Position numbers and translations under genes: made by a program
NCBI GenBank assembly: GCA_018304425.1
Contig: JAGVWE010000007.1
Span: 1 to 64,000 of the forward strand
Length of the DNA: 64,000 bases
Direction: 5' to 3'
Source of the DNA: Candidatus Iainarchaeum sp.
Lineage (GTDB): Archaea; Iainarchaeota; Iainarchaeia; Iainarchaeales; UBA10219
Notes under the pieces: generated by a model
Told to the model about the DNA's origin: nothing
Database searches by the model: none
What the model saw: the letters and a program-made list of their open reading frames with translations, nothing else
Part shown: piece by piece, positions 1 to 64,000 of the stretch
Layout: every line of letters begins with the position of its first letter
Numbering within the stretch: the first letter of the stretch is position 1

Positions 1-99
1 CGCCTACGTCCGCAACCAAGGCGATGCGTTCCAACGCACACTCGCCGACTTCTCCCACACAAAGGGAATCCCCACCCTTTAGGGTGGGGAGGATGTCAA
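1..99 (+). mobile_element. Right end of an IS200/IS605-family insertion sequence
   Basis: GAAT (66-69) at the foot of hairpin TCCCCACCC-TTTA-GGGTGGGGA (69-90), then GGATG-TCAA (96-99). This is the IS608-type guide (GAAT) and cleavage site (TCAA) layout. Confidence 0.85.
2..82 (+). CDS. tnpA: IS200/IS605 Y1 (HUH) transposase TnpA, 3' end only (cut by window edge)
   Basis: Frame 2 reads AYVRNQGDAFQRTLADF...IPTL*. YxxxQ is the catalytic Tyr motif of Y1 transposases, and the stop lies inside the right-end hairpin. Confidence 0.75.
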   Translation, partial: AYVRNQGDAFQRTLADFSHTKGIPTL

Positions 100-100
100 T

Positions 101-598
101 CGGACAGGAAGGCACCTTAACTATGCCGCTACCCGCAAGATGCTGAGGCTTTGCCTGGAAGAGGCAGGAATCAAAAAGCGAGTGAGTTTTCATACCTTCC
201 GCCATAGGAGCTATACCCGTTGCGTCCTTTCCATGGGGGAAAGCGCTACGCAAGCTCGCCATGGCCACATTGTAGGCAAGTCCCAAATGGGCCGGATTTA
301 CACTAATCTATCCGACCAAGAAGTCGACGCCAAATACGATGCGATGACCGGGAAGGCAGTAGAACAGGTACAACCAAAAGGATTGGTTGAAAGCAAGGTC
401 TGCCTCCGCTGCCAGGCCAAGAATAAGCCCACGAATGTATCCTGCGAGTCTTGTGGCATAAGCCTAAATCCAGCTGCGCTGGTGGATGACCAGGAAATGA
501 TGGAAAAGGCAATTGCCAAGCTTGCAGGCCTTTTATCAAAACTCGTAGAACAAGCGGTCGAAGAAAAAATGAAAGTTCGGGAGGTAATGAAAGGGTAA
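101..598 (+). pseudogene. Tyrosine recombinase/integrase C-terminal half with zinc ribbon, interrupted by the IS
   Basis: Open frame from the IS junction: RTGRHLNYAATRKML...HTFRH...RHGH...RIY (HxxR, H, Y catalytic residues), then CLRC...CESC ribbon typical of archaeal integrases. Confidence 0.8.
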
Positions 599-872
599 CT
601 GTTAACACACTTACAAAATCATTATAAATAACTTTAAAGAATATGTTAATAACAATTAGAGCGATTCCGAGCTTTTCGGAATTATGTAGGGCAGAGTGCC
701 ATAGAACAAAAGGTCTAGGCATAGAATGTGGCAAGCGCCATTGCCTAGATTCTCTGTTTTTGACGATGTCTTTAAGCCCAAGTGGGTGTGGCATCGTGAG
801 AACGGGGAGCATTCTCTATCGTAAGCAGCCACCTGAAGGCAGGGGGCATTGCACGCATGGAGGATTATCCCC

Positions 873-1205
873 GTGTATTGTGTATCGAAATTATCGTGGC
901 AGCAAAGAAAAATTATTGGCTTTTTGAAGGCGTCTAGCCCATCTACTATACGTCAGACTGACTTGGTTGAACGTATTCTCAAGGATAAGCTTGACGGATG
1001 CTTCTTCCCGGAAAGAAGTGCAAACAAGCGCAGATGCATAAGAATGCGTTCTATTTCTGCAGAACAGTTAAAGATGTATGCGTGTGTGCGTGCGTCTGTT
1101 TGCCGTTCTGTTAAAGCTCTCATTGAGCGGAAGCTACTTGAAAGGGATGAAGCGGGCAGATATGCGCTAACTCATAGGGCGAGCATGCTGGAGGCCGTAA
1201 AATGA
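873..1205 (+). CDS. Putative winged-helix DNA-binding protein
   Basis: GGAGG then GTG start; C-terminal SVCRSVKALIERKLLERDEAGRYALT wHTH pattern; ATGA overlap with next ORF. Confidence 0.55.
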   Translation: MYCVSKLSWQQRKIIGFLKASSPSTIRQTDLVERILKDKLDGCFFPERSANKRRCIRMRSISAEQLKMYACVRASVCRSVKALIERKLLERDEAGRYALTHRASMLEAVK

Positions 1206-1357
1206 ATTGGGCTGTTTATAGCCTCCAACAGCTGGAGAAGCTCTTACGGCTAAATCCAGAGCTTAAGCAGTTTATTGAAACCTATGAGAAGAAGCGCCTG
1301 GAAACTACCACTCCACCAGCGGGTGAAGGTGAGGAATTAGCGGGGGGAAGCCCATGA
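1202..1357 (+). CDS. Small hypothetical protein (51 aa, absent from ORF track)
   Basis: MNWAVYSLQQLEKLLRLNPELKQFIETYEKKRLE...; ATGA overlaps at both ends. Confidence 0.55.
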   Translation: MNWAVYSLQQLEKLLRLNPELKQFIETYEKKRLETTTPPAGEGEELAGGSP

Positions 1358-1563
1358 TGAAGGTTTCCGGGAGTGAGCTAGGTAAAGCCCATTACCTAAG
1401 CCTGAGAGAGCGATCCCATCTAGAGGAATTAATTGTACACTCGCCTTGTCAAAAGCATTGCGTGTTTTGTCAGGCTCTTCTGGAAAAACTTTCTTCTGGT
1501 AGACGATTAAAGATTCCGCCAAAGAATGGCCGGCGTTCTGTGTGGAGAGACCTAGAAGCGTGA
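1354..1563 (+). CDS. Small hypothetical protein, Cys/His cluster
   Basis: HSPCQKHCVFC; coupled start/stop overlaps on both sides. Confidence 0.5.
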   Translation: MMKVSGSELGKAHYLSLRERSHLEELIVHSPCQKHCVFCQALLEKLSSGRRLKIPPKNGRRSVWRDLEA

Positions 1564-1844
1564 TGTTTAACCCAAGGAGGAATTCAATGTTTCACAACAG
1601 ATTTCGAAACGACCTAATCGCATATATGAAGGCATGCAAAGATAAGGAAGTAGAGCAGATTCTTGTCCAAGATCTTCGGCACCAACTCGCTGAATATGTT
1701 GGTTCGGATCGGACAAAGTTGAAATTTGCTGAGGATCACTTAAAGAAAATAGGGTTCTTGCTGAAAGAGAATACAATGGCGTATCGTGTGAATTATGCGG
1801 TAATTCCAAAATACTTGGAAGATCCGCACCAGCTTTTATTGTAA
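1563..1844 (+). CDS. Hypothetical protein (possible wHTH)
   Basis: TGATG overlap with upstream ORF; ~93 aa basic protein. Confidence 0.5.
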   Translation: MFNPRRNSMFHNRFRNDLIAYMKACKDKEVEQILVQDLRHQLAEYVGSDRTKLKFAEDHLKKIGFLLKENTMAYRVNYAVIPKYLEDPHQLLL

Positions 1845-1862
1845 CCGTGCAAGGGTAAACCA

Positions 1863-2411
1863 ATGAGTCAAAATGCACCAGCGAAGGGGGATCAACTTAA
1901 GGTAGAGCTCCGCCGGGAGCTAGTTAAACAATTGATTCCCCGACAATTTTCTCAATCGGCCATAGCTACAAAATTAGATGTTAGTCGCTCTACCATTCAA
2001 AGGGATGTAGAAGCTATTAAGGCAAGAATTCGGGATGAGACTTCAAACAGCCGGCCTAGTGACTTTCTTGCCGGCATCATCATCAACCATGAGGTTATTC
2101 TCCGTGAGCTGTGGAAACTTGCGGATTCAACTTCACACCCAAACATCAAATTAGGGGCGCTTAAGCAAATCAGCTCACAATGGATTGCTCACACTGAATT
2201 GCTATACAAATTAGGGTTTATCAATGAGGCAGTGAAGGGAACACCAGAAAACTTGAGTTTTGTGGACTACTTGAAGCGCGCGGCTGATGAGAAGAAGGCC
2301 AGGGAACTTATGCGCGTGAAGGGTTCTGGGGAACCCACGAAGGCAGGGTTTTGCTTGCAATGTGGGAGTAAGGAGCATTTCCGGGGCGAATGCGGGTTGC
2401 CGTTGGGTTAG
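1863..2411 (+). CDS. HTH protein, terminase small subunit-like, with C-terminal CCHC zinc knuckle
   Basis: N-terminal HTH (SQSAIATKLDVSRSTIQRD), helical middle, C-terminal CLQCGSKEHFRGEC (CX2CX4HX4C). Confidence 0.6.
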   Translation: MSQNAPAKGDQLKVELRRELVKQLIPRQFSQSAIATKLDVSRSTIQRDVEAIKARIRDETSNSRPSDFLAGIIINHEVILRELWKLADSTSHPNIKLGALKQISSQWIAHTELLYKLGFINEAVKGTPENLSFVDYLKRAADEKKARELMRVKGSGEPTKAGFCLQCGSKEHFRGECGLPLG

Positions 2412-2582
2412 TTGTCAATTATTCTTCAATTAGCAGCAATGGGTTATAGGAACGGAGTGGGGTTGTGTTTAAAACCACTTTTAGGGGATCTTAAACACAA
2501 CAGATTTACTTTATGTGCTCTGCCTTAGTTTGGGCAACACGTTCGGCAATGATTTCTTTGGATTGATTTGATTCCATGTGTT

Positions 2583-2619
2583 AGGCAGACCGTATCTTCT
2601 ACGGTTTGCCCATTTTTTT
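2583..2619 (+). terminator. Hairpin plus T-run, possible terminator
   Basis: GGCAGACCGTA-TCTTC-TACGGTTTGCC followed by a T7 run. Confidence 0.35.
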
Positions 2620-2886
2620 GCACGAGCATGGCTTTGCCACAGTCAAGGCAGGTAATTTTATGGGGCTCCATTCGAAATCCCTCCTAGTATAATAGGTCAC
2701 CACTTGCATTTAAATGTGTGTGTATTCTGGGCTTGCAGCGTGACAATGAACAGTGCATACGTCGATTCCTCTAAATAACTATTTTAGGGGTAGAGTGCGG
2801 ACTTAAGGTGGGGGAAGCCTTTGGGCGCAGCAAGGGTAGGTAGACTTAAATGAATGACTTAACACACGTTATTACAGGGTGGAGAT

Positions 2887-3468
2887 ATGCCAACGATTAA
2901 GAAAGACGCATCCTCAAAAACCGTGATTTATGACTTACTAAAAGATCTGGAAAACCCCTTGCCAGAAAGAGATATCATTCTAACTTGCCACCTGTACTTA
3001 GAGTTTATAATGGATGAAATTTTGATGGAATATTTCTGTCCGTCTAGCTTGAAGGAGTATTCTAATGGTCGAAGAGGAAAATTTAGTGAAATTCTTATAT
3101 TTTTGGGTTTCTTTAAAAAAGTGAATCTACTGCAGGCTGTTGGGATTATTGATACAGACCTTGCCAAAGGAATTTTCTTGCCTATAAATAGCACTCGCAA
3201 TGCCGTATCCCATAATCTTGATATGGGTGAGGTCACCTACAAAGGTAACCTAATCATTCAAGGAAATGGGTTGGAAGAATACAAAAAAGACAGTATAACT
3301 GCATGGACCACTTTAAATGCTGTTGTTGGTGTGTTACTTGAACAGCCAAACAAATTTTGGCGGTCTCATTTGGAGTTTAAACTTGAGAAACCAACTATTC
3401 ATATTGGTGGGAGAGCCTCCCTATTTATTGAACTAGGGAAAGAGGAAAATAGCACCGAAAAAAATTAG
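2887..3468 (+). CDS. HEPN/MltR-like protein
   Basis: ILTCHLYLE helix, FFKKVNLLQAVGII, and RNAVSH (RX4H). Confidence 0.55.
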   Translation: MPTIKKDASSKTVIYDLLKDLENPLPERDIILTCHLYLEFIMDEILMEYFCPSSLKEYSNGRRGKFSEILIFLGFFKKVNLLQAVGIIDTDLAKGIFLPINSTRNAVSHNLDMGEVTYKGNLIIQGNGLEEYKKDSITAWTTLNAVVGVLLEQPNKFWRSHLEFKLEKPTIHIGGRASLFIELGKEENSTEKN

Positions 3469-3722
3469 CCCTTCATTTCCTTTATTTTTTTCAATGCAGC
3501 CTTACCTTCCTGGGTTAGGCCATAGATACTGATGTTTCTCTCACTTGGATTCAAACGCTTGACAAGGCCATATTTTCCTAATTCCCCTATTGCCTGACTA
3601 ACTGTAGGCCTATGTGAGTTAAGCTTTTTGGCCAAATCGGTGGGATTGTTAGGGATTGACAGAGCTTCCAAGATCTTTGTTCTTAATTTACCCCTTCTAA
3701 CGAAAGAAACGACCTTCCACAT
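3465..3722 (-). CDS. Winged-helix (ArsR-like) transcription regulator
   Basis: RGKLRTKILEAL...PTDLAKKL...VSQAIGEL...YGLTQEGK. Confidence 0.75.
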   Translation of the reverse strand: MWKVVSFVRRGKLRTKILEALSIPNNPTDLAKKLNSHRPTVSQAIGELGKYGLVKRLNPSERNISIYGLTQEGKAALKKIKEMKG

Positions 3723-3814
3723 GCTAATAGGGGCATTTTTAGGGGTTTTAAGAGAGCGTTAGAAAGAGCGTAGGATTTTATAAAAACTTCCATTACTGTA
3801 AGTTAAGGTCAGCA

Positions 3815-4228
3815 ATGAAGAAACGATATATTTTGGCCGCATTAATTATTCTGGCTCTACTGGGATTTCTATTCCCATCTGAAACGAAGGATAAAACATA
3901 CGCTGATGAAGAGGCCGATAAAGGACGGGCAGAAAAAGAAATAAGTGCCGCAATAAGCGAGATTAAAGGTTGGCTCAACGTAAACGAAGTGGGGGTGTTT
4001 GATTGGGAAGGGCTTGCTAATCCAAAAGGAGATGGCATAATTGTCGCTGGCTCACATAATAACGAAAGAATAATTGCGTATGTGGTAAATTTGGAGAAAT
4101 CTAATTATGAAAGAATATGCGCGATAAATGGCACAGGCATGCAGTACTTAGATAGAAGGGTTGCTAATGGTAAAGTCCAATATTGCGAAAATTTAAGCTT
4201 CGATGATGTAGAAAATTTTTTTAAATAA
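3815..4228 (+). CDS. Hypothetical exported/membrane-anchored protein
   Basis: Basic N-terminus plus hydrophobic helix; TTTATAAA TATA box ~30 nt upstream. Confidence 0.6.
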   Translation: MKKRYILAALIILALLGFLFPSETKDKTYADEEADKGRAEKEISAAISEIKGWLNVNEVGVFDWEGLANPKGDGIIVAGSHNNERIIAYVVNLEKSNYERICAINGTGMQYLDRRVANGKVQYCENLSFDDVENFFK

Positions 4229-4319
4229 ATAAATCTGGACACTGTTTCGGTCGCGGTTTTCCTGAAGTCTATCCTAAGTCTGGAATGCCTAACTAAAGTT
4301 TACTAGCTAACACTACGTT

Positions 4320-4871
4320 TTAGTGTTTCCAGGGCGTTGGTTTTGAGAAGAAGTCTGGCTGCCAACCACATTTGTAAATGGTCGCAGACTTGATACCAAT
4401 TGATTCCATAATTCTCAGAGTTTCTTTGATTATCTCTGGTTCTAGCTTAGCATATAACAGTTGCGTTTTTACAGTATCGAGTTCTTCCGGATGTTCTAGG
4501 GCATTTCTCATTTCCCTTGAAATGGAAAGTTTTTCAACATCGTTGAAGGCACTAAATGCCGCCCCCGTCGTGAGTTGTTTCAGTAGGGGGGCTGTTGCCG
4601 CCGGTTTATAGATGTGCGGGACGCCAGTGTCAAAAGTTTGCAGCCATCGAGTGATGGAAAATTTCCTGCTGTTTGTTTGGTTCGTCTGCCTTCGAACCAT
4701 GGCATCAAAACCAATCCATGCAAAAACGAGGGCGGCTCGCAGGAAGGCTCTTTCATCAAATTCTCGGTTCGTATAGTTGGGAAGTTTGTGTATTTCCTCA
4801 GCTCTTTCCAAAAAGAGCCTCGAATCAATGATTGATTCGGCATCGTATCTGACGATTGTGAAGTTTATCAC
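4320..4871 (-). CDS. HEPN-like protein
   Basis: RAALVFAWIGFDA helix and RNALEH (RX4H) motif. Confidence 0.5.
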   Translation of the reverse strand: MINFTIVRYDAESIIDSRLFLERAEEIHKLPNYTNREFDERAFLRAALVFAWIGFDAMVRRQTNQTNSRKFSITRWLQTFDTGVPHIYKPAATAPLLKQLTTGAAFSAFNDVEKLSISREMRNALEHPEELDTVKTQLLYAKLEPEIIKETLRIMESIGIKSATIYKCGWQPDFFSKPTPWKH

Positions 4872-4873
4872 CT

Positions 4874-6388
4874 CTACACCTTTGCAGCATTGCGATTAAA
4901 CCATTCCTTGATTTTTTTACGCCATTTGGCCAATCGTGGCCTGAATGTTCTCACGCTATTCCAAGAGAATACATTGCGCTGAGCATCTTGCCAACTCACT
5001 GTATGAATTGTTTGTAATGCGCCCACCACTAGACTAATTACAATAGTCAGCACACTAAAATATGCGGTGGCCCACACAACTTTCTGATTCTGTGCTTCTT
5101 GGAAATTTTGGTCTTCTTTTTGGTGTTTTTCTTCGAGCAACCGGCCTTTTTCGAGTTCTAGCTCGTCGATTCTTTCCCGTATTTTGCTTAACTTATTTCT
5201 AACTTTTTCGCCGTAATCTAAAAAGAGGTCTGTTGCGTGCTTGAATTCGTTTCCCATAAACGTGTTGGCGAGGTAATTCTTGTATTCTTCGGGTAAATCG
5301 CTGGCCTCAATGCGTGTTTTTACGTGGGCGATGAAACGTGCAAATTGAGTTAATTCACCATCTCGAAAATCTTCCAAGAGGTTCCTTTGCCGGTGGAAGG
5401 CTTTAAGTTCCACGTCGATAGAATTCATCGTGAAATTGCCGTCTTGTTCTTTAGCCGCTAGTGCTTCAGGCCAATAGGCATTGCAGTCTCCTGCTGTGGA
5501 GGCTTTTATATCTAGCCCCGGAACGGCTCCTGCTAAGCATTGGTATCTTTTTTGCAAAAAATAATCCGAGTAGTATTGCAAAAATCCCTGCCATTGCGCT
5601 AACCTTATAGCGTTGAGAACATCGTTGTTTCCTCCATCGCAAGAGTTAAGGGGTCGGCTAAATGGTGGGCTTGGCAAATTTGTATAGAGCACAAGTCGAT
5701 CAGTCCTTTCGCTGCTGGTTTCGTCAAAGGCAAAAATAACTTGGTTGCCTCCATATTCCTTTACGAAAAATCGGGGTGACGAGAACAGCCCGCCAATATT
5801 TATCAATTGTTGTGAAAACTTCTTGGATTTGTCGAGCGGAACTTCATACCACTTGTTTGGGGAAGGCACAGTCAAACGCCCGAAGTAATCGTTTTGCGTC
5901 GTCCCTATGACCACGATGGCCCCAGAACCGTAGGAACTGCCTCCTGTGGATGCAGACACCCCAAAAACGGTTTCGGCAACACCCAAGTATTTGTCATTCT
6001 CATTCGCAAACCAAGGCGATTCGGAAGAGGTTATGCACTCTTTTTCTGACTGTGTTTCCTTCACCACGCAAAAAGCGTCGGCAGCGTAGCGTTCTGTCGG
6101 ACTTTTATCCCAAAAAGGAAAACTGCAGTTTAAGTCCATTGTTGAGAGGCCTTGGGCTTCGAGGCGTGTTTTCCATTGTAAGCAGAGGTTTGTGTCGTGG
6201 CCAACTGGAAACGGTGGGGTTGGAGAAGCAGTGGAAAGATTCAAAGCTTTGGTGTAATCTGGCATGCGGCTTAAGTCGTATCCTATTGAAACCAAGAGCT
6301 GGTAGTTTGTGACCCCGCAGACTTGTTCTTTGGCAAATGCAAGTGGAACTAAAAGCAAGGCAAGAGGCAAAAGAAGGTGCAAACGCAT
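4874..6388 (-). CDS. Hypothetical surface protein (signal peptide, coiled coil, C-terminal TM)
   Basis: Hydrophobic N-terminus, Cys-containing ectodomain, coiled coil, TM VVWATAYFSVLTIVISLVVGAL. Confidence 0.7.
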   Translation of the reverse strand: MRLHLLLPLALLLVPLAFAKEQVCGVTNYQLLVSIGYDLSRMPDYTKALNLSTASPTPPFPVGHDTNLCLQWKTRLEAQGLSTMDLNCSFPFWDKSPTERYAADAFCVVKETQSEKECITSSESPWFANENDKYLGVAETVFGVSASTGGSSYGSGAIVVIGTTQNDYFGRLTVPSPNKWYEVPLDKSKKFSQQLINIGGLFSSPRFFVKEYGGNQVIFAFDETSSERTDRLVLYTNLPSPPFSRPLNSCDGGNNDVLNAIRLAQWQGFLQYYSDYFLQKRYQCLAGAVPGLDIKASTAGDCNAYWPEALAAKEQDGNFTMNSIDVELKAFHRQRNLLEDFRDGELTQFARFIAHVKTRIEASDLPEEYKNYLANTFMGNEFKHATDLFLDYGEKVRNKLSKIRERIDELELEKGRLLEEKHQKEDQNFQEAQNQKVVWATAYFSVLTIVISLVVGALQTIHTVSWQDAQRNVFSWNSVRTFRPRLAKWRKKIKEWFNRNAAKV

Positions 6389-6881
6389 AAGTAAAATCAG
6401 TTACAAAACCTAAATAAATCAACCCCCCAAAAATAATTCTCCTCTCTTGGAAGTAGGCTTTTCTTCCTGCATTTCTTGGCATTGCCTAATAAGGTCAAGG
6501 AGCTCAATAATGCCCTGCTAGGTTAAGTGAAGGGCATGCCCAGCCAATTTTTTGAGCCTTGGTTATCTTTTGAGGGCAACTTTTATATACCCCTTGGGAC
6601 ACATGTACATGGCCAAAGGAACTTGCTTTGAACTAGGGGGCTAGTGCCCACCGGTGGCTTTGAACCGAGGGTTTCGGTTCCGCTAATTCGGTATATATAG
6701 TTTCTCGGGAGGAAGGTATGTATGCCGGTAGCGCAGCAAGCCTATTATGACAGAGTCTTTTGCCTTAAAGTGCTTTGACTAATTTTATTTTATCGTGAAT
6801 ACCCCGTGCTCTTGGCGCGGGGTCATTCATTAGATAAGCAGCGTAATAGCGATTTTTGTTGTTTCTAGCTTCTAGCTTGCG

Positions 6882-7625
6882 TCAGATTCTTTCCAGCAGT
6901 TCAGTCAGCCTATTTTGGTCTATCCTGAGCATTCCTGCGGCATCAGCGAGGGTGCCGTCTGTTTTGAATCGATCTAGTTTTTGCTTGAAGGTGCGGACGA
7001 GTTTGGGGTCGAGGCCTTTGGTGCGGGCGCGCTGGCCTTGCTTGACCACCCAGAGCTCTGGGTGGCTGTTTAGGAGGGCGTAGAGGTCGGCGACGTCTTT
7101 CGTGCGTTTGAAGGCGTCCGTGCGTTCGGGGGCCGCTTTGAGTTTCATTTCGATGAGGACTTTGGCGGCGGGCACCAGGATGGGGACACCTTTGACTTTT
7201 ATGCGCGTTTTTTCGCCTTGGTAGACCTTTTTGAGGAGGGGTTCGGGCATGGCGTGCGGGCAGGGCGTGGGGGTGGCGAGGTCGAAGTAGATGTAGGAGA
7301 GGTTGTGGATGGGGTGTTTCTTGCTTTCTTCTGGGTGGAGTTCTTGTTCGGTTTCGCTGTGGAAGATTTTCACCCAGCGGAAGGTCGAGTGGCGGTGGAA
7401 CCCCATTTTTTCCAGCTTGGCGTCAATGGTTCCGGGCTTGACTTTTTTGGGGTCGAAGAAGATGTCGATGTCCCTGGAGCCGAGGTGGACCACGTCCAGG
7501 CCTTTGAGGAGGTAGTGGACGGCCCAGCCGCCCATGAGGCCGATGCGGGCTTGGTCCCTGTTACTGAGGTTTTTAAAGAACTCGTAGAGGAGTTCGTCGG
7601 ACTTTTCAACCATGAGTTTTTCCAT
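6882..7625 (-). CDS. Nucleotidyltransferase, AbiEii/type IV toxin-like
   Basis: GGWAV...SRDIDI polymerase-beta motif, MKLKA and KDVADL motifs. Confidence 0.75.
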   Translation of the reverse strand: MEKLMVEKSDELLYEFFKNLSNRDQARIGLMGGWAVHYLLKGLDVVHLGSRDIDIFFDPKKVKPGTIDAKLEKMGFHRHSTFRWVKIFHSETEQELHPEESKKHPIHNLSYIYFDLATPTPCPHAMPEPLLKKVYQGEKTRIKVKGVPILVPAAKVLIEMKLKAAPERTDAFKRTKDVADLYALLNSHPELWVVKQGQRARTKGLDPKLVRTFKQKLDRFKTDGTLADAAGMLRIDQNRLTELLERI

Positions 7626-7629
7626 GGCC

Positions 7630-8349
7630 TCACATCCGGTTGTCCAGCCATTCTTCCAAGAGCAGCCTGCCCTGTTCCTCGGCGAGGCCTCCCATGCTCA
7701 GGAGGTCGCTTAGCAGGATGGGGGCGGGCGCGACTTGGAATCCCTTGACCTTTTGGCCCTGCCCGAGGAGGGATTCTATGCGGGTGGGCACGAGGAAGAG
7801 ATTGGCTTGGCTCTTGGAGGTCGCGCGCAGGCAGTTCTTGGCGCGCAGGTAATTCTCCCACTGGCCGGCGTCGGCTTCCCGGATGTAGGCGTGAACTTGG
7901 TCGGTTTTCACGTAGGGGTGGTAGAGCTCGCCGCCAGCGAAGGCAGTGAGGGCATAGGGTAGTTTGGCTTCCTGGAGGAGCTTCAGGGTTGCCGTGAAGC
8001 CGAGGGGGCTATAATAGTCGATGGTATCTAGCCCGCTGAACGGCCGGGCCAGCGAAATAAGCTTGACGAGGTCGCTTGCTTTGGCCACGCGGTACTCGGA
8101 GGTCTTGGAATCCTTGACCACATAGCCGTTTTTCTCCAGTTCTTTGGTTACAAAGGTGTACGTGGGGCCGTACGTGAGGGATCTCCCGTCAATGATCGGG
8201 AAGGGCGTCTTCTGCTTGTATTTAACCTCGTCGTCCTTCTTGTTCAGCAAGGCGACCGCGCCCTTGCGGAGCGCCAGAATGCTCCAGGTCTTGTCCTTGT
8301 TCTTTAGCATCCAGAGCAGGGAAACTAGCCGCTTATCTGTCAACTCCAT
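7630..8349 (-). CDS. AbiEi-like antitoxin (wHTH plus C-terminal domain)
   Basis: YALTAFAGG...VHAYI...APAPILLSDLL pattern; 4 nt upstream of the NTase gene. Confidence 0.65.
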   Translation of the reverse strand: MELTDKRLVSLLWMLKNKDKTWSILALRKGAVALLNKKDDEVKYKQKTPFPIIDGRSLTYGPTYTFVTKELEKNGYVVKDSKTSEYRVAKASDLVKLISLARPFSGLDTIDYYSPLGFTATLKLLQEAKLPYALTAFAGGELYHPYVKTDQVHAYIREADAGQWENYLRAKNCLRATSKSQANLFLVPTRIESLLGQGQKVKGFQVAPAPILLSDLLSMGGLAEEQGRLLLEEWLDNRM

Positions 8350-8351
8350 AC

Positions 8352-8374
8352 TATTATCTGTTAAACAGATAATA
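8352..8374. promoter_or_regulatory. Inverted-repeat operator of the AbiE-like operon
   Basis: TATTATCTGTT-A-AACAGATAATA between the TATA box and the ATG. Confidence 0.65.
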
Positions 8375-8640
8375 TATAAATATAACGAATAGTGGCTATT
8401 ATAGGTTAATTGCTCCCTCTGAGGTCTCTAACTAATTCTGGAGCTTTATTTGCAACTTATATAATTGCTGAATCAAACCATCTGGCCCCTATCACTATCC
8501 AGTGATATATCCTTGTTTGGTGATCTGCTTTACAGAAACACAGAAACCGTTATTAACCAGAACAACCCTTAAGGTGGTTAGAGAAACTTTTACCGGTTCG
8601 CGGAATCGGAACCCTAGTTTTGGAGCCCACCGGTGGCGTT

Positions 8641-9402
8641 ATGCGCGGGATTTTGCTTGCTTGTCTGGCCGTGCTTGCTTTGCTGGCCTTGAGTGGCTGC
8701 GTGATTGGGGGGTTTGGCGGCGTCATCGTCAAAGACCAATACGACGCCTTGGCCGTGGACTGCCTCCGCAACAACTGGTCGTCGCCCAAGACGCAAATGA
8801 ACTGCCTTGCCGGCGTGGGCGTGAAGCCCATGCAGGAAGGCGGCAACAACGGGAGATACACCGAGTTGTGCGCGGACTTCGCGCCCATGATTCTCTCGGG
8901 AAGGCTTGAGTACGTGTATGCGTCGGAGGAAACCGCCCTCACGCGCGCAATCGTCTACGACTGCGAGCAACGCGTGAAAGAAGCGGCCCGTGGGCAAGGC
9001 ATCGTGAACTTTTTCACGCTCCCCCAGGAACTCTACAACGAGATGCGCGAGACCTGCGACACCCACCGCTGCATCGTGGAATGGATCCTGGCCAAGAACC
9101 TGCCGGCCGACCTCTGCCATTATGCGGAGGAGGACACGGACATCTGCCTGTGGAAAGTTGCCATGCAACGCAAGGACCCAAGCCAGTGCAAGTACTACCT
9201 GCCCCTTGCTTCCATAGTCTGCTATTACAACGTGGCCCACGACACGGGTGACATCGCCTTGTGCGAAAAAATACGCGAGGTCGCCAAGGAAGAAGAGGGC
9301 TTGTACCAGGAATGCCGGGAAAAGACCTGGACCGAATACCGGCAGGGTAAGACGACCTCCTACGTCGACGAAGCCGCCACCCAAACGAATTTAAGGAGTT
9401 AA
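8641..9402 (+). CDS. Cys-rich lipoprotein-like hypothetical protein
   Basis: Signal with LSGC lipobox; DxxxCxxi...Cy repeats in C-terminal half. Confidence 0.75.
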   Translation: MRGILLACLAVLALLALSGCVIGGFGGVIVKDQYDALAVDCLRNNWSSPKTQMNCLAGVGVKPMQEGGNNGRYTELCADFAPMILSGRLEYVYASEETALTRAIVYDCEQRVKEAARGQGIVNFFTLPQELYNEMRETCDTHRCIVEWILAKNLPADLCHYAEEDTDICLWKVAMQRKDPSQCKYYLPLASIVCYYNVAHDTGDIALCEKIREVAKEEEGLYQECREKTWTEYRQGKTTSYVDEAATQTNLRS

Positions 9403-9417
9403 CCGCTTATTCTCGCC

Positions 9418-9822
9418 ATGCAGGGCAAGCTCTGGTTGGCGTTGCTGGTGATGGCCCTGGCTTACTACTGGTTCGTGTGGGCCCCCCAAGGGCAAGCCCC
9501 CGTGGCGCAACCTCCACCGGCCGTGGACGCCACGGCCTGTTCCGCCAGGCTCTCAGCGGCCCAGGAGTTCGCCGCGCAACACCGTTCCTGCCGGTCCTCG
9601 GATGACTGCTTCCCGGTCACGGTGGCCCAACTCGACCCGGTAACCGGTTGCCAAACCGTTTTCGACGAACTCGTGAACATCGACGAGGCCGAGGCCCTGG
9701 AAGGAAAAGTGAACGGCTTTTTCGCCGGCGGTTGCGGGGAGCGCGTCGTGTACTGCCCCCTTGAACGCGCGGAAGCCCCCACCATCCGGTGCGTGGCCCA
9801 GCAGTGCGCGTGGGCAAAATAA
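9418..9822 (+). CDS. Small Cys-rich exported protein
   Basis: N-terminal TM; CRSSDDC...CVAQQC. Confidence 0.7.
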   Translation: MQGKLWLALLVMALAYYWFVWAPQGQAPVAQPPPAVDATACSARLSAAQEFAAQHRSCRSSDDCFPVTVAQLDPVTGCQTVFDELVNIDEAEALEGKVNGFFAGGCGERVVYCPLERAEAPTIRCVAQQCAWAK

Positions 9823-9848
9823 GCCAGGCCCGACGCGGGCCCGGAACC

Positions 9849-11327
9849 TCACTCGGTGCGGATGTCGAAGGTCTTCTGGATGGTCTTCCGCTCCAAGGGG
9901 TTGAAGGCATCCGAGTAACGGATGAGCAGCAAACAGGTCTGGATGAAGTCCTTGGGCGTCTGCTTGGGGGCCGTGACCAGGAGGCGCGTGTCCTTCTCTT
10001 TTCGGCCGGGCGCGATGGAGTCAAAGCTCTTCAAGCCCTCGATGGAGGCCCAGGAACTGTCGCATTTCACGGAGTCCAAGGCGACGCTCACGCTTTGCAC
10101 GTCCACGTCCCCCTTGTTCGCCAGTTCAATGGTGTCGGTCTCGGTCTCGTACTTGCCCGTGGTCGGGTCCTTGGACAACACGAACTTGTCCGCGACCCCC
10201 TCCAAGACCAAGGCCACGGCCTTGCCTTCGACATCCAGTTCCACGTTCAAGGACTTCTCCCAGTAATCGGTCTTCAACTGCATGCGGGCATTGATTTTGT
10301 CGTTTGCGGCATTGCTTGGGACTTCAATGCGCAGGTTAATGGTTTCCGCGGACTTCGAGCCATAGCCGATGGAGTCCACGGTCTCGGGAAAGAACGTGAA
10401 CCATTGCCTGACAACCTCCGCGGGGTTGTTCTGGGTGCGGATGTCCTCCAGGGAAACCCTGACGTCCTTCAAGTCGAAGTCCTTGTTGTTGTTGCTTACC
10501 TTGACCTCTTTTTCCTTGACGTCGCCGGCGTTCACCTTCCCGTAGTCGAGGCGCGAGACGTTGACCGTGACCTTGGAGGGGTCGAATTCGATGAGGCTCA
10601 ACACGACGTCCTTTTTCTCCCGCGTGTACTTCACCCGGACGCTGCCCTTCTTGTCCTTGCCGAGCTTCTTCTTGTCCGCGCCTTCCTTGACGCTGATGGT
10701 CAACGGGATTTCGTCCGAGGAGTTGCCGCCCAAGGTGATGGGGTCGAACAAGATGGTGAGCGTGTCCGGCGCAAGCACGCCCTCGAACACGAAGTCAATG
10801 GTTTCGGGGGCGGGCTTCTTGTTCTTCAACTTGATTTTGCCTTGCAGGGTCTGCCCCACGACCAGGGTGGCGGGCAGTTCGAGGTCGAGGTCCACGTCGA
10901 TGTTCTTCGACAGCTCGACGAAAACGTTGTTCTCCCCCGGCGTCACCGCGAAGGGCACGCCTTTCATGGGCTTGTAACCAGAGGCAGCCACCTCGTACGC
11001 GTAATCGCCGCGCTTCAATTCCAGGGTTTTCGCGCCCGTGAAGGTCGCCAGGGGATTGGCTTGGCCGTTCGCGTAGACGCGGAGGGTCGCGTTGTTGATG
11101 GCCTCGTTCTCGCTGTTTTTCACGGAAAACGAGACCTTTTGGATGCTGCCCACGAAGTAGTCGTAGGCGAAATACCCCCCGCCTGCCACCAGGAGGAGCA
11201 CGACGAGCAGGGGCACGAGTTTCTTGGCCTGGTCCGCGGCCCCGCCGCCGGCCTCGGGTTGCTGGGCATAGCCATAGGCTTGCGGGCCATAGGGTTGGGG
11301 GTCGTCCAAGGGCATAAAACCACCCAT
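9849..11327 (-). CDS. Membrane-anchored protein with tandem Ig-like domains
   Basis: N-terminal TM, PEGA-like segment, beta-rich repeats (IELANKGD). Confidence 0.8.
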   Translation of the reverse strand: MGGFMPLDDPQPYGPQAYGYAQQPEAGGGAADQAKKLVPLLVVLLLVAGGGYFAYDYFVGSIQKVSFSVKNSENEAINNATLRVYANGQANPLATFTGAKTLELKRGDYAYEVAASGYKPMKGVPFAVTPGENNVFVELSKNIDVDLDLELPATLVVGQTLQGKIKLKNKKPAPETIDFVFEGVLAPDTLTILFDPITLGGNSSDEIPLTISVKEGADKKKLGKDKKGSVRVKYTREKKDVVLSLIEFDPSKVTVNVSRLDYGKVNAGDVKEKEVKVSNNNKDFDLKDVRVSLEDIRTQNNPAEVVRQWFTFFPETVDSIGYGSKSAETINLRIEVPSNAANDKINARMQLKTDYWEKSLNVELDVEGKAVALVLEGVADKFVLSKDPTTGKYETETDTIELANKGDVDVQSVSVALDSVKCDSSWASIEGLKSFDSIAPGRKEKDTRLLVTAPKQTPKDFIQTCLLLIRYSDAFNPLERKTIQKTFDIRTE

Positions 11328-11373
11328 ATGTAGGGAAAACGTATATTAAATACTTTTGCAGCAATTTAGGCGT

Positions 11374-11790
11374 ATGCCTCACCTGGATGACCGCATGGTC
11401 TTCTACTCGTTGCTGGCGGCCCTGGCCGTCATCGTGGGCTTGTTCTTTTACTCGTTGGCCAACCCCCGCACGTCCGAGGGCTTCACCGAAGTCTACTTCA
11501 AGCAGGACCCCGAAGTAAAGGCGGGCAGCCTCTCGTTTTCCTTCGTCGTCGCCAACCACGAGGGCAAGGCCGTGGAATACGCGTTTGAAGTGTTCCTCGG
11601 CGGTGAGCGGTTGGATTCCGGCAAGGCCTTGGTCGAAGACCAGGGAATAAAGGTGGTCAAGGTGGACCGGCCCCTGGCCGCGCCCCTGCAGGAGCCCACC
11701 AAGCTCTTGGTCTCGGTTTCAAGGGACGGCAAGCCAGCGCCCTACACCTTGTGGTACTGGGTCGGGGAAAAGCAGTCCATCGGGGGCTAG
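11374..11790 (+). CDS. DUF1616-like membrane protein
   Basis: TM then EGFTEVYF...VANHEG...YTLWYWV. Confidence 0.65.
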   Translation: MPHLDDRMVFYSLLAALAVIVGLFFYSLANPRTSEGFTEVYFKQDPEVKAGSLSFSFVVANHEGKAVEYAFEVFLGGERLDSGKALVEDQGIKVVKVDRPLAAPLQEPTKLLVSVSRDGKPAPYTLWYWVGEKQSIGG

Positions 11791-11793
11791 GCA

Positions 11794-12228
11794 ATGCGGT
11801 TGGCCCTGGTTTCAAGCGAGGACTCCGCGTTGGACATCCATAAAGAGGTCCGCGCGGCCCTGGAAAAGGAAATCATCAACGTCGAGGTCGTCGAGCAAAA
11901 GCTGCCCCAGGTCCTTGACATCCCGGTGTGGGTGGGGGAAAACCCGGGCTACGACCTCTACTTCGTCTTCGTCGTCTACCGCCGTCCACGCGTTGAACAC
12001 AAGGTTTTGCTCGAAAAACTCGTCTCCCTGGAAATGGATGGGAAGGCGCGCATCCTGAAAGCGGTCTCCAAGCTCGACGACGAATGGGATAGAGACGAGC
12101 TCGCCCAAAAGTGGGTCAAGAAAATCCTGCGCCAGTTGTTTCCCGGCGAAGCCGAGCCCGTGGCAGGGGAAGCCGGCGAAGAAGACGAAGAAGAAGAGGA
12201 AGCCGGTCAGGGCTTCAAATTCATTTAA
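11794..12228 (+). CDS. Hypothetical protein, possibly a degenerate riboflavin/lumazine synthase-like fold
   Basis: N-terminal pattern loosely resembles archaeal RibC (LPQVLDIPV); acidic tail. Confidence 0.5.
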   Translation: MRLALVSSEDSALDIHKEVRAALEKEIINVEVVEQKLPQVLDIPVWVGENPGYDLYFVFVVYRRPRVEHKVLLEKLVSLEMDGKARILKAVSKLDDEWDRDELAQKWVKKILRQLFPGEAEPVAGEAGEEDEEEEEAGQGFKFI

Positions 12229-13258
12229 CGCGCTTTTCCTTGAGCTTTGCCAGCTCGCTTTCCCGTTCGTCCACCATCTCACGGAAGTCCTTCAACAACT
12301 GGTTCTTGTCCCTGACTTCCAGGCGCAGGCGCTCGAGTTCCTGGGCGTTCTCAGCCCGTCCCTCCTTCCGGGCCGCGAGCTTGGCTTCCTCGACTCCCAG
12401 GAGTCCCCTGGAATAAGTGGAACGCTGGCGTGCCAGGTCCTGTTCGGCGTCCAGCAAGGCCCTCCGGGCATACCCGCTCTCCTGCTTGAGGAGGGCGGTG
12501 AGCTCCAAGGACTTCGCGGCGTGCTCCGCGTAAACGTCGTTGAGGGACTGCAGTTTCCGGTCGAATTCGAGCTGCCGGTCCAGCAGCGAATTGATTTCGC
12601 GGTTGGAAGACTCCAAGTCCTTTTGCAGGAGGGCGCGCTCGGTTTGCAGGCGCGCGTTCAACTCCATCAACTCGCGTTCGAGGCCGGCCGCGGTCTCCCC
12701 GGCGCCGAAAAAGCTTTTCCCCCGCAAGTCCAAGAACTTCTTACGGGTCTCCTCCAACTCGGCCTCCTTCTGCTCGAGCAAGACCAGCATGCCCTTCGGC
12801 GCGCCCTTCAACGCGGGCGAAAAATCGGCTTGCCTCCGGCCGTGCAGGTTGATGCGCTCGCAGAGGAACACGGTCTTCGTGAGCAGGGCCGCGAGCTTGT
12901 CCTCCAGCGAGGCATAGAGTTCGGGCTGCTCCCGGGACTCGGACAGCCTGGAATGCCCGGAAACGTTCAATGGCTTGGCTTCCTCGAGTTTGAGGTTGCG
13001 CTTGAACACCACGAGCGTGGCATTCAGTTCCCGCAGGTGTTCGGCGAGGTCCGGCTGGTGGGGCAACGGCTTTTCCTGGAACGCGGCCCGCAGGGCCTCC
13101 AGTTGCGCGGCGATTCCCTCCAAACCCTCGACGCCTTGCCGCAAGTGGTAGACGAAGGCCTCCCGGGACAACTCCCGCCAGGGCCTCCGCTGGACCTGCT
13201 CGCGCACGGTCTCCAACCGCTCCAAGAGCGGGTCAGCCAAGAACAGGGTTTCCGCCAT
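12221..13258 (-). CDS. Coiled-coil hypothetical protein
   Basis: 345 aa with heptad L/E/R composition and host codon bias. Confidence 0.75.
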   Translation of the reverse strand: MAETLFLADPLLERLETVREQVQRRPWRELSREAFVYHLRQGVEGLEGIAAQLEALRAAFQEKPLPHQPDLAEHLRELNATLVVFKRNLKLEEAKPLNVSGHSRLSESREQPELYASLEDKLAALLTKTVFLCERINLHGRRQADFSPALKGAPKGMLVLLEQKEAELEETRKKFLDLRGKSFFGAGETAAGLERELMELNARLQTERALLQKDLESSNREINSLLDRQLEFDRKLQSLNDVYAEHAAKSLELTALLKQESGYARRALLDAEQDLARQRSTYSRGLLGVEEAKLAARKEGRAENAQELERLRLEVRDKNQLLKDFREMVDERESELAKLKEKRVK

Positions 13259-13298
13259 ACTCCAAACTAGTAGGGTATTCGCCTATTTATTCCTATCT

Positions 13299-13750
13299 TC
13301 AACGCCCCATTTCCCGGTCTAACGTGGTCGTCCCCCGCTTTAGTTCAAATTTATTCCGAGGATAGTCAAAGGTTATCTTTACTTTTTCAAAAAAGCTGGA
13401 ACCAAAGATTATTTCTTCGTCTTTGGATTCTCTGCCTAGGTTGATGGCACAATGGCATTCCACGAGTATTTTTCGCGGCCTTTTTGTATAAGCACGCGCA
13501 CAGCCGACCGGGTCGTTACGATGCGGCTGCCCGTGTAGGTATTGCCTTCTTCCCTTTCACTTTCGTCATATTCGAGTCCAAGCATGTCAGCGACTTCCCG
13601 GGGCAACAGGATAAAATCCGAGCCACTGTCCAGCACCGAGGTAAAATTCATTTTTTCGCTTTTCCCTATGAGCGTGACGGGCATGGGCGGGCGTTTGACG
13701 ACGATGCCCTTAAAGAACTCGGTGTGCGTGCATCGATAAGTGAGCGTCAT
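13299..13750 (-). pseudogene. Retropepsin-like aspartyl protease, frameshifted
   Basis: LDSGSD active site. The C-terminal IFGSSFFEKVKITFDY motif is in the -1 frame after an A5 run (13469-13473). Confidence 0.7.
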
Positions 13751-13754
13751 ATTC

Positions 13755-13964
13755 TCACAAATAGCTGGCCGTTTTCTTAACTTTTGACAGCAACACTTTT
13801 GTGAGAGGAACGCCGCTCTTCTTTGTCGCTTCCACAACTTTCTTCAACTTTTCGCCGTGCGAAATAATTTTCTTGTTGTATATGGCGATCCATTCGCCAT
13901 CCTTATACTCGGATAAATCAGTGGATAAAAAGTAGCTAAACTCTGCATCAAGCGTGTGTCCCAA
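13755..13964 (-). CDS. DUF5678-like small protein
   Basis: YKDGEWIAIYNKKIISHG; directly upstream of the protease, a common pairing. Start uncertain. Confidence 0.65.
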   Translation of the reverse strand: MGHTLDAEFSYFLSTDLSEYKDGEWIAIYNKKIISHGEKLKKVVEATKKSGVPLTKVLLSKVKKTASYL

Positions 13965-14086
13965 TCCGACCCCACTATTATCTTGCTTAAATGGATATTT
14001 ATACCTTTTTATTGGCGGTATGGCTGGCTTAAATGCCATCATTGCCCGGCGGTTGGTTTAAATACCTCGAACGCCTTATTACTGCG

Positions 14087-15079
14087 ATGGATGTCTTCGG
14101 CCAGAACGGGGTGTGCGTGCACGCGGATTCGAACCGGTTGTTCGTGGACGCGTGCAAGAAACGCAACGAGACGATTGTCATCAGCCACGCGCACTCGGAC
14201 CATGCTAGAATCAGCCAGACCAACCGCTACCTGATGACGCCCGCAACCGCGGAAATGGTGCGGGGCCGGCTCCGCCCCGACCAGTTGCAGGTTTTGCCCC
14301 TCGGCCGGACCGCGGAAGTCAACGGCTTCGGCGTTTCCCTCCACGAGGCCGGCCACATCTTCGGCAGCGCGCAAGTGAAAATCGCCAACGGACTTACAAC
14401 CGTCGTCACGGCGGACATGAAGCTGCAGAAGAGCCTGATCAACGAGCCCGCGGAAATCCTGAAATCGGATGTGCTGGTCATCGAGAGCACGTTCGGCAAA
14501 CCCGAGTACGCGTTCCCGCCCCGCGAGAAAGTCTACGAGGACCTCATGCTGTGGGCCGCGCGCAACATCCAGCGCAAGCACTTCATCGTCTTGAGCGGCT
14601 ACGCCACGGGCAAGGCCCAGGAACTCACCAAGTTCTGCAACGAGTTCCTGGGCGAAACTCCCATCGTGCACGAAAGGGTCTTCGAGCAAAACCAGGCCTG
14701 CGAAAAGCATGGCTTGAAGCTCGGTGGTTACCTGAAACTCGACCACAACCTGAAGGACGCGAACGTCTTGATCGTGCCGCCCAGCCTCGCCGACCCCCAC
14801 TTGTTCCAGGTCATCGAGCACTTCACCGGCAAAAAAGCCTTGTCCGCGATGGCCACGGGCTGGCCCGGCAACCGCGGTTTCTCCAAGACCTTTCCCTTGT
14901 CCGACCACGCGGACTTCAACCAGCTCCTGGAATACGTCCGGCAATCCGAGCCCAGGCAGGTGCTCACCCAGTACGGGTTCCCCCGCGAGTTCGCCTTCCA
15001 GGTGCGGAGGAAACTCGGCATCCCCGCCCGCGAACTCGACGCGAAAGGGCAGAAGACAATGGGCGAGTACGCGGGCTGA
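14087..15079 (+). CDS. Metallo-beta-lactamase/beta-CASP nuclease
   Basis: SHAHSDH, AGHIFGS, ESTFG, LSDHADF motifs. Confidence 0.85.
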   Translation: MDVFGQNGVCVHADSNRLFVDACKKRNETIVISHAHSDHARISQTNRYLMTPATAEMVRGRLRPDQLQVLPLGRTAEVNGFGVSLHEAGHIFGSAQVKIANGLTTVVTADMKLQKSLINEPAEILKSDVLVIESTFGKPEYAFPPREKVYEDLMLWAARNIQRKHFIVLSGYATGKAQELTKFCNEFLGETPIVHERVFEQNQACEKHGLKLGGYLKLDHNLKDANVLIVPPSLADPHLFQVIEHFTGKKALSAMATGWPGNRGFSKTFPLSDHADFNQLLEYVRQSEPRQVLTQYGFPREFAFQVRRKLGIPARELDAKGQKTMGEYAG

Positions 15080-15123
15080 ACACCGCTTTTTAACCCCTTT
15101 CAGGCAACTAATTAGCGGTCCGC

Positions 15124-15828
15124 ATGCCCGAGGTTTCCGTCATCGTTCCAGCCCTCAACGAGGAGAAAAGGATTCGCGCCTGCCTCGAGAGCCTCCGCGC
15201 CCAGAAGTTCGGCGGCGACTTCGAGGTCGTCGTGGCGGACGGCAAGAGCGGGGACCACACCGCCGAGATTGCCGTCGGGCTGGCCGACCGCGTCGTGACC
15301 GAGGCGCGGCGGAGCGCGGCCTTCGAACGGCAAAAGGGGGCGCTTGCTGCGCGGGGAAAGGTCTTGGCGTTCACGGACGCGGACGCGGTTTGCCCCCGTG
15401 ACTGGCTGGAAAACCTGTGCAAGCCCTTTTCCGGGAAAGGGGTCGCGGCAACCTATGGCAACGTGTTCCTCTCCGAGGGCTCGCAGGCCGAAAAAGCGTT
15501 CGTGCGCGTGCTGGTGTCCTCGTATTTGGGGGCGAGTTCCCTGCTGGGCATGCCCATGCCCATCGGCTCGAACATGGCCGTTTCCAGGGAGGCCTTCAAC
15601 CGCGTGGGCGGCTTTGACACGAGGCTCGTGACCAGCGAAGACATTGATTTGGCTAAGCGCGTGCAAGCCATTGGCCGCGTGGTGTACGCGCCCGAGGCCG
15701 TGGTCCGCGTGTCCAACCGGCGGCTGCGGGCCTGGGGTTATGGGAAGTTCTTGTCCTACCACGTTTCCAACGCCTTCCGGTACCGCTTGCTGGGCCACGC
15801 CCACGCCGACTACGAGGTCGTGAGATAG
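15124..15828 (+). CDS. Glycosyltransferase family 2
   Basis: VIVPALNEE, DGKSGD, DAD, GGFD...SED. Confidence 0.9.
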   Translation: MPEVSVIVPALNEEKRIRACLESLRAQKFGGDFEVVVADGKSGDHTAEIAVGLADRVVTEARRSAAFERQKGALAARGKVLAFTDADAVCPRDWLENLCKPFSGKGVAATYGNVFLSEGSQAEKAFVRVLVSSYLGASSLLGMPMPIGSNMAVSREAFNRVGGFDTRLVTSEDIDLAKRVQAIGRVVYAPEAVVRVSNRRLRAWGYGKFLSYHVSNAFRYRLLGHAHADYEVVR

Positions 15829-15829
15829 C

Positions 15830-16999
15830 ATGCGCATCGCGTTTTTTTCCGACACCTTCCAGCCGCAGACGAACGGCGTTGTAGTGTCGCTGTCCAACCT
15901 CGCGAGGGGCCTGGCCGGCCAAGGCCACGAGTGCCTGGTTTTCGCTCCCTGGCCCGGGCACGGCAAGCCCCTGGACTTGGATGAGCACGTGAAAGTCGAG
16001 TGGCTGGACTCCCTGCGGTTCCCGCCCTACCCCGAGTACCGCATGGTGTTCCCCGTGCAATTCAGGGTGCTGCCCTTGTTGCGGGAATTCAAGCCCGACC
16101 TCGTCCACGTGCACACGCCGTTCAGCGTGGGACTCATCGGGGCCAAGGCCGCACAGGTTTTGGGCAAGCCCCTGGTGGGAACCTATCACACCCTGATACC
16201 AGAATTCCGCATGTACTCGCCGGTTCCCTGGCTGTGGAAGCTCGGCTTCGTGCGCAGGCTTGCGTGGGCGTACACCAACTGGTTTTACGGCCAATGCGAC
16301 CTGGTTTCGACGCCGTCCGAGGCCATGAAGCGGGAGCTCGAGAGAAACGGGTTGAAGGCAGCCGCCTTGAAAGTGGTCTCCAACGGCATCGATTTGGGCC
16401 GGTTCAGGCGCGTGGAAAAGCCCATGAGTTTGTTCCCTGTCCAGGCCAGGGCCTTCAAGTTCGTTTACTTTGGCCGCGTGAGCTACGAGAAAAGCATTGA
16501 CGTCTTGTTGAAGGCTTTCGCGCGCCTCGTCAAGGCCAACCCGGGCAGGGAATTGCAGTTTGTCGTCGTGGGCAGCGGCCCGGCCGAAGCCGGTTTGAAG
16601 GCGTTGGCAGGCAGGCAAGGCGTCGGGGAAAGGGTCTTGTTCACGGGCCTGTTGAAGGACCAGGCCCTGTTGAACGTCTTGTCGGCATGCGATGCCTTTG
16701 TCACGGCGTCCACGATTGAAACCCAGGGCCTCACGGTCCTCGAAGCCATGGCCGTGGGGTTGCCGGTGCTTGCCGCAGACTATTTGGCGCTGCCGGAAGC
16801 CGTCAAGCACGACTACAATGGCCTGCTGTTCAAGCCTTTCAACGTGAGGGATGCAACCGAAAAAATGCAGTGGGTGCTGGACTCGCCGGAACTCCGGAAG
16901 AAGCTGGTGTCCAATGCAAGGGACTTCGTCCAACAACACGACTTTCAAAACGTGTTAGGCCAATGGGAAAAGATTTATGCGGGGCTGGCAGGCGTTTGA
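15830..16999 (+). CDS. Glycosyltransferase family 4 (GT-B)
   Basis: DTFQPQTNGV, GRVSYEK, ETQGLTVLEAMA. Confidence 0.9.
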   Translation: MRIAFFSDTFQPQTNGVVVSLSNLARGLAGQGHECLVFAPWPGHGKPLDLDEHVKVEWLDSLRFPPYPEYRMVFPVQFRVLPLLREFKPDLVHVHTPFSVGLIGAKAAQVLGKPLVGTYHTLIPEFRMYSPVPWLWKLGFVRRLAWAYTNWFYGQCDLVSTPSEAMKRELERNGLKAAALKVVSNGIDLGRFRRVEKPMSLFPVQARAFKFVYFGRVSYEKSIDVLLKAFARLVKANPGRELQFVVVGSGPAEAGLKALAGRQGVGERVLFTGLLKDQALLNVLSACDAFVTASTIETQGLTVLEAMAVGLPVLAADYLALPEAVKHDYNGLLFKPFNVRDATEKMQWVLDSPELRKKLVSNARDFVQQHDFQNVLGQWEKIYAGLAGV

Positions 17000-17433
17000 G
17001 CGCCGGCTTTGAACGGGTTCACGACCTTGACCGGGCAATCCTTGAAGCCATTCGCGTCTTCCGTGAGCAGGGTGTAGACGCCGTTTTCCACCATGGTTTC
17101 CACGATGAGCGCATCCCACAAGGGAGTGCCGTGTTCGGCGGACCGCCTCATGGCCTTGGAGACCGTGGAAGCCGTGTAATTGATTTTTCGCCAGTTCTTG
17201 GCGACGATAAAGCCATTGACAGTGGCGCGTGCCTCCTCTTTGTTCATTTTGAATTGTGATTTGGAGCTGAGGATTGAAAAGAGTTCTGCCAGCACTTGGT
17301 TGGAAACGACCCCGTGTGCGAGGCCCGACATTACTTCTCCGACGATCTTTTTGGAGACCTCGTTTTTTTGGGGGTCAGTCGTGTCAAAGACGTAGGCGAG
17401 GACATTGGTGTCGACGAAGAACTCACCGTTCAT
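16975..17433 (-). CDS. vapC: PIN-domain VapC toxin
   Basis: FVDTNVL, QVLAE, LWDALI, LLTED. Confidence 0.85.
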   Translation of the reverse strand: MNGEFFVDTNVLAYVFDTTDPQKNEVSKKIVGEVMSGLAHGVVSNQVLAELFSILSSKSQFKMNKEEARATVNGFIVAKNWRKINYTASTVSKAMRRSAEHGTPLWDALIVETMVENGVYTLLTEDANGFKDCPVKVVNPFKAGAQTPASPA

Positions 17434-17659
17434 GGAGTTCAGCTCGCGTTTTATATAGGCGCTTGCCAAGATAGAATCCCCGCTCCATCAATTCCAGCAT
17501 TTTGGCCACATCACTATTGCCTTCCTGTTCGCTCCAGGTCTCCAACGCTTCAGTCGCAGCCTTGCCCAGGCTGCCCTTGCCACGGCCGAACTTCAGCGCG
17601 ACGGCCTTCCGGAACTTTTCTTCCGTCTCCTTCGGGAGGTTGAGCGTGATGGTGCCCAT
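17423..17659 (-). CDS. vapB: Ribbon-helix-helix antitoxin
   Basis: MGTITLNLPKETEEKFR; overlaps vapC start. Confidence 0.75.
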   Translation of the reverse strand: MGTITLNLPKETEEKFRKAVALKFGRGKGSLGKAATEALETWSEQEGNSDVAKMLELMERGFYLGKRLYKTRAELHER

Positions 17660-17660
17660 G

Positions 17661-17698
17661 CCAATACATTTAGATAAACTAACATTTAAATGTATTGG
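17661..17698. promoter_or_regulatory. 12-bp inverted-repeat operator over the vapBC promoter
   Basis: CCAATACATTTA-N14-TAAATGTATTGG overlapping TTTAAA. Confidence 0.65.
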
Positions 17699-17810
17699 AT
17701 TGCGTTTAGTTTGCCTGGCGATTGCATCCATTAATACGTTGATTGACGAAATTCTTATATTTCCCTCTCGTTGAGGAACCCATTTATTTGCCGCCCTCCA
17801 AGTAATCGGT

Positions 17811-18080
17811 ATGCAGTTGAGGTTTTGCGAATTCCATTCCGGGAACGCCCAGGGGGCGGACTTCGAGGCTTTCCTGCATTTCTCCCGCAAACTGGATAAA
17901 GGGGAAGCAGACGGCGCGATCAACGTAAGCTACCGTCGCCTGCGCCCCCATGAAATCCTCCGCCGATTGCGCGCTCAGGGGTTGACCGCCCGGCAACTCG
18001 CCGCCACGCGGGCCCGTTTGCGTGAAAAATTTGAGTCATGGAAGCGCAGACCCAACCGGCATTCACCAAAGCCCAAGTGA
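17811..18080 (+). CDS. Hypothetical protein
   Basis: 89-aa ORF upstream of the endonuclease III gene; no motif recognised. Confidence 0.35.
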   Translation: MQLRFCEFHSGNAQGADFEAFLHFSRKLDKGEADGAINVSYRRLRPHEILRRLRAQGLTARQLAATRARLREKFESWKRRPNRHSPKPK

Positions 18081-18730
18081 AACCCATGCATCCCCGCGAC
18101 CTCTTCGACCGCCTCTTCGCCGCCTATGGCCCCCAGCACTGGTGGCCGGCCAAAACCAGGTTCGAGGTCTGCGTGGGCGCGATTTTGACGCAGAACACGG
18201 CGTGGTCGAACGTCGAGAAGGCCATCGCAAACCTACGCCGCGAGAAGCTGTTGACGCTCAAGGCCCTGGCGGCCGCCGACAAACGGGAACTCGCGCGCTG
18301 CATCCAGCCGGCCGGTTACTTCAACCAGAAAGCCGGTTACCTGAAGAACTTCTGCCGGCACGTCGTCGGAGAGCACGGCACGCTCGCGGCCTTCTTCCGC
18401 CCCCCGCTTCCCGTCCTGCGCCGCGAGCTCCTGGCCGTCAAAGGCATTGGGCCGGAAACCGCTGACTCGATTCTGCTCTATGCGGCGGGCAAGCCTTCTT
18501 TCGTCATCGACGCCTACACCCAGCGCATCGTGCACCGTTTGGGGTTGTCGGAAGAGGAAAGCTACGCTGGCCTTAAGCAATTCTTCGAGTCAAGGCTTCC
18601 CGTCGACGAACGCCGGTTCAACGAATTCCACGCCTTGTTCGTCGAGCACGCGAAGCGGGTTTGTTTGAAGGCAGCGCCCTGGTGTGGCGAGTGTTGTTTG
18701 GCGAAAGAATGCCGTAAAATAGGGGTATAG
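18038..18730 (+). CDS. HhH-GPD DNA glycosylase (endonuclease III-related)
   Basis: GAILTQNT, KGIGPETAD, VIDAY, C-terminal Cys cluster. Start may be 18086. Confidence 0.85.
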   Translation: MEAQTQPAFTKAQVKPMHPRDLFDRLFAAYGPQHWWPAKTRFEVCVGAILTQNTAWSNVEKAIANLRREKLLTLKALAAADKRELARCIQPAGYFNQKAGYLKNFCRHVVGEHGTLAAFFRPPLPVLRRELLAVKGIGPETADSILLYAAGKPSFVIDAYTQRIVHRLGLSEEESYAGLKQFFESRLPVDERRFNEFHALFVEHAKRVCLKAAPWCGECCLAKECRKIGV

Positions 18731-18772
18731 GTTTAAAATGGAGTTAGGGGGTTAGCTAATACGAGTGGGGTT

Positions 18773-20083
18773 ATGAAGGAAAGGGTTCATAGCACGCAAT
18801 TAAAGCAGTTTATTGGCAAAACAGCGGTTGCCGCCGGCTGGGTGCAGGACATCCGCTTGATGGGGGGCCTCAAGTTCCTGGTCGTCAAGGACCGGGAGGG
18901 CTTCTTCCAGATTACGTTGCCCAAGAAAGCGGTTTCCGCCGAAATCTTCGCGGTTCCCGACAAGCTGACGAAGGAGTCGGTTGTGCGGGTGGAAGGAGAA
19001 GTCAAGGCCGCGGTCCAGGCGGCCGGCGGCTATGAAATCATTCCCGCGCGCCTGGAAGTGGTTTCCCTGGCCGGAGCTCCCACGCCCCTCGATACCTCGG
19101 GCAAGATAGAGTCCGGCTTGGACGCGCGCCTGGACTACCGTTTCCTCGACCTGCGCAACCACAAGAGCATTGCCTTGTTCAAGTTGCGCGCGAAGATGCT
19201 GAAGTACGTCATCGACTACTTCGAACAACAGGGGTTCATCGGCATCAACACCCCGAAGCTGACCTCGGCCGGCGTGGAGTCGGGCGCGGAATTGTTCGAA
19301 GTCAACTACTTCGGCCGGAAAGCCTGCCTCGCGCAGTCGCCGCAAATCTACAAGCAGATGATGGTGTGCGCGGGCTTCGAGAAAGTCTACGAAATCGGCG
19401 CGGTCTACCGCGCGGAAAAGTCGCAGACGACCCGGCACCTCACGGAATTCACGGGCATCGACTTCGAGATGGGATTCATTGACTCGTTCCACGACCCCAT
19501 GGACGTCATCGAAGGCATGTTCAGGCACGTGATAGCGGAGTTGAACAAGAATTGCGCAAAGGAGCTTGCCTTGTTCAACCGCAAGCCGGTTGTGCCGAAG
19601 AAAATCCCGCGGCTGTCGTTGGACGAGGCAAAGAAGCTGCTGGCCGCGCAGGGGAAGAAGATTCCGGACGGCGAGGACCTCGACCCGGAAGGCGAGCGCC
19701 TCATCGCGAAAATCGTCAAGGAAAAGTTTGGCGAGGAATTCGTTTTCCTCACCCATTACCCGTGGGGCAAGCGGCCGTTCTACCACATGCGGCCCGTGGA
19801 TGACCCGAAGGTCACGCTGTCCTTTGACCTCGTCTGGAACGGCATCGAGGTAAGCACGGGCGCGCAGCGCGAACACCGCTATGAGGTCTTGAAGGCGCAG
19901 GCCAAGGAGAAGGGCCTGGACCTGGACGCCATGAAGGACTATGCTAACCTGTTCAAGTACGGGGCGCCCCCCCACGGGGGAGCGGGCCTGGGCCTGGACC
20001 GGTTCGTGGAATGCCTCCTGGAACTGGACAACATCCGGGAGGGAATCCTGTTGCCGCGTGACCCGATCCGGCTCACGCCCTGA
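18773..20083 (+). CDS. aspS: Aspartyl-tRNA synthetase, archaeal type
   Basis: LAQSPQIYKQ, YRAEKS, GAQREH, PPHGGAGLGLDR. Confidence 0.95.
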   Translation: MKERVHSTQLKQFIGKTAVAAGWVQDIRLMGGLKFLVVKDREGFFQITLPKKAVSAEIFAVPDKLTKESVVRVEGEVKAAVQAAGGYEIIPARLEVVSLAGAPTPLDTSGKIESGLDARLDYRFLDLRNHKSIALFKLRAKMLKYVIDYFEQQGFIGINTPKLTSAGVESGAELFEVNYFGRKACLAQSPQIYKQMMVCAGFEKVYEIGAVYRAEKSQTTRHLTEFTGIDFEMGFIDSFHDPMDVIEGMFRHVIAELNKNCAKELALFNRKPVVPKKIPRLSLDEAKKLLAAQGKKIPDGEDLDPEGERLIAKIVKEKFGEEFVFLTHYPWGKRPFYHMRPVDDPKVTLSFDLVWNGIEVSTGAQREHRYEVLKAQAKEKGLDLDAMKDYANLFKYGAPPHGGAGLGLDRFVECLLELDNIREGILLPRDPIRLTP

Positions 20084-20095
20084 ACGAGGAAAACC

Positions 20096-21430
20096 ATGCC
20101 ACAAATCAAGCCAGAAAACCTTTCCACGCGCCTGGATGACCCGTCTTTTACGCCCGTGGCCCGCGTGCTGGCAGCCGGGAAGGGCCGGTTCAAGGTCAGG
20201 GGCTGGATCAAGCGCAAGCGCGACCAGAAGGGGAAAATCTTCTTCGTGTTCCGCGACGCCTCCGGGGAGATGCAGGTCGTGGTCGACGAGGCCAGGGTGT
20301 CCAAGGAAGACTATGGCTTGGCGGGCAAGCTCCAGATGGAGTCCAGCGTCTTCTTCGAAGGCGAGGCCAGGGCCGATGAGCGCGCGCCGGGCGGAGCCGA
20401 ATTGCACGTTTCAAGCGTTACGCCGGTCTGGGTGGGCAAGGAGTTTCCCATCCAGAAGGACTTGAGCGAGGACTTCCTCTTGGACGTCAGGCACCTGTGG
20501 CTGCGGAGCGGCCGAATGGGCGCCGCGTTGAGGGTGCGGGCCGGCGTGCACCAGGCCTTCCGGGACTTCATGGCCGCGAAGGGCTACCGGGAAATCCACA
20601 ACCCCTCCTTTGTCTCGGGCGCGGTGGAGGGCGGCTCGACCTTGTTCGAGGTACCCTACTTCGGCAAAAAAGTCTTCTTGACTCAATCAGGCCAGTTCTA
20701 CAACGAGGCCTACGTCTTCGGTTTGGAACGGATTTGGGGCATCGCGCCCAGCTTCCGCGCCGAGAAGTCGAGGACGCGGCGGCACTTGACCGAGTTCTGG
20801 CACGCGGAAATGGAGGCGGCCTGGATGCAGTTGCCGGAACTCATCGACTTCTGCCAGGAAATGGTTGTTTCCATCGCGCAGGATGCCCGGGAAAAGTTTC
20901 CCAACGAGTTGAAGCTGTTGGGCCGCGACCCCAATGACTTGAAGAGAGTCGACAAGCCCTTTGAGCGCTTTACTTACCGGAAAATCTTGGAAGCAGCGAA
21001 AGAGAAGTTCCCGGACTTGCGGTTCGGCTCGGACCTGGGCGAGGCCGAGGAACGCGAGATAACCAAGGACTTCACGAAGCCGATTGTGGTGACGCATTAC
21101 CCGGCCAGCCTCAAGCCCTTCTATCACCGCCCCAACCCGGCGGACGAGGAGACCGTGTTGTGCTGTGACTTCCTGGCCCCCGAAGGCTATGGGGAAATCA
21201 TTGGCGGAGGGGAAAGGTGTTGGACGCTGGACGAGGTCGTGGGCCGCATGAAGGCGGAAAAGCTCGACCCAAAGGCCTACGAGTGGTACTTGGACCTCCG
21301 AAGGTATGGGGCCGTGCCGCACTCGGGGTTCGGCCTGGGCCTTGAAAGGCTGACGACCTGGCTCTGCAAGCTCCCCCACATCCGGGAAGTCATCGGGTTC
21401 CCACGGACCATGAACCGGTTCTATCCGTGA
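20096..21430 (+). CDS. asnS: Asparaginyl-tRNA synthetase
   Basis: EGGSTLF, LTQSGQFY, FRAEKSRTRRHL, GEIIGGGER, PHSGFGLGLER. Confidence 0.93.
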   Translation: MPQIKPENLSTRLDDPSFTPVARVLAAGKGRFKVRGWIKRKRDQKGKIFFVFRDASGEMQVVVDEARVSKEDYGLAGKLQMESSVFFEGEARADERAPGGAELHVSSVTPVWVGKEFPIQKDLSEDFLLDVRHLWLRSGRMGAALRVRAGVHQAFRDFMAAKGYREIHNPSFVSGAVEGGSTLFEVPYFGKKVFLTQSGQFYNEAYVFGLERIWGIAPSFRAEKSRTRRHLTEFWHAEMEAAWMQLPELIDFCQEMVVSIAQDAREKFPNELKLLGRDPNDLKRVDKPFERFTYRKILEAAKEKFPDLRFGSDLGEAEEREITKDFTKPIVVTHYPASLKPFYHRPNPADEETVLCCDFLAPEGYGEIIGGGERCWTLDEVVGRMKAEKLDPKAYEWYLDLRRYGAVPHSGFGLGLERLTTWLCKLPHIREVIGFPRTMNRFYP

Positions 21431-21478
21431 GGCCGGGAGCCAGAGCGGGTTAAAAATTGGTTGCCGCTGGGTGGTGGC

Positions 21479-22258
21479 ATGAACGCGGACTTCCTGCACG
21501 TCGCCAAAAAGGCCGCGCTGGCCGGCGCCAAGGCCATTCAGCGCGTGCAGGCAAATGGTTTCCGCGTGCGTTACAAGGCGGCGCGGAACCTCTTGACGGA
21601 AGCCGACCTGGCATCGCAGGCCGCCGTCCAACGCGTGCTGTCCAAGGCCTTTCCCGACCACAATTTGTTGATGGAGGAGAACCTGGATCTTCGACAGGGC
21701 TCCGAGTACACTTGGCTGGTGGATCCCCTGGATGGAACGACCAATTTCGCGCACGGTTTTCCCATGTACGCCGTGTCCATCGGCTTGGCCCGGGGAAAAG
21801 AGCCGTTGGTGGGCGTGGTCTACCACGTGCCCGCCAAGGAATGGTTCGTGGCCGTGAAAGGCAGGGGAGCCTACTTGAACGGCGAACGGATTCATGTTTC
21901 GCGCGTGAAGCGCCTGGAACGGGCCCTGGTCGCCACCGGTTTCCCCTACAAGGACCCCGGAGTCGCCAGGCAAACCGTTCACGACATCGGCCGGTTGTGG
22001 AAAAAAGTCGAGGGCATCCGCCGGGCGGGTGCGGCAGCCCTGGACCTCTGCTTTGTGGCGTGTGGTCGCCTGGACGCTTTCTGGGAGCACCGGCTTTCCC
22101 CCTGGGATTTGGCCGCAGGCCAGCTGGTCTTGCGGGAGGCAGGGGGAAAGGCAACCGACTTCAGGGGGCGGCCCGTGGACGCGTTCGCGGACTGCGTGGT
22201 GGCTTCGAACAAGGCCATTCACCTGCCGTTGTTGAAGGCATTGGGGGGAAGGAAGTGA
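21479..22258 (+). CDS. suhB: Inositol monophosphatase family protein
   Basis: DPLDGTTNF and WDLAAG motifs. Confidence 0.9.
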   Translation: MNADFLHVAKKAALAGAKAIQRVQANGFRVRYKAARNLLTEADLASQAAVQRVLSKAFPDHNLLMEENLDLRQGSEYTWLVDPLDGTTNFAHGFPMYAVSIGLARGKEPLVGVVYHVPAKEWFVAVKGRGAYLNGERIHVSRVKRLERALVATGFPYKDPGVARQTVHDIGRLWKKVEGIRRAGAAALDLCFVACGRLDAFWEHRLSPWDLAAGQLVLREAGGKATDFRGRPVDAFADCVVASNKAIHLPLLKALGGRK

Positions 22259-22998
22259 AGCTGACCGTGCTGGGCTCTGGGGTCCTCGTCCCCCAGGCAG
22301 GGCACGCGCCGTCCTGTTACTTCCTGGAGGCGGGCGGCAAGCGCTTGTTGTTTGACGCGGGTTCGGGGAGCTTGCAGCAGCTGGTGCGTGCGGGCCTCGA
22401 CTACCGGAAAATCGACGCGTTTTTTTTCTCGCACCTGCACCCCGACCACGTCCACGAGTTGCCCATGTTTTTCGTGGCGGCTGGCCTGGACAAGGCGAAC
22501 AAGGCCAAGCGGTTCACGGTGTTCGGTCCGAAGGGCATCAAACGGTTTTTTGCAAAATGCCTCGACTTGTATCCGTTCATGAAACGGTTGCCGGTGAAGA
22601 CGCGGTTCAGGGAATTGGCGGACACGAGCCTGAGGTTGGGCGGCGTCAAGGTGCGGTCCGCAATCGTCCAGCACACCGTGGGCGCGTTGGCGTACCGCGT
22701 GGAGGCCGGGAAGAAGTCGTTCGTTTTTTCCGGGGACTCGGAGGACTGCCTGGCCCTGCGCAAGCTGTGCTGGAAAGCCGACCTGGCCATGCTCGAGTGC
22801 TCGAGCCCGCGCAAGCCGTTTTCGGGGCACCTAACGGCCCTCGATTGCGGGGCCCTTGCCTCGGCGTGCGGCGTGAAGCACCTGGTGTTGTCGCATCTTT
22901 ATCCGGCGAGCGTGAAGGCAAACGTGAAGGGGCTGGCGGGAAAACGGTTTAAGGGAAAAATAAGGGTGGCCCGCGACTTTTCCGTCATCCCTTTTTAG
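22255..22998 (+). CDS. MBL-fold hydrolase, RNase Z/BN-like
   Basis: GTG start overlapping upstream stop; VLGSG, DAGSG, SHLHPDH, SGD, SHLYP. Confidence 0.85.
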   Translation: MKLTVLGSGVLVPQAGHAPSCYFLEAGGKRLLFDAGSGSLQQLVRAGLDYRKIDAFFFSHLHPDHVHELPMFFVAAGLDKANKAKRFTVFGPKGIKRFFAKCLDLYPFMKRLPVKTRFRELADTSLRLGGVKVRSAIVQHTVGALAYRVEAGKKSFVFSGDSEDCLALRKLCWKADLAMLECSSPRKPFSGHLTALDCGALASACGVKHLVLSHLYPASVKANVKGLAGKRFKGKIRVARDFSVIPF

Positions 22999-23677
22999 CG
23001 ATGGCCAGGTAACCAATGGAGGCCTTGTCGTTGTAGAACCAGGCGTCCAGGGTCTTGCCGAGGACGTTCAGGAACGGGAATGCGAGGAACCACATCACGC
23101 GTTTCGTGAACCAGTTTTCCCAGGGCCTGCGGCCGAATACGGCGTGCTTTGCCAGGAGGGCCAGGATCTGGAAGTAGCATTGGATGAAGCCCCCCAGCGG
23201 CCGGACTTCCACGCTTGAAAAGCCCGCGAACAGCCGTTGAAAGCCGTGGGGCATGAACCGCCACTTGGGGTTGGGCGGGTCGAACAAGGGGTAGGTGCCG
23301 GGCGCGGAAACGAAGGCGACCCCGTTTTTTTTGAGGACGCGGTGCATTTCCCGGGCCGCGTGGAACGGGTCGTCAAAGTATTGGAGGACCTGCGTGCACA
23401 GGACAACGTCAAAGGAGGCCGGTTTGAAGGGCAGGCTTTCCCCGCGTCCGCGGACGTCCGGCAAACCGTTCTCGCCTGGCTCCAAGCCGATGACTTTCCT
23501 TGCCTTGCCTTCGAAGAAGGGCTGGTACTTTTTCCAGCCACAGCCAATGTCGAGCACGAGCAGATTCCGGCCTTTCACGTGTCCTTCAACGGCTTTGCGG
23601 AGTTCCCAGTAGAGGGTCCCGAGTTCGAGGAAGAGGTAGTGCCGTATGCCGGGGTTGACCACGATTTCCTCGGACAT
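22985..23677 (-). CDS. Class I SAM-dependent methyltransferase
   Basis: VLDIGCG, LPFKPASFDVV. Confidence 0.85.
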   Translation of the reverse strand: MSEEIVVNPGIRHYLFLELGTLYWELRKAVEGHVKGRNLLVLDIGCGWKKYQPFFEGKARKVIGLEPGENGLPDVRGRGESLPFKPASFDVVLCTQVLQYFDDPFHAAREMHRVLKKNGVAFVSAPGTYPLFDPPNPKWRFMPHGFQRLFAGFSSVEVRPLGGFIQCYFQILALLAKHAVFGRRPWENWFTKRVMWFLAFPFLNVLGKTLDAWFYNDKASIGYLAIAKKG

Positions 23678-23681
23678 GGTT

Positions 23682-24164
23682 TTAGCCTCCGAACATGGCT
23701 TCCAAGAGGGAGCCATGGCGGCGGATGTTCTGGGTGTCCTGTTCGGCGATGGCCTTGCGGAGGTTCCGCACGGTGTTCACTTCGCTGCCCATGCCCTTGG
23801 CACTGAAGCCTTCTTCGAGCCGTGCAAGGGCTTGCTGTAAGCCCTGCTCGGTGTTCCCGGCTTCGAGTTCGGCCTTGGCCTCGCGGTAGGATTGGACGAG
23901 CCCGGGGTCCGTTATTTTTTCGCCGTCAAAATCGGTGGAGGGTTCCCCGAAGCTGGTCAACGGGTTTTGTTCGCCTGCCGGTGGGGCGCCCATGCTTTTC
24001 TCGAGCTGGCCCGAGCCAATCAAGCCGGGCAGGCCGGCTTCGCCGAGTTTGCTGGCCGCGCTCGAAATCGTTATCACGCCGAAGAGGGCGGCGGCGAAGA
24101 AGGCAATCAGCAGCAGGTCGCGGAGGATGGCAACAACATCCCGGACGGCGGAGAGCAGGCCCAT
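23682..24164 (-). CDS. Hypothetical membrane-anchored protein
   Basis: N-terminal TM; operon spacing. Confidence 0.65.
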   Translation of the reverse strand: MGLLSAVRDVVAILRDLLLIAFFAAALFGVITISSAASKLGEAGLPGLIGSGQLEKSMGAPPAGEQNPLTSFGEPSTDFDGEKITDPGLVQSYREAKAELEAGNTEQGLQQALARLEEGFSAKGMGSEVNTVRNLRKAIAEQDTQNIRRHGSLLEAMFGG

Positions 24165-24167
24165 GCC

Positions 24168-24542
24168 CTATTCCTCGCGGTGCGGGAACTTGTGGGCCCT
24201 GGTCTTCTTGGCTTTTTTGGCGGTCGCGAGGGAAAACACGTGGTCGAGGATGCAGGCGACCAGGTACCACAATCCGAGGTTGGCCGCGAAGTTGAAGTCG
24301 TAGAAGTAATTGTAGCGGGTTTCGCCGCGGACCAAAATTTTGTAGGTTTCCAGGGGGAAGCCCACATGCCGCCGGAGTTCGCCGGTATACCTGCAGTTGG
24401 TTTCGGCGCCTGACTCGCTGGTCACGCACTGGTATTCGAGGGTGTTGACGTTGTCGCTCCACCGGATGAGGAAGACGATGATGAGTGCCACGTAAATCAG
24501 GAGCTTGCGGCTGCGTGGGTAAAGGAATTCGACTTCATCCAT
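24168..24542 (-). CDS. Hypothetical membrane protein
   Basis: Two hydrophobic segments; operon spacing. Confidence 0.6.
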   Translation of the reverse strand: MDEVEFLYPRSRKLLIYVALIIVFLIRWSDNVNTLEYQCVTSESGAETNCRYTGELRRHVGFPLETYKILVRGETRYNYFYDFNFAANLGLWYLVACILDHVFSLATAKKAKKTRAHKFPHREE

Positions 24543-24818
24543 GGAAATCGTATACCATTAGCGCTCTACCCTTTTTAACCCTTACCCCCGGAAACACCGT
24601 AAAATGCCGCAAATCGTTCTATAACCGTACTAAACTGCGGGCATTGTACCAAAATTGATTTATAAGGGGCCGGCAGCATAGGGTATTGAACGGCAAGATT
24701 CACCAACCGTTCAAACCCCTCGCATTAAGTCGTCGAAAAGGGATTGAGGTGGGGCCCTGAAGGGCATTCAATCCCTTTTTCTATTTTTCTTCGCTCTGCA
24801 TTGAATGGAGGTAAGAAT

Positions 24819-25139
24819 TTGCCTGAATCAATCGTTCATCCATGGGATGCCCTGCGGGAAGTCAGTGACGTCGCGGCCCAAAACGACGCTTTCACGCGCT
24901 TCCTGGTGTTGCTGCTCTCGGCCGCCATCCTGTTCATCGCGGTCAAAGCCTATCAGAAGAACAAGTCCGAGCGCCTCAAGTTCGTCACGCTTGCCTTCGC
25001 CTTGTTCGCGGTCAAGTGGGGGTTGAAGGTGCTGGACCTCTTCGTGAGCCCGGGCAACTTTTTCAATGACGCCAGCGAAAACGTGTTCGAGTTGTTGATT
25101 CTGGGCTCGCTTTTCACGGCGCTCTTCCGGAAAGAATGA
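24819..25139 (+). CDS. Small 3-TM membrane protein
   Basis: GGAGGT RBS plus TTG start; three hydrophobic helices. Confidence 0.65.
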   Translation: MPESIVHPWDALREVSDVAAQNDAFTRFLVLLLSAAILFIAVKAYQKNKSERLKFVTLAFALFAVKWGLKVLDLFVSPGNFFNDASENVFELLILGSLFTALFRKE

Positions 25140-25162
25140 TGCGTTGGTGCGTGGGTGCCTGA

Positions 25163-25699
25163 ATGGATGACGCCGAGCAAGCCCTGGAGTTGAACGTCCG
25201 GAACCGCTTATACGACGCCGTCAACGAGAGCCCGGGCCTGCACTTCCGGGAACTCCAGAGGCGAACCGGCATCGCGGTCGGCAGCCTCCAATACCACCTG
25301 GACTTCCTGGAACGCGTGCACCTGGTGCGGAAAGTAAGGGAAGGCAAGTTCACCCGCTATTACTCGGTGCGCGGCGAACAGTTGGGGGAAGGGCAGCGCG
25401 TCATGTCCCTCATCAGGCAGGACAGCATCCGCCGCATCGTGTTGTTCCTCCTGCACCCGAGGCCCCGGCAAGCCAATAACCTCGAGATCAGCCGGGGCAT
25501 CGGGTTGAGCCCTTCCACGGTCTCCTGGCACCTCCAGAAAATGCTGGAAGCCAACCTGGCCCTCAAAGAGCAAAGGGGCAGGGAAGCCTTTTTCTCGCTT
25601 GCCAACCCCGTGCAGGTGGCCCAGCTCCTCGTCCAGCACCGGAAGTCCTTCTTGGACGAACTCGTGGACAACTTCGCCGAAGTATGGCAACAGATTTAG
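25163..25699 (+). CDS. Tandem winged-helix transcription regulator
   Basis: PGLHFRELQR...GSLQYHL and LSPSTVSWHL. Confidence 0.85.
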   Translation: MDDAEQALELNVRNRLYDAVNESPGLHFRELQRRTGIAVGSLQYHLDFLERVHLVRKVREGKFTRYYSVRGEQLGEGQRVMSLIRQDSIRRIVLFLLHPRPRQANNLEISRGIGLSPSTVSWHLQKMLEANLALKEQRGREAFFSLANPVQVAQLLVQHRKSFLDELVDNFAEVWQQI

Positions 25700-25709
25700 G
25701 GGGAAAGGA

Positions 25710-26621
25710 ATGCCAGCCCCTTTTCTGCCGGAAGCCTTCGTGGAAAAGTTCACGCGCTTGCTGGGCAGCGAAGCCGAAGAATTCTTCGCGTACTCCCGGC
25801 GAAAGCTGGGCAAGAGTTTCCGCGTGAACCCCTTGAAGGCAGTCATGCCTGCCGTGCAAGCCTCGCTGGAACGACAGGGCTTCGGGCTCGAGCCGCTCTC
25901 CTTTTCCCCGGAAGCGTTCCGGGTGCCGGGGGAAAACATTGAGCTTGGCAAGACTCCGGAGTATGCCCTGGGCTCGATTGCCGTGCAGGAAGCGAGTTCC
26001 ATGGTTCCAGCGCTCGTCCTGGCCCCGCAGCCCGGCCAACTCGTGCTGGACGCCTGTGCCGCGCCGGGCAGCAAGACCTCGCAAATGGCGGCGCTCATGG
26101 AGAACCAGGGCGGCATCCTGGCCTTGGACGTCAACCGGGAACGCGTGAAGTCCTTGAAGTTCACCCTGGGCCGGCTGGGCGTGGCGAATACCGTGGTTGC
26201 CTTGAACGATGCCACTAAAACCGCGTTTCCCGCCTTGTTTGACCGGGTTTTACTGGATGCCCCGTGCTCGTCCGAGGGCCTGGTCCGCAAGCGCCTGGAT
26301 GCCTTAAAGGGCTGGAGCCCCCGCCTCGTGGAATACAAGGCCAGGCTCCAAAAAAAGCTCATCCTGAAAGCCTTTGACGCGTTAAAGGAGGGCGGGCAAC
26401 TGGTTTACTCGACGTGCACGCTTTCCCCAGAGGAAAACGAGGAAGTGGTGCAGTTCCTACTCGCCGAGCGGCCCGCGGCCGGGTTGTTGTCGGTGAGGCT
26501 TCCCGGGTTCCGGTTTCGTCCCGGCCTCTTGGAGGGCCTGGAGGCGTGCGCGCGCGTCTTGCCCCAGGACAACGACTCGGAAGCCTTTTTCGTGGCGCGC
26601 CTCGGGAAGGGAAAAGCATGA
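25710..26621 (+). CDS. RsmB/NOP2/Sun RNA m5C methyltransferase
   Basis: LDACAAPGSKT, DAPCS, YSTCTLSPEENE. Confidence 0.92.
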   Translation: MPAPFLPEAFVEKFTRLLGSEAEEFFAYSRRKLGKSFRVNPLKAVMPAVQASLERQGFGLEPLSFSPEAFRVPGENIELGKTPEYALGSIAVQEASSMVPALVLAPQPGQLVLDACAAPGSKTSQMAALMENQGGILALDVNRERVKSLKFTLGRLGVANTVVALNDATKTAFPALFDRVLLDAPCSSEGLVRKRLDALKGWSPRLVEYKARLQKKLILKAFDALKEGGQLVYSTCTLSPEENEEVVQFLLAERPAAGLLSVRLPGFRFRPGLLEGLEACARVLPQDNDSEAFFVARLGKGKA

Positions 26622-26908
26622 CCTTTGAACCCGTGTCGGACGCCGAAGCCCGTCGGCTGGTGAATGCCTTGGCCCAACAATTCGGCGAAGGCATGCGCGG
26701 GTTCTTCGAGGGAAAAGTGTTTTTCGCGCGCGGCAACCACGCGTGGCTCGCGACTAGGGAATGCATGGAACTTATTCGGTCCTGCCGCGGCGTGAACGTC
26801 CAACAGCCGGGGTTGCTGGCGTTGGTGGACGTGAAGGCGTGCACGCCGTCCAGGGAACTCGCCGGCCTGCTGCAGGCCGTTTCACCTGGTTTAGGCAGAT
26901 TTGTTTAA
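26618..26908 (+). CDS. Hypothetical protein
   Basis: ATGA-coupled to the m5C methyltransferase gene. Confidence 0.55.
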   Translation: MTFEPVSDAEARRLVNALAQQFGEGMRGFFEGKVFFARGNHAWLATRECMELIRSCRGVNVQQPGLLALVDVKACTPSRELAGLLQAVSPGLGRFV

Positions 26909-27768
26909 GCGGATGGGCTCCTTGTTGGATGCCCGGCCTCTTGCGGCCGTGAACCGGTTACCGGGTGCGTGGCGGGCAGCCGGGTCACGCACAGGGATTG
27001 CACGTACAGGTGGCTACTGGGCTGCTCCTGCCATTCATTGCGGAGTTCGGCGTGGAGGCCCTGCGAGGCGAACGCCTGCCTAATGTTGCTGTCGCTCATG
27101 AGTTCGGGGCGAATGACTTCGATGTAGGCGCGTCCGTCAGGTGTCAGTATCTGGTTCAGTAAACCGGCCAGGTACTTGGGGTGCAGGGTCTGCGTTTCGC
27201 CGGCATGGCAGACGACGAAGTGGAATGTTTTGCCTTGTTTCACAAATCTAGAGATGAGCCGCTCAATGCGTCCCACGCGATAATCGTCAAGTTCCTTGAA
27301 TGGATATATGGCCTGCTTTGGGGCCTTGGGAGTCGGGCGGGCCACTCTTTCACGTGGAAGCGGCGGCCTGCGCAGGCCCGTTGCGGTGACCTCCACGGTG
27401 TCTTTGAACAAGGTCTTGATGCCGCGGGCGAGAATTGCGTTTCCGGCGCTGAGCTCGAGCACCCGCACCTGCTCTGTTTCAGGGATTTCGGTCTGCTTTT
27501 TCCCGACTTCGGTTCCAAGGTCGGTTCTGAAGACTTCCACGAATTTCCGCCGGCCGCTGTGCGTGTAATAGGCTAGATTTCGTCTCCCACGTATGCCGAC
27601 CAGGTCCTGCCTGCGCGCCCGCTGGAACATCCGGGCTTCTGACGTCCGGCCGCTGAGCCTTCCGCGTATTTTGATTCCAAGGGTCTTCAGCCGGGTTCGG
27701 GTTCCCTGTGCGGCCCTTTGCAGTGTTTCCATTAAGCGGCGCATAGCTACCCTAGATATGGGCGCCAT
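26905..27768 (-). CDS. Hypothetical protein with SAM-methyltransferase-like fold
   Basis: RVLELSAGNA and ILTPDGRAYI motifs; Arg-rich N-terminus. Confidence 0.55.
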   Translation of the reverse strand: MAPISRVAMRRLMETLQRAAQGTRTRLKTLGIKIRGRLSGRTSEARMFQRARRQDLVGIRGRRNLAYYTHSGRRKFVEVFRTDLGTEVGKKQTEIPETEQVRVLELSAGNAILARGIKTLFKDTVEVTATGLRRPPLPRERVARPTPKAPKQAIYPFKELDDYRVGRIERLISRFVKQGKTFHFVVCHAGETQTLHPKYLAGLLNQILTPDGRAYIEVIRPELMSDSNIRQAFASQGLHAELRNEWQEQPSSHLYVQSLCVTRLPATHPVTGSRPQEAGHPTRSPSA

Positions 27769-27793
27769 GGAAGAATAAAAGCTTTATGGGGAG

Positions 27794-27868
27794 TGGGCAG
27801 GGGCGGATTTGAACCGCCGACCTCTCCGTTATCAGCGGAGTGCTCCAACCAGACTAAGCTACCCGCCC
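27794..27868 (-). tRNA. tRNA-Ile(GAT)
   Basis: Cloverleaf; anticodon arm CTCCG-CTGATAA-CGGAG; GGTTCAAATCC T-loop. Confidence 0.95.
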
Positions 27869-27948
27869 AAGGGGCTGACAAGCCGGATTCCACCTAATTC
27901 GGTAGGAAAACCTTTATATGCCTTTTCAGCGCCCTTACTGTAGGCTTT

Positions 27949-28114
27949 AGCCCCATCGTCTAGTGGCCAAGGATACAGGGCTTTGAACCCGCCCTTTTCT
28001 TTCTTTGAAAGAAAGAAAAGTGCAGGGTGCCCAAAAGAAAGAAACGGCTCTTTTGGTGTGCCTTCAATGTGGGGAAGATACCCTGGGACAGGAGTTCGAA
28101 TCTCCTTGGGGCTA
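27949..28114 (+). tRNA. tRNA-Gln(TTG) with 93-nt intron at 37/38 (27987-28079)
   Basis: A1-U72 acceptor; BHB with CTTT/GAAG central helix, 3-nt bulges, CCCGC/GTGGG outer helix. Confidence 0.9.
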
Positions 28115-28189
28115 TCCGCTCACGCGGCGGATGGGCGCGCATACGTCGGCCCATCTGCGATGGGCCATAAATAGTCTCGTGGTGCAACA

Positions 28190-28378
28190 ATGGGTTTCCT
28201 GGATTTCCTGAAAAAAAAGGGCGGGCAACCAGCCGGCGGAGAAGGCCTCGCCGAAGGCAAGTACGCCGAGGCCTGCACGCTCTGTGGGAAAGCCCCCACC
28301 GACAAGAAGTGGATGGCCCAGTTCTTCCACAAGAAATGCTTCCGCAAGATGAAGAAAGCCGGGAAAGGAATGATATAG
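28190..28378 (+). CDS. Small zinc-finger protein
   Basis: CTLCGK...HKKC. Confidence 0.65.
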   Translation: MGFLDFLKKKGGQPAGGEGLAEGKYAEACTLCGKAPTDKKWMAQFFHKKCFRKMKKAGKGMI

Positions 28379-28414
28379 CGCAGCGTTGCGAATGAAAAAC
28401 AAGATGGGCAAAAA

Positions 28415-29032
28415 ATGACGCACGATGCAAGAAAGCACTGGGAGAGTATTTATCAAGCGAAAAAATCCGATGAATTGAGTTGGCATCAGGAGAAACCCGA
28501 AACATCGCTTAAGTTGATTGTTGAAACCGGGTTGGGAAGGGATGCCGGCATAATCGACGTGGGGGCAGGAGACTCAAAGCTGGTGGACAATCTTCTTGAC
28601 CTCGGTTTTAAGAACATAACCGTCTTGGATGTTTCCCCAACTGCATTGGAGCGGGCGAAGAAAAGGCTAGGAAGCAGGGCGGTCAGCGTTAAATGGGTGG
28701 CCTCTGATTTGAGGGAATTTGAAACAGGCGATAGCTACGACCTTTGGCATGATAGAGCAGTTCTCCATTTCTTGACCAACGAAGAAGACATTAATCGCTA
28801 TGTGGAAGTCGTGAGACGGGTCTTGAAACCAGGGGGTTACTTGATTGTCTCGGCCTTCTCATGGAGGGGGCCAACGAGGTGCAGTGGGCTGGACACACGG
28901 CAATACTCCGAGGCCTCCATGGAAAAGTTGTTCAACGATTTTGAGCGCATAAAAAGCTTTGAAGAGGAGCATGTAACCCCCTGGGGGGCCGGCCAGATTT
29001 TCCTTTGGAGCGTGTTCAGGAAAAAGGGATGA
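28415..29032 (+). CDS. Class I SAM-dependent methyltransferase
   Basis: IIDVGAG, WHDRAVLHFL, GPTRCSGL; lower GC than neighbours. Confidence 0.9.
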   Translation: MTHDARKHWESIYQAKKSDELSWHQEKPETSLKLIVETGLGRDAGIIDVGAGDSKLVDNLLDLGFKNITVLDVSPTALERAKKRLGSRAVSVKWVASDLREFETGDSYDLWHDRAVLHFLTNEEDINRYVEVVRRVLKPGGYLIVSAFSWRGPTRCSGLDTRQYSEASMEKLFNDFERIKSFEEEHVTPWGAGQIFLWSVFRKKG

Positions 29033-29093
29033 AACCGGATGGAGGGCGTCAATAGGGTGACTGAACCGAGCCGGCAAGGGAATGATTTAAATA

Positions 29094-29732
29094 GTGGGAA
29101 AGGCTAATTCTTTTGTGACCCGGAAACCGAAGACGCCGAGGCGTGCCGCGTTCGTTCTAAGCAACAAGACCAAGCGCTTGCCGTTGCCGGTTTTCACGCC
29201 ACACGAATTAGAGCACCGGATAAAGTTGCAGAAGCTTTTGAGCCCAGTCCAGTTATCGGAGCTCCGCACGCTTCCCGTGACGGTTTCCACCAACGTGTTT
29301 CGTCACGCGCTGCCCACCCTGGAACGAGTGCTTCAAACCCATGGAATGAGCGAAGCCCAGATTCGGGCCGCCGTGCAAGCCGCGCCCTGGGATGCCTTGC
29401 GGCGGATGGGCGGCCGGCATGAGCTCGTGGAAGGCAACCTGACCGGCTTGCTGGCTATTCGTCGTCTCCTCAACGGCCAGGCGTTCCCGGACTTCATCCG
29501 GTTCGCGGCGGCCTCCCCCGGTAGCATTTCTTCCCTCGTAACAGTCATTGAAGCGCATAGGGAAAGGGTTTCGCTGGACGAAGCAAAGGCCCTCCTTGTG
29601 GCCGATTACACGGATGTAGCGAGCATGGAACGCGGGCTTGGGTTGCTCCGGCAGCGGGCCGCTGAAAGAGCCGCGAAGCAACGGGAAAGCCGCGGCCCCA
29701 GTCAGCCGCGCATGTTCCGCGCGCACGCCTGA
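29094..29732 (+). CDS. Hypothetical protein
   Basis: 212-aa ORF filling the gap; no motif recognised. Confidence 0.45.
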   Translation: MGKANSFVTRKPKTPRRAAFVLSNKTKRLPLPVFTPHELEHRIKLQKLLSPVQLSELRTLPVTVSTNVFRHALPTLERVLQTHGMSEAQIRAAVQAAPWDALRRMGGRHELVEGNLTGLLAIRRLLNGQAFPDFIRFAAASPGSISSLVTVIEAHRERVSLDEAKALLVADYTDVASMERGLGLLRQRAAERAAKQRESRGPSQPRMFRAHA

Positions 29733-29748
29733 TTTCTCCGGGCTTTCC

Positions 29749-31107
29749 TCAGCCCAACAACGCAATCTGCACGTCCATGACATTGGTCTTCGTGTAGCCC
29801 GTCATCACGAGGTCCCCGAGTTTCGCGAAGAAGGCGTGCGAGTCGTTGTCGTCCAGGAACTTTTTCCAGTCCAGGCCCAGCGCATGGGCGCGGGCCAGCG
29901 TGGAAGTCGTGGCAATCGCTCCGGCCGCGTCGCTGGTTCCGTCGATGCCGTCGGTTCCAATCGAGCACAGCAAGGCGTTTTCGAGTTCACTCAATTCCTC
30001 GCAGCCGCCCAACACGAGTTCCAGGTTCCGCCCACCCCTGCCCTTTCCCTTCACCTTCACCGTGGTCTCGCCGGCCGCCAACAAGGCCAGCGGCCGGAAC
30101 TTGTGCTGCCGGGCGGCCAGCTTCAACCCGCTGGCCAGCTTCCAGCCCGCGTTCCGCGCTTCGCCGGCCAGTTTGTCGCTGAAGACCAGGCAGTGGATGC
30201 CGAGCTCGGAAGCCCGTTTCTTCAAGGCATTCAAGGCCACGGCGTTGTTCAGGATGACCAGGTTGTGCACGCTCCGGAAGCACTTGTCCTTTTTCTTGGG
30301 CGTGTCCCCGGTTTTTTTCCGGATGCCCTCCACCAGGTGCCGCTTGGCCGTGGCCGGACAGTTGTCCCACAAGCCATGGTTTTTGAGGACCAGGACAGCC
30401 GAGGCAAACGTGCATTCATCGGGGGCCGTGGGGCCGGAAGCGATGACGTCCAACGCGTCCCCGATGACGTCGGAGACGAGGAGGCACAGCAGGGTGGCCG
30501 GGGCCGCGGCCTTCGCCAATTGGCCGCCCTTCACCCTGGAAAGGTGCTTGCGCACGCAATTGAGTTCCCGGATGTTCGCCCCCGCTTTCAGCAGCCGGGA
30601 GGTGAGTTCCTGTTCGTCTTTCAGGGACACGCCTTCCGCCGGCAACGGGAGCAGGGCGCTGCCTCCCCCCGAGACCAGGCAGAGGATGAGGTCCTTTTCG
30701 CCCGCGCTTTTGGCGAGGTCGAAGATTTTTTTCGCGCCCTCGACCCCTCGCTGGTCCGGAAGCGGGTGCGCGGCCACGTTGACCTCGATTTTTTTGGTGG
30801 GCACGGCTTCCACCGTGTTCACGACGCCGCCGGAAATCCAGTCCCCCAGGACTTCCTCGACTACCAGGGCCATCAAGCCCGAGGCCTTGCCGAAGCCGAT
30901 GACGTACACGTGTTCGAAGGCCTTGAGGTCGAAGGACTTGTTGCGGACGCGCAACCGCGAGCCGCTGAGCTTCAGTTCCCGGTGCAGGGCCCGTTTCACG
31001 TCGATTTCCTCGAACACGGCTTCCAGGAGTTCCAGGCACTGGCCGCGCAGCCTTGCCTCGGAACTCTCGCCCTTGACCAGTCCGGCGGCGTTTTCAATCA
31101 GCGGCAT
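29749..31107 (-). CDS. Glycerate 2-kinase (MOFRL family)
   Basis: GFGKAS, SGGGSAL, IASGPT, GRGGRN, TDGIDG, TNVMD. Confidence 0.92.
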   Translation of the reverse strand: MPLIENAAGLVKGESSEARLRGQCLELLEAVFEEIDVKRALHRELKLSGSRLRVRNKSFDLKAFEHVYVIGFGKASGLMALVVEEVLGDWISGGVVNTVEAVPTKKIEVNVAAHPLPDQRGVEGAKKIFDLAKSAGEKDLILCLVSGGGSALLPLPAEGVSLKDEQELTSRLLKAGANIRELNCVRKHLSRVKGGQLAKAAAPATLLCLLVSDVIGDALDVIASGPTAPDECTFASAVLVLKNHGLWDNCPATAKRHLVEGIRKKTGDTPKKKDKCFRSVHNLVILNNAVALNALKKRASELGIHCLVFSDKLAGEARNAGWKLASGLKLAARQHKFRPLALLAAGETTVKVKGKGRGGRNLELVLGGCEELSELENALLCSIGTDGIDGTSDAAGAIATTSTLARAHALGLDWKKFLDDNDSHAFFAKLGDLVMTGYTKTNVMDVQIALLG

Positions 31108-31461
31108 TCATTTTCGCCCATAGCGGTCGGAAAACCGTTTTTCATCGTGTTCCAGGAACTTCCCAAAGGAAACCTCCAACACGCGTACGGGGTTTTTGCC
31201 GGCACTCAACCGGTGCCTTTGGCCGCGCCGGATGAACACCTGCTTTCCCCTGGCGGCCCGCATTTTCCTGCCATTCACCTGGATGGTGCCCTGCCCGTCC
31301 AAGACCACCCAGTACTCGTCGCGCCTGCGATGCGATTGCAGGGAAAGCGCTTGCCCGGGCTTCACGGAAATGATTTTGACCGTGCACTCCACGTTCAAGG
31401 CCAGGAGCTCGAATTTCCCCCAAGGCCGTTGAACGGTTTTGACGCGTGGCTTGCCTTTCAT
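31108..31461 (-). CDS. Cupin, mannose-6-phosphate isomerase type II C-terminal-like
   Basis: RPWG, LSLQSHRRRDEYW, HRL, DRYGR. Confidence 0.85.
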   Translation of the reverse strand: MKGKPRVKTVQRPWGKFELLALNVECTVKIISVKPGQALSLQSHRRRDEYWVVLDGQGTIQVNGRKMRAARGKQVFIRRGQRHRLSAGKNPVRVLEVSFGKFLEHDEKRFSDRYGRK

Positions 31462-32339
31462 CACTTGAATCCCCATTTTTTGAGCAGCCTGGGAATGACG
31501 ATGAGGAAGTCCGAGGCAATGAACGTATAGCCCTTGACGGCGTGCAAGATGTCTCCGGCCCTCCCATTGAGGTAAGCGGCTGCGCAGGCAACGTCGAGGA
31601 GGCCGTTCTTGCTTGCCGCGAGGCCCAGGCAGATTCCAGCCAGGACATCCCCGGTTCCGCCCACGGTCATGCCCGCGTTCCCGGTCTTGTTGACTTTCGT
31701 GGTCTTGCCGTCGGACACGACGTCAAACCTTCCCTTCAACAGCACCACGCACCGGTGCTTTTTCGCGGCAGCCTCCACGGCCTTGATTTGCTTGGAGAGC
31801 TCCTTGGGCAGCTTCTTGCCCGTGAATGCCTCGAATTCCTTCGCGTGCGGGGTAATCAGGGCAGGGCCCTTGAACTTCAAGCCCTTGGCGGCCTTCAAGG
31901 CATCCGCGTCCACGATAAGCGGTTTCCTGATTTTGGGGAGCACCCTGCGCACGAAGGACCTGGTTTCCGGGTCGAGGCCCATGCCAGGCCCGATTAAGAC
32001 GGCGTCCGCCTTGGCCGCCTCGGCCAGCACTTCCCGGACATGCCTTTCACCAAGGTGGCTGCCGCGCAACTTCAAGGTGATGAGGTCCGGAGAAAACGAG
32101 TTGATGACCCAGGCCACTTTCTCAGGCGCCATGACCCTGACCAAGTCGATGCCGGTCCGCAGCGAAGCCAGGGCCGCCTGCGCTCCCAATGCGGGTGCGC
32201 CCACCAGTTCATTGCAGCCGCCCACCACCAGGGCCACGCCGTTCTCCCCCTTGTGGGAGTCGGGGCGTCTCTTCCGGGCGCACCGAACCACGTCCGCCGG
32301 ACTGCACAACCACACCATCTGCGAACCGGGCTTCGTCAT
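31461..32339 (-). CDS. nnrD: ADP-dependent NAD(P)H-hydrate dehydratase
   Basis: DSHKGENG, GPGMG, DADAL, TPHAKEF, GGTGDVLAG. Confidence 0.92.
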   Translation of the reverse strand: MTKPGSQMVWLCSPADVVRCARKRRPDSHKGENGVALVVGGCNELVGAPALGAQAALASLRTGIDLVRVMAPEKVAWVINSFSPDLITLKLRGSHLGERHVREVLAEAAKADAVLIGPGMGLDPETRSFVRRVLPKIRKPLIVDADALKAAKGLKFKGPALITPHAKEFEAFTGKKLPKELSKQIKAVEAAAKKHRCVVLLKGRFDVVSDGKTTKVNKTGNAGMTVGGTGDVLAGICLGLAASKNGLLDVACAAAYLNGRAGDILHAVKGYTFIASDFLIVIPRLLKKWGFK

Positions 32340-34243
32340 TTCCTTCCCGTCCTGGCCTCGATCTCCTTTTTCAGCAGGCCCGAAACCATGCTTCCCGGGA
32401 TTTTCCCCCGCGCTTCCCGCATGACTTCCCCCATCACGGCCTGGAATGATTGCATGCCTTTCTCCTTAATAATTCCTTCGTTGCGGGCCACGATTTTCTG
32501 CACAATGGCCAGGGCTTCCACGTCGCTGGCCCGGGAGGCACCGGCCTCCGCCATGATTTCCTCGAACGGAGCCGCCGGCTTTTTCGCCCACGCCCCCAGC
32601 ACGCCCAGCACGGCTTCCTTCACCAGCACGCCCTCTTTTTGCGCTGACAGCACGCGTTCCACCATTTCCCGGGAAACGTTGTCCACGTCCACGCCCTCGC
32701 GCTTGAGCTTGGTCAGCCCCTCCAACAACAGCACGGCCGTCGAAGTGGGCTCGAAGCCCCGCTTCACGAGGTCCGCGAAAAACCGGGCCTCGTTGCTGAG
32801 CTTCATCTCGTTGGCCAGCTTCTCGCCGAGCTTCAATTCCTTGGAGTAAAACCGAAGCCGTTCCTCGGCGCTCTGTGGCAGGTTCTTCCGCAGCCCTTCC
32901 ACGCGCGCGGCATCCGTTTTCACGGTCGGCAAATCGGTTTCAGGGTACATCCGCGCCGCACCCGGCAGGGGCCGCAGGTACTCGTTGTTGCCGTCGGGCA
33001 GCGGCCCCCTCGTCTCTGGGGGAACGCCTTTCAGCGCCTGCCTGCAGCGCTCGACCAGGATTTTCATGGCTTCTTCGGCCTTGCCGGGTTCCTCGCAGAC
33101 CAGCACAAAGGCATCCAAGGCATCCTCGCGCAGGCCCAGTTGCCGGGAAAGGCCTTTCACGTCGGCCTCGGTCAAGCCATAGTTGGGCAGTTCATCCGAG
33201 TGCAGCAAGCCCGCTATGCCGAGCCTAGCCTTCAGGTAGCCGGCCAGTTCCTTTCCGAAGCGCCGGCCGGGCTGGACTTCCCGGCCCAGGATTCCCTTGA
33301 AGCCCTTGAGCCGGAGGCCCAGCACTTTTTTTCCCTGCCGCACGCCGTCCGCGAAGAACTTGCACGCCGAACCTTCGGCCAACGCACTCACGTCCAAGGC
33401 ATTGGGCACCAAATCGGCTTCCTTCACCCGCTTCAGGAGTTCGCCCCGGATTTCCAGCAAGGCCGCCTGCCGCTGCGCTTCCCTTCGCACGAACTCGTCC
33501 AGCAAGTCGAGTTCCTGCACGCCCTTCAATTCCACGCGCGTCCCCCCCCGGATGCTCACGTTGACGTCCTGCCGGATGGTGCCGAGGCCGCGCCGCGCCT
33601 TGCCCGTGAGCCGCAGGAGTTCCCCGATTTTTAGGGCCACTTTCTTGGCGTCCTCCGGGGAATGGATGTCAGGCAGCGTCGCAATCTCGATGAGGGGAAT
33701 GCCCTGCCGGTCCAGCCGGTAGACGACTTCCTTGTCGCCGCGCACCACGGGCCTTGCCGCGTCCTCTTCGAGGACAATGGTGTCGATGCCGAGGCATTTC
33801 CCGTTGAAGTCCAGGCAGCCGTTGGTGGCGATGAGGGCCGTCCGCTGGAAGGAACTGGTAGTTGAACCATCCACCACCATCTTCCGCATGACGTAGATGT
33901 TGTCCACGAGGTGGGCTTTCAGGAGCAGCGCCACTTCCAGGACGGTGTCAAAGGCCTCCGCGTTGAAGGGCCGCACCGGTTCCTCGTCGGTTTCCACGAG
34001 GCACGTGGTGTCGGAATAGGCCTGGTAGGCAAAGGTCTGCCCCTTCTGGTAGGCTTCGAGTGCCGCGGGGTCGTATTCACCCAGCTCGGACATGACCGGC
34101 CGAATCCTTCGTTTCACGAGGATGTCGGGCGCGTCCTCACGCATGACGCTGGGACAGTTGCAGAACAGTTTCCGCGTGTTGAGCTGCTGGTGGCATTCGA
34201 GGCCGCATTTGAGGCCCAAGGCCAGGTAATCGAGGTCCGGCAT
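32336..34243 (-). CDS. gatE: Glu-tRNA(Gln) amidotransferase subunit E
   Basis: GLECHQQL, RLDRQGIPLIEI, GTIRQDVNVSI, ARMYPETD. Confidence 0.96.
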   Translation of the reverse strand: MPDLDYLALGLKCGLECHQQLNTRKLFCNCPSVMREDAPDILVKRRIRPVMSELGEYDPAALEAYQKGQTFAYQAYSDTTCLVETDEEPVRPFNAEAFDTVLEVALLLKAHLVDNIYVMRKMVVDGSTTSSFQRTALIATNGCLDFNGKCLGIDTIVLEEDAARPVVRGDKEVVYRLDRQGIPLIEIATLPDIHSPEDAKKVALKIGELLRLTGKARRGLGTIRQDVNVSIRGGTRVELKGVQELDLLDEFVRREAQRQAALLEIRGELLKRVKEADLVPNALDVSALAEGSACKFFADGVRQGKKVLGLRLKGFKGILGREVQPGRRFGKELAGYLKARLGIAGLLHSDELPNYGLTEADVKGLSRQLGLREDALDAFVLVCEEPGKAEEAMKILVERCRQALKGVPPETRGPLPDGNNEYLRPLPGAARMYPETDLPTVKTDAARVEGLRKNLPQSAEERLRFYSKELKLGEKLANEMKLSNEARFFADLVKRGFEPTSTAVLLLEGLTKLKREGVDVDNVSREMVERVLSAQKEGVLVKEAVLGVLGAWAKKPAAPFEEIMAEAGASRASDVEALAIVQKIVARNEGIIKEKGMQSFQAVMGEVMREARGKIPGSMVSGLLKKEIEARTGRK

Positions 34244-34380
34244 GCAATCACTAATTCACTTCCGCGAAAAGGTTTATAATGTCTTTCAACGCCTTTTGCC
34301 GGGCTTCAGGCGCGCGCACTGGTTGCGGCTTATGAAAGCGAATTTCCCTTCCGGCGGGCCCCTGCCCTTGCTCGGGCCCT

Positions 34381-35259
34381 TCACTCGAAGTAGGCCATGG
34401 TTTCCTCGCGTATCTGGTCGGCGAGTTCCGCGTCCCGCACGACCTGCACTTTGATTGAAACCGGTTTTTCGTGCAGGAATTCCAGCAGCCAGCCCAGGTC
34501 GAATTCCTTCAGGTTGCTGGCCGAATTGAGTTTGTAGAGCATTTCCTCCCGGGCCTGGGTCGGGAAATAGGCCCTGGCCACGTAGTCCCCGACCACTAGG
34601 ACGTCGGAGTCCAGCGCGACCAAGGCGTTGTACCGGAGTTTCACGGAAGCCCCAAGGTGTTCCGCCATTTTCGCGAGCGCGTTCCCATGGCATTGGTCCA
34701 TCATGCCGCCGGAGTTGACGAGGATGTAGCATTCGGTGCGCGAAACCAGCCGCGCCAGGCGGTGGAGTTCCTCCCGGGACAGGCCGATGAGCGAGTAGAC
34801 GTGCTTCCAGTGGAAGACAGAGGGCTTGCCGGCTTCGTTGGGGTATTCGAAGTAGTTGAACAAGAGGAACCGGTAAAAGTCGAGGATGGTTTCGAAGCCG
34901 TACTTGGCGTAGTCTTGCCGCGGCATTTCAGCGTTCTCCTGGAAAGGGTTTTCATTCAACGATTTTTCGAGGCTGGAAACCAGGTTCCGGAGGTTCTTCA
35001 GCCACCGGGGGCTCAAGGCATACTTGCGGTCGGTGCAGGAGAGGATGCCCTCGGCCGCCATTTGCCGCAACGATTTGTGGATGGCCTGGTAGCTTACCTC
35101 GACGCCGTGCCGGGACTTCAGCTTGGAGTACACCTGCGTGAGCGTCAGCGGCCAGTCCAGGGAGAGCACGGACACGATGGCGTCGCGCGTGGACTTGGGT
35201 TGAACCGTTGGAACAGCCGTTCCCAGGCTCACCGGCTGGTATTGAGTCACGAGATCCAT
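34381..35259 (-). CDS. N-terminal winged-helix protein (putative regulator)
   Basis: WPLTLTQVY...VSYQAIHKSL wHTH; start placed downstream of tRNA-Asn. Confidence 0.7.
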   Translation of the reverse strand: MDLVTQYQPVSLGTAVPTVQPKSTRDAIVSVLSLDWPLTLTQVYSKLKSRHGVEVSYQAIHKSLRQMAAEGILSCTDRKYALSPRWLKNLRNLVSSLEKSLNENPFQENAEMPRQDYAKYGFETILDFYRFLLFNYFEYPNEAGKPSVFHWKHVYSLIGLSREELHRLARLVSRTECYILVNSGGMMDQCHGNALAKMAEHLGASVKLRYNALVALDSDVLVVGDYVARAYFPTQAREEMLYKLNSASNLKEFDLGWLLEFLHEKPVSIKVQVVRDAELADQIREETMAYFE

Positions 35260-35285
35260 GCTTTTCCTTGCCTCGCCCGTGGGAG

Positions 35286-35356
35286 CTGCCAGAGTCGGAT
35301 TCGAACCGGCATCACCTGAGTAACAGTCAGGCATCCTTCCATTGGACTATCTGGCT
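35286..35356 (-). tRNA. tRNA-Asn(GTT), atypical acceptor stem
   Basis: CCTGA-CTGTTAC-TCAGG anticodon arm, GGTTCGAATCC T-loop; A1:A72 and C50:A64 mismatches. Confidence 0.75.
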
Positions 35357-35479
35357 TTGAGCCGGTTATCATGGCATTATACCTTACTTCGACCTTTTAT
35401 TTAATCACTTCGACAAATTTTACGTCATTTTCACGCTTAAGTGATGTATTTATAACATAATTGTAGTCATTTATTCGGT

Positions 35480-35923
35480 ATGCTGGACAAAAAGGATGCA
35501 ATTATCCTGGACAGCCTGCGCCAGAACAGCCGCAAAACCGTCAAGGAAATCGGCCGCGAAACCGGCATTCCCCGCACCACGGTTTTCGAGCGCATCAAGC
35601 GCATGGAGCACAACCAGGTCATCAAAGGCTATTCCGTGAAACCCGATTACGAGAAAATCGGCTTTCCCACCACGGCCTTCACCATGGTCGCCCACAACGG
35701 TTCGGCCGGCGTATCCCAGAAGTCCGTGGCCAAGGAAATCGCGAAACTCCCCGGAGTCTATGAAGTGCAAATAATTGCCGGAGAATGGGACATGCTCGTC
35801 AAGGTGCGTGGCAGGTCCTTGGAATCCATCGGTGACCTAGTAGTGGGAAGGATGCGGGACATTACGGGCATTGCCAGGACGCTGACCTACTCCGTTTTCT
35901 ACACCATCCGCGAAGACTGCTGA
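35480..35923 (+). CDS. Lrp/AsnC family regulator
   Basis: LDKKDAIIL...TVFERIKRME, AGEWDML. Confidence 0.92.
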   Translation: MLDKKDAIILDSLRQNSRKTVKEIGRETGIPRTTVFERIKRMEHNQVIKGYSVKPDYEKIGFPTTAFTMVAHNGSAGVSQKSVAKEIAKLPGVYEVQIIAGEWDMLVKVRGRSLESIGDLVVGRMRDITGIARTLTYSVFYTIREDC

Positions 35924-35947
35924 CGGTTGAAAACGCTCCCGGTTCCC

Positions 35948-37273
35948 TTACTCCGGCTCAAAGCAGTCGATGCGGCTCGAGGCCGTGATTTCGCCGCGCA
36001 GGTTCTCAGGCACTTTTTTCACGGCTTCCTCGCGCTTGAAGTTGCCCAGCAACCACGCCAGCTTCACGAAAGCGGTTTCGGGCAGCAGGTCTTCCGCGAA
36101 AACGACGCCAATCTCGGAGAGCCGCCGCAGGTTCGTGTAGACGTACGGGTGCACGCGGCCATACAGGCATTGGGCGGTCATCACCACCACGCAGCCGGAT
36201 GCAATCAGTTTCTTGAGCGCCTCGTAATTGGGCAGGTTTTCCGGGGTGTTGGTGGGCATGTGTCCCATCCCAGTTCCCTCTACAACGAGGCCTTTGAACC
36301 CGTGCTCCAAGTAGAACAGGATTTCCTCGGGGTGCATGTTGGGGTGCGACTTGAGCAGCCCGACCTTTTCCTCGAACCCGTCCTTCACCGTGAACGGCTT
36401 TTTCTTGTCCACCCTGGGATAGTCCTTTTTCAGGTACTCGACCCTTCGCTCGTTGAAGTGCACGCGGGCAATCGGCTGGTCGTTGACCGCCTTGAAGGCA
36501 TCCCGTCGGGAGGTATGCATCTTCCGCGCCTTCGTTCCCGGCAGAACCACGCAGGCCTGGTCATCCGAGGTCTCATGCATGCAAATGGCCACTCCCGCGA
36601 AATCCGTTTGCTTGATGAATTCGGCCGCGCACAGGAGGTTGATGGCGGCATCACTCGAACCCCGGTCCGAGCTCCGCTGGCTGCCCACTAGGAGCACGGG
36701 CACCGGCGGGTTTTCGAGGGCAAACGACAGCGCGGCCGAGGTATAGGTTAGGGTATCCGTGCCATGGCCCAGGATGATTCCCTTGGCGCCGTCCCGGATG
36801 GCGGCCTGGATGGCTTGGACCATGAGTTTGTAGTGCGAGAACCGCATGTCCTCCGACATCAGGTTGGCCACGTGCCTGGGCTCGAAGTTCGCGACCCGCG
36901 TGAGTTCCGGGAACATGGCAATCAGGTCCTCGGTCGAAAACGAGGCATACACCCCGCCCGTGGAATAGTTGACGCGGCTGGCAATGGTTCCCCCCGTGTG
37001 CAGGACCACGATTTTCGGGAGGGAAACATCCATTTTCAGGGCCTGGCTTTTCACGCCCGCCTTCGCGGAGGGTTCCCCGGTCTTCTTCAACTCCATGCCG
37101 GCTTCCACGCGCACGCCCATGTTGTAGCCGGTGTGGAGCTTGAGGGAAAGCGTTTCAGGGTCGGCCGATGGAAGGACGTGGCCCCGGAACGACTGCCCGT
37201 TCTTCGCCAACTCGACGAAGTCGCCTTCCTGGACCCCGGATTTCCGGAGCAATTCCCGGTAATCGGCTTTCAT
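35948..37273 (-). CDS. gatD: Glu-tRNA(Gln) amidotransferase subunit D
   Basis: KLHTGYN, TGGTIASR, HGTDT, SQRSSDRGSSD, HTSRRDAF. Confidence 0.96.
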   Translation of the reverse strand: MKADYRELLRKSGVQEGDFVELAKNGQSFRGHVLPSADPETLSLKLHTGYNMGVRVEAGMELKKTGEPSAKAGVKSQALKMDVSLPKIVVLHTGGTIASRVNYSTGGVYASFSTEDLIAMFPELTRVANFEPRHVANLMSEDMRFSHYKLMVQAIQAAIRDGAKGIILGHGTDTLTYTSAALSFALENPPVPVLLVGSQRSSDRGSSDAAINLLCAAEFIKQTDFAGVAICMHETSDDQACVVLPGTKARKMHTSRRDAFKAVNDQPIARVHFNERRVEYLKKDYPRVDKKKPFTVKDGFEEKVGLLKSHPNMHPEEILFYLEHGFKGLVVEGTGMGHMPTNTPENLPNYEALKKLIASGCVVVMTAQCLYGRVHPYVYTNLRRLSEIGVVFAEDLLPETAFVKLAWLLGNFKREEAVKKVPENLRGEITASSRIDCFEPE

Positions 37274-37327
37274 AGCGTTAATTACAGCTGAACGGTTTTT
37301 AAGCCATTCCCAGCCGAATTTTTGACG

Positions 37328-38011
37328 ATGCGATTTGTTTCCCTGTTTTCCGGCGGCAAGGACTCGACCTATGCGCTCTACTGGGCATTGCGGGAAGGCC
37401 ACCAGCTGGCCAGCCTCCTCACCATCCGTTCTTCCTATGCCGAGTCCTACATGTATCATTTGCCCAACATCCACCTGACGGAGGTCGCGGCCGAGGCCAT
37501 GGGCTTTCCCCTCGTGGTCGCGGAAACCAGCGCCGGCAAGGAAGCCGAGCTCCAGGTCCTGGAGGACTCCCTGGCCGACCTCAAGGAAAGCCAGGGCATC
37601 GAGGCCGTGGTCTCCGGGGCCTTTGCCTCCCGCTACCAGAAGGAACGCGTGGACCGGATATGCGAAAAGCTCGGCCTTGAAAGCCTGGCGCCCCTCTGGG
37701 GCCGCGACGGCGAAGACCTCTTGAACGACATGCTGGCCGCAGGCTTCAAGTTCATGCTCGTCGCCGTGGCCGCGCAGGGCCTGGACGAGAAATGGCTGGG
37801 CCGGCTCATCGACGAAAAAGCGGTTTCCGACCTCAAAGCCCTGCACGAAAAATACCAGGTGAGCCTGGTGGGGGAGGGCGGCGAATTCGAGTCCCTCGTG
37901 GTTGACTGCCCGCTCTTCCGGAAAAAAATCGAAGTCGTTTCCGCGGAAAAAAAGTGGGACGGCTGCCGTGGCGAACTCGCCATCAAGGAAACCAGGCTCG
38001 CCCCAAAATAA
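37328..38011 (+). CDS. dph6: Diphthine-ammonia ligase (Dph6/MJ0570 family)
   Basis: SGGKDS, SYMYH, GEGGEFES. Confidence 0.88.
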   Translation: MRFVSLFSGGKDSTYALYWALREGHQLASLLTIRSSYAESYMYHLPNIHLTEVAAEAMGFPLVVAETSAGKEAELQVLEDSLADLKESQGIEAVVSGAFASRYQKERVDRICEKLGLESLAPLWGRDGEDLLNDMLAAGFKFMLVAVAAQGLDEKWLGRLIDEKAVSDLKALHEKYQVSLVGEGGEFESLVVDCPLFRKKIEVVSAEKKWDGCRGELAIKETRLAPK

Positions 38012-38025
38012 TCAAATGCATGGAG

Positions 38026-38991
38026 TCAAAGGCATTGCTCGAGAGGTTCCTCGGCCCACACGCTGGCACGGCTCCAGTCCCTAATCGTTTCCTCGCCGAG
38101 CCTTGGCTCCCAGGCCAGCTTGCATTCGTAGTCGAACTCGCAGCCCTCGCAGAGGAATTCCTGGAGGCACGTTTCCGCTTCCAGCCGGTCCCGGCCCTGG
38201 ACCGTGGCCTTGCACCGCCCCTCCCCCGGCTGGCCAGAAGCCTTCACCAGGAATTCTTCGACGGCCTTTCCCGCGTCCCCGCCCCGGGCTTCCAGCCGAA
38301 CCCGGTAGTTGCCGGCCTCCCGTATCTCGAGGGGCAGCGACAAGCCGGTCTCCCCGGCCGGCGCTATTTCCCCCACTTCCCGGTTGACGGGCCCCGAGTG
38401 GAGGGCTTCGACCGGTTTCCCGTCAAGGACTGAAAGCCGGTAAACCCTGGCCGAAACGATGACGTCAGAAGCCTTTGCCTGCCCGGCATTCTTCACCTTG
38501 AAAGAGACCAGCGGCGAATCGACGCCCAACTCCATTTCGCGCGGCGCGCGCACGCCGGCCAGCTCGAGTTGCGCGGGTTTCCTTCCAAGGTAAGCAGTGC
38601 AGAGGTTGAGGCCCTGTTCTTCGACGCAGCGGAAGCCCACTTCCAGCAAGGCATCGCGTTCCACCTGCAGCCTCCGCTCGTCCGCGGCCACGAGGCAGCC
38701 CGGGCCGATGTTCTGCCGCGGGCAACACCGCAGGACATCCATGCAGCGGAAGTTCACGGACCGGGTCATGGAATCCAGGGCATCGGCCAAAACCATTTCG
38801 CCTTGCCGGAACTCCACGTTCTTTGAAAAAACCTTTCCATTGAGGCCCTCGGCGGCGTCCAGCGATTCCAGCAGCGCGTGCTGGAGCGGGGCCCTGGGCG
38901 CGAAGCCCGGCAAAATATAGGCAAAGAAAATCCACAGCAGGGCCAGGGCCGCAACCGCGACCGTCAAAAGCTTGAAGGGGGATTCGGCCAT
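38026..38991 (-). CDS. Exported CARDB/Ig-like, Cys-containing protein
   Basis: N-terminal TM; VSFKVKNAG CARDB-like segment. Confidence 0.7.
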   Translation of the reverse strand: MAESPFKLLTVAVAALALLWIFFAYILPGFAPRAPLQHALLESLDAAEGLNGKVFSKNVEFRQGEMVLADALDSMTRSVNFRCMDVLRCCPRQNIGPGCLVAADERRLQVERDALLEVGFRCVEEQGLNLCTAYLGRKPAQLELAGVRAPREMELGVDSPLVSFKVKNAGQAKASDVIVSARVYRLSVLDGKPVEALHSGPVNREVGEIAPAGETGLSLPLEIREAGNYRVRLEARGGDAGKAVEEFLVKASGQPGEGRCKATVQGRDRLEAETCLQEFLCEGCEFDYECKLAWEPRLGEETIRDWSRASVWAEEPLEQCL

Positions 38992-38995
38992 GGCC

Positions 38996-39235
38996 TCACC
39001 TCGCGAACGTGGCCCGCACGTGCCATTTCAGCAGCCACTCGAAGATTTTTTTCAGCACCAGCAACCCCACGAACAGGTAAAGCAAGGACGTTACGTCTCC
39101 CGTCAGCAAAAAATAGCGCCGGAAGTAATCCGCCCACACCTCGAGCCGGAACAGGAACCAGACCACAACGCCCAGGGCCAGCAACACCAGCAACAGCTTT
39201 TCCGCCAAATCCAGCCAAGCCAGCAGCCGCCGCAC
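38996..39235 (-). CDS. Small 2-TM membrane protein
   Basis: Two hydrophobic helices; operon spacing. Confidence 0.6.
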   Translation of the reverse strand: MRRLLAWLDLAEKLLLVLLALGVVVWFLFRLEVWADYFRRYFLLTGDVTSLLYLFVGLLVLKKIFEWLLKWHVRATFAR

Positions 39236-39279
39236 GTCAAAGACCCCTTAAACTATGGTTTGACGGCTTAATAAACGTT

Positions 39280-41157
39280 TCAGGCGCTGTCATCGCCTTT
39301 CCCACTTTCCTGGGTTTTCTGCGCCTTCTGCCGGGCAAACATGTCCCGGATTTCCTTGGTGGAAGTGGCTTCCTCGGCCTTCTTGTCCGTGCGGAAGGAA
39401 ACCAGGCGCGGGAATCGCAACGCGTATCCCGGCTTGCCGGCTTCCCGGCCGCAGGCATGCACCGGGCTGCGCGTGATTTCGTCGGCGCGCACCTCGATGA
39501 CGTGCACGGGCTCGGTCCACACGTCGGGTTCAAGGCCGGACTCCACGCGCGCGGGCTTCCGGTTGGCCTTGATTTTCTTCAAGCGCTCCTCCCATTCCGC
39601 GAGCTGGGCCTCGCTCAAGCCCGTGCCAATCTTGGCGATGCTTTCAAAGCAATCCCTTTCCCCATTGTAGGCGGCGGCCAGCAAGGCCCCCAACCCGAAC
39701 CGGGTGCGGATGCCCTTCCCCTTGAAGTAACCGATGACCGCCAAATCCACGGAGTCCTGCAACTCGCCCTTGTAACTGCGCTTCAGTTTTATCCACGCGA
39801 ACTTCCTCGCACCCGCGATGTACTTCGCGTCCAGGTCCTTTGCGACGATGCCTTCCAGGCCCTGCTCGATGCACCGCGTGAAGAAAGCGTCCACGGCTTC
39901 CGGCTCCTTCGTCACTATCATCGGCGTCACGTCCAGCACCCCGCCCCTTTCCACGATTCGCTCCAGGGTTTTCCTGCGCTCCCGGAACGGCAAGGGCATG
40001 AGGTTTTTTCCGTCCACCATCATGACGTCAAAGGCGAACAACTTCAGCGGCAGCTCCTCGGAAGCCCTTTCGATGCCGTGCTTGCGCTTCCGCTGGATGG
40101 TCACCTGGAAGGGGAAGAACTCCCCGGTTTCCTCGTTCACCGCCAGGGCCTCCCCCTCGATGATGGCAGTCCGGGCCTTCAAGTGGGTTTTGACGCCTTC
40201 AATGACTTCGGGGAACATGGGTGTTACATTCTCGCTGCGGCGGCTGAAGATGCTTACCTCGTCTTCCCTCTTGTGCACCTGCAGCCGGAAACCGTCGAAC
40301 TTTCCCTCCACCATGCATTCCCCGAGCTTTTCCACGATTTCTCCCGCTGAAGGCAGCCGCTCGGCCAGGGTGGGCCGGATGGGCACGCCAGGCGTCAGCT
40401 CCACGGCATCCAGTCCCTTGAGGCCCTTTTCCTTGAGCAACCGCGCGATGTCCCCCAAATCCGAGTGAATGTTGTACTTTTCCTCGATGCGTTCCCGCAG
40501 CAGCTGCCGCACGCGCCGCTCGAACTCCTCTCCCCGCTTTTCCTCTTTTTTTTCCTTGAGCTCGGCCTCGATTTTTTCGGCGGCCCGCTTCTCCTTTGCC
40601 AAAAATTCTTTCGAGTAAACGACGGCCAAGGCGTCCATCAAGGTGGGGTCGCCGATGCCCAGCCGCATGGCCCCCAACGGAATCCTTGTGACGAATTTGG
40701 CTTCCAAGGGAGAGGCGCTGTTCAGGAGCTCGGCCAGCAGCTTGAGCTTCTGCTCCTGGCTACCGTGGCCCGAGGCCTTCGCGATGCGCAAAAAGTTGTC
40801 GTACACCTTTTCGACGGACAGTTTTTCGCGGAAGAGACTTTGCTGCCGCTTTTTTTCCGCGATTTCCTGGGCCACCAGGCCGAGGTCGCCGAGTTTCTGG
40901 AACCGCTTCCCGACTTCCTCCCGCGCGTACCCAGAAGTCATGGCCAGGGCCTCTTCCACGAGCTTCTCCCCCAAGCCGATGTCATAGCCCTTGAAGCCCG
41001 GGGCAATCTGGCCCTGGCACAGGTAAATGACCTTGGAGACAACGGCGGCATCGGTCTCCCGCTCCCGCAGGAGCCCCCCCAGCAGGGAAGTCATCTCCAG
41101 GCGCGAGGCAGCGGCCTCGATTCGCTCCCAGTAACCGGCCAATTTCCCGAATTCCAT
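39280..41157 (-). CDS. lig: ATP-dependent DNA ligase
   Basis: EGKFDGFR, EGIVAK, WIKLK, LRFPR. Confidence 0.96.
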   Translation of the reverse strand: MEFGKLAGYWERIEAAASRLEMTSLLGGLLRERETDAAVVSKVIYLCQGQIAPGFKGYDIGLGEKLVEEALAMTSGYAREEVGKRFQKLGDLGLVAQEIAEKKRQQSLFREKLSVEKVYDNFLRIAKASGHGSQEQKLKLLAELLNSASPLEAKFVTRIPLGAMRLGIGDPTLMDALAVVYSKEFLAKEKRAAEKIEAELKEKKEEKRGEEFERRVRQLLRERIEEKYNIHSDLGDIARLLKEKGLKGLDAVELTPGVPIRPTLAERLPSAGEIVEKLGECMVEGKFDGFRLQVHKREDEVSIFSRRSENVTPMFPEVIEGVKTHLKARTAIIEGEALAVNEETGEFFPFQVTIQRKRKHGIERASEELPLKLFAFDVMMVDGKNLMPLPFRERRKTLERIVERGGVLDVTPMIVTKEPEAVDAFFTRCIEQGLEGIVAKDLDAKYIAGARKFAWIKLKRSYKGELQDSVDLAVIGYFKGKGIRTRFGLGALLAAAYNGERDCFESIAKIGTGLSEAQLAEWEERLKKIKANRKPARVESGLEPDVWTEPVHVIEVRADEITRSPVHACGREAGKPGYALRFPRLVSFRTDKKAEEATSTKEIRDMFARQKAQKTQESGKGDDSA

Positions 41158-41271
41158 GCCATCATAGGGAGTCAATGGCCTTAAAACCCTTGTTCCCAGC
41201 CTTTCCAGGCCCCCAACAGGGAAATATTTAAATGGCCGAACTCCCTATATTCTGCCGTTCCAGGGACTTGC

Positions 41272-41918
41272 ATGGCGAAACCAGGTGCATCGGCCGAAGA
41301 CGGGGGCGGCAGCACTTCCACGGGCATCCAAGAATTGGCACCTTTCTGGGGGGCGGTTTCCCCAAGGGAGCCGTGGTCCTCGTGGCCGGTTCCTCGGGCA
41401 GCGGCAAGACCATTTTCTCGTTCAACTGGCTGTTCGACGGCGCCCGCAAGGGCGAGAACGGCGTCTACGTCACCTTCACCGAGCCCCTGTTCAAGTCCGT
41501 GAAAAACCTGGAAGTCATGGACTTCTACGACCGCAAGCTCATCGAAGACGAGACCATCAAGATCCTGGACATCCGCGACCTCTACGCCGAGCAAGGCTTC
41601 GACGCCCAGCGCATCCTGGACACCGTGGAACGGCAGGTCAAGGAAACCAACGCCAAACGCCTCTGCATCGATTCCGTGACCGCGATCGCCTACAACCTGG
41701 ACGACAAGGCGAAGACCCGGAAATTCATTTTCGTGGACTCGCTGTCCACGATGCTGATTTACAACCGGCCGGACGTCTTCGCGCGGTTCATCCACAGCGT
41801 GCTCGTGAAAATCCGGCTGAACTCCATCAGCGGCCTGCTGTTGTTCATTGAAACGCAGGCGGACCGGGAAGTCCGCGCCGAAATCGCACAGTTGTGCGAC
41901 AAGGTCCTGCGGGTCTAG
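41272..41918 (+). pseudogene. KaiC/RecA-like ATPase, frameshifted and apparently chimeric
   Basis: STGIQEL is in one frame and TFLGGGFPKG...GSSGSGKT in another (shift ~41338). Two consecutive Walker-B-like segments (CIDSVT, FVDSLST). Confidence 0.7.
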
Positions 41919-41924
41919 GGGCTT

Positions 41925-42317
41925 TCACCAGCCGTCTGTTTTGAGGTTTTTCACGCGGTCGAAATGTTTGCGGTTGTTGGTGACCAAGATGGCCTCATGG
42001 CATACTGCGATGGCCGCAATCATGAGGTCCAGTACTTCGAGGCGGTTCCCCTTGCGGATGAATTCTGCGTCGAGTAGGGCGACCTGTTCGGCGGCATCAA
42101 CTTCGAAGGGAAGCGGTTGTAGCGAGGCCAGGAATTTCCTCGCAAGGTCGAGGCTGGCAGGCGTGCCATACAGCCGCTCTCCAACCAGCACTTCGTATAT
42201 GTTGATGCAGGTAGTGGCGATTTCCTTGTCCTGCTCCGGTAGTTGCCGTAATTTTGCGGTCGCAGCCTCTTTTCCGCGAAGATAGGCGATGATGCAATCG
42301 GAGTCAAGGATTATCAT
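41925..42317 (-). CDS. vapC: PIN-domain VapC toxin
   Basis: ILDSD, DLMIAA, VTNNRKHF. Confidence 0.9.
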   Translation of the reverse strand: MIILDSDCIIAYLRGKEAATAKLRQLPEQDKEIATTCINIYEVLVGERLYGTPASLDLARKFLASLQPLPFEVDAAEQVALLDAEFIRKGNRLEVLDLMIAAIAVCHEAILVTNNRKHFDRVKNLKTDGW

Positions 42318-42558
42318 GCATTCTCGCCTGTCGTTTCCAGAATGATGCCGTCGAGTCTTTCCTCAGTCGCCTGTACAAGGCCAGCCGCTTTTCGGCTTCC
42401 TCATCGGTCATCGGGATGCTGCCGAAATACTTCATGAGGTCGGGTTGTTCCTTTTCCGCCAGCCGCTCGAGCAGGTCGCTGAAGCTCTCGCCTTCGTGCT
42501 TGGCCCTGATGAGCTTCTCATAGACCTTGCCCTTGATGGTAAGGGTTTTGAAGACCAT
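42304..42558 (-). CDS. vapB: VapB-like antitoxin (DUF217 type)
   Basis: KTLTIKGKVYEKL...GESFSDLL; IR TATGTTTAA-GG-TTAAACATA at 42561-42580. Confidence 0.85.
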   Translation of the reverse strand: MVFKTLTIKGKVYEKLIRAKHEGESFSDLLERLAEKEQPDLMKYFGSIPMTDEEAEKRLALYRRLRKDSTASFWKRQARMHDNP

Positions 42559-42692
42559 GCTATGTTTAAGGTTAAACATATATTTAATCCTTGCTTCCAT
42601 CCTTTTAAGCAACAAACTATTTTTAAGGCAATTGTCGTAATATTGGTGTGTTCGGAGAGTAGATTAATATAGCCATAAAGCAATATAGCTAT

Positions 42693-42941
42693 ATGGCTAC
42701 AACTACGTTGCGGGTGCAACTGCCGGAGGAAAAAGCCAGAAAGGTGCGGGAGCAAGCCATGAAACGCTTCGGTTATTCGAAAGGGGCCATCAGCAAGGCG
42801 CTCAATGTGGCCTTGGATGAATGGTTGGGGAAGGCGAAACCAGCCAAACCGCCTATCACGGCCAAGGACTTGTTAGGGCGGCTGAGTGGCGTAAAGGAGT
42901 CCTCCGTGGAACTCCAGCACAAGGCTCGTGACTATTGGTAG
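42693..42941 (+). CDS. vapB: RHH antitoxin
   Basis: Similar to 17423-17659 (RFGYSKGAISKA); SSVELQH motif. Confidence 0.75.
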   Translation: MATTTLRVQLPEEKARKVREQAMKRFGYSKGAISKALNVALDEWLGKAKPAKPPITAKDLLGRLSGVKESSVELQHKARDYW

Positions 42942-42949
42942 GCTGTGCC

Positions 42950-43354
42950 ATGTATTTGCTGGACACCAACATTTTTTTGGAAATCCTCCTCGATGGCGCA
43001 CGCGCCACCGAATGCCTGCGCCTGCTCTCCCTTTTGCAGGGCGAACGGCTGTCTGCGGTTGTTTCGAAGTTCGCGGTTTATTCGATTTGCCTGATTCTTT
43101 TCAGGAAAAAACAACCCGATCTGGCCCGGGATTTCCTGGCCTATCTGGATTCCCTTCCAACCCTGCAAATCCATGGGACCTCCCTTGAGGAGGATGCCGA
43201 AGCCTTCGCCAGCGCGGAGAAATTTGGCCTTGACTTTGACGACGGCCTGCAGTTTACGGTTGCCAAGCGCTTGAGCGTGGAAGCCATCGTCTCCTTTGAC
43301 CGGGACTTCGACAAGACCCCCTTGAAGCGCCTGGAGCCAAGTCAAATCCTTTGA
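42950..43354 (+). CDS. vapC: PIN-domain VapC toxin
   Basis: LLDTNIFLE, LDFDD, SFDRDFD. Confidence 0.9.
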   Translation: MYLLDTNIFLEILLDGARATECLRLLSLLQGERLSAVVSKFAVYSICLILFRKKQPDLARDFLAYLDSLPTLQIHGTSLEEDAEAFASAEKFGLDFDDGLQFTVAKRLSVEAIVSFDRDFDKTPLKRLEPSQIL

Positions 43355-43368
43355 CGAGAACCGCTGTT

Positions 43369-43533
43369 TCACTCGGCTTCCGTTTCCTGTCGTCTGACCC
43401 GAAGGAAGATGCCCGCCGCAATCAGGGCCGCGAGCGCCATCGTGAGTTCGTCGTACTCGGGGATGACGTTGAGGGTGTTGCGGCTGCCGAAGGCGCTGGT
43501 CGTGGTTGGACGGGAAAACCGCTCGTTTCCCAT
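43369..43533 (-). repeat. Orphan PEY-CTERM sorting-signal copy C (54-aa mini-ORF)
   Basis: MGNERFSRPTTTSAFGSRNTLNVIPEYDELTMALAALIAAGIFLRVRRQETEAE; 75/78 nt identical to the 3' end of 48316-52128. Confidence 0.85.
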
Positions 43534-43952
43534 ATCGTCAGTAAAACATTTGGCGGTGAAATATGACAGTCGAATATTCTGTTGAGCCCTGGTACGCGCT
43601 TGAAATGCCTGGCGTTCCCGGTCAACAGGGTTTCCCGGGCTTGGAGGGCAATGGCCGCAATCATGCAGTCCTGTGGTTCGATGGGTTGGCCGGTTTGCCA
43701 GAGTCCTTGCTGGATTTCGCCTGCCTCGTTTGCGGCTTGGGCATCCAATGGCAGGGCAGGCAGGGAGGAAAAGAGTTCGCGGACGCGTTGCCTTTCTTCT
43801 TTTCCGGCGCGGTGGAGGCTTTGAATGACTTCAAACACGGTGATAGCCGTCGTCAGCAACGGTTCGCCTTTTCGCTTCAACTCCTCCGCCTTGGCGGCCG
43901 CACCCTTTTCTCCCCTGATAAGGTCAATGACGTAGCTGGTGTCAAGAATCAT
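43422..43952 (-). CDS. vapC: VapC toxin with aberrant C-terminal read-through
   Basis: ILDTS, DCMIAA, TGNARHF; no stop at the usual position. Confidence 0.8.
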   Translation of the reverse strand: MILDTSYVIDLIRGEKGAAAKAEELKRKGEPLLTTAITVFEVIQSLHRAGKEERQRVRELFSSLPALPLDAQAANEAGEIQQGLWQTGQPIEPQDCMIAAIALQARETLLTGNARHFKRVPGLNRIFDCHISPPNVLLTIWETSGFPVQPRPAPSAAATPSTSSPSTTNSRWRSRP

Positions 43953-44185
43953 GGACGGAAGCCTTCCATGAGGGCGCGACTCCGCGCCAGGCCGGTGGCT
44001 CTCGACGCTTGCACGGCTTCCTCCACCGTTGCCGTGGTCTTCTTGGACAGTATGCCCGCGAATTTCGTCAAATCCGTTTTGTTGGTGAGCCTGCAAATCA
44101 CTTGGCTGAAGCTCTCCCGCGCTTTTTTGCTGGAGGCCAGGCGCTTATAGGCGTCCACCGTAATCGAAATCGTTTTCGTTGCCAA
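43949..44185 (-). CDS. vapB: VapB-like antitoxin
   Basis: TTG start; ATKTISITVDAYKRL...ESFSQVI; ATGA overlap with vapC. Confidence 0.85.
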   Translation of the reverse strand: MATKTISITVDAYKRLASSKKARESFSQVICRLTNKTDLTKFAGILSKKTTATVEEAVQASRATGLARSRALMEGFRP

Positions 44186-44261
44186 TCTCCCACCTACACA
44201 TACATACACATACGTGTATTTAAGGCTTTGGCTGGAAAAGTGGTCGCCCTCGTTTATGCCA

Positions 44262-44363
44262 TTAAACGGTTTTCCCGCGTTCCATGCGCCTAATCCATCC
44301 GAAGGCGAGCGCGGCCAGTAGTACGGTCAAGGCCAGCGTGTAGTCCTCGTATTCTGGGTTCAC
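44262..44363 (-). repeat. Orphan PEY-CTERM copy D (33-aa mini-ORF)
   Basis: VNPEYEDYTLALTVLLAALAFGWIRRMERGKTV*: motif, TM helix, basic tail. Confidence 0.75.
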
Positions 44364-44368
44364 CTCGG

Positions 44369-45148
44369 TTAATGCTTTTTCAGCCCATTTTTTTGAATCC
44401 GTTCTTCAATTTCTTTTTTCACTTGGGGAAAGGAAGGCAGCGGGCCGCCAACCAGCCCACCCAAGTCCCGTTCCCAACTGCCTTTTTTTTCGTCCACTTT
44501 GGCCCAGAAACCGTCTGGCGTGAACCGGAGCCCGGCATGCGCCATTTTCCTGCTTATGAGCCCCGGTTCGGCGGGCACGCCTCTTCGTTTCAGCAGGTGC
44601 CAGAGGTCGTAGACGTCCCTGGCCTTGTTTCTTTCATGGATTGCCCTGATTTTTTCGGCAAGGATTTCTTTTTCGTCCATGGCAAACAGATTGAATGGCC
44701 GGATCTCCCGATAAATCGGGGCATACGGAAACGTTTGAACGGGCAGCAGCACGCGTTCCCTCAAGCTGATGTTGACGGCAAGGGAGGTTAGGCTTTCCTT
44801 GCTGCCGTCGTAAAGCGGCCCCCTTGCCTGCACGTAAACGTTTGTGCTCCTTTCAAACGCTTCCACGGTTGCCTTCGCCTTTACGTCCAGCAAGCTGAAA
44901 AGGCCGGGTAACCGCGTAAAGAAATTTTTTGGCTTGAAGCCTTTTCCAGCCGTGAAGTCGAGGTCTTCGCTGAAACGGTCCAACTTGTACGCCTTGTATA
45001 GGCAGGTTCCGCCTTTAAAGACGAGCTTGCTCCCGAACTCCCGGTAAATGTTTATCAAGGCCAGGTCCTGCAGGTAATCCAATTCCGTGAGCCGGAGGCT
45101 GAGGCCCTTGAATTTTGCGACGGCCTGCAGTTCTTCACGCTTGAGCAT
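44369..45148 (-). CDS. AbiEii nucleotidyltransferase toxin
   Basis: FKGGT, RFSEDLDF, AEKIRA, RDVYDL. Confidence 0.92.
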   Translation of the reverse strand: MLKREELQAVAKFKGLSLRLTELDYLQDLALINIYREFGSKLVFKGGTCLYKAYKLDRFSEDLDFTAGKGFKPKNFFTRLPGLFSLLDVKAKATVEAFERSTNVYVQARGPLYDGSKESLTSLAVNISLRERVLLPVQTFPYAPIYREIRPFNLFAMDEKEILAEKIRAIHERNKARDVYDLWHLLKRRGVPAEPGLISRKMAHAGLRFTPDGFWAKVDEKKGSWERDLGGLVGGPLPSFPQVKKEIEERIQKNGLKKH

Positions 45149-45722
45149 GCAGCGCCTCCCGCAATTTTTTGGCCCAGCCCCTCGCCTTTTTCGCGTGAAG
45201 CAAAAGCCTGTCCCTGTTGATTTTCCGCTTGTTGTTTTTTATGATGTCCACGGCCTCGGCCAAAGACATTTTCCTGGTCGCCAAGGCGTCCACGATTGCT
45301 TTTTCTTTCTCGGCCAAGAAGATTTCCCGGCCCTGGTAGGTCGTCCGCTGGAAGCCGGTGAAGGCGGTTTCCTTGATTTTGATGAATTCAATCCGGGCGT
45401 TCCCATAGGAAACGATTTTTTTCTTCCTCTTCCGGGTCGTGATTACATGGATGGTGAACGGCAGTTGCTCCGTCAATTTATGGTAGTTTAACGCCGCCCA
45501 GCACGAGATATAACTTGGCCAGACGATCCATGACGCCACGAGGAATGAATCCGTTTCCAGCGTGTACTTGCCCTTCTCGATTTCGTGGAGGACGCCCGCC
45601 TTTTTCAGCCGGTGTGCGACGAGGTACGCGTAATCAATGCCTTTATGGAGCGTGTCGGCGAGGTCCCTGGCCGTAAAAACCGGGTACGGCTTTAATGCCT
45701 CCAGCTCCTTCTTTTTTATCAT
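45135..45722 (-). CDS. AbiEi antitoxin
   Basis: IEKGKY, PSYISCWAALNYHKLTEQLP, EKAIVD. Confidence 0.88.
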   Translation of the reverse strand: MIKKKELEALKPYPVFTARDLADTLHKGIDYAYLVAHRLKKAGVLHEIEKGKYTLETDSFLVASWIVWPSYISCWAALNYHKLTEQLPFTIHVITTRKRKKKIVSYGNARIEFIKIKETAFTGFQRTTYQGREIFLAEKEKAIVDALATRKMSLAEAVDIIKNNKRKINRDRLLLHAKKARGWAKKLREALHAQA

Positions 45723-45750
45723 TCCACCAACCTTATCAAAACTGATATGA

Positions 45751-46326
45751 TTAGCCGCCCAACAATTTATAAGGCTTTTCGCTGGTGTTGCCGCCTAATC
45801 CCTGCAAACGCCATGGCCGCCAGGATAACGGCCAGCGCCATCGTGAGTTCGTCGTATTCGGGGATGACGTTGAGCGTGTTGTGGCTGCCGAAGGCGCTGG
45901 TCGTGGTTGGACGGGAAAACCGCTCGTTTCCCATATCGTCAGTAAAACATTTGGCGGTGAAATATGACAGTCGAATATTCTCTTGGCGTTCCTGGTCAAC
46001 AGGATTTCACGGGCTTGAAGGGCAATGGCCGCAATCATGCAGTCTTGTGGTTCGATGGGTTGGCCGCTTTGCCAGAGCCCTTGCTGGATTTCGCCTGCCT
46101 CATTCGCGGCTTGGGCATCCAATGGCAGGGCGGGCAGCGAGGAAAAAAGTTCTTGGACGCGTTGTTTTTCTTCTTTTCGGGCACGGTGCAGGCTTTGAAC
46201 TACTTCGAACACCGTGACGGCCGTCGTCAGCAACGGTTCGCCTTTCTTCTTCAATTCCTCGGCTTTGGTGACCGCACCCTTTTCCCCCCGAATCAGGTCA
46301 ATGACATAGGTGGTGTCAAGAATCAT
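45751..46326 (-). pseudogene. vapC: VapC paralog of 43422-43952 with C-terminal deletion and read-through
   Basis: Near-identical to the other copy but lacks HFKRVPGLN (27 nt). Confidence 0.7.
45767..45934 (-). repeat. Orphan PEY-CTERM copy B (55-aa mini-ORF)
   Basis: MGNERFSRPTTTSAFGSHNTLNVIPEYDELTMALAVILAAMAFAGIRRQHQRKAL*. Confidence 0.85.
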
Positions 46327-46559
46327 TGTTGGAGGCCTTCCATTAGGGCGCGACTGCGTGCCAGGCCGGCAGCCCTTGACGCTTGCACGGCCTTTTCCAT
46401 GGTGGCCGCGGTTTTCTTGGACAAGATGCCCGCGAATTTCGTCAAATCCGTTTTGTTGGTGAGCCTGCAAATGACTTGGCTGAAGCTTTCCCGTTCCATT
46501 TTACTAGAAGCCAGGCGCTTGTAGGCGTCCACCGTAATCGAAATGGTTTTCGTCGCCAA
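46323..46559 (-). CDS. vapB: VapB-like antitoxin (paralog of 43949-44185)
   Basis: Near-identical protein; shared upstream CCTACACATACATACACATACGTGTATTTAAGG promoter/operator. Confidence 0.85.
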   Translation of the reverse strand: MATKTISITVDAYKRLASSKMERESFSQVICRLTNKTDLTKFAGILSKKTAATMEKAVQASRAAGLARSRALMEGLQQ

Positions 46560-46650
46560 AGCTATCACCTACACATACATACACATACGTGTATTTAAGG
46601 ATTTGGTTGAAACCGCCTTCTCTGCCCAGTCTGCCCGGTTTGCCCAGGCC

Positions 46651-46896
46651 TCACCGGTCTTTCCCGCGTTCCCTGCGCCGGATGTGCGCGAACGCCATCG
46701 CCACCAGGGCCACGGCTAGCAGCAGGGTTAGGTCATCGTACTCGGGGATGACGTTGAGGGTGTTGGGGCTGCAGGCGCTCGTCGTGGTGTAGAGGTCGTC
46801 GGCCACCACGCGGATGTAATAGTCGCCGCTGGTGATGTCGCAGTTCCAGGCGTACACGCAGTTGATGTCTTGAGGTCGCAGACGGGTGGAGACCAT
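46651..46896 (-). repeat. Orphan C-terminal fragment with PEY-CTERM, copy A (81-aa ORF)
   Basis: CVYAWNCD...YYIRVVADD...SACSPNTLNVIPEYDD-TM-RRRERGK; 42 bp (46736-46777) identical to 48392-48433. Confidence 0.9.
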
Positions 46897-48272
46897 CAGC
46901 CGAATGTTTCTTCAAGATCCTTCAAGTCATAGAGGTCGGCGTTTTTTTCGTCGATCTTTTTTTCCTTGAATGATTTCGCGAATAGGCAATACCGTTCCGT
47001 TCTGTGCTCTTTGAACCAGCTTACTTTTTCCGCTTTTTGTTTGAGTTTTCGCAGCAGGCTCTCGGCATCGACTTTTTCTTTCCACTTGCATTCGCAGAAG
47101 AGTGCGCTTTTTTTTGCCTTGCTAAGGCCCACGATGTCTATTTCTTCGCCTTTATCCCACCAGCTGCCGATGAGGTAGTCCTTGAAGGCGGCATTTTTGG
47201 ACAGCCGGTCTCGGCACACCTCTTCGAACCCTTTGCCGATGAAGGCGTTCAGTTCGGGCTCTATTTTCTCGTTTAAGAGGTTTTTCTGCTTGCGTTGTTC
47301 TACGTAATCCATGTTTTCAAACACGAAGCGGAACCAGAAGCGGAAGAAAGGGTCTTTCAGTTTGTAGATGCCTTTCCTCGATTTTTCCTTTCGCTCAGTA
47401 ATGGGCACGGCACGCTCGACGAGGTCAAGGTCAATCAATACGCCAAGGTATTTGTTTACGGTGCCTTTTTCCAGGCCCGTGTCGTTGACGATGCGCCCGA
47501 TGCCGGTGTTGCCCTTTGCGATGGCGGCCACGATGGAAAAATAGTTTCTCGGCTCGTCCAGTTCCTCCCGCAGCACGAACATCGGGTCCCGGAACAGGAA
47601 GGACTGCTTTTCCAGGATTTTTTCCCCGATATTGGAAACCAGCGTTTTCGTGTAATCAAATTCAAGCAGGTAGGCAGGGGTGCCACCGAGCACCGCGTAG
47701 TAACTGATTTGTTTTTTGATGTCCATCGTTTTCGGGAAGAAATGGCGGGCTTCGCTGAAATCAAGGGGGTCAAGCTTCATTTGATGTGTTCGCCTCCCGT
47801 AGAGGGGACTCTTATAGCCGAGGAGTTTTTCCATCATGGAGACGCTGGAGCCGCATAAGACGAAGAGGCAGGGCATGTGTTGGAGTGCCTTATCCCAGTG
47901 GTCTTGCAGAATGGAGGGCAGCGAGGGGTTAGCTTGTACGAAGTAAGGGAACTCGTCCAGGAATACGGCGAACGGTTTTTGCTTCAGTTTTTCGGCGAAG
48001 TAGGAGAAAACGGAGTCGAAGTTGCCAAAGGGCCTTGAATTCAGTTGTTCATCGTTGAAAAACTCGGCGCAGGCCCTGCTGATATGCTCCAATTGCTTGT
48101 GTTCGGATTCCTGCCGGCCCAGCAGGTAAACAGCGGGATGATTTTTTGTGAATTCCCTTAGTAACTCGGTTTTGCCGATTCTACGTCTGCCGTATACTAC
48201 GGCTAGCACTGGCTTTTTTGCCGACCAAAGCGTTTCAAGCAACTGTAGTTCCTTCACCCGGTTGTAAAACAT
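46896..48272 (-). CDS. Archaeal AAA ATPase with wHTH and C-terminal DUF234/PD-(D/E)XK domain
   Basis: FYNRVKEL, YGRRRIGKT, DEFP, GGTPAYL, EIDIV...ECKW. Confidence 0.9.
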   Translation of the reverse strand: MFYNRVKELQLLETLWSAKKPVLAVVYGRRRIGKTELLREFTKNHPAVYLLGRQESEHKQLEHISRACAEFFNDEQLNSRPFGNFDSVFSYFAEKLKQKPFAVFLDEFPYFVQANPSLPSILQDHWDKALQHMPCLFVLCGSSVSMMEKLLGYKSPLYGRRTHQMKLDPLDFSEARHFFPKTMDIKKQISYYAVLGGTPAYLLEFDYTKTLVSNIGEKILEKQSFLFRDPMFVLREELDEPRNYFSIVAAIAKGNTGIGRIVNDTGLEKGTVNKYLGVLIDLDLVERAVPITERKEKSRKGIYKLKDPFFRFWFRFVFENMDYVEQRKQKNLLNEKIEPELNAFIGKGFEEVCRDRLSKNAAFKDYLIGSWWDKGEEIDIVGLSKAKKSALFCECKWKEKVDAESLLRKLKQKAEKVSWFKEHRTERYCLFAKSFKEKKIDEKNADLYDLKDLEETFG

Positions 48273-48315
48273 AGTAAACTCTAAAGTATACTACTTATGA
48301 GAATACTATTTAAAC

Positions 48316-51300
48316 CTATGGTTTGGCCGCCCGTCGCACGCGCAGGAAGATGCCTGCCGCGATCAGGGCCGCGAGCGCCATCGTGATTTCGTCGTACTCG
48401 GGGATGACGTTGAGGGTGTTGGGGCTGCAGGCGTTGGTTTTGGTGAACCCGTCGTCGGCTTCGACGCGGAGGTAGTAGTTGCCTATCGTTACGTCGCAGG
48501 TCCAGGAATAGAGGCAGCTGGTGTCATCCGGGTTGCAGGCCGCCGTGGTCTGGCTGATGTTGCCGATGATGAGGTTGGTGTTGTTGGCGCAGGTGCTGGC
48601 GTCCGTGCCGTAATAAATGCTGAAGTTGACGTCGTCGAGGTCGGCATCGTCGGCTGTCCATGTAATGTCGTAGGGGGTTGGAACGGTGCAGCTCTGCCCG
48701 CTGCCCGTGGGCGCCACGCTGCTCACGGCCGGCGCATCGTTGGCGCTGATGAGGACGCTGCCGGACTGCTGCTTGATTTGCTTCTTGTTGAGGACACTGT
48801 TCCAGATGAAGACTGAGTCTAAGTCTATATGTGCAAAACCAAGATTATCTAATCTTTGCCCAAATATGATTTTTTGGTCTTCATCACTCATCGTGGTATT
48901 ACCCGAACTGGCCCTAAGAACGCCATTAACATACAATCTTCCGCCAACAGTAGTATTCGCCGTCCCTGCGACATGTATCCAGGTATTTTGAGGGAGTGTA
49001 TCTACTGCAGTCAACAAGTTAGCGGTGCCCGACGCACCATATACTAAAACAATATCCTGAGGGAAAGCATCAGCAGCGGTTCTAAAATCGAAAGGTGCAG
49101 GAAAGTTATTATTCGTTGATCCATTTTTTTCGACCATGGGATTATATACTGCAGATTGTGCTCTTACCCAATATGCTACAGTAAATGCCGTGCTAAGACT
49201 AGAAGTCAAATCTGCAATCTCGACTTTGTCATCTACCCCATCAAATTTCAAGTCAGTGTATTCAGCCGGTGTCATAGGGGTGTTCGTGTCCCATCTCGGG
49301 CCGGAAAGCAGTTCCCCATGCTTGTTGCCAGACGTTGCATCCCAGGCCCGGATGGCGTTGCTGTCGTCTTTGTTGAAGTTCCACGCGCTGACCAGCCCGC
49401 TTTCCGTGCCCATTAGTTGTTTGGGCGTGCTGTCTTGTCCAATGTTCTTGGCTTTGTCGTAGACGTTGACGTCGATGAAGTAGTTTTGGTCTGCGAGGCC
49501 AGCGGGGTTCCAGTCGTAGAAGCATAGCACGTTCTGGTCGAAGAAGTAACGGGGTTCGCTGGCGTAACTGGTTCCGCCGGGCGCACTGCAGTTGGCGTCG
49601 TTGGTGGGGTTGCGGGCGAGTTGGGCGAGGTTGACGTCGGCAGCGAATTTGCCTGACGTGTTGAAGTCGGCCGCGTAGAGGCTCGCGTAGAGGCTTGCAT
49701 AGAGTTCGTCTTCTTCGCGGAAGTTGCCACTAGCTGGGAGGGGAGCGTAGGAAGTGTCTCTCACCGTGAACTTGACGAGGATGTTGCCGTCCGTTTTCTG
49801 GTAGTGCGAGCCGCCTTCCGGCCAAAGCAGGTTGGCGTCCGGTCCGTTCGTGGTATGCGTGCCACAGTAGTTGTTGCAGCGGTTTATGTAGCCGCTTTCT
49901 TGGTGGATGAAACAGGTGTTGCCGCCCGAGCATTGCCCGGAAGCAGTGCAGGCCGGGTTGCAGCCCCATTGGTTGATGAAGTCCGTGGGCCAGGCGGACG
50001 TGATGTTGGCGGTGGTGGCCGCAATGTTGAAGTCGATGTCAGCATAGTAGGTGGCTACGCCTAATGTGCCGGTACTGATATTGCAGGGCGCGAACAGGAG
50101 GTTGAAGTCGTACTCGGTGCCGCCCGTGTAGCTGCCGGCACAGGTGATGTTCGCGGTGTTGTCGGGGGCGCTCGAATAGGTGCGTGAACAGCCGGTGGGT
50201 AGCAGGGGCGCGCTGACGAGGGCAAACGTTTTGTAGGGGATGTCGGGGGAGTCAATTAGGGGGTCGTTGCAGGTGTAACCGACTTGTTGGGGCGCCGGTA
50301 CGAGGGGCGTGGCATGGTTGCCGCGTATGGGGGTGAGGAGCGATGTCGCATAGTGGGGCTCGATTTTGAAGCCTAGGTTGCCGCTGACATTGGGCATGAC
50401 TTTGAGTCTCACGAGGTATTGGTGGGTGTTGGTGTCCGTGGTTGTCAGGTTGAAGGTGAAGTTGGAGTCGGGACTGCAGGCCATGTTGTTGCCGTCTCCG
50501 GCGCGGCCCACGAGGTCGCTGGGGCAGGTGGCGGGCGCGTTGGCGCCGTTGAGGTCAATGCTCGCGTAGAGGACGGCCGCGTTCCAGTCATCAATCCAGT
50601 CCATGGGGTACATGCGCCACGCGCCTCCCGAGGTCCCGCCGTCGGCTGAAAGGTTGAGGTCTTCGGCCTGGATGTCGGTTGTTCTGGGATGGTTTGCCCA
50701 GCGGCAGGGTTTGACGGTGATTCTTCCAGCGTACGGGGTGCCGCCGGCCAAAGTAGTAGTGGCGTTGCCGTCGTCTCCAACGTAATTGGTGTCGGTGAGC
50801 GTCCAGTGGGGGTTGCGGAGGCCGGCCGTGTTGCCCGTGGTTCCAAACCAGCCGTTGGGGCTGAGGGGGCTGTCAATGAAGTCAACGATTTCCCAGCGGG
50901 GAAGGTTGAGGTCGATGGGCTCCCACAGTGCCCCCCCGAGTATGGGGTCTGAGAAGCATTTGTTGCCCGCGAAGGCGGTGGAATTGTTTGGTACGTAGCT
51001 AATGGGTTTGCCTTGTCTTACGCCTGCGTCCACGTTGTGGTCGCCGTACGGCGAATCCCATTTTCCGACGGCGCCCGCCGAATAGCGCAAGCCAAAGTTG
51101 TTGTCGATGCTGCGGTGGATGTTGCTCATGATGTTGTAGTCGATGACGTAATTGGTGTCCAGGATGAAGGCCGTGTCGGGCGTGCAGTAGGGGAGTTCCC
51201 CGTTGGTGTCGATTTCGCCGTTATTGGCGTTTCCGGCGTACACCATGCCTCCCATGCTGGTGTGGCTGACGAGGGAGCGGGTGCCGTTCTCGACTTTGAC

Positions 51301-52128
51301 GCAGTTGATGTTGTTGCCGGTCAATTCGAGTCCATGGTAGATGGCGTTCACGTTCCAGTCATCGATGAAGTCCAGGGTGTAGGGTTGGGCACCGCAGTTG
51401 CCGAGGTTGCTCTGGTCGTAAAAACGCACGTCCAGGCGCTGGGGGTGGTTCACGAACCGGCATGGAATGGCGGTAGTCCATTTCCCCGCGCATCCGATGA
51501 TTCCCCCGGGGCACATCGGGGGCGGGGTGCCACAGGCTGTGCAAGTATTCGGGTTGGGGCAAATCAGTCGTTCGGCGAGGTAGCTGGTGGTGGGGGTCGT
51601 GGAGGTGCAACCGCATCCTTGTCCGGGGGGAACGCAGGCACCGAACGCGGTCTTGGCGCCGCCGATGCAGGCGCCGCCTCCGAGGTTAGCCGTCGTGTTG
51701 ACCGCCCATCGGGGCCCGACTCCGGACTTGTTCTCGTCGTTGATGCATTGCCAGCCGACTTCATAGGCCAAGGTCTTGCTGGGGCCGTTTCCACAACTCC
51801 AGATTGCGTTGAAGCTGGGACATGTTTCGATGCTGATGTTCTCGTCGTAGCTGGGATCAAGCCCCAGGGCTTCGGTCATTTCGAGTTCGAAGGCCCCGGC
51901 CGCGCGTTGGGTTAAGGGTCCAAGGCCTTGGTCTAGGCCGGGGGCATAGGCGTCGATGGGAGTGCAGGAGTCAACTCCTCCCGCCGTCGTCGCACACGGG
52001 GTTCCGGCGCCTCCCGAGTTCGGGCCGCCCCAAGTCAATTCCATGGCGTGTCCGGTGAGGATGGCGGATAGGGCCAGGGCGAGCGCCACCAGCGTCCATC
52101 CGGTCGGCCATCGGATCTGTTTACCCAT
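48316..52128 (-). CDS. Large Cys-rich surface protein with LamG domain and PEF-CTERM-like (IPEY) sorting signal
   Basis: Signal peptide; internal repeats; LamG (GLVSAWNF, FDGVDD, WIHVA, LYVNG); ends VIPEYD-TM-RVRR. Confidence 0.9.
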   Translation of the reverse strand: MGKQIRWPTGWTLVALALALSAILTGHAMELTWGGPNSGGAGTPCATTAGGVDSCTPIDAYAPGLDQGLGPLTQRAAGAFELEMTEALGLDPSYDENISIETCPSFNAIWSCGNGPSKTLAYEVGWQCINDENKSGVGPRWAVNTTANLGGGACIGGAKTAFGACVPPGQGCGCTSTTPTTSYLAERLICPNPNTCTACGTPPPMCPGGIIGCAGKWTTAIPCRFVNHPQRLDVRFYDQSNLGNCGAQPYTLDFIDDWNVNAIYHGLELTGNNINCVKVENGTRSLVSHTSMGGMVYAGNANNGEIDTNGELPYCTPDTAFILDTNYVIDYNIMSNIHRSIDNNFGLRYSAGAVGKWDSPYGDHNVDAGVRQGKPISYVPNNSTAFAGNKCFSDPILGGALWEPIDLNLPRWEIVDFIDSPLSPNGWFGTTGNTAGLRNPHWTLTDTNYVGDDGNATTTLAGGTPYAGRITVKPCRWANHPRTTDIQAEDLNLSADGGTSGGAWRMYPMDWIDDWNAAVLYASIDLNGANAPATCPSDLVGRAGDGNNMACSPDSNFTFNLTTTDTNTHQYLVRLKVMPNVSGNLGFKIEPHYATSLLTPIRGNHATPLVPAPQQVGYTCNDPLIDSPDIPYKTFALVSAPLLPTGCSRTYSSAPDNTANITCAGSYTGGTEYDFNLLFAPCNISTGTLGVATYYADIDFNIAATTANITSAWPTDFINQWGCNPACTASGQCSGGNTCFIHQESGYINRCNNYCGTHTTNGPDANLLWPEGGSHYQKTDGNILVKFTVRDTSYAPLPASGNFREEDELYASLYASLYAADFNTSGKFAADVNLAQLARNPTNDANCSAPGGTSYASEPRYFFDQNVLCFYDWNPAGLADQNYFIDVNVYDKAKNIGQDSTPKQLMGTESGLVSAWNFNKDDSNAIRAWDATSGNKHGELLSGPRWDTNTPMTPAEYTDLKFDGVDDKVEIADLTSSLSTAFTVAYWVRAQSAVYNPMVEKNGSTNNNFPAPFDFRTAADAFPQDIVLVYGASGTANLLTAVDTLPQNTWIHVAGTANTTVGGRLYVNGVLRASSGNTTMSDEDQKIIFGQRLDNLGFAHIDLDSVFIWNSVLNKKQIKQQSGSVLISANDAPAVSSVAPTGSGQSCTVPTPYDITWTADDADLDDVNFSIYYGTDASTCANNTNLIIGNISQTTAACNPDDTSCLYSWTCDVTIGNYYLRVEADDGFTKTNACSPNTLNVIPEYDEITMALAALIAAGIFLRVRRAAKP

Positions 52129-52236
52129 CCATTCCCCTCAATTCAACCCCTATACTAATAGTGTTTGTCTAATATAATACGGATAGGATTAAATTGTTTG
52201 CCTTTAAAAGCATTTCCGGCACCCAATGGTTTCAGG

Positions 52237-52309
52237 GGGCGTGTAGTCTAGTCTGGTAGGATACCAGCTTTGGGAGCTGGCGACCTCGGTTCAAATCCGG
52301 GCACGCCCA
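52237..52309 (+). tRNA. tRNA-Pro(TGG)
   Basis: Cloverleaf; CCAGC-TTTGGGA-GCTGG; TTTAAAA box upstream. Confidence 0.95.
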
Positions 52310-52418
52310 TCCTTTTAAAGCCGCTTTTTTTCTTGGCTGGGCTGGGGGAGCCGCTTCTAGTGCCAAGCCTGCTTTGTCTATCAGGGCAGGGCCTGCACGA
52401 AGATTATTATGCCTGGTG

Positions 52419-53624
52419 TTAAAACCGGATGGCGGGTTCTTTTTCCGTGAGCCATTCTTGGAGGTTCTTGTTTTCTATTTCGATGTTTTCTTCGGTGCTT
52501 TTGCTTGTCTTTCCGGGGTAGAGGATGGTTGCTTTCAGGGCCTTGTTTTTTTTGCAGAATTCCATCAGGCCTTCCTTTTCCCTTTTTGGCAGGTTTTCGG
52601 AGTAACAAACGTTTATCGGCAACAGGCTCGTTTTTTTCTTTGCGACGAAATCGACTTCCCCGGCGTTTTTCCAGTAATAGGCCTCGAATCCCCGGTGCTT
52701 GAGTTCGATTGCAACTGCTGCCTCGGCAAGCCTGCCCCTGTCTTCGGTGAATGACTTTGAAGCGTATTGCTGCATTCCCAAGTCAAAGGCAAAGACCTTT
52801 CTGGGCTTTGAAAGGGATTCCTTTAGGGAGAACGAAAAGAACGGGACCTGGAAAACCAGGAAGGAGGCTTCCAGGTAACCCAGGAACTGTCTTATCGTGT
52901 CGTACGACAAGCCAAGGGCGACCCGCATTTTTTTCAGGCTTACTTGTTTTCCGGAGTTCGTCAACAGGTAAAACGCAAGGTTTCGTAAAGCCGCAGGGTC
53001 TCTCACGTCATGCCGCGTAATTATGTCTTTAATCAAGGCGAGTTCGAAATAGGACTCCAACAATTTTTCTTTTTTTTCGGGGTGCAAGGCGACTTCAGGG
53101 TAGCCCCCAATCTTGAGGTAGGCGTTAAGGCCTTTCTTGGTTACGCGCTGAAACTCGCTGAAAGAAAAAGGCAGTACTTGAAAACCAATCCCCCTTCCAC
53201 CCAAAGAAGTCGCAAACTCGCTGCTCAAGAGCTTTGCGGAAGAACCCGTGACTATTACCTGGCACTGCCGTGTGTCGACGGCCCTTCGGACCCATTTCTC
53301 CCATCCCTCGACTAATTGCACTTCATCGAAGACAAGGGTGTCTTTCGCCTTCAAGCCGTCTGCAAAAGCGTCCAGTAAATCGGTGTTCAACGAGCCCACA
53401 AGCTTCGGGTCTTCCAGGTTGACGTACCGTGTCAACGTGTTCTCCGGCATTTTTTTCAGAAGCCTTCGGGCGACAACGGATTTCCCTGAACGCCTGGGGC
53501 CATACAAGAAAACGACGTTGCGACTGCCCACGAAGGGCAGTATGTCATCTTCAACGTCTCTTTTGAAGGTAGTCTCTTTGACGGCCCATTTTTCCAGAAG
53601 CTCGCCTAATTCCCTTGAAAGCAT
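52419..53624 (-). CDS. AAA+ ATPase (AAA_14 plus DUF4143-like)
   Basis: GPRRSGKS, DEVQ, TGSS, GGYPE, EVDFV. Confidence 0.9.
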   Translation of the reverse strand: MLSRELGELLEKWAVKETTFKRDVEDDILPFVGSRNVVFLYGPRRSGKSVVARRLLKKMPENTLTRYVNLEDPKLVGSLNTDLLDAFADGLKAKDTLVFDEVQLVEGWEKWVRRAVDTRQCQVIVTGSSAKLLSSEFATSLGGRGIGFQVLPFSFSEFQRVTKKGLNAYLKIGGYPEVALHPEKKEKLLESYFELALIKDIITRHDVRDPAALRNLAFYLLTNSGKQVSLKKMRVALGLSYDTIRQFLGYLEASFLVFQVPFFSFSLKESLSKPRKVFAFDLGMQQYASKSFTEDRGRLAEAAVAIELKHRGFEAYYWKNAGEVDFVAKKKTSLLPINVCYSENLPKREKEGLMEFCKKNKALKATILYPGKTSKSTEENIEIENKNLQEWLTEKEPAIRF

Positions 53625-53653
53625 GAAAAACCGGTGCGCAAACGAATATATAA

Positions 53654-53677
53654 AGGGTTACGTTACAACGTAACCCT
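53654..53677. promoter_or_regulatory. Perfect 11-bp inverted repeat between two TATA-like boxes
   Basis: AGGGTTACGTT-AC-AACGTAACCCT flanked by TATATAAA on both sides, upstream of the ATPase. Confidence 0.65.
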
Positions 53678-53741
53678 ATATAAAGGCTCAAAAAACGCTG
53701 TTGGCGGGTTTAAACCCCCAAACAGGATGTAAGCCGGGCCA

Positions 53742-53910
53742 GGCCTATGCAACGCATAGGCCGTTTCCCCGAAGACTTTGTCTTCGGGGCCTCGTCTCCC
53801 AACAGGGAGACAAGGTCGCAGGCCTTTTGTAAAAAGGCGTGCGAGGCGAAGCCGAGCCAGTTCCATGCCGTGCATGGAACCTTTTCGCAGGCCTTTTGTA
53901 AAAAGGCCTT
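53742..53910 (+). repeat. Train of short palindromes (REP-like) upstream of tRNA-Pro
   Basis: At least six adjacent hairpins; TCGCAGGCCTTTTGTAAAAAGGC occurs twice (53816, 53885). Confidence 0.75.
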
Positions 53911-54033
53911 GGGCGTGTAGTCTAGTCTGGTAGGATACCAGCTTTGGGAAAGCCTTTTTTGCTTGCGCAAAAAACCCTTGGGAAAAGGGCTTCCAGCGTG
54001 CTGGCGACCTCGGTTCAAATCCGGGCACGCCCA
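53911..54033 (+). tRNA. tRNA-Pro(TGG) second copy with 50-nt intron (53949-53998)
   Basis: Exons identical to 52237-52309 except position 38; relaxed BHB motif. Confidence 0.85.
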
Positions 54034-54072
54034 TCATAGTATAGTTCCAATCAGCTTGTCCTTGTGGGTAGC

Positions 54073-55332
54073 TTACCTTTCAAGGAGCCATTTCCAGGCA
54101 GGCGTCACCCTTGTCTTGCCGATTCGGGTTTCTTGGTCATACGTTATGATGATGCCTTTCCTGCCGCCAAATCGTTGGATGGCTTCCTCTAGGCCCCTGG
54201 TTTCGCGTTTCTTGTTTTCTTCGGTGAGCGTGTGGCACACCTGTATGCAGGCATCCTTGGTTAGGAAGTCGCATTCAAATCCGTTCTTGTAATAGTTTAT
54301 TTCAGTGTTGCCACGGCGGAACAATTCCGTGAACACAATGTTTTCCAGTATTCTGCCGGGGTCTTTTTCGGTGTTGTAGTAGTTGATGAAGCCATGGTCG
54401 CAGACATAGGCCTTTTTCAGGTAGGCCGATTCCTTTTTGAAGGATTTTTGTTTTGCATTGACAAAGAAGCAAAAGTATGCGTCTTCAAGGCATTTCGAGT
54501 ATTTCTGTATAACGGAGGTGCTGGATTTGTAGCCACTGCTTTTCGCAAAGTTGTTGAATTTGTTCATTGAGTACTCGGAAGCATATTGCCTCGTGAGGTT
54601 CTTCATGAGCAACCGCATCAGTTCGATGTTCTCTACCTTGAACCGCTCGACGATGTCCTGGAATAGCGTGGTTTTGAAGTATTGGTCGATGAACTCCAGC
54701 TTCTTTTCCAGCACTATTTCCGGGAACCCACTCAGGTGCATGAACTCGTCAAACGCTTTTTTTACGGCTGCTTTGGTTCCATTGAACTCCCAATTCCTGC
54801 CCGGGCGGATGCCCCGTATTCCAAGGAATTCCTTGAATGACAAGGGCATCACTTGAATGGGATAGTCCCGTCCCCTCACGGCAGTGGCGATTTCCTTGCT
54901 TAAAAGCCTCGAATTGGAGCCGGTGACATAAACCCGATAAGCTTCGTCGTTCACGCGCCTGACGAATTTTTCCCAGCCCGCCACATTCTGGATTTCGTCA
55001 AAAAAAAGCAGGGGTCTTTTGTCCGGGTAAAGCTCGCCATAAGCTTCCAGTGCCAGCCCCAGCTGGCTGGCTTTCATTTCCGAAATCCGTTCGTCCTCGA
55101 AATTAAGGTAGAGAAAATCAACCAAATCCAAACCCTTTTTCAGGTGTTCCTGCATGATCTGGTAAAGCATGTAGGTTTTGCCGGCCCTCCTGGGACCAAG
55201 GATTACGAAAACCTTGTTGACCTCCTTGAATTCAGGCACTTCGACGTCTCTCTCGAATGCCTTCGGCAGCCCCCTTGAATGAAAACCCGCAATGGCTTCC
55301 TTGACGGCTTTCTTTATCTCGACATCCAGCAT
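54073..55332 (-). CDS. AAA+ ATPase (AAA_14 plus DUF4143-like)
   Basis: GPRRAGKT, DEIQ, TGSNS, GFPE, ECDFL. Confidence 0.9.
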   Translation of the reverse strand: MLDVEIKKAVKEAIAGFHSRGLPKAFERDVEVPEFKEVNKVFVILGPRRAGKTYMLYQIMQEHLKKGLDLVDFLYLNFEDERISEMKASQLGLALEAYGELYPDKRPLLFFDEIQNVAGWEKFVRRVNDEAYRVYVTGSNSRLLSKEIATAVRGRDYPIQVMPLSFKEFLGIRGIRPGRNWEFNGTKAAVKKAFDEFMHLSGFPEIVLEKKLEFIDQYFKTTLFQDIVERFKVENIELMRLLMKNLTRQYASEYSMNKFNNFAKSSGYKSSTSVIQKYSKCLEDAYFCFFVNAKQKSFKKESAYLKKAYVCDHGFINYYNTEKDPGRILENIVFTELFRRGNTEINYYKNGFECDFLTKDACIQVCHTLTEENKKRETRGLEEAIQRFGGRKGIIITYDQETRIGKTRVTPAWKWLLER

Positions 55333-55455
55333 ACTATACTAGCCCCCCAACAGCTATTTAAATCTTTCTTTTAAAAGAAAGAATTATGGCAAAATTGTTC
55401 TCTTAAAAGAATGCTTTTGCCTGCGGCCATTAGTCTGGCCCGGCAGGCTGCCCCA

Positions 55456-55497
55456 CTTTGGGAGCTGGCGACCTCGGTTCAAATCCGGGCACGCCCA
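55456..55497 (+). repeat. 3' half of tRNA-Pro(TGG), att-like direct repeat
   Basis: 42 bp identical to the 3' end of 52237-52309; 5' half absent except TAGTCTGG at 55431. Confidence 0.9.
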
Positions 55498-55517
55498 TTC
55501 GCCTTCTATTTTCCCTC

Positions 55518-56642
55518 TTAGCCGATGACCACGCCCAGCCACAAGCCAACCAAATAGGTTACGGTGGCCGCGCCCAGGCCAACCAGCGTCATTTCGAGGC
55601 CGCTGCGGAAAAACGAGCGAAGCGTCACCAGGGTGCGCAACGCGCCCGCCAGGAACAGGGCCAGGCACGTGAAAGCAATCGAGGCCGGCAAGGCCGAGGG
55701 CAGGGGCAGCAACGCGAAGGGCAGGACCGGGACCATTCCGGCCACGGCGAACGCGAAACCCGTGTAGGCGGCAAGGCGCCTGGGAGAATCGAAACTGGCT
55801 TCGCCAATGCCTTGTTGTTCGGTCAGCAGGGCCTTCACGAACTCCGCGGGGGAACGCGCCAACCGCTCGGTGACGGTGCGCGCCTCTGCCTCCGTGAAGC
55901 CCTTGGCCAGGTACGCGCGCCGCAACTGTTCTTTCTTGTCCTCCAAGGCAAAGGCAATGGCCTCGCGTTGGAGGCCCGCGCGGGACTCAAACACTTCCTG
56001 CTCGGCTTTCACCGAAATGTAGTTGGACGCGGCCATCGAGACCGCGCCGGCAATCAGTCCCGCGGTTCCCGCGATGAGGACCGGCGCGGTTGCCTGGCTG
56101 GCGCCTGCAACGCCGGCCACCAGGGCCAGCGTGCTTCCCAGGCCGTCGTTCGCGCCGAGAATCATGCTCCGCAAGACGCCTGCCGAACGCCCGGTTTCCT
56201 GCAACTGGTCGAACAACTCGACTTCGTGGCTGACTTCCTCGGGCAGCAACTGCTTGAAGAGGGCCTGCGCGCGCTCGTCCTTCCACCGGCTGGCCTGGTC
56301 CTTGTACCTGGCGATGCCATCCACTTCCGCCTTGTGCAGCAAGGGCAGCACCGCGCGTACACCAGCCAGGCGCGCAAGCAGGGCGAGGACCTGGTGCTCA
56401 ACCATCCGCTGGCGCGCGGGCACGGCCTGCCTTAGTTCGTCCAAGAGCTCTCGCCAGTGGCCGGCATGCTTTTCCTCGAAAGACGCCAGGGAACGCAGCA
56501 GCGCGGCCCGCGCCGCGTCCTTGTCCATGGCGGCCAGGGCCTCGTACAGCCACTGGCTGGACACCTCGTCCACGTAATTGGCTTGGAGTTCGCGCACGTC
56601 CCGCGCACGCCATTCAAAGGCATTGGCTGCAGCCATAACCAT
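55518..56642 (-). CDS. Ferritin/rubrerythrin-VIT1/CCC1 fusion (MbfA-like iron transporter)
   Basis: EEKH and EVSH di-iron motifs; ILGANDGL, AGAVSMA VIT1 motifs. Confidence 0.88.
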   Translation of the reverse strand: MVMAAANAFEWRARDVRELQANYVDEVSSQWLYEALAAMDKDAARAALLRSLASFEEKHAGHWRELLDELRQAVPARQRMVEHQVLALLARLAGVRAVLPLLHKAEVDGIARYKDQASRWKDERAQALFKQLLPEEVSHEVELFDQLQETGRSAGVLRSMILGANDGLGSTLALVAGVAGASQATAPVLIAGTAGLIAGAVSMAASNYISVKAEQEVFESRAGLQREAIAFALEDKKEQLRRAYLAKGFTEAEARTVTERLARSPAEFVKALLTEQQGIGEASFDSPRRLAAYTGFAFAVAGMVPVLPFALLPLPSALPASIAFTCLALFLAGALRTLVTLRSFFRSGLEMTLVGLGAATVTYLVGLWLGVVIG

Positions 56643-56710
56643 GCCTGTGCCCCGAACAGAATAAATAAAGCGGGGTTATAAAGTTTTCCCTGGCTAAAAT
56701 CGTGGGGCCA

Positions 56711-56783
56711 GGGGAGGTAGTCTAGTCTGGCAGGATACCAGCTTGGGGTGCTGGCGACCCGAGTTCAAATCTCGGCCTCCCCA
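56711..56783 (+). tRNA. tRNA-Pro(GGG)
   Basis: Cloverleaf; CCAGC-TTGGGGT-GCTGG. Confidence 0.95.
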
Positions 56784-56933
56784 CTGACCGCCACAGCCGG
56801 TCAACGTCTGTGGACTTTCCCGTGCCGCTTCGCGTCACGGGAAGAGGCCTGCCTTTGGGCAGGCCCCAAGTTGCAGCAAACCTTTAAATACTCCTGTGGA
56901 TATAAGTAGTATGATGAACCTGCAAAGAAGGCG

Positions 56934-57736
56934 ATGTATTCCAGGCCGGTTCCACTGATTTCACTAGCCATCGCCCCAAATTTTTCTGCATCGGTTTCAT
57001 CGGCTTCGGCCGCCTTGCCTCCGCGCTGGCTGCCGGGCTCCTCTCTGCCGGCTGGCCTGCGCGCCTGATTTCCGCGTGCACGCGGCGCAACGCTCGGACC
57101 ATTGCCGGTGTGCGTTGCACCCGTGATTGGGCGTCCACGCTCCGGAACGCGCGCGTCGTCATCCTCGCGGTCAAGCCGAAGGACGCCGAAGCCGCGCTCA
57201 CGCAGGCCCGGCCGCACTTCGCCCGCGACACGCTGCTGGTTTCCGTGGTCACCGGGGTTTCCCTGAAAAACCTGCAGTCTTTTTTCGGCTTGAAGCGAGT
57301 CGCGTACGCCATGCCGAACGTGGCCGCGCGCGAAAATTGTTCGCTTACTGCGCTGTGCTTCAGCCGCGCGTGCACGCGCCAGGACAAGCGCAGGGTGCAG
57401 GAAATATTCGGCCTGCTCGGCGAGACCCTCTCGCTTTCTGAGCGTGACTTCATGGCTTTCATGTACGCCGACGCTTGCGGCATTGCTATCGTCTCCTATC
57501 TCGTGCAGGCGCTCTTCCTTTCGTTCAACGATTTGGGTCTATCGGAAAAACTTTCGCTGCGCGTCACGCGCGCGCTGCTCCGCGGCACGGCCTCGCTTGC
57601 GGACACCTGGTCGTTCGAGGAGATAATCGGAATGGTGAAGACTAAGCGCGGCTACACCGAGCGGTTGCTGCAAGCCCTGGACCAGCAACGCGTCGCCAAA
57701 GGAATTCGGCGCGCGTACGAAAAGGTGGGCCGATGA
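56934..57736 (+). CDS. proC: Pyrroline-5-carboxylate reductase lacking an in-frame start (frameshifted or pseudogene)
   Basis: IGFIGFGRLA Rossmann motif (~56990), LAVKP, VSVVTG, MPN. No ATG/GTG/TTG in frame upstream of the Rossmann motif. Confidence 0.7.
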
Positions 57737-58995
57737 CCTCCATGAAATCGTTGGCCGCTGGGGCGCGCACCGCGCAGTCCGAACTGGCCGCGTCCACTTC
57801 CACGCAACGCGCGAAAGCCCTGCGCTGGATGGCCAAGGCCGTGCGGAAATCCGGGAACCGGGTCCTGGCCGCCAACCGCAAGGACCTGGCCCGTGCCCGC
57901 GTAAAAGGCGTTTCCGAGGCGTTCCTTGACCGATTACGGCTTAGCGACCGGCGGCTGGAAGAGGCCGTTCAGGCGGTCGAAGAGTTTAGTCGTCGCGAGG
58001 ATTTGCTCGGTGAAACCATCGAGGCATGGACGACTTCCGCCGGCCTCCGCATCCGCAAAGTGCGCGTGCCCCTCGGCGTGGTGCTGTTGGTGTTCGAAGC
58101 CCGGCCCCTCGTGTGCCTGGAAGCCGCCATGCTCGCGTTGAAGGCAGGCAACGCCCTCCTGCTCCGCCCCTCCCGCGACGCGGAGAATTCCTGCCGCGAA
58201 CTCATTGCCTGCGTTCGTTCCGCGCTGAAGCATGCCGGCCTGTCCGCCGACTGCGTGGCCCTCGTGCCTCCCGTCGGCGGCAAGCGGAGGCTGCACGAGC
58301 TGCTTGCCTTGCATGGCCTCATCGACGTCGTCATCCCCCGCGGCGGGGCTTCGTTCATCGACTGGGTGCGCTCGCACGCGAAAATCCCGGTCATCGAGAC
58401 CGGTGCGGGCAACTGCCACGTCTACGTCGACGCGTCCGCAGACGCATCCGCAAATCTCCGGCAGGCGCTTGCCATCCTCGTGAACGCGAAAACCTCGCGT
58501 CCCTCGGTGTGCAACGCGGCCGAGAAACTGCTCGTGCACAAAGCCATTGCCAGAAAGTTCCTGCCGGTGGCCGTGGCCGCGTTGCGCGAGCGCGGCGTGC
58601 GCGTGCATGGCTGTGAGCGCTCCCGCAAACTCGTGAAGGGGCTTTTGCGTGCCACCGAGGCCGACTGGTTCAAGGAATATCTTGGCCTGGAAATCGCGGT
58701 CAAGGTGGTTGACTCGGTCGACGAAGCCATTGCGCACATCAACCGTTATTCCACGCACCACTCGGAGGCCATCTGCGCGAAGGACCGGAAGGCACTCCGC
58801 CGGTTCCTCGCTGGCGTGGATTCGGCCGCGGTTTACGCCAATGCCAGCACGCGGTTTTCGGATGGGGGTTGTTTCGGCTTCGGCGGGGAAATCGGCATCA
58901 GCACGCAGAAGCTGCACGCCCGTGGCCCCATGGCCGAGCGGGAGTTGACGTCCTACAAGTACGTGGTGGAAGGCAAGGGCCAGGTGAGGACATGA
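57733..58995 (+). CDS. proA: Gamma-glutamyl phosphate reductase
   Basis: VPLGV, IPRGG, GNCHVY, CNAAE, NASTRFSDG, ISTQKLHARGP. Confidence 0.96.
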   Translation: MTSMKSLAAGARTAQSELAASTSTQRAKALRWMAKAVRKSGNRVLAANRKDLARARVKGVSEAFLDRLRLSDRRLEEAVQAVEEFSRREDLLGETIEAWTTSAGLRIRKVRVPLGVVLLVFEARPLVCLEAAMLALKAGNALLLRPSRDAENSCRELIACVRSALKHAGLSADCVALVPPVGGKRRLHELLALHGLIDVVIPRGGASFIDWVRSHAKIPVIETGAGNCHVYVDASADASANLRQALAILVNAKTSRPSVCNAAEKLLVHKAIARKFLPVAVAALRERGVRVHGCERSRKLVKGLLRATEADWFKEYLGLEIAVKVVDSVDEAIAHINRYSTHHSEAICAKDRKALRRFLAGVDSAAVYANASTRFSDGGCFGFGGEIGISTQKLHARGPMAERELTSYKYVVEGKGQVRT

Positions 58996-59822
58996 CTGAA
59001 AACCTGTTCGCGGGCACGAAGCGGCTGCTGGTGAAGATTGGCACCAATGCCTTGCTGAAGGACAATGCCCCGGACCGGAGGGCCATGAAGGACTTGGCGC
59101 GCGCGCTTTCCGCGCTGCGGAGGCGCGGCATCCAGTGCGCCCTGGTGTCCAGTGGAGCCATCGGCTTCGGCTGTGAGCGGCTCTACCTCACCCGCAGCAC
59201 GCTTAGCCTGGCGCTCCAGCAGGCCTGTGCCGCCGTCGGCCAGGTGGAGTTGATGGCCGAGTACGCGCGCGCCTTCCAGGCCTTCAACCAGCGCATGGCC
59301 CAGGTGCTGGTTTCGGGCGAGAATTTCCGTTCCCCGCAGGCCCTGGCCAACCTGCGCGCCACGGTGGAAGCCTTGTTTGGCCTCAACACCATTCCGGTCT
59401 TCAACGAGAACGACGCGGTCTCGGTCGCCGAACTCGATAGTGGCAAGCTGTTCTCGGACAACGATGGCCTCACGGCCTTGGTGGCCCTGCACCTGGGTTT
59501 CGATGGCGTCGTCTTCATCTCGGATGTCGGCGGCCTCTACGAGCGGGGAGCGGGTGGAAACGGCTTTGGGGTGCTGGTCAGGGAAGTGGGGGACGTGTCC
59601 GTGCTCGACTTTTCCGGCCGCGTCGTGGGGGCCAATGGCAAGGGCGGCCTTGCCTCCAAGCTGGCGGCCACCCGGCGGCTCACCGAGCAAGGCATCCCGG
59701 TGGCGCTCGTCAAGAAGGAGAAGGACGCGCTGGACAAGGTCTTCGCGGGCCGCGCCCATGGCACGCTTTTTATGCCTAAGCCGGGAATGCTGGGCGGGGG
59801 AGAAAACCGTGGCAATGATTGA
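58992..59822 (+). CDS. proB: Glutamate 5-kinase (no PUA domain)
   Basis: VKIGT, VSSGAI, AAVGQ, NEND, DND. Confidence 0.93.
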   Translation: MTENLFAGTKRLLVKIGTNALLKDNAPDRRAMKDLARALSALRRRGIQCALVSSGAIGFGCERLYLTRSTLSLALQQACAAVGQVELMAEYARAFQAFNQRMAQVLVSGENFRSPQALANLRATVEALFGLNTIPVFNENDAVSVAELDSGKLFSDNDGLTALVALHLGFDGVVFISDVGGLYERGAGGNGFGVLVREVGDVSVLDFSGRVVGANGKGGLASKLAATRRLTEQGIPVALVKKEKDALDKVFAGRAHGTLFMPKPGMLGGGENRGND

Positions 59823-60141
59823 CGACTTCCTGAAACTCGACATCCGTGTCGGAAAGGTCATCCAGGTGGAGGAGGCCCCGGACCTCCGGAAGCCGGTCTA
59901 CAAGCTGACGATCGACTTCGGCGCGGAAATCGGCGTGAAGCGTTCCCTGGCAGGGGTTCCGCCCAACTACAAAAAGGAGGCCTTGCTCAACCAGCTCGTG
60001 CTCGCGGTAGTGAATTTCCCGCCGCGGCAGATGGGCAAGCACCTCTCAGAAGTGCTCACCTTGGGCGTGGACGACGCCGAGGGGAAGTGCGTGCTCATCA
60101 AGCCCGATTGGGACGTGTTTTTGGGCTCGCGGCTGCACTAG
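59815..60141 (+). CDS. csaA: CsaA/Trbp111-like tRNA-binding chaperone
   Basis: DIRVG, IDFG, VVNFPPRQ, SEVLTLG. Confidence 0.88.
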   Translation: MIDDFLKLDIRVGKVIQVEEAPDLRKPVYKLTIDFGAEIGVKRSLAGVPPNYKKEALLNQLVLAVVNFPPRQMGKHLSEVLTLGVDDAEGKCVLIKPDWDVFLGSRLH

Positions 60142-60153
60142 GCCCTGTGTCGG

Positions 60154-60432
60154 CTACTGGTAGGCATGGTTGTGGTGGTCGAAGTCTACGAAGAGAACGA
60201 ATTTGATCGCCTTGTCATATTTGAACGTCAGCACAAAGTGCTTGTCGATGTGCACGCGTTGTTCTCCCTTGCGCCCGTGCCGCAGGTGCTTGTAGCGTTC
60301 GATGGCGGATTCGTCCGAGTTGACGATTTCCTGGATTTTCTTCATCACGATTTCGTACCTGTGGCGGTCGCGCCTGAAAAGCCTGTCAAGGATGGATTTC
60401 AGTTCAGGGGAAAAGTCGTGGGCTAGCGGCAT
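60154..60432 (-). CDS. RelE/YafQ-like toxin
   Basis: YKHLRH...RVHI...FDHH. Confidence 0.8.
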   Translation of the reverse strand: MPLAHDFSPELKSILDRLFRRDRHRYEIVMKKIQEIVNSDESAIERYKHLRHGRKGEQRVHIDKHFVLTFKYDKAIKFVLFVDFDHHNHAYQ

Positions 60433-60696
60433 TTACTTACCTTCGATTTCCTTGCGCAGCTCTTCGATGCTCGTGGGCCGGTAGCCAGGTTTCCTGGCTT
60501 GCTTGTAGTACTCGCGCTGGATTCGGTCCAGCTTCTTCAAATAGCTCGGCTTCACCTTGCGTTCAACCTCGTCTTCGCCGTACATTTCCGCGAACTTGTT
60601 AATCGCCTCGCTCTTGTCCTTGAGCCCGTACTTGGCCTTGACGACCATCAGCACCCGGTTCGTGTACTCGTTCAGCGAGACCCTGGCGTCCACCAT
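60433..60696 (-). CDS. Antitoxin (DUF2683-like)
   Basis: NRVLMVVKAKYGLKDKSEAIN; abuts the toxin gene. Confidence 0.8.
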   Translation of the reverse strand: MVDARVSLNEYTNRVLMVVKAKYGLKDKSEAINKFAEMYGEDEVERKVKPSYLKKLDRIQREYYKQARKPGYRPTSIEELRKEIEGK

Positions 60697-60902
60697 GCAT
60701 GCACCTCCTGTGTATTCGGTGTACACATGGGGTGCATAGGGTTTAGTTAAGGCTTTCGGCTGCATGCGGGTAAAGTAGGCAACGGAATTAATTTAACTAT
60801 TTCGTTGATTGTCGTAATAAATGGCTTTTTGGGGGTCTGGGGGGTCCCGGGCAGCAGGGTTCCCAAGGTTTAAATAACTGGCTTCCCATATATGGTGCGT
60901 TC

Positions 60903-62357
60903 ATGGCCGAAAAAAAGCCTGCCGAAAGGGATGCTTTGCTGGGCATTGGCGTTAAGAAAGCCCAGGACTTCGTGGAATGGTATTCCCAGGTCGTGCTCAA
61001 GGCCGAGCTCGCCGACTACGCTCCCGTCAAGGGCTTCATGGTCATCCGGCCGCGGGGCTACGCGGTGTGGGAAAACATCCAGGCCCACTTCAACCAGTGC
61101 ATCAAGGCCTTGGGCGTGCAAAATGCGTACTTCCCGTTGCTGATTCCGGAGAGCTTCTTCAGGCGCGAGGCCGAGCACGCGCAGGGCTTCGCCCCCGAGC
61201 TCGCCTGGATCGAGAAAAAGGAGGGCGAGGAACGCGTGGCCATCCGCCCCACGAGCGAGACCATCATGTATGATTCCTACGCGAAGTGGATCAGGTCCTA
61301 CCGCGACCTGCCCCTGCGTATCAACCAGTGGTGCAACGTGCTCCGCTGGGAAGTCAGCCAGACCAAGATTTTCTTGCGGACGCGGGAGTTCCTCTGGCAG
61401 GAAGGCCACTGCGTGTACGAGTCGAAAGAGGACTGCGACCGGGAAGTCCAGCTGATGCTGGAGGAATATCGGAAACTATGCGAGGACGTGCTGGCCATCC
61501 CGGTGCTGACCGGTTACAAGTCGAAGGCCGAGACCTTCGCCGGCGCGCTTTACACCACGACCTTGGAGGCGCTGATGCCGGACGGGAAGGCCCTGCAGTT
61601 GGGCACCTCCCACAACCTGGGCCAGGGCTTCGCGAAAGCGTTCGGCATCGAGTTCCTGGGCCGCGACGAGGAAAAGCACGTGCCCTGGCAGTCTTCCTGG
61701 GGTTTTTCCACGCGCCTGATTGGGGCCCTGGTGATGGTGCACGGGGACGACAAGGGCTTAATCCTGCCGCCCCGCATCGCCTCGGTGAAGGCCGTGGTCG
61801 TGCCCATCGTCTTTGACAAGGGCCGCGAGGCCGTGCTGGCGAAGGCCAGGGAGCTGGCACAGGCGCTCAGCAAAGCCGGCATAGCCTGCCACTTGGATGA
61901 CCGCGACGAGTACTCCGCGGGCTGGAAGTTCAACGAATGGGAACTGAAAGGGGTTCCCCTTCGCGTCGAGGTGGGCCCGAAGGACGTCGAAAAAAAGCAG
62001 TGCGTCCTGGTGCGCCGTGACACCGGGGAAAAGGCGTTCGTCAAGGAAACCGATCTGGTGCAGGAAGCGGGGCGGCTCTTGGACGCCGTCCAGGCAGGCC
62101 TCTTGGCGCGCGCGAAGAAGTTCCGCGACGAGAACACCGTGGAAGCCAAGTCGTACGCGGACTTCCAGAAGGCCATCGAGGCGCGCAAGCTGGTGAAGGC
62201 CTTTTTCTGCGAGCAGGAAGCCTGCGAGAAGAAAATCAAGGAAGAGACGACCGCGACCAGCCGCTGCATTCCCTTCAACCAATCGGGTGCCGGCGGAAAA
62301 TGCGTCAAATGCGGCAGCCCGGCCAAGCGGTGGGCGTACTTCGCGAAGAACTACTGA
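60903..62357 (+). CDS. proS: Prolyl-tRNA synthetase, archaeal/eukaryote type
   Basis: IRPTSET, FLRTREFLWQEGH, GTSHNLGQ, C-terminal Zn domain ending in Y. Confidence 0.97.
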   Translation: MAEKKPAERDALLGIGVKKAQDFVEWYSQVVLKAELADYAPVKGFMVIRPRGYAVWENIQAHFNQCIKALGVQNAYFPLLIPESFFRREAEHAQGFAPELAWIEKKEGEERVAIRPTSETIMYDSYAKWIRSYRDLPLRINQWCNVLRWEVSQTKIFLRTREFLWQEGHCVYESKEDCDREVQLMLEEYRKLCEDVLAIPVLTGYKSKAETFAGALYTTTLEALMPDGKALQLGTSHNLGQGFAKAFGIEFLGRDEEKHVPWQSSWGFSTRLIGALVMVHGDDKGLILPPRIASVKAVVVPIVFDKGREAVLAKARELAQALSKAGIACHLDDRDEYSAGWKFNEWELKGVPLRVEVGPKDVEKKQCVLVRRDTGEKAFVKETDLVQEAGRLLDAVQAGLLARAKKFRDENTVEAKSYADFQKAIEARKLVKAFFCEQEACEKKIKEETTATSRCIPFNQSGAGGKCVKCGSPAKRWAYFAKNY

Positions 62358-62382
62358 TTTACCGCTGCGGTTCGGCACGCGT

Positions 62383-62640
62383 TCACGGATACGGTGAGCG
62401 GTTGGCAATCAGGCCCTCGTGCTTCGTGGCCGGCACTTTTTTCTTTATGTGGATTTTGGAGACGAAGACAACAAATAGGAGAAGCCCCAGGCCCGCCGAA
62501 TAGATAAGCCATTCCCGATAAATAAATTCTCCTTGGGGGCCGGTGAATGTCCCGGTTGCAAGGGCGGCGATGCCAGCTGTCGCCAGCACCAAGCCATTCA
62601 ATCCGAGCAAGAGGCCCGTGATTTTTTTTGCCATTCCCAT
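62383..62640 (-). CDS. Small 2-TM membrane protein ending NRSPYP
   Basis: Two hydrophobic helices; TATA-like box upstream. Confidence 0.6.
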   Translation of the reverse strand: MGMAKKITGLLLGLNGLVLATAGIAALATGTFTGPQGEFIYREWLIYSAGLGLLLFVVFVSKIHIKKKVPATKHEGLIANRSPYP

Positions 62641-62677
62641 GATACGTTGTTAAGCGGATTCGCTTATAATTATAGGC

Positions 62678-62983
62678 ATGGCCTCAAACCGATTGAAGGG
62701 GGCTTTTAAGAATGGATACGACTTCTTGGACGCCCTGTCTCTGGTTGGGGACTACTTGGAGGAACCGGGTGAACTCACTCGCTGCCTCGAGGAAGTCGGC
62801 GACAAGCGGAAGAAAGCGCTTGAGAGAGAATGGAAAAACGCCGAACTCGTCAGCAAACACCGCACCATTCTCACGTCGTGGTCGGAGGACGACCGCTATG
62901 CGGACGACAGATTTTACCAGAAAAAGCTCCTTGAATGCTATGATGTGAACCGGAAGTTGCGTCGGGCCATGGGCCTGCCCTAG
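62678..62983 (+). CDS. Hypothetical protein, possibly a HEPN-like fragment
   Basis: ILTSWSEDDRY resembles the WxxxxRY segment of HEPN domains. Confidence 0.4.
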   Translation: MASNRLKGAFKNGYDFLDALSLVGDYLEEPGELTRCLEEVGDKRKKALEREWKNAELVSKHRTILTSWSEDDRYADDRFYQKKLLECYDVNRKLRRAMGLP

Positions 62984-62988
62984 CGGGT

Positions 62989-63252
62989 TCAAAAGAACTG
63001 CCGGTACCATCGCTCGTATTCCTTGTGCGTGCCGACAAAGTAGAACCTGGCTTGTTTCGGCGTTTCAAACACGCGGTACGCGATGCGATGCTGTCCGACT
63101 TCGTCGACGAAATAGTTGGCCCCTCGCTTCAGGTGCCGCTTGAACGGTTGTTCCAGGATTTTCGCAATCTTCTTGGCCACTCTTTCCTTCAACTCGTTGT
63201 CAAGCCGGTTGAAATGGACGGGCCAATTTTCGTCGAATGCTGCCGCATACAT
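62989..63252 (-). CDS. RelE/ParE-like toxin
   Basis: RHLKRG...VGQHRIAY...FVGTHKEYERWY. Confidence 0.75.
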   Translation of the reverse strand: MYAAAFDENWPVHFNRLDNELKERVAKKIAKILEQPFKRHLKRGANYFVDEVGQHRIAYRVFETPKQARFYFVGTHKEYERWYRQFF

Positions 63253-63257
63253 GCGCG

Positions 63258-63503
63258 TTATCCCTTCAGGTGTTTGGCATGAGCGCCGAGTGCCTGTTCG
63301 GGAGTGAGCAGCCTTCTTTTCCCTTCGCTTATTTCCTTGTCAATGGCATCCAGTTTCCGGTTCACGAGGGTTTCCTCGTCCAGGTACTCGTTTCCAAAGT
63401 GGACGATGGCCAGCCGGATGGCCTCGGATTGCGTGTTGGCATACCCGTCCTGGACCATGGTTTCCAGGATTTGCTTGGTCTTACCTCGTAAAGCTACGTT
63501 CAT
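63258..63503 (-). CDS. RHH antitoxin
   Basis: GYANTQSEAIRLAI; upstream of the toxin gene. Confidence 0.75.
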   Translation of the reverse strand: MNVALRGKTKQILETMVQDGYANTQSEAIRLAIVHFGNEYLDEETLVNRKLDAIDKEISEGKRRLLTPEQALGAHAKHLKG

Positions 63504-63597
63504 GGCGAAAACCAGTATAACCTATATGCCTCCCTTACGCTTTAAATAGGTTCTGTTTTTGCGTCAAATCGGTACCTACTGTCTTAGGGCAAGCGGT

Positions 63598-63852
63598 TCA
63601 CGGATAGGGTGAGCGGTTGATTGACATTCCTTCGCAACGCATGGGTGCGCGAGGCGTTGTTTGTGGGGTGCCAGTTGGCCTGGCAAAGAGCGCCCAAACC
63701 AGCACCAGCCAGAAGACGGCTAGCTGGGGTAACAGGCGGAGGAACCGTTCGCTACCCGTTGAGCCAGTGAAGAGGGCAGATAGTGCAATTGCGTGGTAAA
63801 CCATGAATTCCAGGCCAAACAGGGCTGCCAGAACCTTTTCATGGAATTTCAT
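63598..63852 (-). CDS. Small 2-TM membrane protein ending NRSPYP
   Basis: Two hydrophobic helices; same terminal hexapeptide as 62383-62640. Confidence 0.55.
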   Translation of the reverse strand: MKFHEKVLAALFGLEFMVYHAIALSALFTGSTGSERFLRLLPQLAVFWLVLVWALFARPTGTPQTTPRAPMRCEGMSINRSPYP

Positions 63853-63881
63853 ATTGACTTGTTGCCGCAAACAGAATAAAT

Positions 63882-64000
63882 ATGGATGCCAAAAAAGTGA
63901 AAGGCTTGTTGCAACTTGGCACGGTTAAAAAGATAATCGATTTCTTCATGGAGCCGCTGAAAAGAGAAAATGAGGCATTGAATGCTTGCCTGAAAGAAGT
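63882..64000 (+). CDS. Hypothetical protein, 5' part only
   Basis: Open frame MDAKKVKGLLQLG... running off the window. Confidence 0.35.
   Translation, partial: MDAKKVKGLLQLGTVKKIIDFFMEPLKRENEALNACLKE

Follow-up and report, generated by a model that had tools for sequence, protein, structure and literature searches.

In the 1.48-Mb genome of a tiny groundwater archaeon of the DPANN group (completeness 92.6%), the sequence encoding the C-terminal tail of a surface protein is present in five direct copies on the minus strand. One copy forms the end of a full-length gene for a protein of 1270 aa, the other four are orphans standing between small TA and defence cassettes. We give an even chance to the interpretation that this array is an accretion island, in which recombination at the conserved surface-gene 3' end would have added the cassettes one after the other. 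All coordinates refer to the window, i.e. the whole stretch of 64,000 nt that was analysed.

Copies of the surface-gene end

The full-length gene (48316..52128, minus strand) encodes a protein with a Laminin_G_3 domain (PF13385 at 2.4e-17), starting with a hydrophobic N-terminal leader and ending with ...ACSPNTLNVIPEYD-EITMALAALIAAGIFLRV-RRAAKP. On the minus strand it is followed by an ATPase gene, copy A, vapBC, copy B, AbiEi/AbiEii, copy D, a second vapBC and copy C. This order had been proposed in a first-pass annotation made from the sequence alone and was confirmed by ORFs, Pfam and PADLOC, but copy D does not contain the 30-nt core TCGTAYTCGGGGATGACGTTGAGSGTGTTG. The core matches the window at 48392, 46736, 45852 and 43451 (0 matches in 100 shuffles) and has no further match in the genome.

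The core of the functional gene is located at 48392..48421 (minus strand), within a block of 37 nt (48389-48425) that recurs without mismatch in copy A. Orphan copy A (46651..46896, minus strand) is made up of about 40 codons from the last ectodomain, the core and the tail DLTLLLAVALVAMAFAHIRRRERGKDR, which resembles the tail of the ortholog P0010. Its ectodomain part exhibits 77% nucleotide identity to the main gene, confirming the origin of the copies from the gene end. Copy B (45767..45982 with an ORF at 45934..45767, minus strand) contains a hairpin/pre-core block, the short gene-derived stretch TTTSAFGSH, a core with 2 synonymous changes and the tail ELTMALAVILAAMAFAGIRRQHQRKAL. The degenerate copy D (44262..44363, minus strand) begins 8 nt past the AbiEii stop and consists only of NPEYED and the tail DYTLALTVLLAALAFGWIRRMERGKTV. 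Copy C (43369..43584 with an ORF at 43533..43369, minus strand) is composed of a hairpin/pre-core block, the core and the tail ELTMALAALIAAGIFLRVRRQETEAE.

PEY, hydrophobic helix, basic end and stop are present in 5/5 tails, as the annotation had stated, and all five copies show the tripartite C-terminus (motif, hydrophobic helix, basic cluster) of an archaeosortase-type signal. The diverged orthologs P0001, P0010 and P0011 retain IPEYD, TM helix and basic tail, and the relatives G053 and G094 possess VPEFD and MPDYF tails. PEF-CTERM tails are reportedly sorting signals of archaeosortase C. The tail described here resembles them in its Pro-Glu-aromatic motif, helix and basic end at the extreme C-terminus as well as in the presence of an archaeosortase-family gene in the genome. 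The latter encodes a 303-aa membrane protein (G000:C1) that is weakly ArtC-like, with 30.9 bits on the TIGR04178 signature (cut-off 23), 23.2 bits on the archaeosortase C model TIGR03762 (cut-off 100) and 25.3 bits on PF09721. The tail differs from PEF-CTERM signals in its motif IPEYD and in matching no curated CTERM model above cut-off; for PEF-CTERM there was no NCBIfam match at E up to 1, and the top scores were those of JDVT-CTERM (14.7 bits, cut-off 27), GPS-CTERM (14.3, cut-off 28), IPTL (11.8) and PGF (10.8). Furthermore, a regex scan of all six frames of the genome detected the surface gene as the sole long ORF carrying this tail, the other carriers being the four orphans, and not several substrates sharing the signal.

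Cargo of the cassettes

The cargo of cassette 1 is an AAA ATPase (ATPase_2 and DUF234, Pfam 1.4e-28 and 3e-26; 46896..48272, minus strand), assigned by PADLOC to the candidate system PDC-S27 (1.6e-55). A TATA-like box TTTAAATA, a putative promoter judged by its sequence, lies directly past the surface-gene stop and ahead of this gene. Cassette 2 (45979..46612, minus strand) carries a promoter block, vapB (46568..46323) and vapC/PIN (from 46326), identified by Pfam as were the genes of cassettes 3 and 4. Cassette 3 (44369..45722, minus strand) encodes AbiEi (45722..45135; PADLOC 7.7e-33) and AbiEii (45148..44369; 4.1e-61), and the TATA-like box ahead of these genes overlaps the stop of copy B. 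Cassette 4 (43581..44237, minus strand) again contains a promoter block, vapB (44209..43949) and vapC/PIN (from 43952). Its promoter block is identical in 30/30 positions to that of cassette 2, and the two cassettes are about 88% identical. These data support the earlier suggestion that the copies punctuate TA and defence cassettes, which appear to be independently promoted. The TA cargo probably accounts for the persistence of the modules.

Both vapC genes of the array are without a stop in the window, and their frames run on through copies B and C in a different frame. Compared to the metagenome contig L021 described below, 54 nt are missing at the 3' end of vapC in cassette 2 and 27 nt in cassette 4. 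The 54-nt form of the cassette 2 vapC was also found in run X7 and as a loose end in run X1.

The inserted block continues from the array to the DNA ligase gene (41232..43354, both strands, Pfam) with a PIN gene and a small upstream gene (42693-43354, plus strand), VapB+PIN (42615..41925, minus strand) and a KaiC-like ATPase (41232-41918, plus strand). No tail copies are present in this block. The two further vapBC pairs announced in the annotation are thus represented by two PIN pairs, but one of them is located on the plus strand with an antitoxin lacking a Pfam match.

Integrity of the assembly and variant copies

Repeats of 30-170 nt could have given rise to a chimeric or misordered contig. 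The Logan contigs of four runs (k=31) break at every core and hence do not bridge the cores, and the 27-nt and 54-nt gaps between window and L021 adjoin repeats. However, L021 (4965 nt), an independently assembled metagenome contig with 98.9-99.9% identity to the window, exhibits the same order from the ATPase through the start of copy C, across three cores. In run X1, all segments have a uniform contig depth of about 10-14. The ORFs of copy A and copy C were recorded on 14 and 9 contigs, respectively, the longest of which comprises 164,884 nt. An assembly artefact is therefore highly improbable.

Variant small ORFs from other assemblies show exchange between the copies, in support of the recombination assumed in the annotation. 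P0004 is a copy A into which gene conversion has brought a patch of C type (FGSRNTLNA). As its first switch would lie at a place where no more than 8 nt are identical in A and C, it is not a k-mer chimera. P0005, on a contig of 1496 nt, shows a junction of the sequence preceding the core in copy A (preA), the core and the tail of the main gene (tail0), the junction that circularisation or tandem duplication of the ATPase unit should produce. However, misassembly across the 37-nt repeat could have created this chimera. As the variants were found as ORFs, frame-shifted copies would be missed by this search. Neither the number nor the order of the cassettes was found altered in any strain, L021 representing the same population. 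The contigs of the four runs contain no junction of an excised circle or of a skipped cassette, but as they break at the cores, they would be unable to show one.

Insertion between DNA ligase and tRNA-Pro

A tRNA-Pro gene is located 0.2-4.5 kb from the DNA ligase gene in 12 of 20 regions from relatives, and 4 of those 12 share the arrangement of the window backbone, with two neighbouring tRNA-Pro genes and then proC/proA/proS. G053 carries two adjacent PEF-tailed surface genes between a tRNA-Pro-like gene and the ligase gene, the last of which ends 115 nt from the latter and whose terminal module shows 43% identity over 47 aa (E 0.002) to the end of the main gene. At the ligase-side spot, our genome contains 7141 nt of cassettes with a GC content of 0.48-0.55, compared to 0.60-0.64 for the backbone, and the block 41232..43354 is missing from the ligase-tRNA-Pro interval of the relatives. 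Synteny and the short distance in G053 indicate that about 7 kb of low-GC cassettes were inserted at the 3' end of the surface gene, as the annotation had assumed.

The two adjacent genes of G053 at the same spot are also what would be expected if several PEF/PEY-tailed genes had once stood in a row and indels had left only their 3' ends. The differing lengths of upstream gene sequence retained by the orphans and the coherent gene end of copy A fit such a decay of tandem paralogs. However, copies A and D start 0-8 nt past the stop of the preceding cargo, B and C directly after the vapC 3' hairpin block, and there is no further ectodomain debris. As their junction to non-gene sequence is identical, B and C cannot be independent truncations, and the 37-nt identity of main gene and copy A would require additional gene conversion. 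We regard decayed paralogs as an improbable source of the orphans.

On the other side of the surface gene, a neighbouring array of similar style was observed (52237..55497, plus strand), in which tRNA-Pro fragments flank two single ATPase genes. It consists of tRNA-Pro(TGG) (52237-52309), an AAA_14/DUF4143 ATPase gene (52419-53624, minus strand), another tRNA-Pro(TGG) that contains an insert of 50 nt (53911-54033), a further ATPase gene (54073-55332, minus strand) and a 42-nt tRNA-Pro 3' fragment (55456-55497). Both ATPases match PADLOC PDC-S01 (1.2e-92 and 5.3e-101) and share 31% identity.

Mosaic structure and mode of recombination

The copies are mosaics whose nearest relative differs between the two sides of the core. 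Main gene and copy C have the helix part of the tail in common (88% nucleotide identity) and not the pre-core part. Copies B and C share pre-core (89/90 nt in this block), core and the first 7 tail codons and diverge thereafter. The tail ends of A and D are alike, and both copies stand ahead of the two homologous vapBC units. This pattern of sharing indicates that the cargo and the adjoining parts of the copies behave as a circularly permuted unit. Both tail classes are functional tails of orthologs, the class of main gene and C in P0001 and that of A, B and D in P0010. As the diverged tails keep helix and basic end, each orphan looks once-functional.

The orphans might even be expressed mini-proteins, i.e. 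putative N-out tail-anchored PEY peptides serving e.g. as archaeosortase substrates or decoys, and not scars. In favour of this, 4/4 orphans are open from core to stop with helix and basic end kept, the ATG of copy A overlaps the ATPase stop (ATGA), and the variant copies of other assemblies are in frame, though by a search that detects only ORFs. However, the orphans are without a signal peptide, the only start of copy D is a GTG 2 codons ahead of PEY, the conserved Cys is lost in B and C, and the vapC frames cross these two copies in the window. Expressed mini-proteins are very unlikely on this evidence.

Main gene and copy A differ in 1 of 14 codons in the core block, compared to 6 of 18 conserved-residue codons upstream (P about 0.03). 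By this modestly significant synonymous-site test, the core appears to be conserved beyond protein constraint. The similarity breaks right after the core between main gene and A, and 20 nt further between B and C, and the pre-core homology extends over about 130 nt in A, 28 nt in B and C and 0 nt in D. Such non-uniform crossover points speak for exchange driven by homology and against an att site as precise as that of a tRNA gene. The comparison of the sorting-signal sequence with a tRNA 3' end, drawn in the annotation, does not agree with this finding.

Nevertheless, a tyrosine integrase that works in trans or has since been lost could have used the core as the identity segment of its att site, the units being CIME-like remnants of integrative elements that targeted the gene 3' end and brought a replacement end, with the tRNA-Pro fragments marking like events. 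An exact block of 30-37 nt between diverged arms, a regenerated target gene and displaced ends in direct orientation would fit this, and the second tRNA-Pro and the 42-nt 3' fragment flanking single ATPases are a classic integrase signature. The principle of regenerated target and displaced fragment is described for Islander (PMC4383910), tandem CIMEs of 1.2-13 kb are described at the 3' ends of rpsI, rpmG and fda (PMC7563491), and tyrosine recombinase genes exist in the genome. However, the island and its flanks lack an integrase. The PF00589 search of the genome yielded 3 matches, namely one XerA-like gene on another contig and the two halves of a tyrosine integrase gene (window 1-513) that an IS200/605-type transposase interrupts where the contigs C1 and C7 join. 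This interrupted gene is the nearest one, with no match within 43 kb of the array, in line with the earlier remark that no recombinase is adjacent. Neither serine recombinase (PF00239) nor Cas1 was matched in the 92.6% complete genome. In addition, homology boundaries and breakpoints vary from copy to copy, and four units of 0.9-1.7 kb would require four separate decay events. Site-specific accretion is rather unlikely in view of these points.

In their size (0.9-1.7 kb), their uniform orientation and their TA/defence genes, the cassettes also fit an integron-like array (CALIN) with the tail copies as attC sites, and archaeal integrons/CALINs are reported in PMC9668308 with TA making up 10.5% of the annotated cassette proteins. 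Further similarities to the arrays described there are the repeated element of about 100 nt between the cassettes and the integrase often missing from the contig. However, the repeat described here is coding, copied from the adjacent gene and without an attC-like hairpin. When both strands of the five copies were folded as single-strand DNA, the ten z-scores lay between -0.61 and +0.71, and no imperfect palindrome or inverted repeat is shared by the five copies. In the integron attC comparison, the motif pair RYYYAAC/GTTRRRY is looked for; none was seen by eye in the sequence. Since, moreover, IntI is absent near the array (no PF00589 within 43 kb) and the cassettes appear to have their own promoters, a CALIN is largely refuted and scarcely credible.

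Comparison to known systems

The claim that no comparable arrangement has been described was too strong, as CIME accretion and Rhs/CDI orphan arrays are close precedents; att-site accretion and Rhs-type orphan arrays may be the nearest kinds. In Streptococcus salivarius and S. thermophilus, tandem integrative elements and CIMEs are described at the 3' ends of rpsI, rpmG and fda (PMC7563491). These CIMEs are integrase-less units from about 1 kb whose flanking direct repeats duplicate the target 3' end, while the target stays intact, and here too direct repeats of the target 3' end flank each unit and the target is regenerated. Two to three units stand in a row there (four here), often with adaptive or defence cargo. 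In contrast to the CIMEs described in that source, the array belongs to a DPANN archaeon and has no ICE, IME or integrase partner, the repeats span the entire coding segment of the sorting signal, vary in their boundaries and show mosaic exchange, and all units are tiny and carry TA/defence genes only.

In Rhs/CDI systems, as described in PMC3967940, the main gene encodes a large protein, either secreted or at the surface, and displaced C-terminal fragments without start or export signal stand downstream of it. These fragments still contain some of the conserved upstream sequence and undergo homologous recombination with the main gene. The main/orphan chimera formed there after duplication parallels P0005, if the latter is not an assembly artefact. 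In contrast to the variable toxin tip with immunity gene of those systems, the orphans described here are membrane-anchor tails with a sorting signal, the next genes are unrelated TA/defence modules (VapBC, AbiE, ATPase), and the homology extends over 30-170 nt compared to about 500 nt. Genomic islands in tRNA genes, which Islander recognises by the regenerated gene and the displaced 3' fragment (PMC4383910), show a likeness that is literal at the tRNA-Pro genes next door (52237-55497). The array differs from them in its target, a protein-coding sorting signal, in the lack of an integrase and in its non-uniform fragment boundaries.

With the tail profile, a strong match was obtained among 196 genomes of the order only in our genome. 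Of 30 loci holding VapC homologs, one was the genome's own, and 0/29 from other genomes contained a tail fragment. Among 1.84 billion representatives, the sole short matches belong to this population. Of the landing-site interpretation in the first-pass annotation, real copies, inserted cassettes and mosaicism have held, but the arrangement is absent from the other lineages searched, and strains with an altered order were not found.

Proposed origin and implications

Under the accretion that we favour, small self-promoted defence and TA modules (PDC-S27-type ATPase, vapBC, AbiE, vapBC) would arrive on DNA carrying a copy of the gene end, either as circles excised from similar arrays or as fragments of related strains in which the gene has a different allele. 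Each module would be inserted by a crossover within or close to the core of about 30-37 nt encoding (ACSP)NTLNVIPEYD, as a unit of tail, promoter, cargo, short pre-core and core. Each insertion would hand the gene a complete new PEY-helix-basic tail and strand the old end downstream as an orphan. These crossovers may be homology-driven (Campbell-type or homology-facilitated) and not catalysed by a dedicated site-specific enzyme, although 30-37 nt are short for homologous recombination, and the copies would go on interacting by gene conversion and unequal crossover. The order of events is not uniquely derivable, and a displacement model with one segmental duplication fits nearly as well.

A more far-reaching and decidedly doubtful idea is that DPANN archaea possess an integron-like, structurally unrelated cassette system. 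The sorting-signal coding sequence would then be the recombination site for mini-cassettes of about 0.9-1.7 kb, each with a replacement tail and one defence or TA module, which move between strains as circles and are captured at the gene end by a trans-acting recombinase or by short-homology recombination. In this case, the single-ATPase units flanked by tRNA-Pro would represent a second target of the same process, and the defence array would at the same time diversify the anchor of the surface protein.

Order and cargo of the tail-copy array

The 30-nt core, a block within the coding sequence of the NTLNVIPEYD tail that the first-pass annotation had claimed as a repeat, is present at four places in the window (48392, 46736, 45852 and 43451) and 0 times in 100 shuffles, and is absent from the rest of the genome (1.48 Mb in 7 contigs, 92.6% complete). 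The gene order claimed for the minus strand down to copy C was borne out by the ORF listing and Pfam. The surface gene (main; 52128..48316), whose 1270-aa product has a Laminin_G_3 domain, is followed on this strand by an ATPase_2+DUF234 ATPase (48272..46896; PADLOC PDC-S27, 1.6e-55), the orphan tail copy A (46896..46651), VapB and PIN, copy B (45934..45767), AbiEi and AbiEii (PADLOC, 7.7e-33 and 4.1e-61, respectively), copy D (44363..44262), again VapB and PIN, and copy C (43533..43369). Beyond copy C, where two more vapBC pairs had been described, two PIN pairs are indeed present, but one of them is on the plus strand; these plus- and minus-strand pairs, the latter VapB/PIN, are followed by a KaiC-like ATPase and the DNA ligase. 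Each copy carries the PEY motif, helix and basic tail attributed to it, copy D in a degenerate form (NPEYED and tail) without the 30-nt core. Judged by PADLOC, the cargo of the array consists of defence candidates.

Scanned in all six frames, the whole genome shows the combination of P-E/D-aromatic motif, helix and basic end only in main and the four orphans, and a blastn search with 41900-48600 against the whole genome gave no further array copies elsewhere. Cut at the core, with sequence before and after it termed pre and tail, the locus reads gene, (tail0-ATPase-preA), (tailA-vapBC-preB), (tailB-AbiE-(D)), (tailD-vapBC-preC), tailC, tail0 being the tail of main. Every unit would accordingly begin with a tail, and a putative TATA-like box for the cargo lies immediately after the stop of the tail.

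Mosaic structure of the copies

In the alignment, main and copy A share 37 identical nt; the 137 nt upstream are 77% identical, and divergence begins directly past the core. Copy C is 88% identical to main in the helix part of the tail, but its pre-core is not main-like. Copies B and C have a block of about 170 nt in common, comprising a non-gene hairpin block, pre-core, core and the first seven tail codons, past which they are wholly different. The gene-derived pre-core of both spans about 28 nt and contains a 3-nt insertion destroying a conserved Cys. Their pre-core stretch is identical at 89 of 90 nt, compared to only about 88% in the adjoining vapBC genes. Tails A and D, each preceding a vapBC unit, share 53-60% identity in the helix and 77% at the end, and the promoter block after them is identical at 30/30 positions. 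This pattern of sharing between A and D and between B and C indicates that the repeat unit is circularly permuted (tail end - promoter - vapBC - hairpin - pre-core - core - start of tail).

Main and A differ at 1/14 codons in the block ACSPNTLNVIPEYD and, upstream, at 6/18 codons for conserved residues. As the probability of at most 1/14 at the upstream rate is about 0.03, conservation of the core at the nucleotide level is suggestive, not strong.

Independent assemblies and strain variants

The array is unlikely to be an assembly artefact: L021, a metagenome contig of 4965 nt assembled independently, matches the window at 98.9-99.9% identity, and its gene order agrees from the ATPase up to where copy C begins. 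Among metagenome contigs, L021 alone contained the degenerate core (NTLNVIPEYD back-translated), which gave 0 matches in genome contigs and 0 in viral contigs. Logan contigs of four sequencing runs (X1, X6, X7, X10) cover all segments of 41000-56900, with an even depth of about 10-14 in X1; uncovered parts in X6, X7 and X10 reflect low depth, not absence. Since these contigs break off at the cores, no core is bridged, and they are uninformative on circles or deletions. No joint connected one core with another; the two joints seen, from 48728 to 50811 and from 42105 to 43924 (the latter with 30 intervening letters of other sequence), are too weakly anchored for use. The former, seen in X6 and X7, skips 2082 nt inside the surface gene, its shorter side measuring only 22 nt. 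The number of modules in the surface gene may vary between strains; the ortholog P0001 (1801 aa) has a repeated module.

At the 3' ends of both array vapC genes L021 is longer than the window, by 54 and 27 nt (L021 2523-2576 and 95-121; window 45981/45982 and about 43575). With the extra nucleotides the vapC genes again end in ...KRVPGLNIEEY-stop, and a perfect 13-bp inverted repeat (AAAACATTTGGC ... GCCAAATGTTTT) regains its left arm. The 54-nt form is found in X7, too, and X1 has it as a loose end. The two window gaps stop at one identical base, which immediately precedes the block common to B and C; the shorter vapC form of the window may be a real allele or else an error of the consensus. 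Folded as RNA, the hairpin/pre-core blocks of B and C in the window form gave z values of +1.19 and -0.28 against shuffles; the L021 form has the perfect 13-bp inverted repeat, yet its z is only -1.82, and we attribute no function to the block. Against an attC or integron reading, ten single-strand folds had z from -0.61 to +0.71, and no shared inverted repeat was found.

Short ORFs from other assemblies provide variant orphans. In P0004, copy A contains a C-type patch (FGSRNTLNA). Since A and C have no more than 8 identical nt in common at its first switch, it represents a genuine exchange or intermediate rather than a k-mer chimera. P0005, 78 aa long and encoded on a contig of 1496 nt, consists of preA, core and tail0. 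This could be the junction expected from a circularised or tandemly duplicated ATPase unit (1656 nt from one core to the next) with a crossover in the core, or possibly a chimera, as the 37-nt repeat exceeds k=31 and de Bruijn assembly at low coverage might produce such a joint. P0009 is a C-type copy with the His of B and a new substitution, and P0007 is copy C with one extra codon. The tail of the surface gene itself appears to be a local hotspot of variation. Run X6 has a functional-tail allele at 48360-48382 with six changes in 23 nt (EITLALAALIT vs EITMALAALIA); its contig ends at the core, and the adjoining ATPase gene shows only 1 change in 688 nt.

The tail as a putative sorting signal

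Word-based and exhaustive protein searches retrieved three orthologs of the surface gene: P0001, ending ...NTLNVIPEYDEITMALAALMAAGIFLRVRR... (76% identity over the C-terminal region), P0010, ending ...TLQIIPEYDALSLLAAVALAGLAFARMRK... (2275 aa, 54%), and P0011, ending ...TIHIIPEYDFIALSLAILAALGIVLRR... (435 aa, 49%). Their ends make the IPEYD-helix-basic arrangement a conserved trait of a small family. Both tail classes occur as working ortholog tails, main and C resembling P0001, and A, B and D resembling P0010. P0001 as query gave no usable related locus in genome contigs.

No curated CTERM model matched; the best scores were 14.7 bits for JDVT-CTERM (cut-off 27) and 14.3 for GPS-CTERM (cut-off 28). 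Regarding an archaeosortase, proposed as the counterpart of the signal, the genome encodes one 303-aa protein of the exosortase/archaeosortase family (TIGR04178, 30.9 bits, cut-off 23), but the best subfamily, archaeosortase C, reached 23 bits against a cut-off of 100. In the whole genome the tail is present on one full-length protein only. Lacking a CTERM match, with a weak subfamily score and a single carrier, the tails may be called PEF-CTERM-like in the sense of a partially supported resemblance, not of demonstrated membership.

Outside this population little comparable was detected. A tail profile matched strongly in this genome only among 196 genomes of the order, the others being weak; a tail fragment near VapC homologs was found at 0/29 loci from other genomes; and short matches among 1.84 billion representatives came from this population only.

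Probable ancestral locus and neighbouring tRNA-Pro array

For comparison 40 relatives were available, none in the same family, and regions upstream of the ligase were examined in 20. In 12 of these tRNA-Pro lies 0.2-4.5 kb from the ligase, and in four tRNA-Pro(TGG) adjoins tRNA-Pro(GGG). Where neighbouring genes were read, proC, proA and proS come next, matching the backbone of the window. Here, the distance from the ligase to tRNA-Pro(TGG) is 11 kb, and 4.4 kb lie between the two tRNA-Pro genes. G053, a relative from another family, has two adjacent small surface-protein genes immediately upstream of its DNA ligase, placed between it and a tRNA-Pro-like gene (contig C1, 8271-9694). They end in CE(S/A)AVVPEFD, helix and basic residues, and the stop of the last one is 115 nt from the ligase. 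One of these ends is 43% identical to that of main over 47 aa (E 0.002, a single comparison). These tailed genes at the ligase suggest that a surface gene with a PEF/PEY tail probably occupied this site before the cassettes came, and the G053 arrangement likely resembles the ancestral state. Together with the synteny of the relatives, this marks the 7141 nt from the surface-gene stop to the ligase as an insertion at the 3' end of the gene. The GC content is 0.48-0.55 in the cassettes and 0.60-0.64 in the ligase and pro genes.

On the other side of the surface gene, tRNA-Pro(TGG) (52237-52309) is followed by an AAA_14/DUF4143 ATPase (PADLOC PDC-S01, 1.2e-92), a second tRNA-Pro(TGG) with a 50-nt intron or insert (53911-54033; Rfam tRNA, 51.6 bits), a second AAA_14/DUF4143 ATPase (PDC-S01, 5.3e-101) and a 42-nt tRNA-Pro 3' fragment (55456-55497). 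A VIT1 gene comes next, the whole second array (52237-56784) lying between tRNA-Pro(TGG) and tRNA-Pro(GGG). A palindromic GGCCTTTTGTAAAAAGGC motif occurs twice at 53790-53905, just upstream of the second tRNA-Pro. Being 31% identical, the two ATPases are not recent duplicates. No integrase was found within this array, and an Rfam scan of 41000-57000 gave three tRNA-Pro genes and nothing else. By its layout the array would be a textbook mark of tRNA-gene integration, but with single-gene "elements". The region from 41.2 to 56.7 kb is one defence island, growing outward on both sides of the surface gene/tRNA-Pro intergenic region.

Possible routes of accretion

The absence of an adjacent recombinase, already remarked in the first-pass annotation, was confirmed, the nearest place matching PF00589 being 43 kb from the array. 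Three places in the genome match this family: a XerA-like gene on contig C1 and the two halves of one integrase gene, which spans the junction of C1 (reverse) and C7 (window 1-513; C1 1-1500; 99 nt identical contig overlap) and is interrupted by an IS200/605-type TnpA gene. Neither a serine recombinase nor Cas1 was found in the genome. Window positions 300-27800 hold mostly ORFs without Pfam match and end at a tRNA-Ile (27793-27868). This stretch may be an integrated element; a repeat of the tRNA-Ile fragment was not found for it.

The logic of the array requires at least one whole-unit insertion at a core. Either all four units entered serially at the core of the gene, or AbiE entered an orphan core between two duplicated vapBC units. 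Homology-driven exchange would proceed by Campbell-type integration of circles or, alternatively, by homology-facilitated capture of DNA from strains with other alleles of the gene end. We give about even chances to accretion driven by recombination with homologous crossovers. Variable boundaries of the copies, gene-conversion tracts and the missing integrase favour such exchange over a precise site-specific enzyme. A site-specific version of accretion at the gene end, which the tRNA-Pro array next door keeps alive, we regard as rather unlikely. Decayed paralogs, functional mini-proteins, an attC-like system and an assembly artefact share the remainder.

The closest precedents are the CIMEs (integrase-less cis-mobilizable elements) that accrete at the 3' end of rpsI, rpmG or fda (PMC7563491), Rhs/CDI orphan arrays, in which main gene and orphan recombine (PMC3967940), the logic of regenerated target and displaced fragment in tRNA islands (PMC4383910), and integron and CALIN arrays, archaeal ones included (PMC9668308). 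A description of sorting-signal copies between cassettes was not found in the open-access literature searched for archaeosortase/PEF-CTERM and archaeal integrative elements.

DPANN archaea have tiny genomes with few recognisable mobile-element enzymes, and how they acquire and retain defence genes is poorly understood. The locus would offer a concrete route of acquisition, in which a conserved gene end, plus the adjoining tRNA, serves as homology or attachment anchor and single defence or toxin-antitoxin modules stack behind it, the surface gene being repaired each time. A further result is the definition of an IPEYD version of the PEF-type sorting tail, conserved in a small family of Iainarchaeota-like surface proteins of very large size; the orphan sorting-signal ORFs, moreover, are traps for genome annotation. 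Under a homology-driven process, any conserved coding segment that strains have in common can act as a landing pad, with no dedicated integrase required; an enzyme-driven process would imply a recombinase yet to be discovered.

Follow-up and report, generated by a model that had tools for sequence, protein, structure and literature searches.

A mosaic array of C-terminal sorting-signal copies among toxin–antitoxin and ATPase cassettes in Candidatus Iainarchaeum sp.

Organization of the locus

The window is the whole 64,000-nucleotide stretch of Candidatus Iainarchaeum sp. DNA analysed here (contig JAGVWE010000007.1). An ORF on its minus strand (48316-52128) encodes a 1270-aa surface protein, hereafter Main, which has a hydrophobic N-terminal leader and a Laminin_G_3 domain (Pfam PF13385, 2.4e-17) and ends in a sorting signal that reads ...NTLNVIPEYD-EITMALAALIAAGIFLRVRRAAKP. 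The 3' end of the ORF (48316-48433) encodes this signal, and a 25-nt core, CCCTCAACGTCATCCCCGAGTACGA, lies at 48392-48416 inside a 42-nt block (48392-48433). The five signal copies listed in a preliminary description of this DNA were all confirmed, on the minus strand; besides Main these are the copies A, B, D and C, named in the order in which they follow the gene.

The copies are separated by four cassettes, also on the minus strand and assigned by Pfam. Cassette 1 (46896-48272) encodes a 458-aa ATPase_2/DUF234 ATPase, and a TTTAAATA box is found 2 nt past the Main stop codon. The ATG of copy A (46651-46896), an 81-codon open frame seen in the ORF list and read in the sequence, overlaps the stop codon of the ATPase gene (TGATG), and the frame runs from the diverged end of an Ig-like domain (about 135 nt) through the core to the tail DLTLLLAVALVAMAFAHIRRRERGKDR. 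Cassette 2 (45982-46568) encodes VapB1 (46323-46568) and VapC1 (from 46326; PF02697 and PF01850). Copy B (45767-45934) occupies 45767-45981 together with its upstream block, and has a core with 2 mismatches at 45852-45876 and the tail ELTMALAVILAAMAFAGIRRQHQRKAL. Cassette 3 (44369-45722) encodes AbiEi (45135-45722; PF13338, a weak match below the cut-off) and AbiEii (44369-45148; PF08843), and its TTATAAAT box overlaps the stop codon of copy B. Copy D (44262-44363; tail DYTLALTVLLAALAFGWIRRMERGKTV) begins within the core (VNPEYE), 5 nt past the AbiEii stop codon, and its core is degenerate (NPEYE, 15/25). Cassette 4 (43581-44209) encodes VapB2 (43949-44209) and VapC2 (from 43952), and is followed by copy C (43369-43533), which extends over 43369-43580 with its upstream block (43482-43580) and has its core at 43451-43475 and the tail ELTMALAALIAAGIFLRVRRQETEAE. 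A convergent PIN pair lies past it, at 42693-43354.

Each interval between copies thus holds one self-contained module, which belongs to a recognised TA or ATPase family in all four cases, and a TATA-like box was seen by eye 28-44 nt ahead of the first start codon in every cassette. Each fragment begins 0-60 nt past the stop codon of the cassette gene before it and spans just the last 33-81 codons: the signal, preceded by no more than 45 residues from the last domain. Several databases contain entries for small "proteins" at A, B and C, which most likely represent displaced tails of genes. All four units lie between direct repeats of the core (Main/A 42/42 in the block, A/B 23/25, B/D 16/25 and D/C 15/25). 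The cores of Main, A and C are identical (25/25), and synonymous-site identity in the core could partly reflect codon bias. The array forms a low-GC island (GC 0.49-0.55 against 0.60-0.65 in the flanks).

VapBC2 differs from VapBC1 with dS of 0.44 (VapC) and 0.59 (VapB) and dN/dS of about 0.1. The units A-VapBC-B and D-VapBC-C (~0.8-2.4 kb) are related, with 86% identity over ~810 nt, and this kinship alone accounts for similar tails in A and D and similar upstream segments in B and C. The high-identity part starts at the VapB promoter and not at a core. The two units could be a plain local duplication, a point counted against the serial insertion discussed below.

The sorting signal and the candidate sortase

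The PEY-type C-terminal signal was found genome-wide at this locus alone (1.48 Mb, 92.6% complete), where Main is the only full-length carrier and the other four occurrences are fragments. The core pattern AAYGTNATHCCNGARTAYGA has 4 matches in the window against 0.02 expected, a number reached by 0/100 shuffles. HMMER searches of 1.84e9 cluster representatives returned 4 clusters only, and word-based searches returned two full-length carriers (Main and P0001, the latter encoded on a 19.4-kb contig) against nine short ORF variants. The cluster members P0006 and P0008 were rejected as signal carriers, being unrelated proteins. In genomes of the same order the signal was present in 0/40 and then 0/195, with just distant matches to the preceding domain, and it had no match in two scans of genome_contigs or in viral_contigs.

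Signals of the archaeosortase/exosortase type have three parts at the C-terminus: a signature motif comes first, then a hydrophobic helix (~17-20 aa), and basic residues cluster near the stop codon. The five window copies and P0001, P0015 and P0016 agree with this scheme, since PEY, a hydrophobic span and RR or RK were read by eye in this order in each of them. Since all eight tails keep the frame, the hydrophobic span and the RR/RK cluster despite saturated divergence (by eye), it is suggested that they diverged while in use as real tails.

Curated signal models (NCBIfam) gave sub-threshold matches only, such as PGF_CTERM with 13.3 bits (cut-off 24.5). The genome has an exosortase/archaeosortase-family gene at C1:451798-452709, which scores 26.6 bits against PF09721 with neighbours in frame included (cut-off 25.7) and 30.9 against TIGR04178 (cut-off 23), and its product presumably pairs with the PEY-type signal. 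The PEF-CTERM motif and archaeosortase C, among the closest known systems, likewise combine a short Pro-Glu-aromatic motif, a hydrophobic span and a basic cluster with an enzyme of this family. However, the PEF-CTERM model matched none of the copies at E<=1, the enzyme reaches just 23.2 bits with the ArtC model, far below its cut-off of 100, and this genome has a single substrate gene.

Sharing between the copies

As had been described, Main and A share 42 identical nt (46736-46777 = 48392-48433, 42/42). There is no extension on either side, and a run as long arose in 0/20000 permutations of the match vector (67% identity, 242 columns). Over the 38 codons upstream of the core the same two copies differ with a pS of 0.63 and a pN of 0.29 (pN/pS ~0.46). 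The tail of A had been said to differ from that of Main and to resemble that of D. The difference holds (only 30/64 nt match), but the likeness to D is modest: 36/64 nt plus 15/21 nt at the RRxERGK end, or ~60% identity, with a longest run of 13 nt that 700/20000 permutations matched, and A is as close to B (40/64).

In agreement with the preliminary description, Main 48344-48421 and C 43403-43480 agree at 75/78 nt, and the sequence upstream in C is foreign, being unrelated past ~20 nt. The final 28 nt of these two tails differ at 16 positions, and their 34-nt identical run was reached in 63/20000 permutations. Also as described, B and C have 99 identical nt upstream (45883-45981 = 43482-43580; 3 mismatches over 148 nt), and B carries a third tail, which differs from that of C at 39/67 positions. 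This 99-nt run lies within units of dS 0.44-0.59, and 3/20000 permutations reach such a length. Tail pairs have a pS of 0.59-0.72, Main/C excepted at 0.37.

Position of the exchanges

The grouping of the copies was expected to be incongruent 5' and 3' of the core, and it is. Since C groups with B upstream (99 nt) but with Main in the core and tail (75/78), recombination is needed, and duplication and drift cannot account for the reassorted flanks. At +22..+58 of the tail, 14 informative sites place Main with C against A with B, and 2 place Main with A against B with C. Site patterns switch five times inside ~110 nt: A, B and C stand against Main at -60..-43, Main and A against B and C at -42..-26, Main, A and C against B in the core, Main, B and C against A at +1..+19, and Main and C against A and B from +22.

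These changes, at about -43, -26, the core, +20 and +48, do not meet at a fixed single crossover position. The end points of the exchanges also vary by pair, lying at about -30, 0, +20 and +48 when counted from the core end, which is expected of homologous exchange and not of a fixed-site recombinase. Young identical patches of 42, 78 and 99-148 nt lie between stretches of old divergence (pS 0.6-0.7), so that short conversion tracts fit better than single crossovers. Both signs of gene conversion, two-sided tracts in diverged homologues and incongruent site patterns, are therefore found here. Thus, the reassortment of flanks proposed in the preliminary description stands, whereas repeated crossover at one ~30-bp core does not, because the end points scatter and the patches are two-sided.

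Assembly support and variants in other assemblies

An independent metagenome contig, L009, covers positions 43490-48372 of the window at 98.9-99.9% identity and agrees with it in copies and junctions, with 0 mismatches over 43490-45985 and 2 over 45982-48372. Its copies A, B and D and their junctions are identical to those of the window. L009 represents the same strain and was the sole contig returned by the metagenome scan. A Logan contig (44196-45912) reaches from the B tail across the core and 40 nt into the upstream segment. Since Logan contigs (k=31) break inside the 42-nt and 99-nt repeats, the pairing of upstream segments with tails cannot be confirmed from them.

Compared with three other assemblies, the window has gaps of 54 nt at 45981/45982 (the VapC1 end) and of 27 nt after 43580 (the VapC2 end). 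Both stretches are present in L009 and in Logan contigs (X1 and X7), and no listed contig backs the window form. The gaps are therefore taken as a possible assembly fault or minor variant; a reading as one-ended deletions at an element end was rejected on the grounds of the longer form in these contigs.

Additional combinations occur in other assemblies. P0015 joins a B/C-type upstream segment to a third tail family, so that this upstream block is found with three tail families (B, C and P0015). P0010 is a copy A with a C-type patch, and P0013 has a B-type His with the C tail. P0009 has the A upstream segment with the Main tail, a form that suggests a circle or tandem copy of cassette 1; its contig measures 1496 nt, against 1656 nt predicted for the circle, and it could be an artefact of the k-mer graph, a chimera formed across the 42-nt repeat. 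A variant contig of run X6, of depth 4, has 8 clustered substitutions confined to the Main tail and near the contig end, the other 240 nt being identical. Core-to-core joints were absent from the contigs of four runs (X1, X6, X7 and X10), which are contigs and not raw reads, break in the repeats and are mute on rare forms. Neither an empty site nor a relative with fewer cassettes was found among same-order genomes, genome_contigs, viral_contigs or metagenome contigs.

Recombinases and RNA features

Three Phage_integrase (PF00589) matches lie elsewhere in the genome (C1:397115, C1:617 and C7:98-319), and PF00239 had no match in the genome search. Within 41-56 kb of the window there is no match to PF00589, PF00239, PF01797 or PF07282; the Y1 and TnpB matches are on other contigs. 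An adjoining array contains two single-gene ATPase cassettes bracketed by three 100% identical whole or partial copies of tRNA-Pro, which is the only known RNA family within 41-53 kb. The five copy segments show no excess of folding over shuffled sequences (z of 0.14, -0.44, 0.05, 0.14 and 0.67). A reading of the copies as integron-like attC sites was rejected, there being neither a fold signal nor a nearby integrase.

Discussion

The reading that we favour, at about even chances, is that copies A-D are 3' ends displaced by serial cassette insertion and later homogenized in patches by homologous recombination. The extra copies would then be displaced ends of a surface-protein gene family, each composed of an upstream remnant, the core and an anchor tail, and four integrase-less cassettes (DUF234 ATPase, VapBC, AbiE and VapBC) would have accumulated behind the single archaeosortase-type substrate gene of the genome, at its 3' end. 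The cassettes probably entered through the signal-coding stretch. Insertion, or later excision and re-insertion, may have occurred by a Campbell-type exchange inside this stretch, the sole sequence that the partners would have in common; an exchange there leaves the gene with a working tail and pushes the former tail downstream. Since the copies lie within 5 kb of one another, homologous recombination would copy short tracts between them, and exchange points scattered round the core would yield the mosaic. The exchanges are presumably the work of general homologous recombination rather than of a dedicated recombinase. This reading agrees with the module in every interval, the restriction of the signal to this locus, young patches within old divergence, end points that vary by pair, tails that keep their features, further combinations in other assemblies and a low-GC island beside the tRNA-Pro array. 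It is weakened by the lack of an empty site and of core-to-core joints in the sets searched, by the possible chimera P0009 and by possible codon bias in the core. The distal copy C is the most Main-like, although serial insertion predicts the oldest tail there, and so extra conversion or block import must be assumed. For archaeal integrated elements, it is reported that 3'-distal parts of protein genes are used in 14/68, that a new stop codon is supplied and that tandem arrays are formed (PMC6563490).

It is possible, if doubtful, that the core is instead an att site for a trans-acting site-specific (tyrosine) recombinase, with core-to-core mobile units that bring their own replacement tails and mosaics that are attL/attR hybrids. 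The layout of gene upstream, core, new tail, cassette, cassette upstream, core and old tail fits 4/4 units, both VapBC units share an RRxERGK-type tail and a GNERF-type upstream segment, and one upstream block with three tail families, full core identity in Main, A and C, a tRNA-Pro array that looks like classic att and the three integrase matches elsewhere in the genome point the same way. However, no recombinase lies in or near the island, the exchange end points are not at a single place, the copies fold no better than shuffled ones (z -0.4 to +0.7), and the core of D is degenerate. A bolder form, which is rather improbable, makes the core a capture site for integrase-less TA and defence cassettes, each with a spare tail, which would come and go at the 3' end of the single archaeosortase substrate gene and leave it unbroken; a host recombinase would act in trans and would also serve the tRNA-Pro array. 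An origin with no cassette mobility through the signal, in which remnants of tandem paralogues and one local 2.4-kb duplication underwent ectopic gene conversion, is unlikely too. The 86% identity of the A..B and D..C units, an A/D tail identity that fits neutral decay at the VapBC dS, an upstream part of A that diverged under purifying selection, as a once full-length paralogue would, and patches bounded on both sides all agree with it, but it leaves unexplained that each fragment abuts a different TA or ATPase module end, that any paralogue body is absent from the genome and that one upstream block is joined to new tails in other assemblies.

Very little weight is given to the fragments being silent donor cassettes selected for anchor-tail swapping, or small tail-anchored proteins with a function of their own. 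Open frames are kept in all fragments, the start of copy A is coupled to the ATPase stop codon and the X6 substitutions are confined to the Main tail. Yet tail swapping offers no obvious gain, since the copies are confined to what a sortase would cut off or leave buried in the membrane; the fragments lack a signal peptide, 0/20 of the runs holding the locus are recorded as RNA, and the X6 changes rest on a depth of 4 near a contig end. An assembly artefact, or chance plus drift, is hardly credible: the 42-nt and 99-nt repeats can mislead assemblers, and the gaps at the VapC ends set the window apart from three other assemblies, but L009 independently repeats the copies and junctions of A, B and D, the Logan contig spans the B junction and the permutation tests speak against chance.

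Displacement of gene ends by serial insertion with later homogenization has counterparts among tandem integrated elements that return to a single target at a gene's 3' end, tRNA or protein-coding, namely archaeal iMGEs (PMC6563490) and tycheposons, which form arrays at tRNA genes (bioRxiv 10.1101/2020.12.28.424599). As at this locus, direct 3'-end repeats bracket each unit, incoming DNA gives a new gene end and stop codon while the old end is displaced, and units that carry defence or TA cargo are stacked in tandem. Here, however, the target encodes a C-terminal sorting signal; the units lack an integrase and measure only 0.9-1.7 kb, and the repeats are strongly diverged and homogenized in patches, with variable exchange points. 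Ectopic gene conversion, or concerted evolution in patches, shares with the locus the 42-148-nt tracts in old divergence and a grouping that shifts along the sequence, but conversion alone neither builds an array nor places copies at cassette boundaries. Chromosomal integrons are similar in being one-directional arrays of small, TA-rich cassettes with their own promoters and a recurring site between them, and differ in that here there is no nearby IntI or attC-like fold and the site is the end of a protein-coding gene, in which long arms extend to either side of the shared core. In antigenic variation by pilE/pilS-like silent cassettes, the silent copies span what is exposed and variable in the expressed protein, which the copies here do not. 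In the literature on archaeosortases, sorting signals and gene conversion, no report of duplicated or recombining signal copies was found, which is weak evidence of absence.

The exchanges mark the gene end as a hotspot of recombination within this locus rather than as a novel type of machine. On the favoured reading, defence and TA modules can be stacked even in a ~1.5-Mb genome that has hardly any mobile-element enzymes, and a short conserved gene end may be re-used as a landing and exchange site with the gene kept intact. Should the core be a genuine site of recombination, it would provide a rare instance of an att site within a protein-sorting signal.

Surface Protein and the Array of Signal Copies

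The surface protein (1270 aa), encoded on the minus strand at 48316–52128, has a hydrophobic leader and a Laminin_G_3 domain and ends in ...NTLNVIPEYD-EITMALAALIAAGIFLRVRRAAKP, a C-terminus (Main) that looks, by its sequence, like a three-part exosortase/archaeosortase sorting signal. Downstream of Main, in the same direction, are four further copies of this ending (A to D), every one lying between two gene modules. On the minus strand, the Main tail, which ends at 48316, is followed by an ATPase_2/DUF234 ATPase gene (46896–48272), copy A (46651–46896), VapB1/VapC1 (45982–46568), copy B (45767–45934), AbiEi/AbiEii (44369–45722), copy D (44262–44363), VapB2/VapC2 (43581–44209) and copy C (43369–43533). 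A convergent PIN/VapB-type TA pair occupies 42693–43354 on the plus strand, another PIN/VapB-type TA pair is at 41925–42615 on the minus strand, and immediately past copy C comes a KaiC-like ATPase gene (41232–41918). The island thus holds at least five TA pairs within 5 kb. As read by eye, a TATA-like box stands 28–44 nt ahead of the first start codon in every module, and in two of them it reaches the stop codon of the tail before it. In the spacer 3' of copy A (46605–46650), just 5' of the VapB1 promoter, a unit of about 9 nt occurs three times in tandem (GGGCAAACC, GGGCAGACT and GGGCAGAGA); these units are absent after copy D.

Mosaic Structure of the Copies

The preliminary description had viewed the copies as mosaics with a crossover at the NVIPEYD core, of about 30 bp. 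All of its numerical statements are borne out: Main and A share 42/42 nt (48392–48433 and 46736–46777), a run not extendable on either side; C carries a Main-type tail (75/78 nt; 43403–43480 versus 48344–48421); and B shares with C an identical run of 99 nt 5' of the core, beyond which 39 of 67 tail positions differ. The A and D tails resemble each other at the RRxERGK end (15/21 nt), but only 36/64 positions are identical in the sequence preceding it. The core pattern has 4 matches against 0.02 expected.

When position 0 is set at the end of ...TACGA, the copy groupings switch five times in about 110 nt. From −60 to −43, A, B and C group together against Main (A/B, 15/16; Main/B, 13/16), and from −42 to −26, Main and A stand against B and C, with a 3-nt indel included. 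The core is identical in Main, A and C (25/25) and has two changes in B. Nine sites from +1 to +19 separate Main, B and C from A, and from +22 to +58, 14 informative sites unite Main with C against A and B while two unite Main with A against B and C. The B tail is C/Main-like at its start and A/D-like further on. Since the groupings switch along the sequence, B itself is a mosaic.

The background divergence among the copies is old, with pS of 0.63 and pN of 0.29 for the upstream codons of Main and A and with pS of 0.59–0.72 for tail pairs except Main/C (0.37). Given such divergence, the length of the identical tracts is well beyond what chance would give: the run length was matched in 0/20000 permutations for the 42-nt Main/A tract, 3/20000 for the 99-nt B/C tract and 63/20000 for a 34-nt Main/C run. 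Diverged but homologous sequence borders every identical tract on both sides, and the five LRVRR codons just past the Main/C patch all differ synonymously. Such a pattern is characteristic of short conversion tracts and not of a single reciprocal crossover at a fixed site.

The Two VapBC Units and the Origin of the Fragments

The units A to B and D to C share 86% identity across about 810 nt. In the complete versions on L009, an independent metagenome contig of the same strain, dS is 0.44 for the VapC pair and 0.59 for the VapB pair, and dN/dS is about 0.1; both VapBC pairs are therefore maintained by selection. The A–D and B–C likenesses therefore stem from two related VapBC units and not from separate crossovers. 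The A and D tails are about 60% identical (51/85), which would roughly correspond to neutral decay over the time since the units split. The upstream block shared by B and C is identical over 99 nt in the window and over about 130 nt in L009 (alignment read by eye); either it is much younger than the sequence around it, or it is constrained at the DNA level. Its L009 form contains a 13-bp hairpin immediately past the VapC stop codon and another hairpin of 7 bp (z −2.8). Stretches of 27 nt (at 43580/43581) and 54 nt (at 45981/45982) that are present in L009 and in Logan contigs, assembled from two sequencing runs, are missing from the window. The missing stretches end at the same right-hand base and include the left arm of the 13-bp hairpin and the VapC stop codons, so that both VapC frames read on into copies C and B; an assembly fault or a minor variant is possible.

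Of gene-derived sequence 5' of the core, A keeps about 135 nt, B and C keep about 20 nt each, and D has none. In the 42 residues that precede the core, A, Main and P0001, an 1801-aa relative, are about equidistant (22–25/42), and A diverged under purifying selection. A is therefore the terminal part of a third member of the family and not a decayed copy of Main's own end. The reading frame, hydrophobic span and basic cluster are retained in 8/8 tails seen, which fits tails that would once have served live genes and later been displaced.

Variants in Other Assemblies and Runs

Among proteins from other assemblies, P0015 attaches a new tail to an upstream segment of B/C type, P0016 is new in both parts, P0010 is A with a C-type patch (FGSRNTLNA), and P0013 is a C tail with a B-type His. 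P0009, on a contig of 1496 nt, places the Main tail on the A upstream segment, as would be seen if the ATPase cassette formed a circle or were copied in tandem; alternatively, this junction could be a chimera made in the assembly graph across the 42-nt repeat.

The comparison of runs with the locus rests on contigs. A contig of run X6 (depth 4) has 240 nt identical to the window and eight substitutions, all in Main's tail and close to the contig end. In run X1, the spacer between B and AbiEi (45723–45766) has alternative neighbors on both sides, one leading into another gene start, suggesting that some cells have had their AbiE module replaced. At about 49340–49368, where GC falls from about 0.60 to about 0.52, contigs of runs X6 and X7 that match the surface-protein gene in its 5' part depart from the window; strains may exchange the final third of this gene, which starts with the LamG domain.

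Host Genome and Rarity of the Signal

The host is an archaeon whose genome (1.48 Mb, 7 contigs, 92.6% complete) encodes GatD/GatE, an ATP-dependent DNA ligase and an archaeal-type ProRS, and metagenome runs from groundwater and soil contain near-identical DNA. Searches of this genome by regular expression, BLASTN and six-frame protein comparison located this signal in no other place, and curated signal models did not match the copies. The single exosortase/archaeosortase-family gene of the genome passes the cut-off of the family signature and falls far short of that for ArtC. A profile search of 1.84 × 10^9 cluster representatives matched four clusters, and word-based searches of 5.8 × 10^9 clusters gave Main and P0001 (1801 aa; tail ...NTLNVIPEYDEITMALAALMAAGIFLRVRRKAENDGP) as the two carriers of full length, along with 11 short ORFs, 9 of which are variants that the window does not encode. 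P0001 contains its C-terminal module twice (residues about 1225–1290); the first copy ends in ...ACSSNTV, exactly at the would-be start of the core, and is followed by the second, which places a breakpoint at the 5' border of the core in a gene other than that of Main.

Surrounding Island

GC is 0.49–0.55 over 42000–49500 and 52000–55500 compared with 0.60–0.65 outside. A tRNA-Pro(TGG) gene adjoins the start of the surface-protein gene and occurs three times with 100% identity, as a whole copy (52237–52309), a whole copy with a 50-nt insert (53911–54033) and a 3' piece of 42 nt (55456–55497). The insert, after position 39, is intron-like, and ARAGORN missed this copy. The tRNA-Pro copies bracket two single-gene AAA_14/DUF4143 ATPase cassettes (52419–53624 and 54073–55332; 32% aa identity), and this stretch resembles a set of integrated mini-elements arrayed in tandem, without integrase.

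Possible Mechanisms

Serial accretion of integrase-free cassettes through the shared signal stretch, followed by patchy conversion among the repeats, is the favored reading and is given about an even chance of being correct. A recombinase acting on the core in trans is rather unlikely; no integrase, resolvase, Y1 transposase or TnpB is present in the island, and matches to these families lie on other contigs or 43 kb off. Duplication plus conversion only, with immobile cassettes, is unlikely as well. It is very improbable that the copies are selected donor cassettes or small proteins. An origin of the mosaic in artefact or drift is hardly credible; L009 spans window positions 43490–48372 with the same copies, 0 mismatches in its first block and 2 in its second.

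Under serial accretion, cassettes without integrases would accumulate one after another at the 3' end of the Main gene, entering by exchange inside the common signal-coding stretch, and the mosaic would arise afterwards through conversion acting in patches on the repeats so formed. A limited literature search found no publication on recombining sorting-signal copies. Archaeal elements described in PMC6563490 insert into protein genes at their 3'-distal parts, bring a new stop codon and use one site repeatedly in tandem. Compared with the elements described there, the present array is unusual in having a sorting signal as its target, in the very small size of its units, which lack an integrase, and in the strong patchwork of its repeats.
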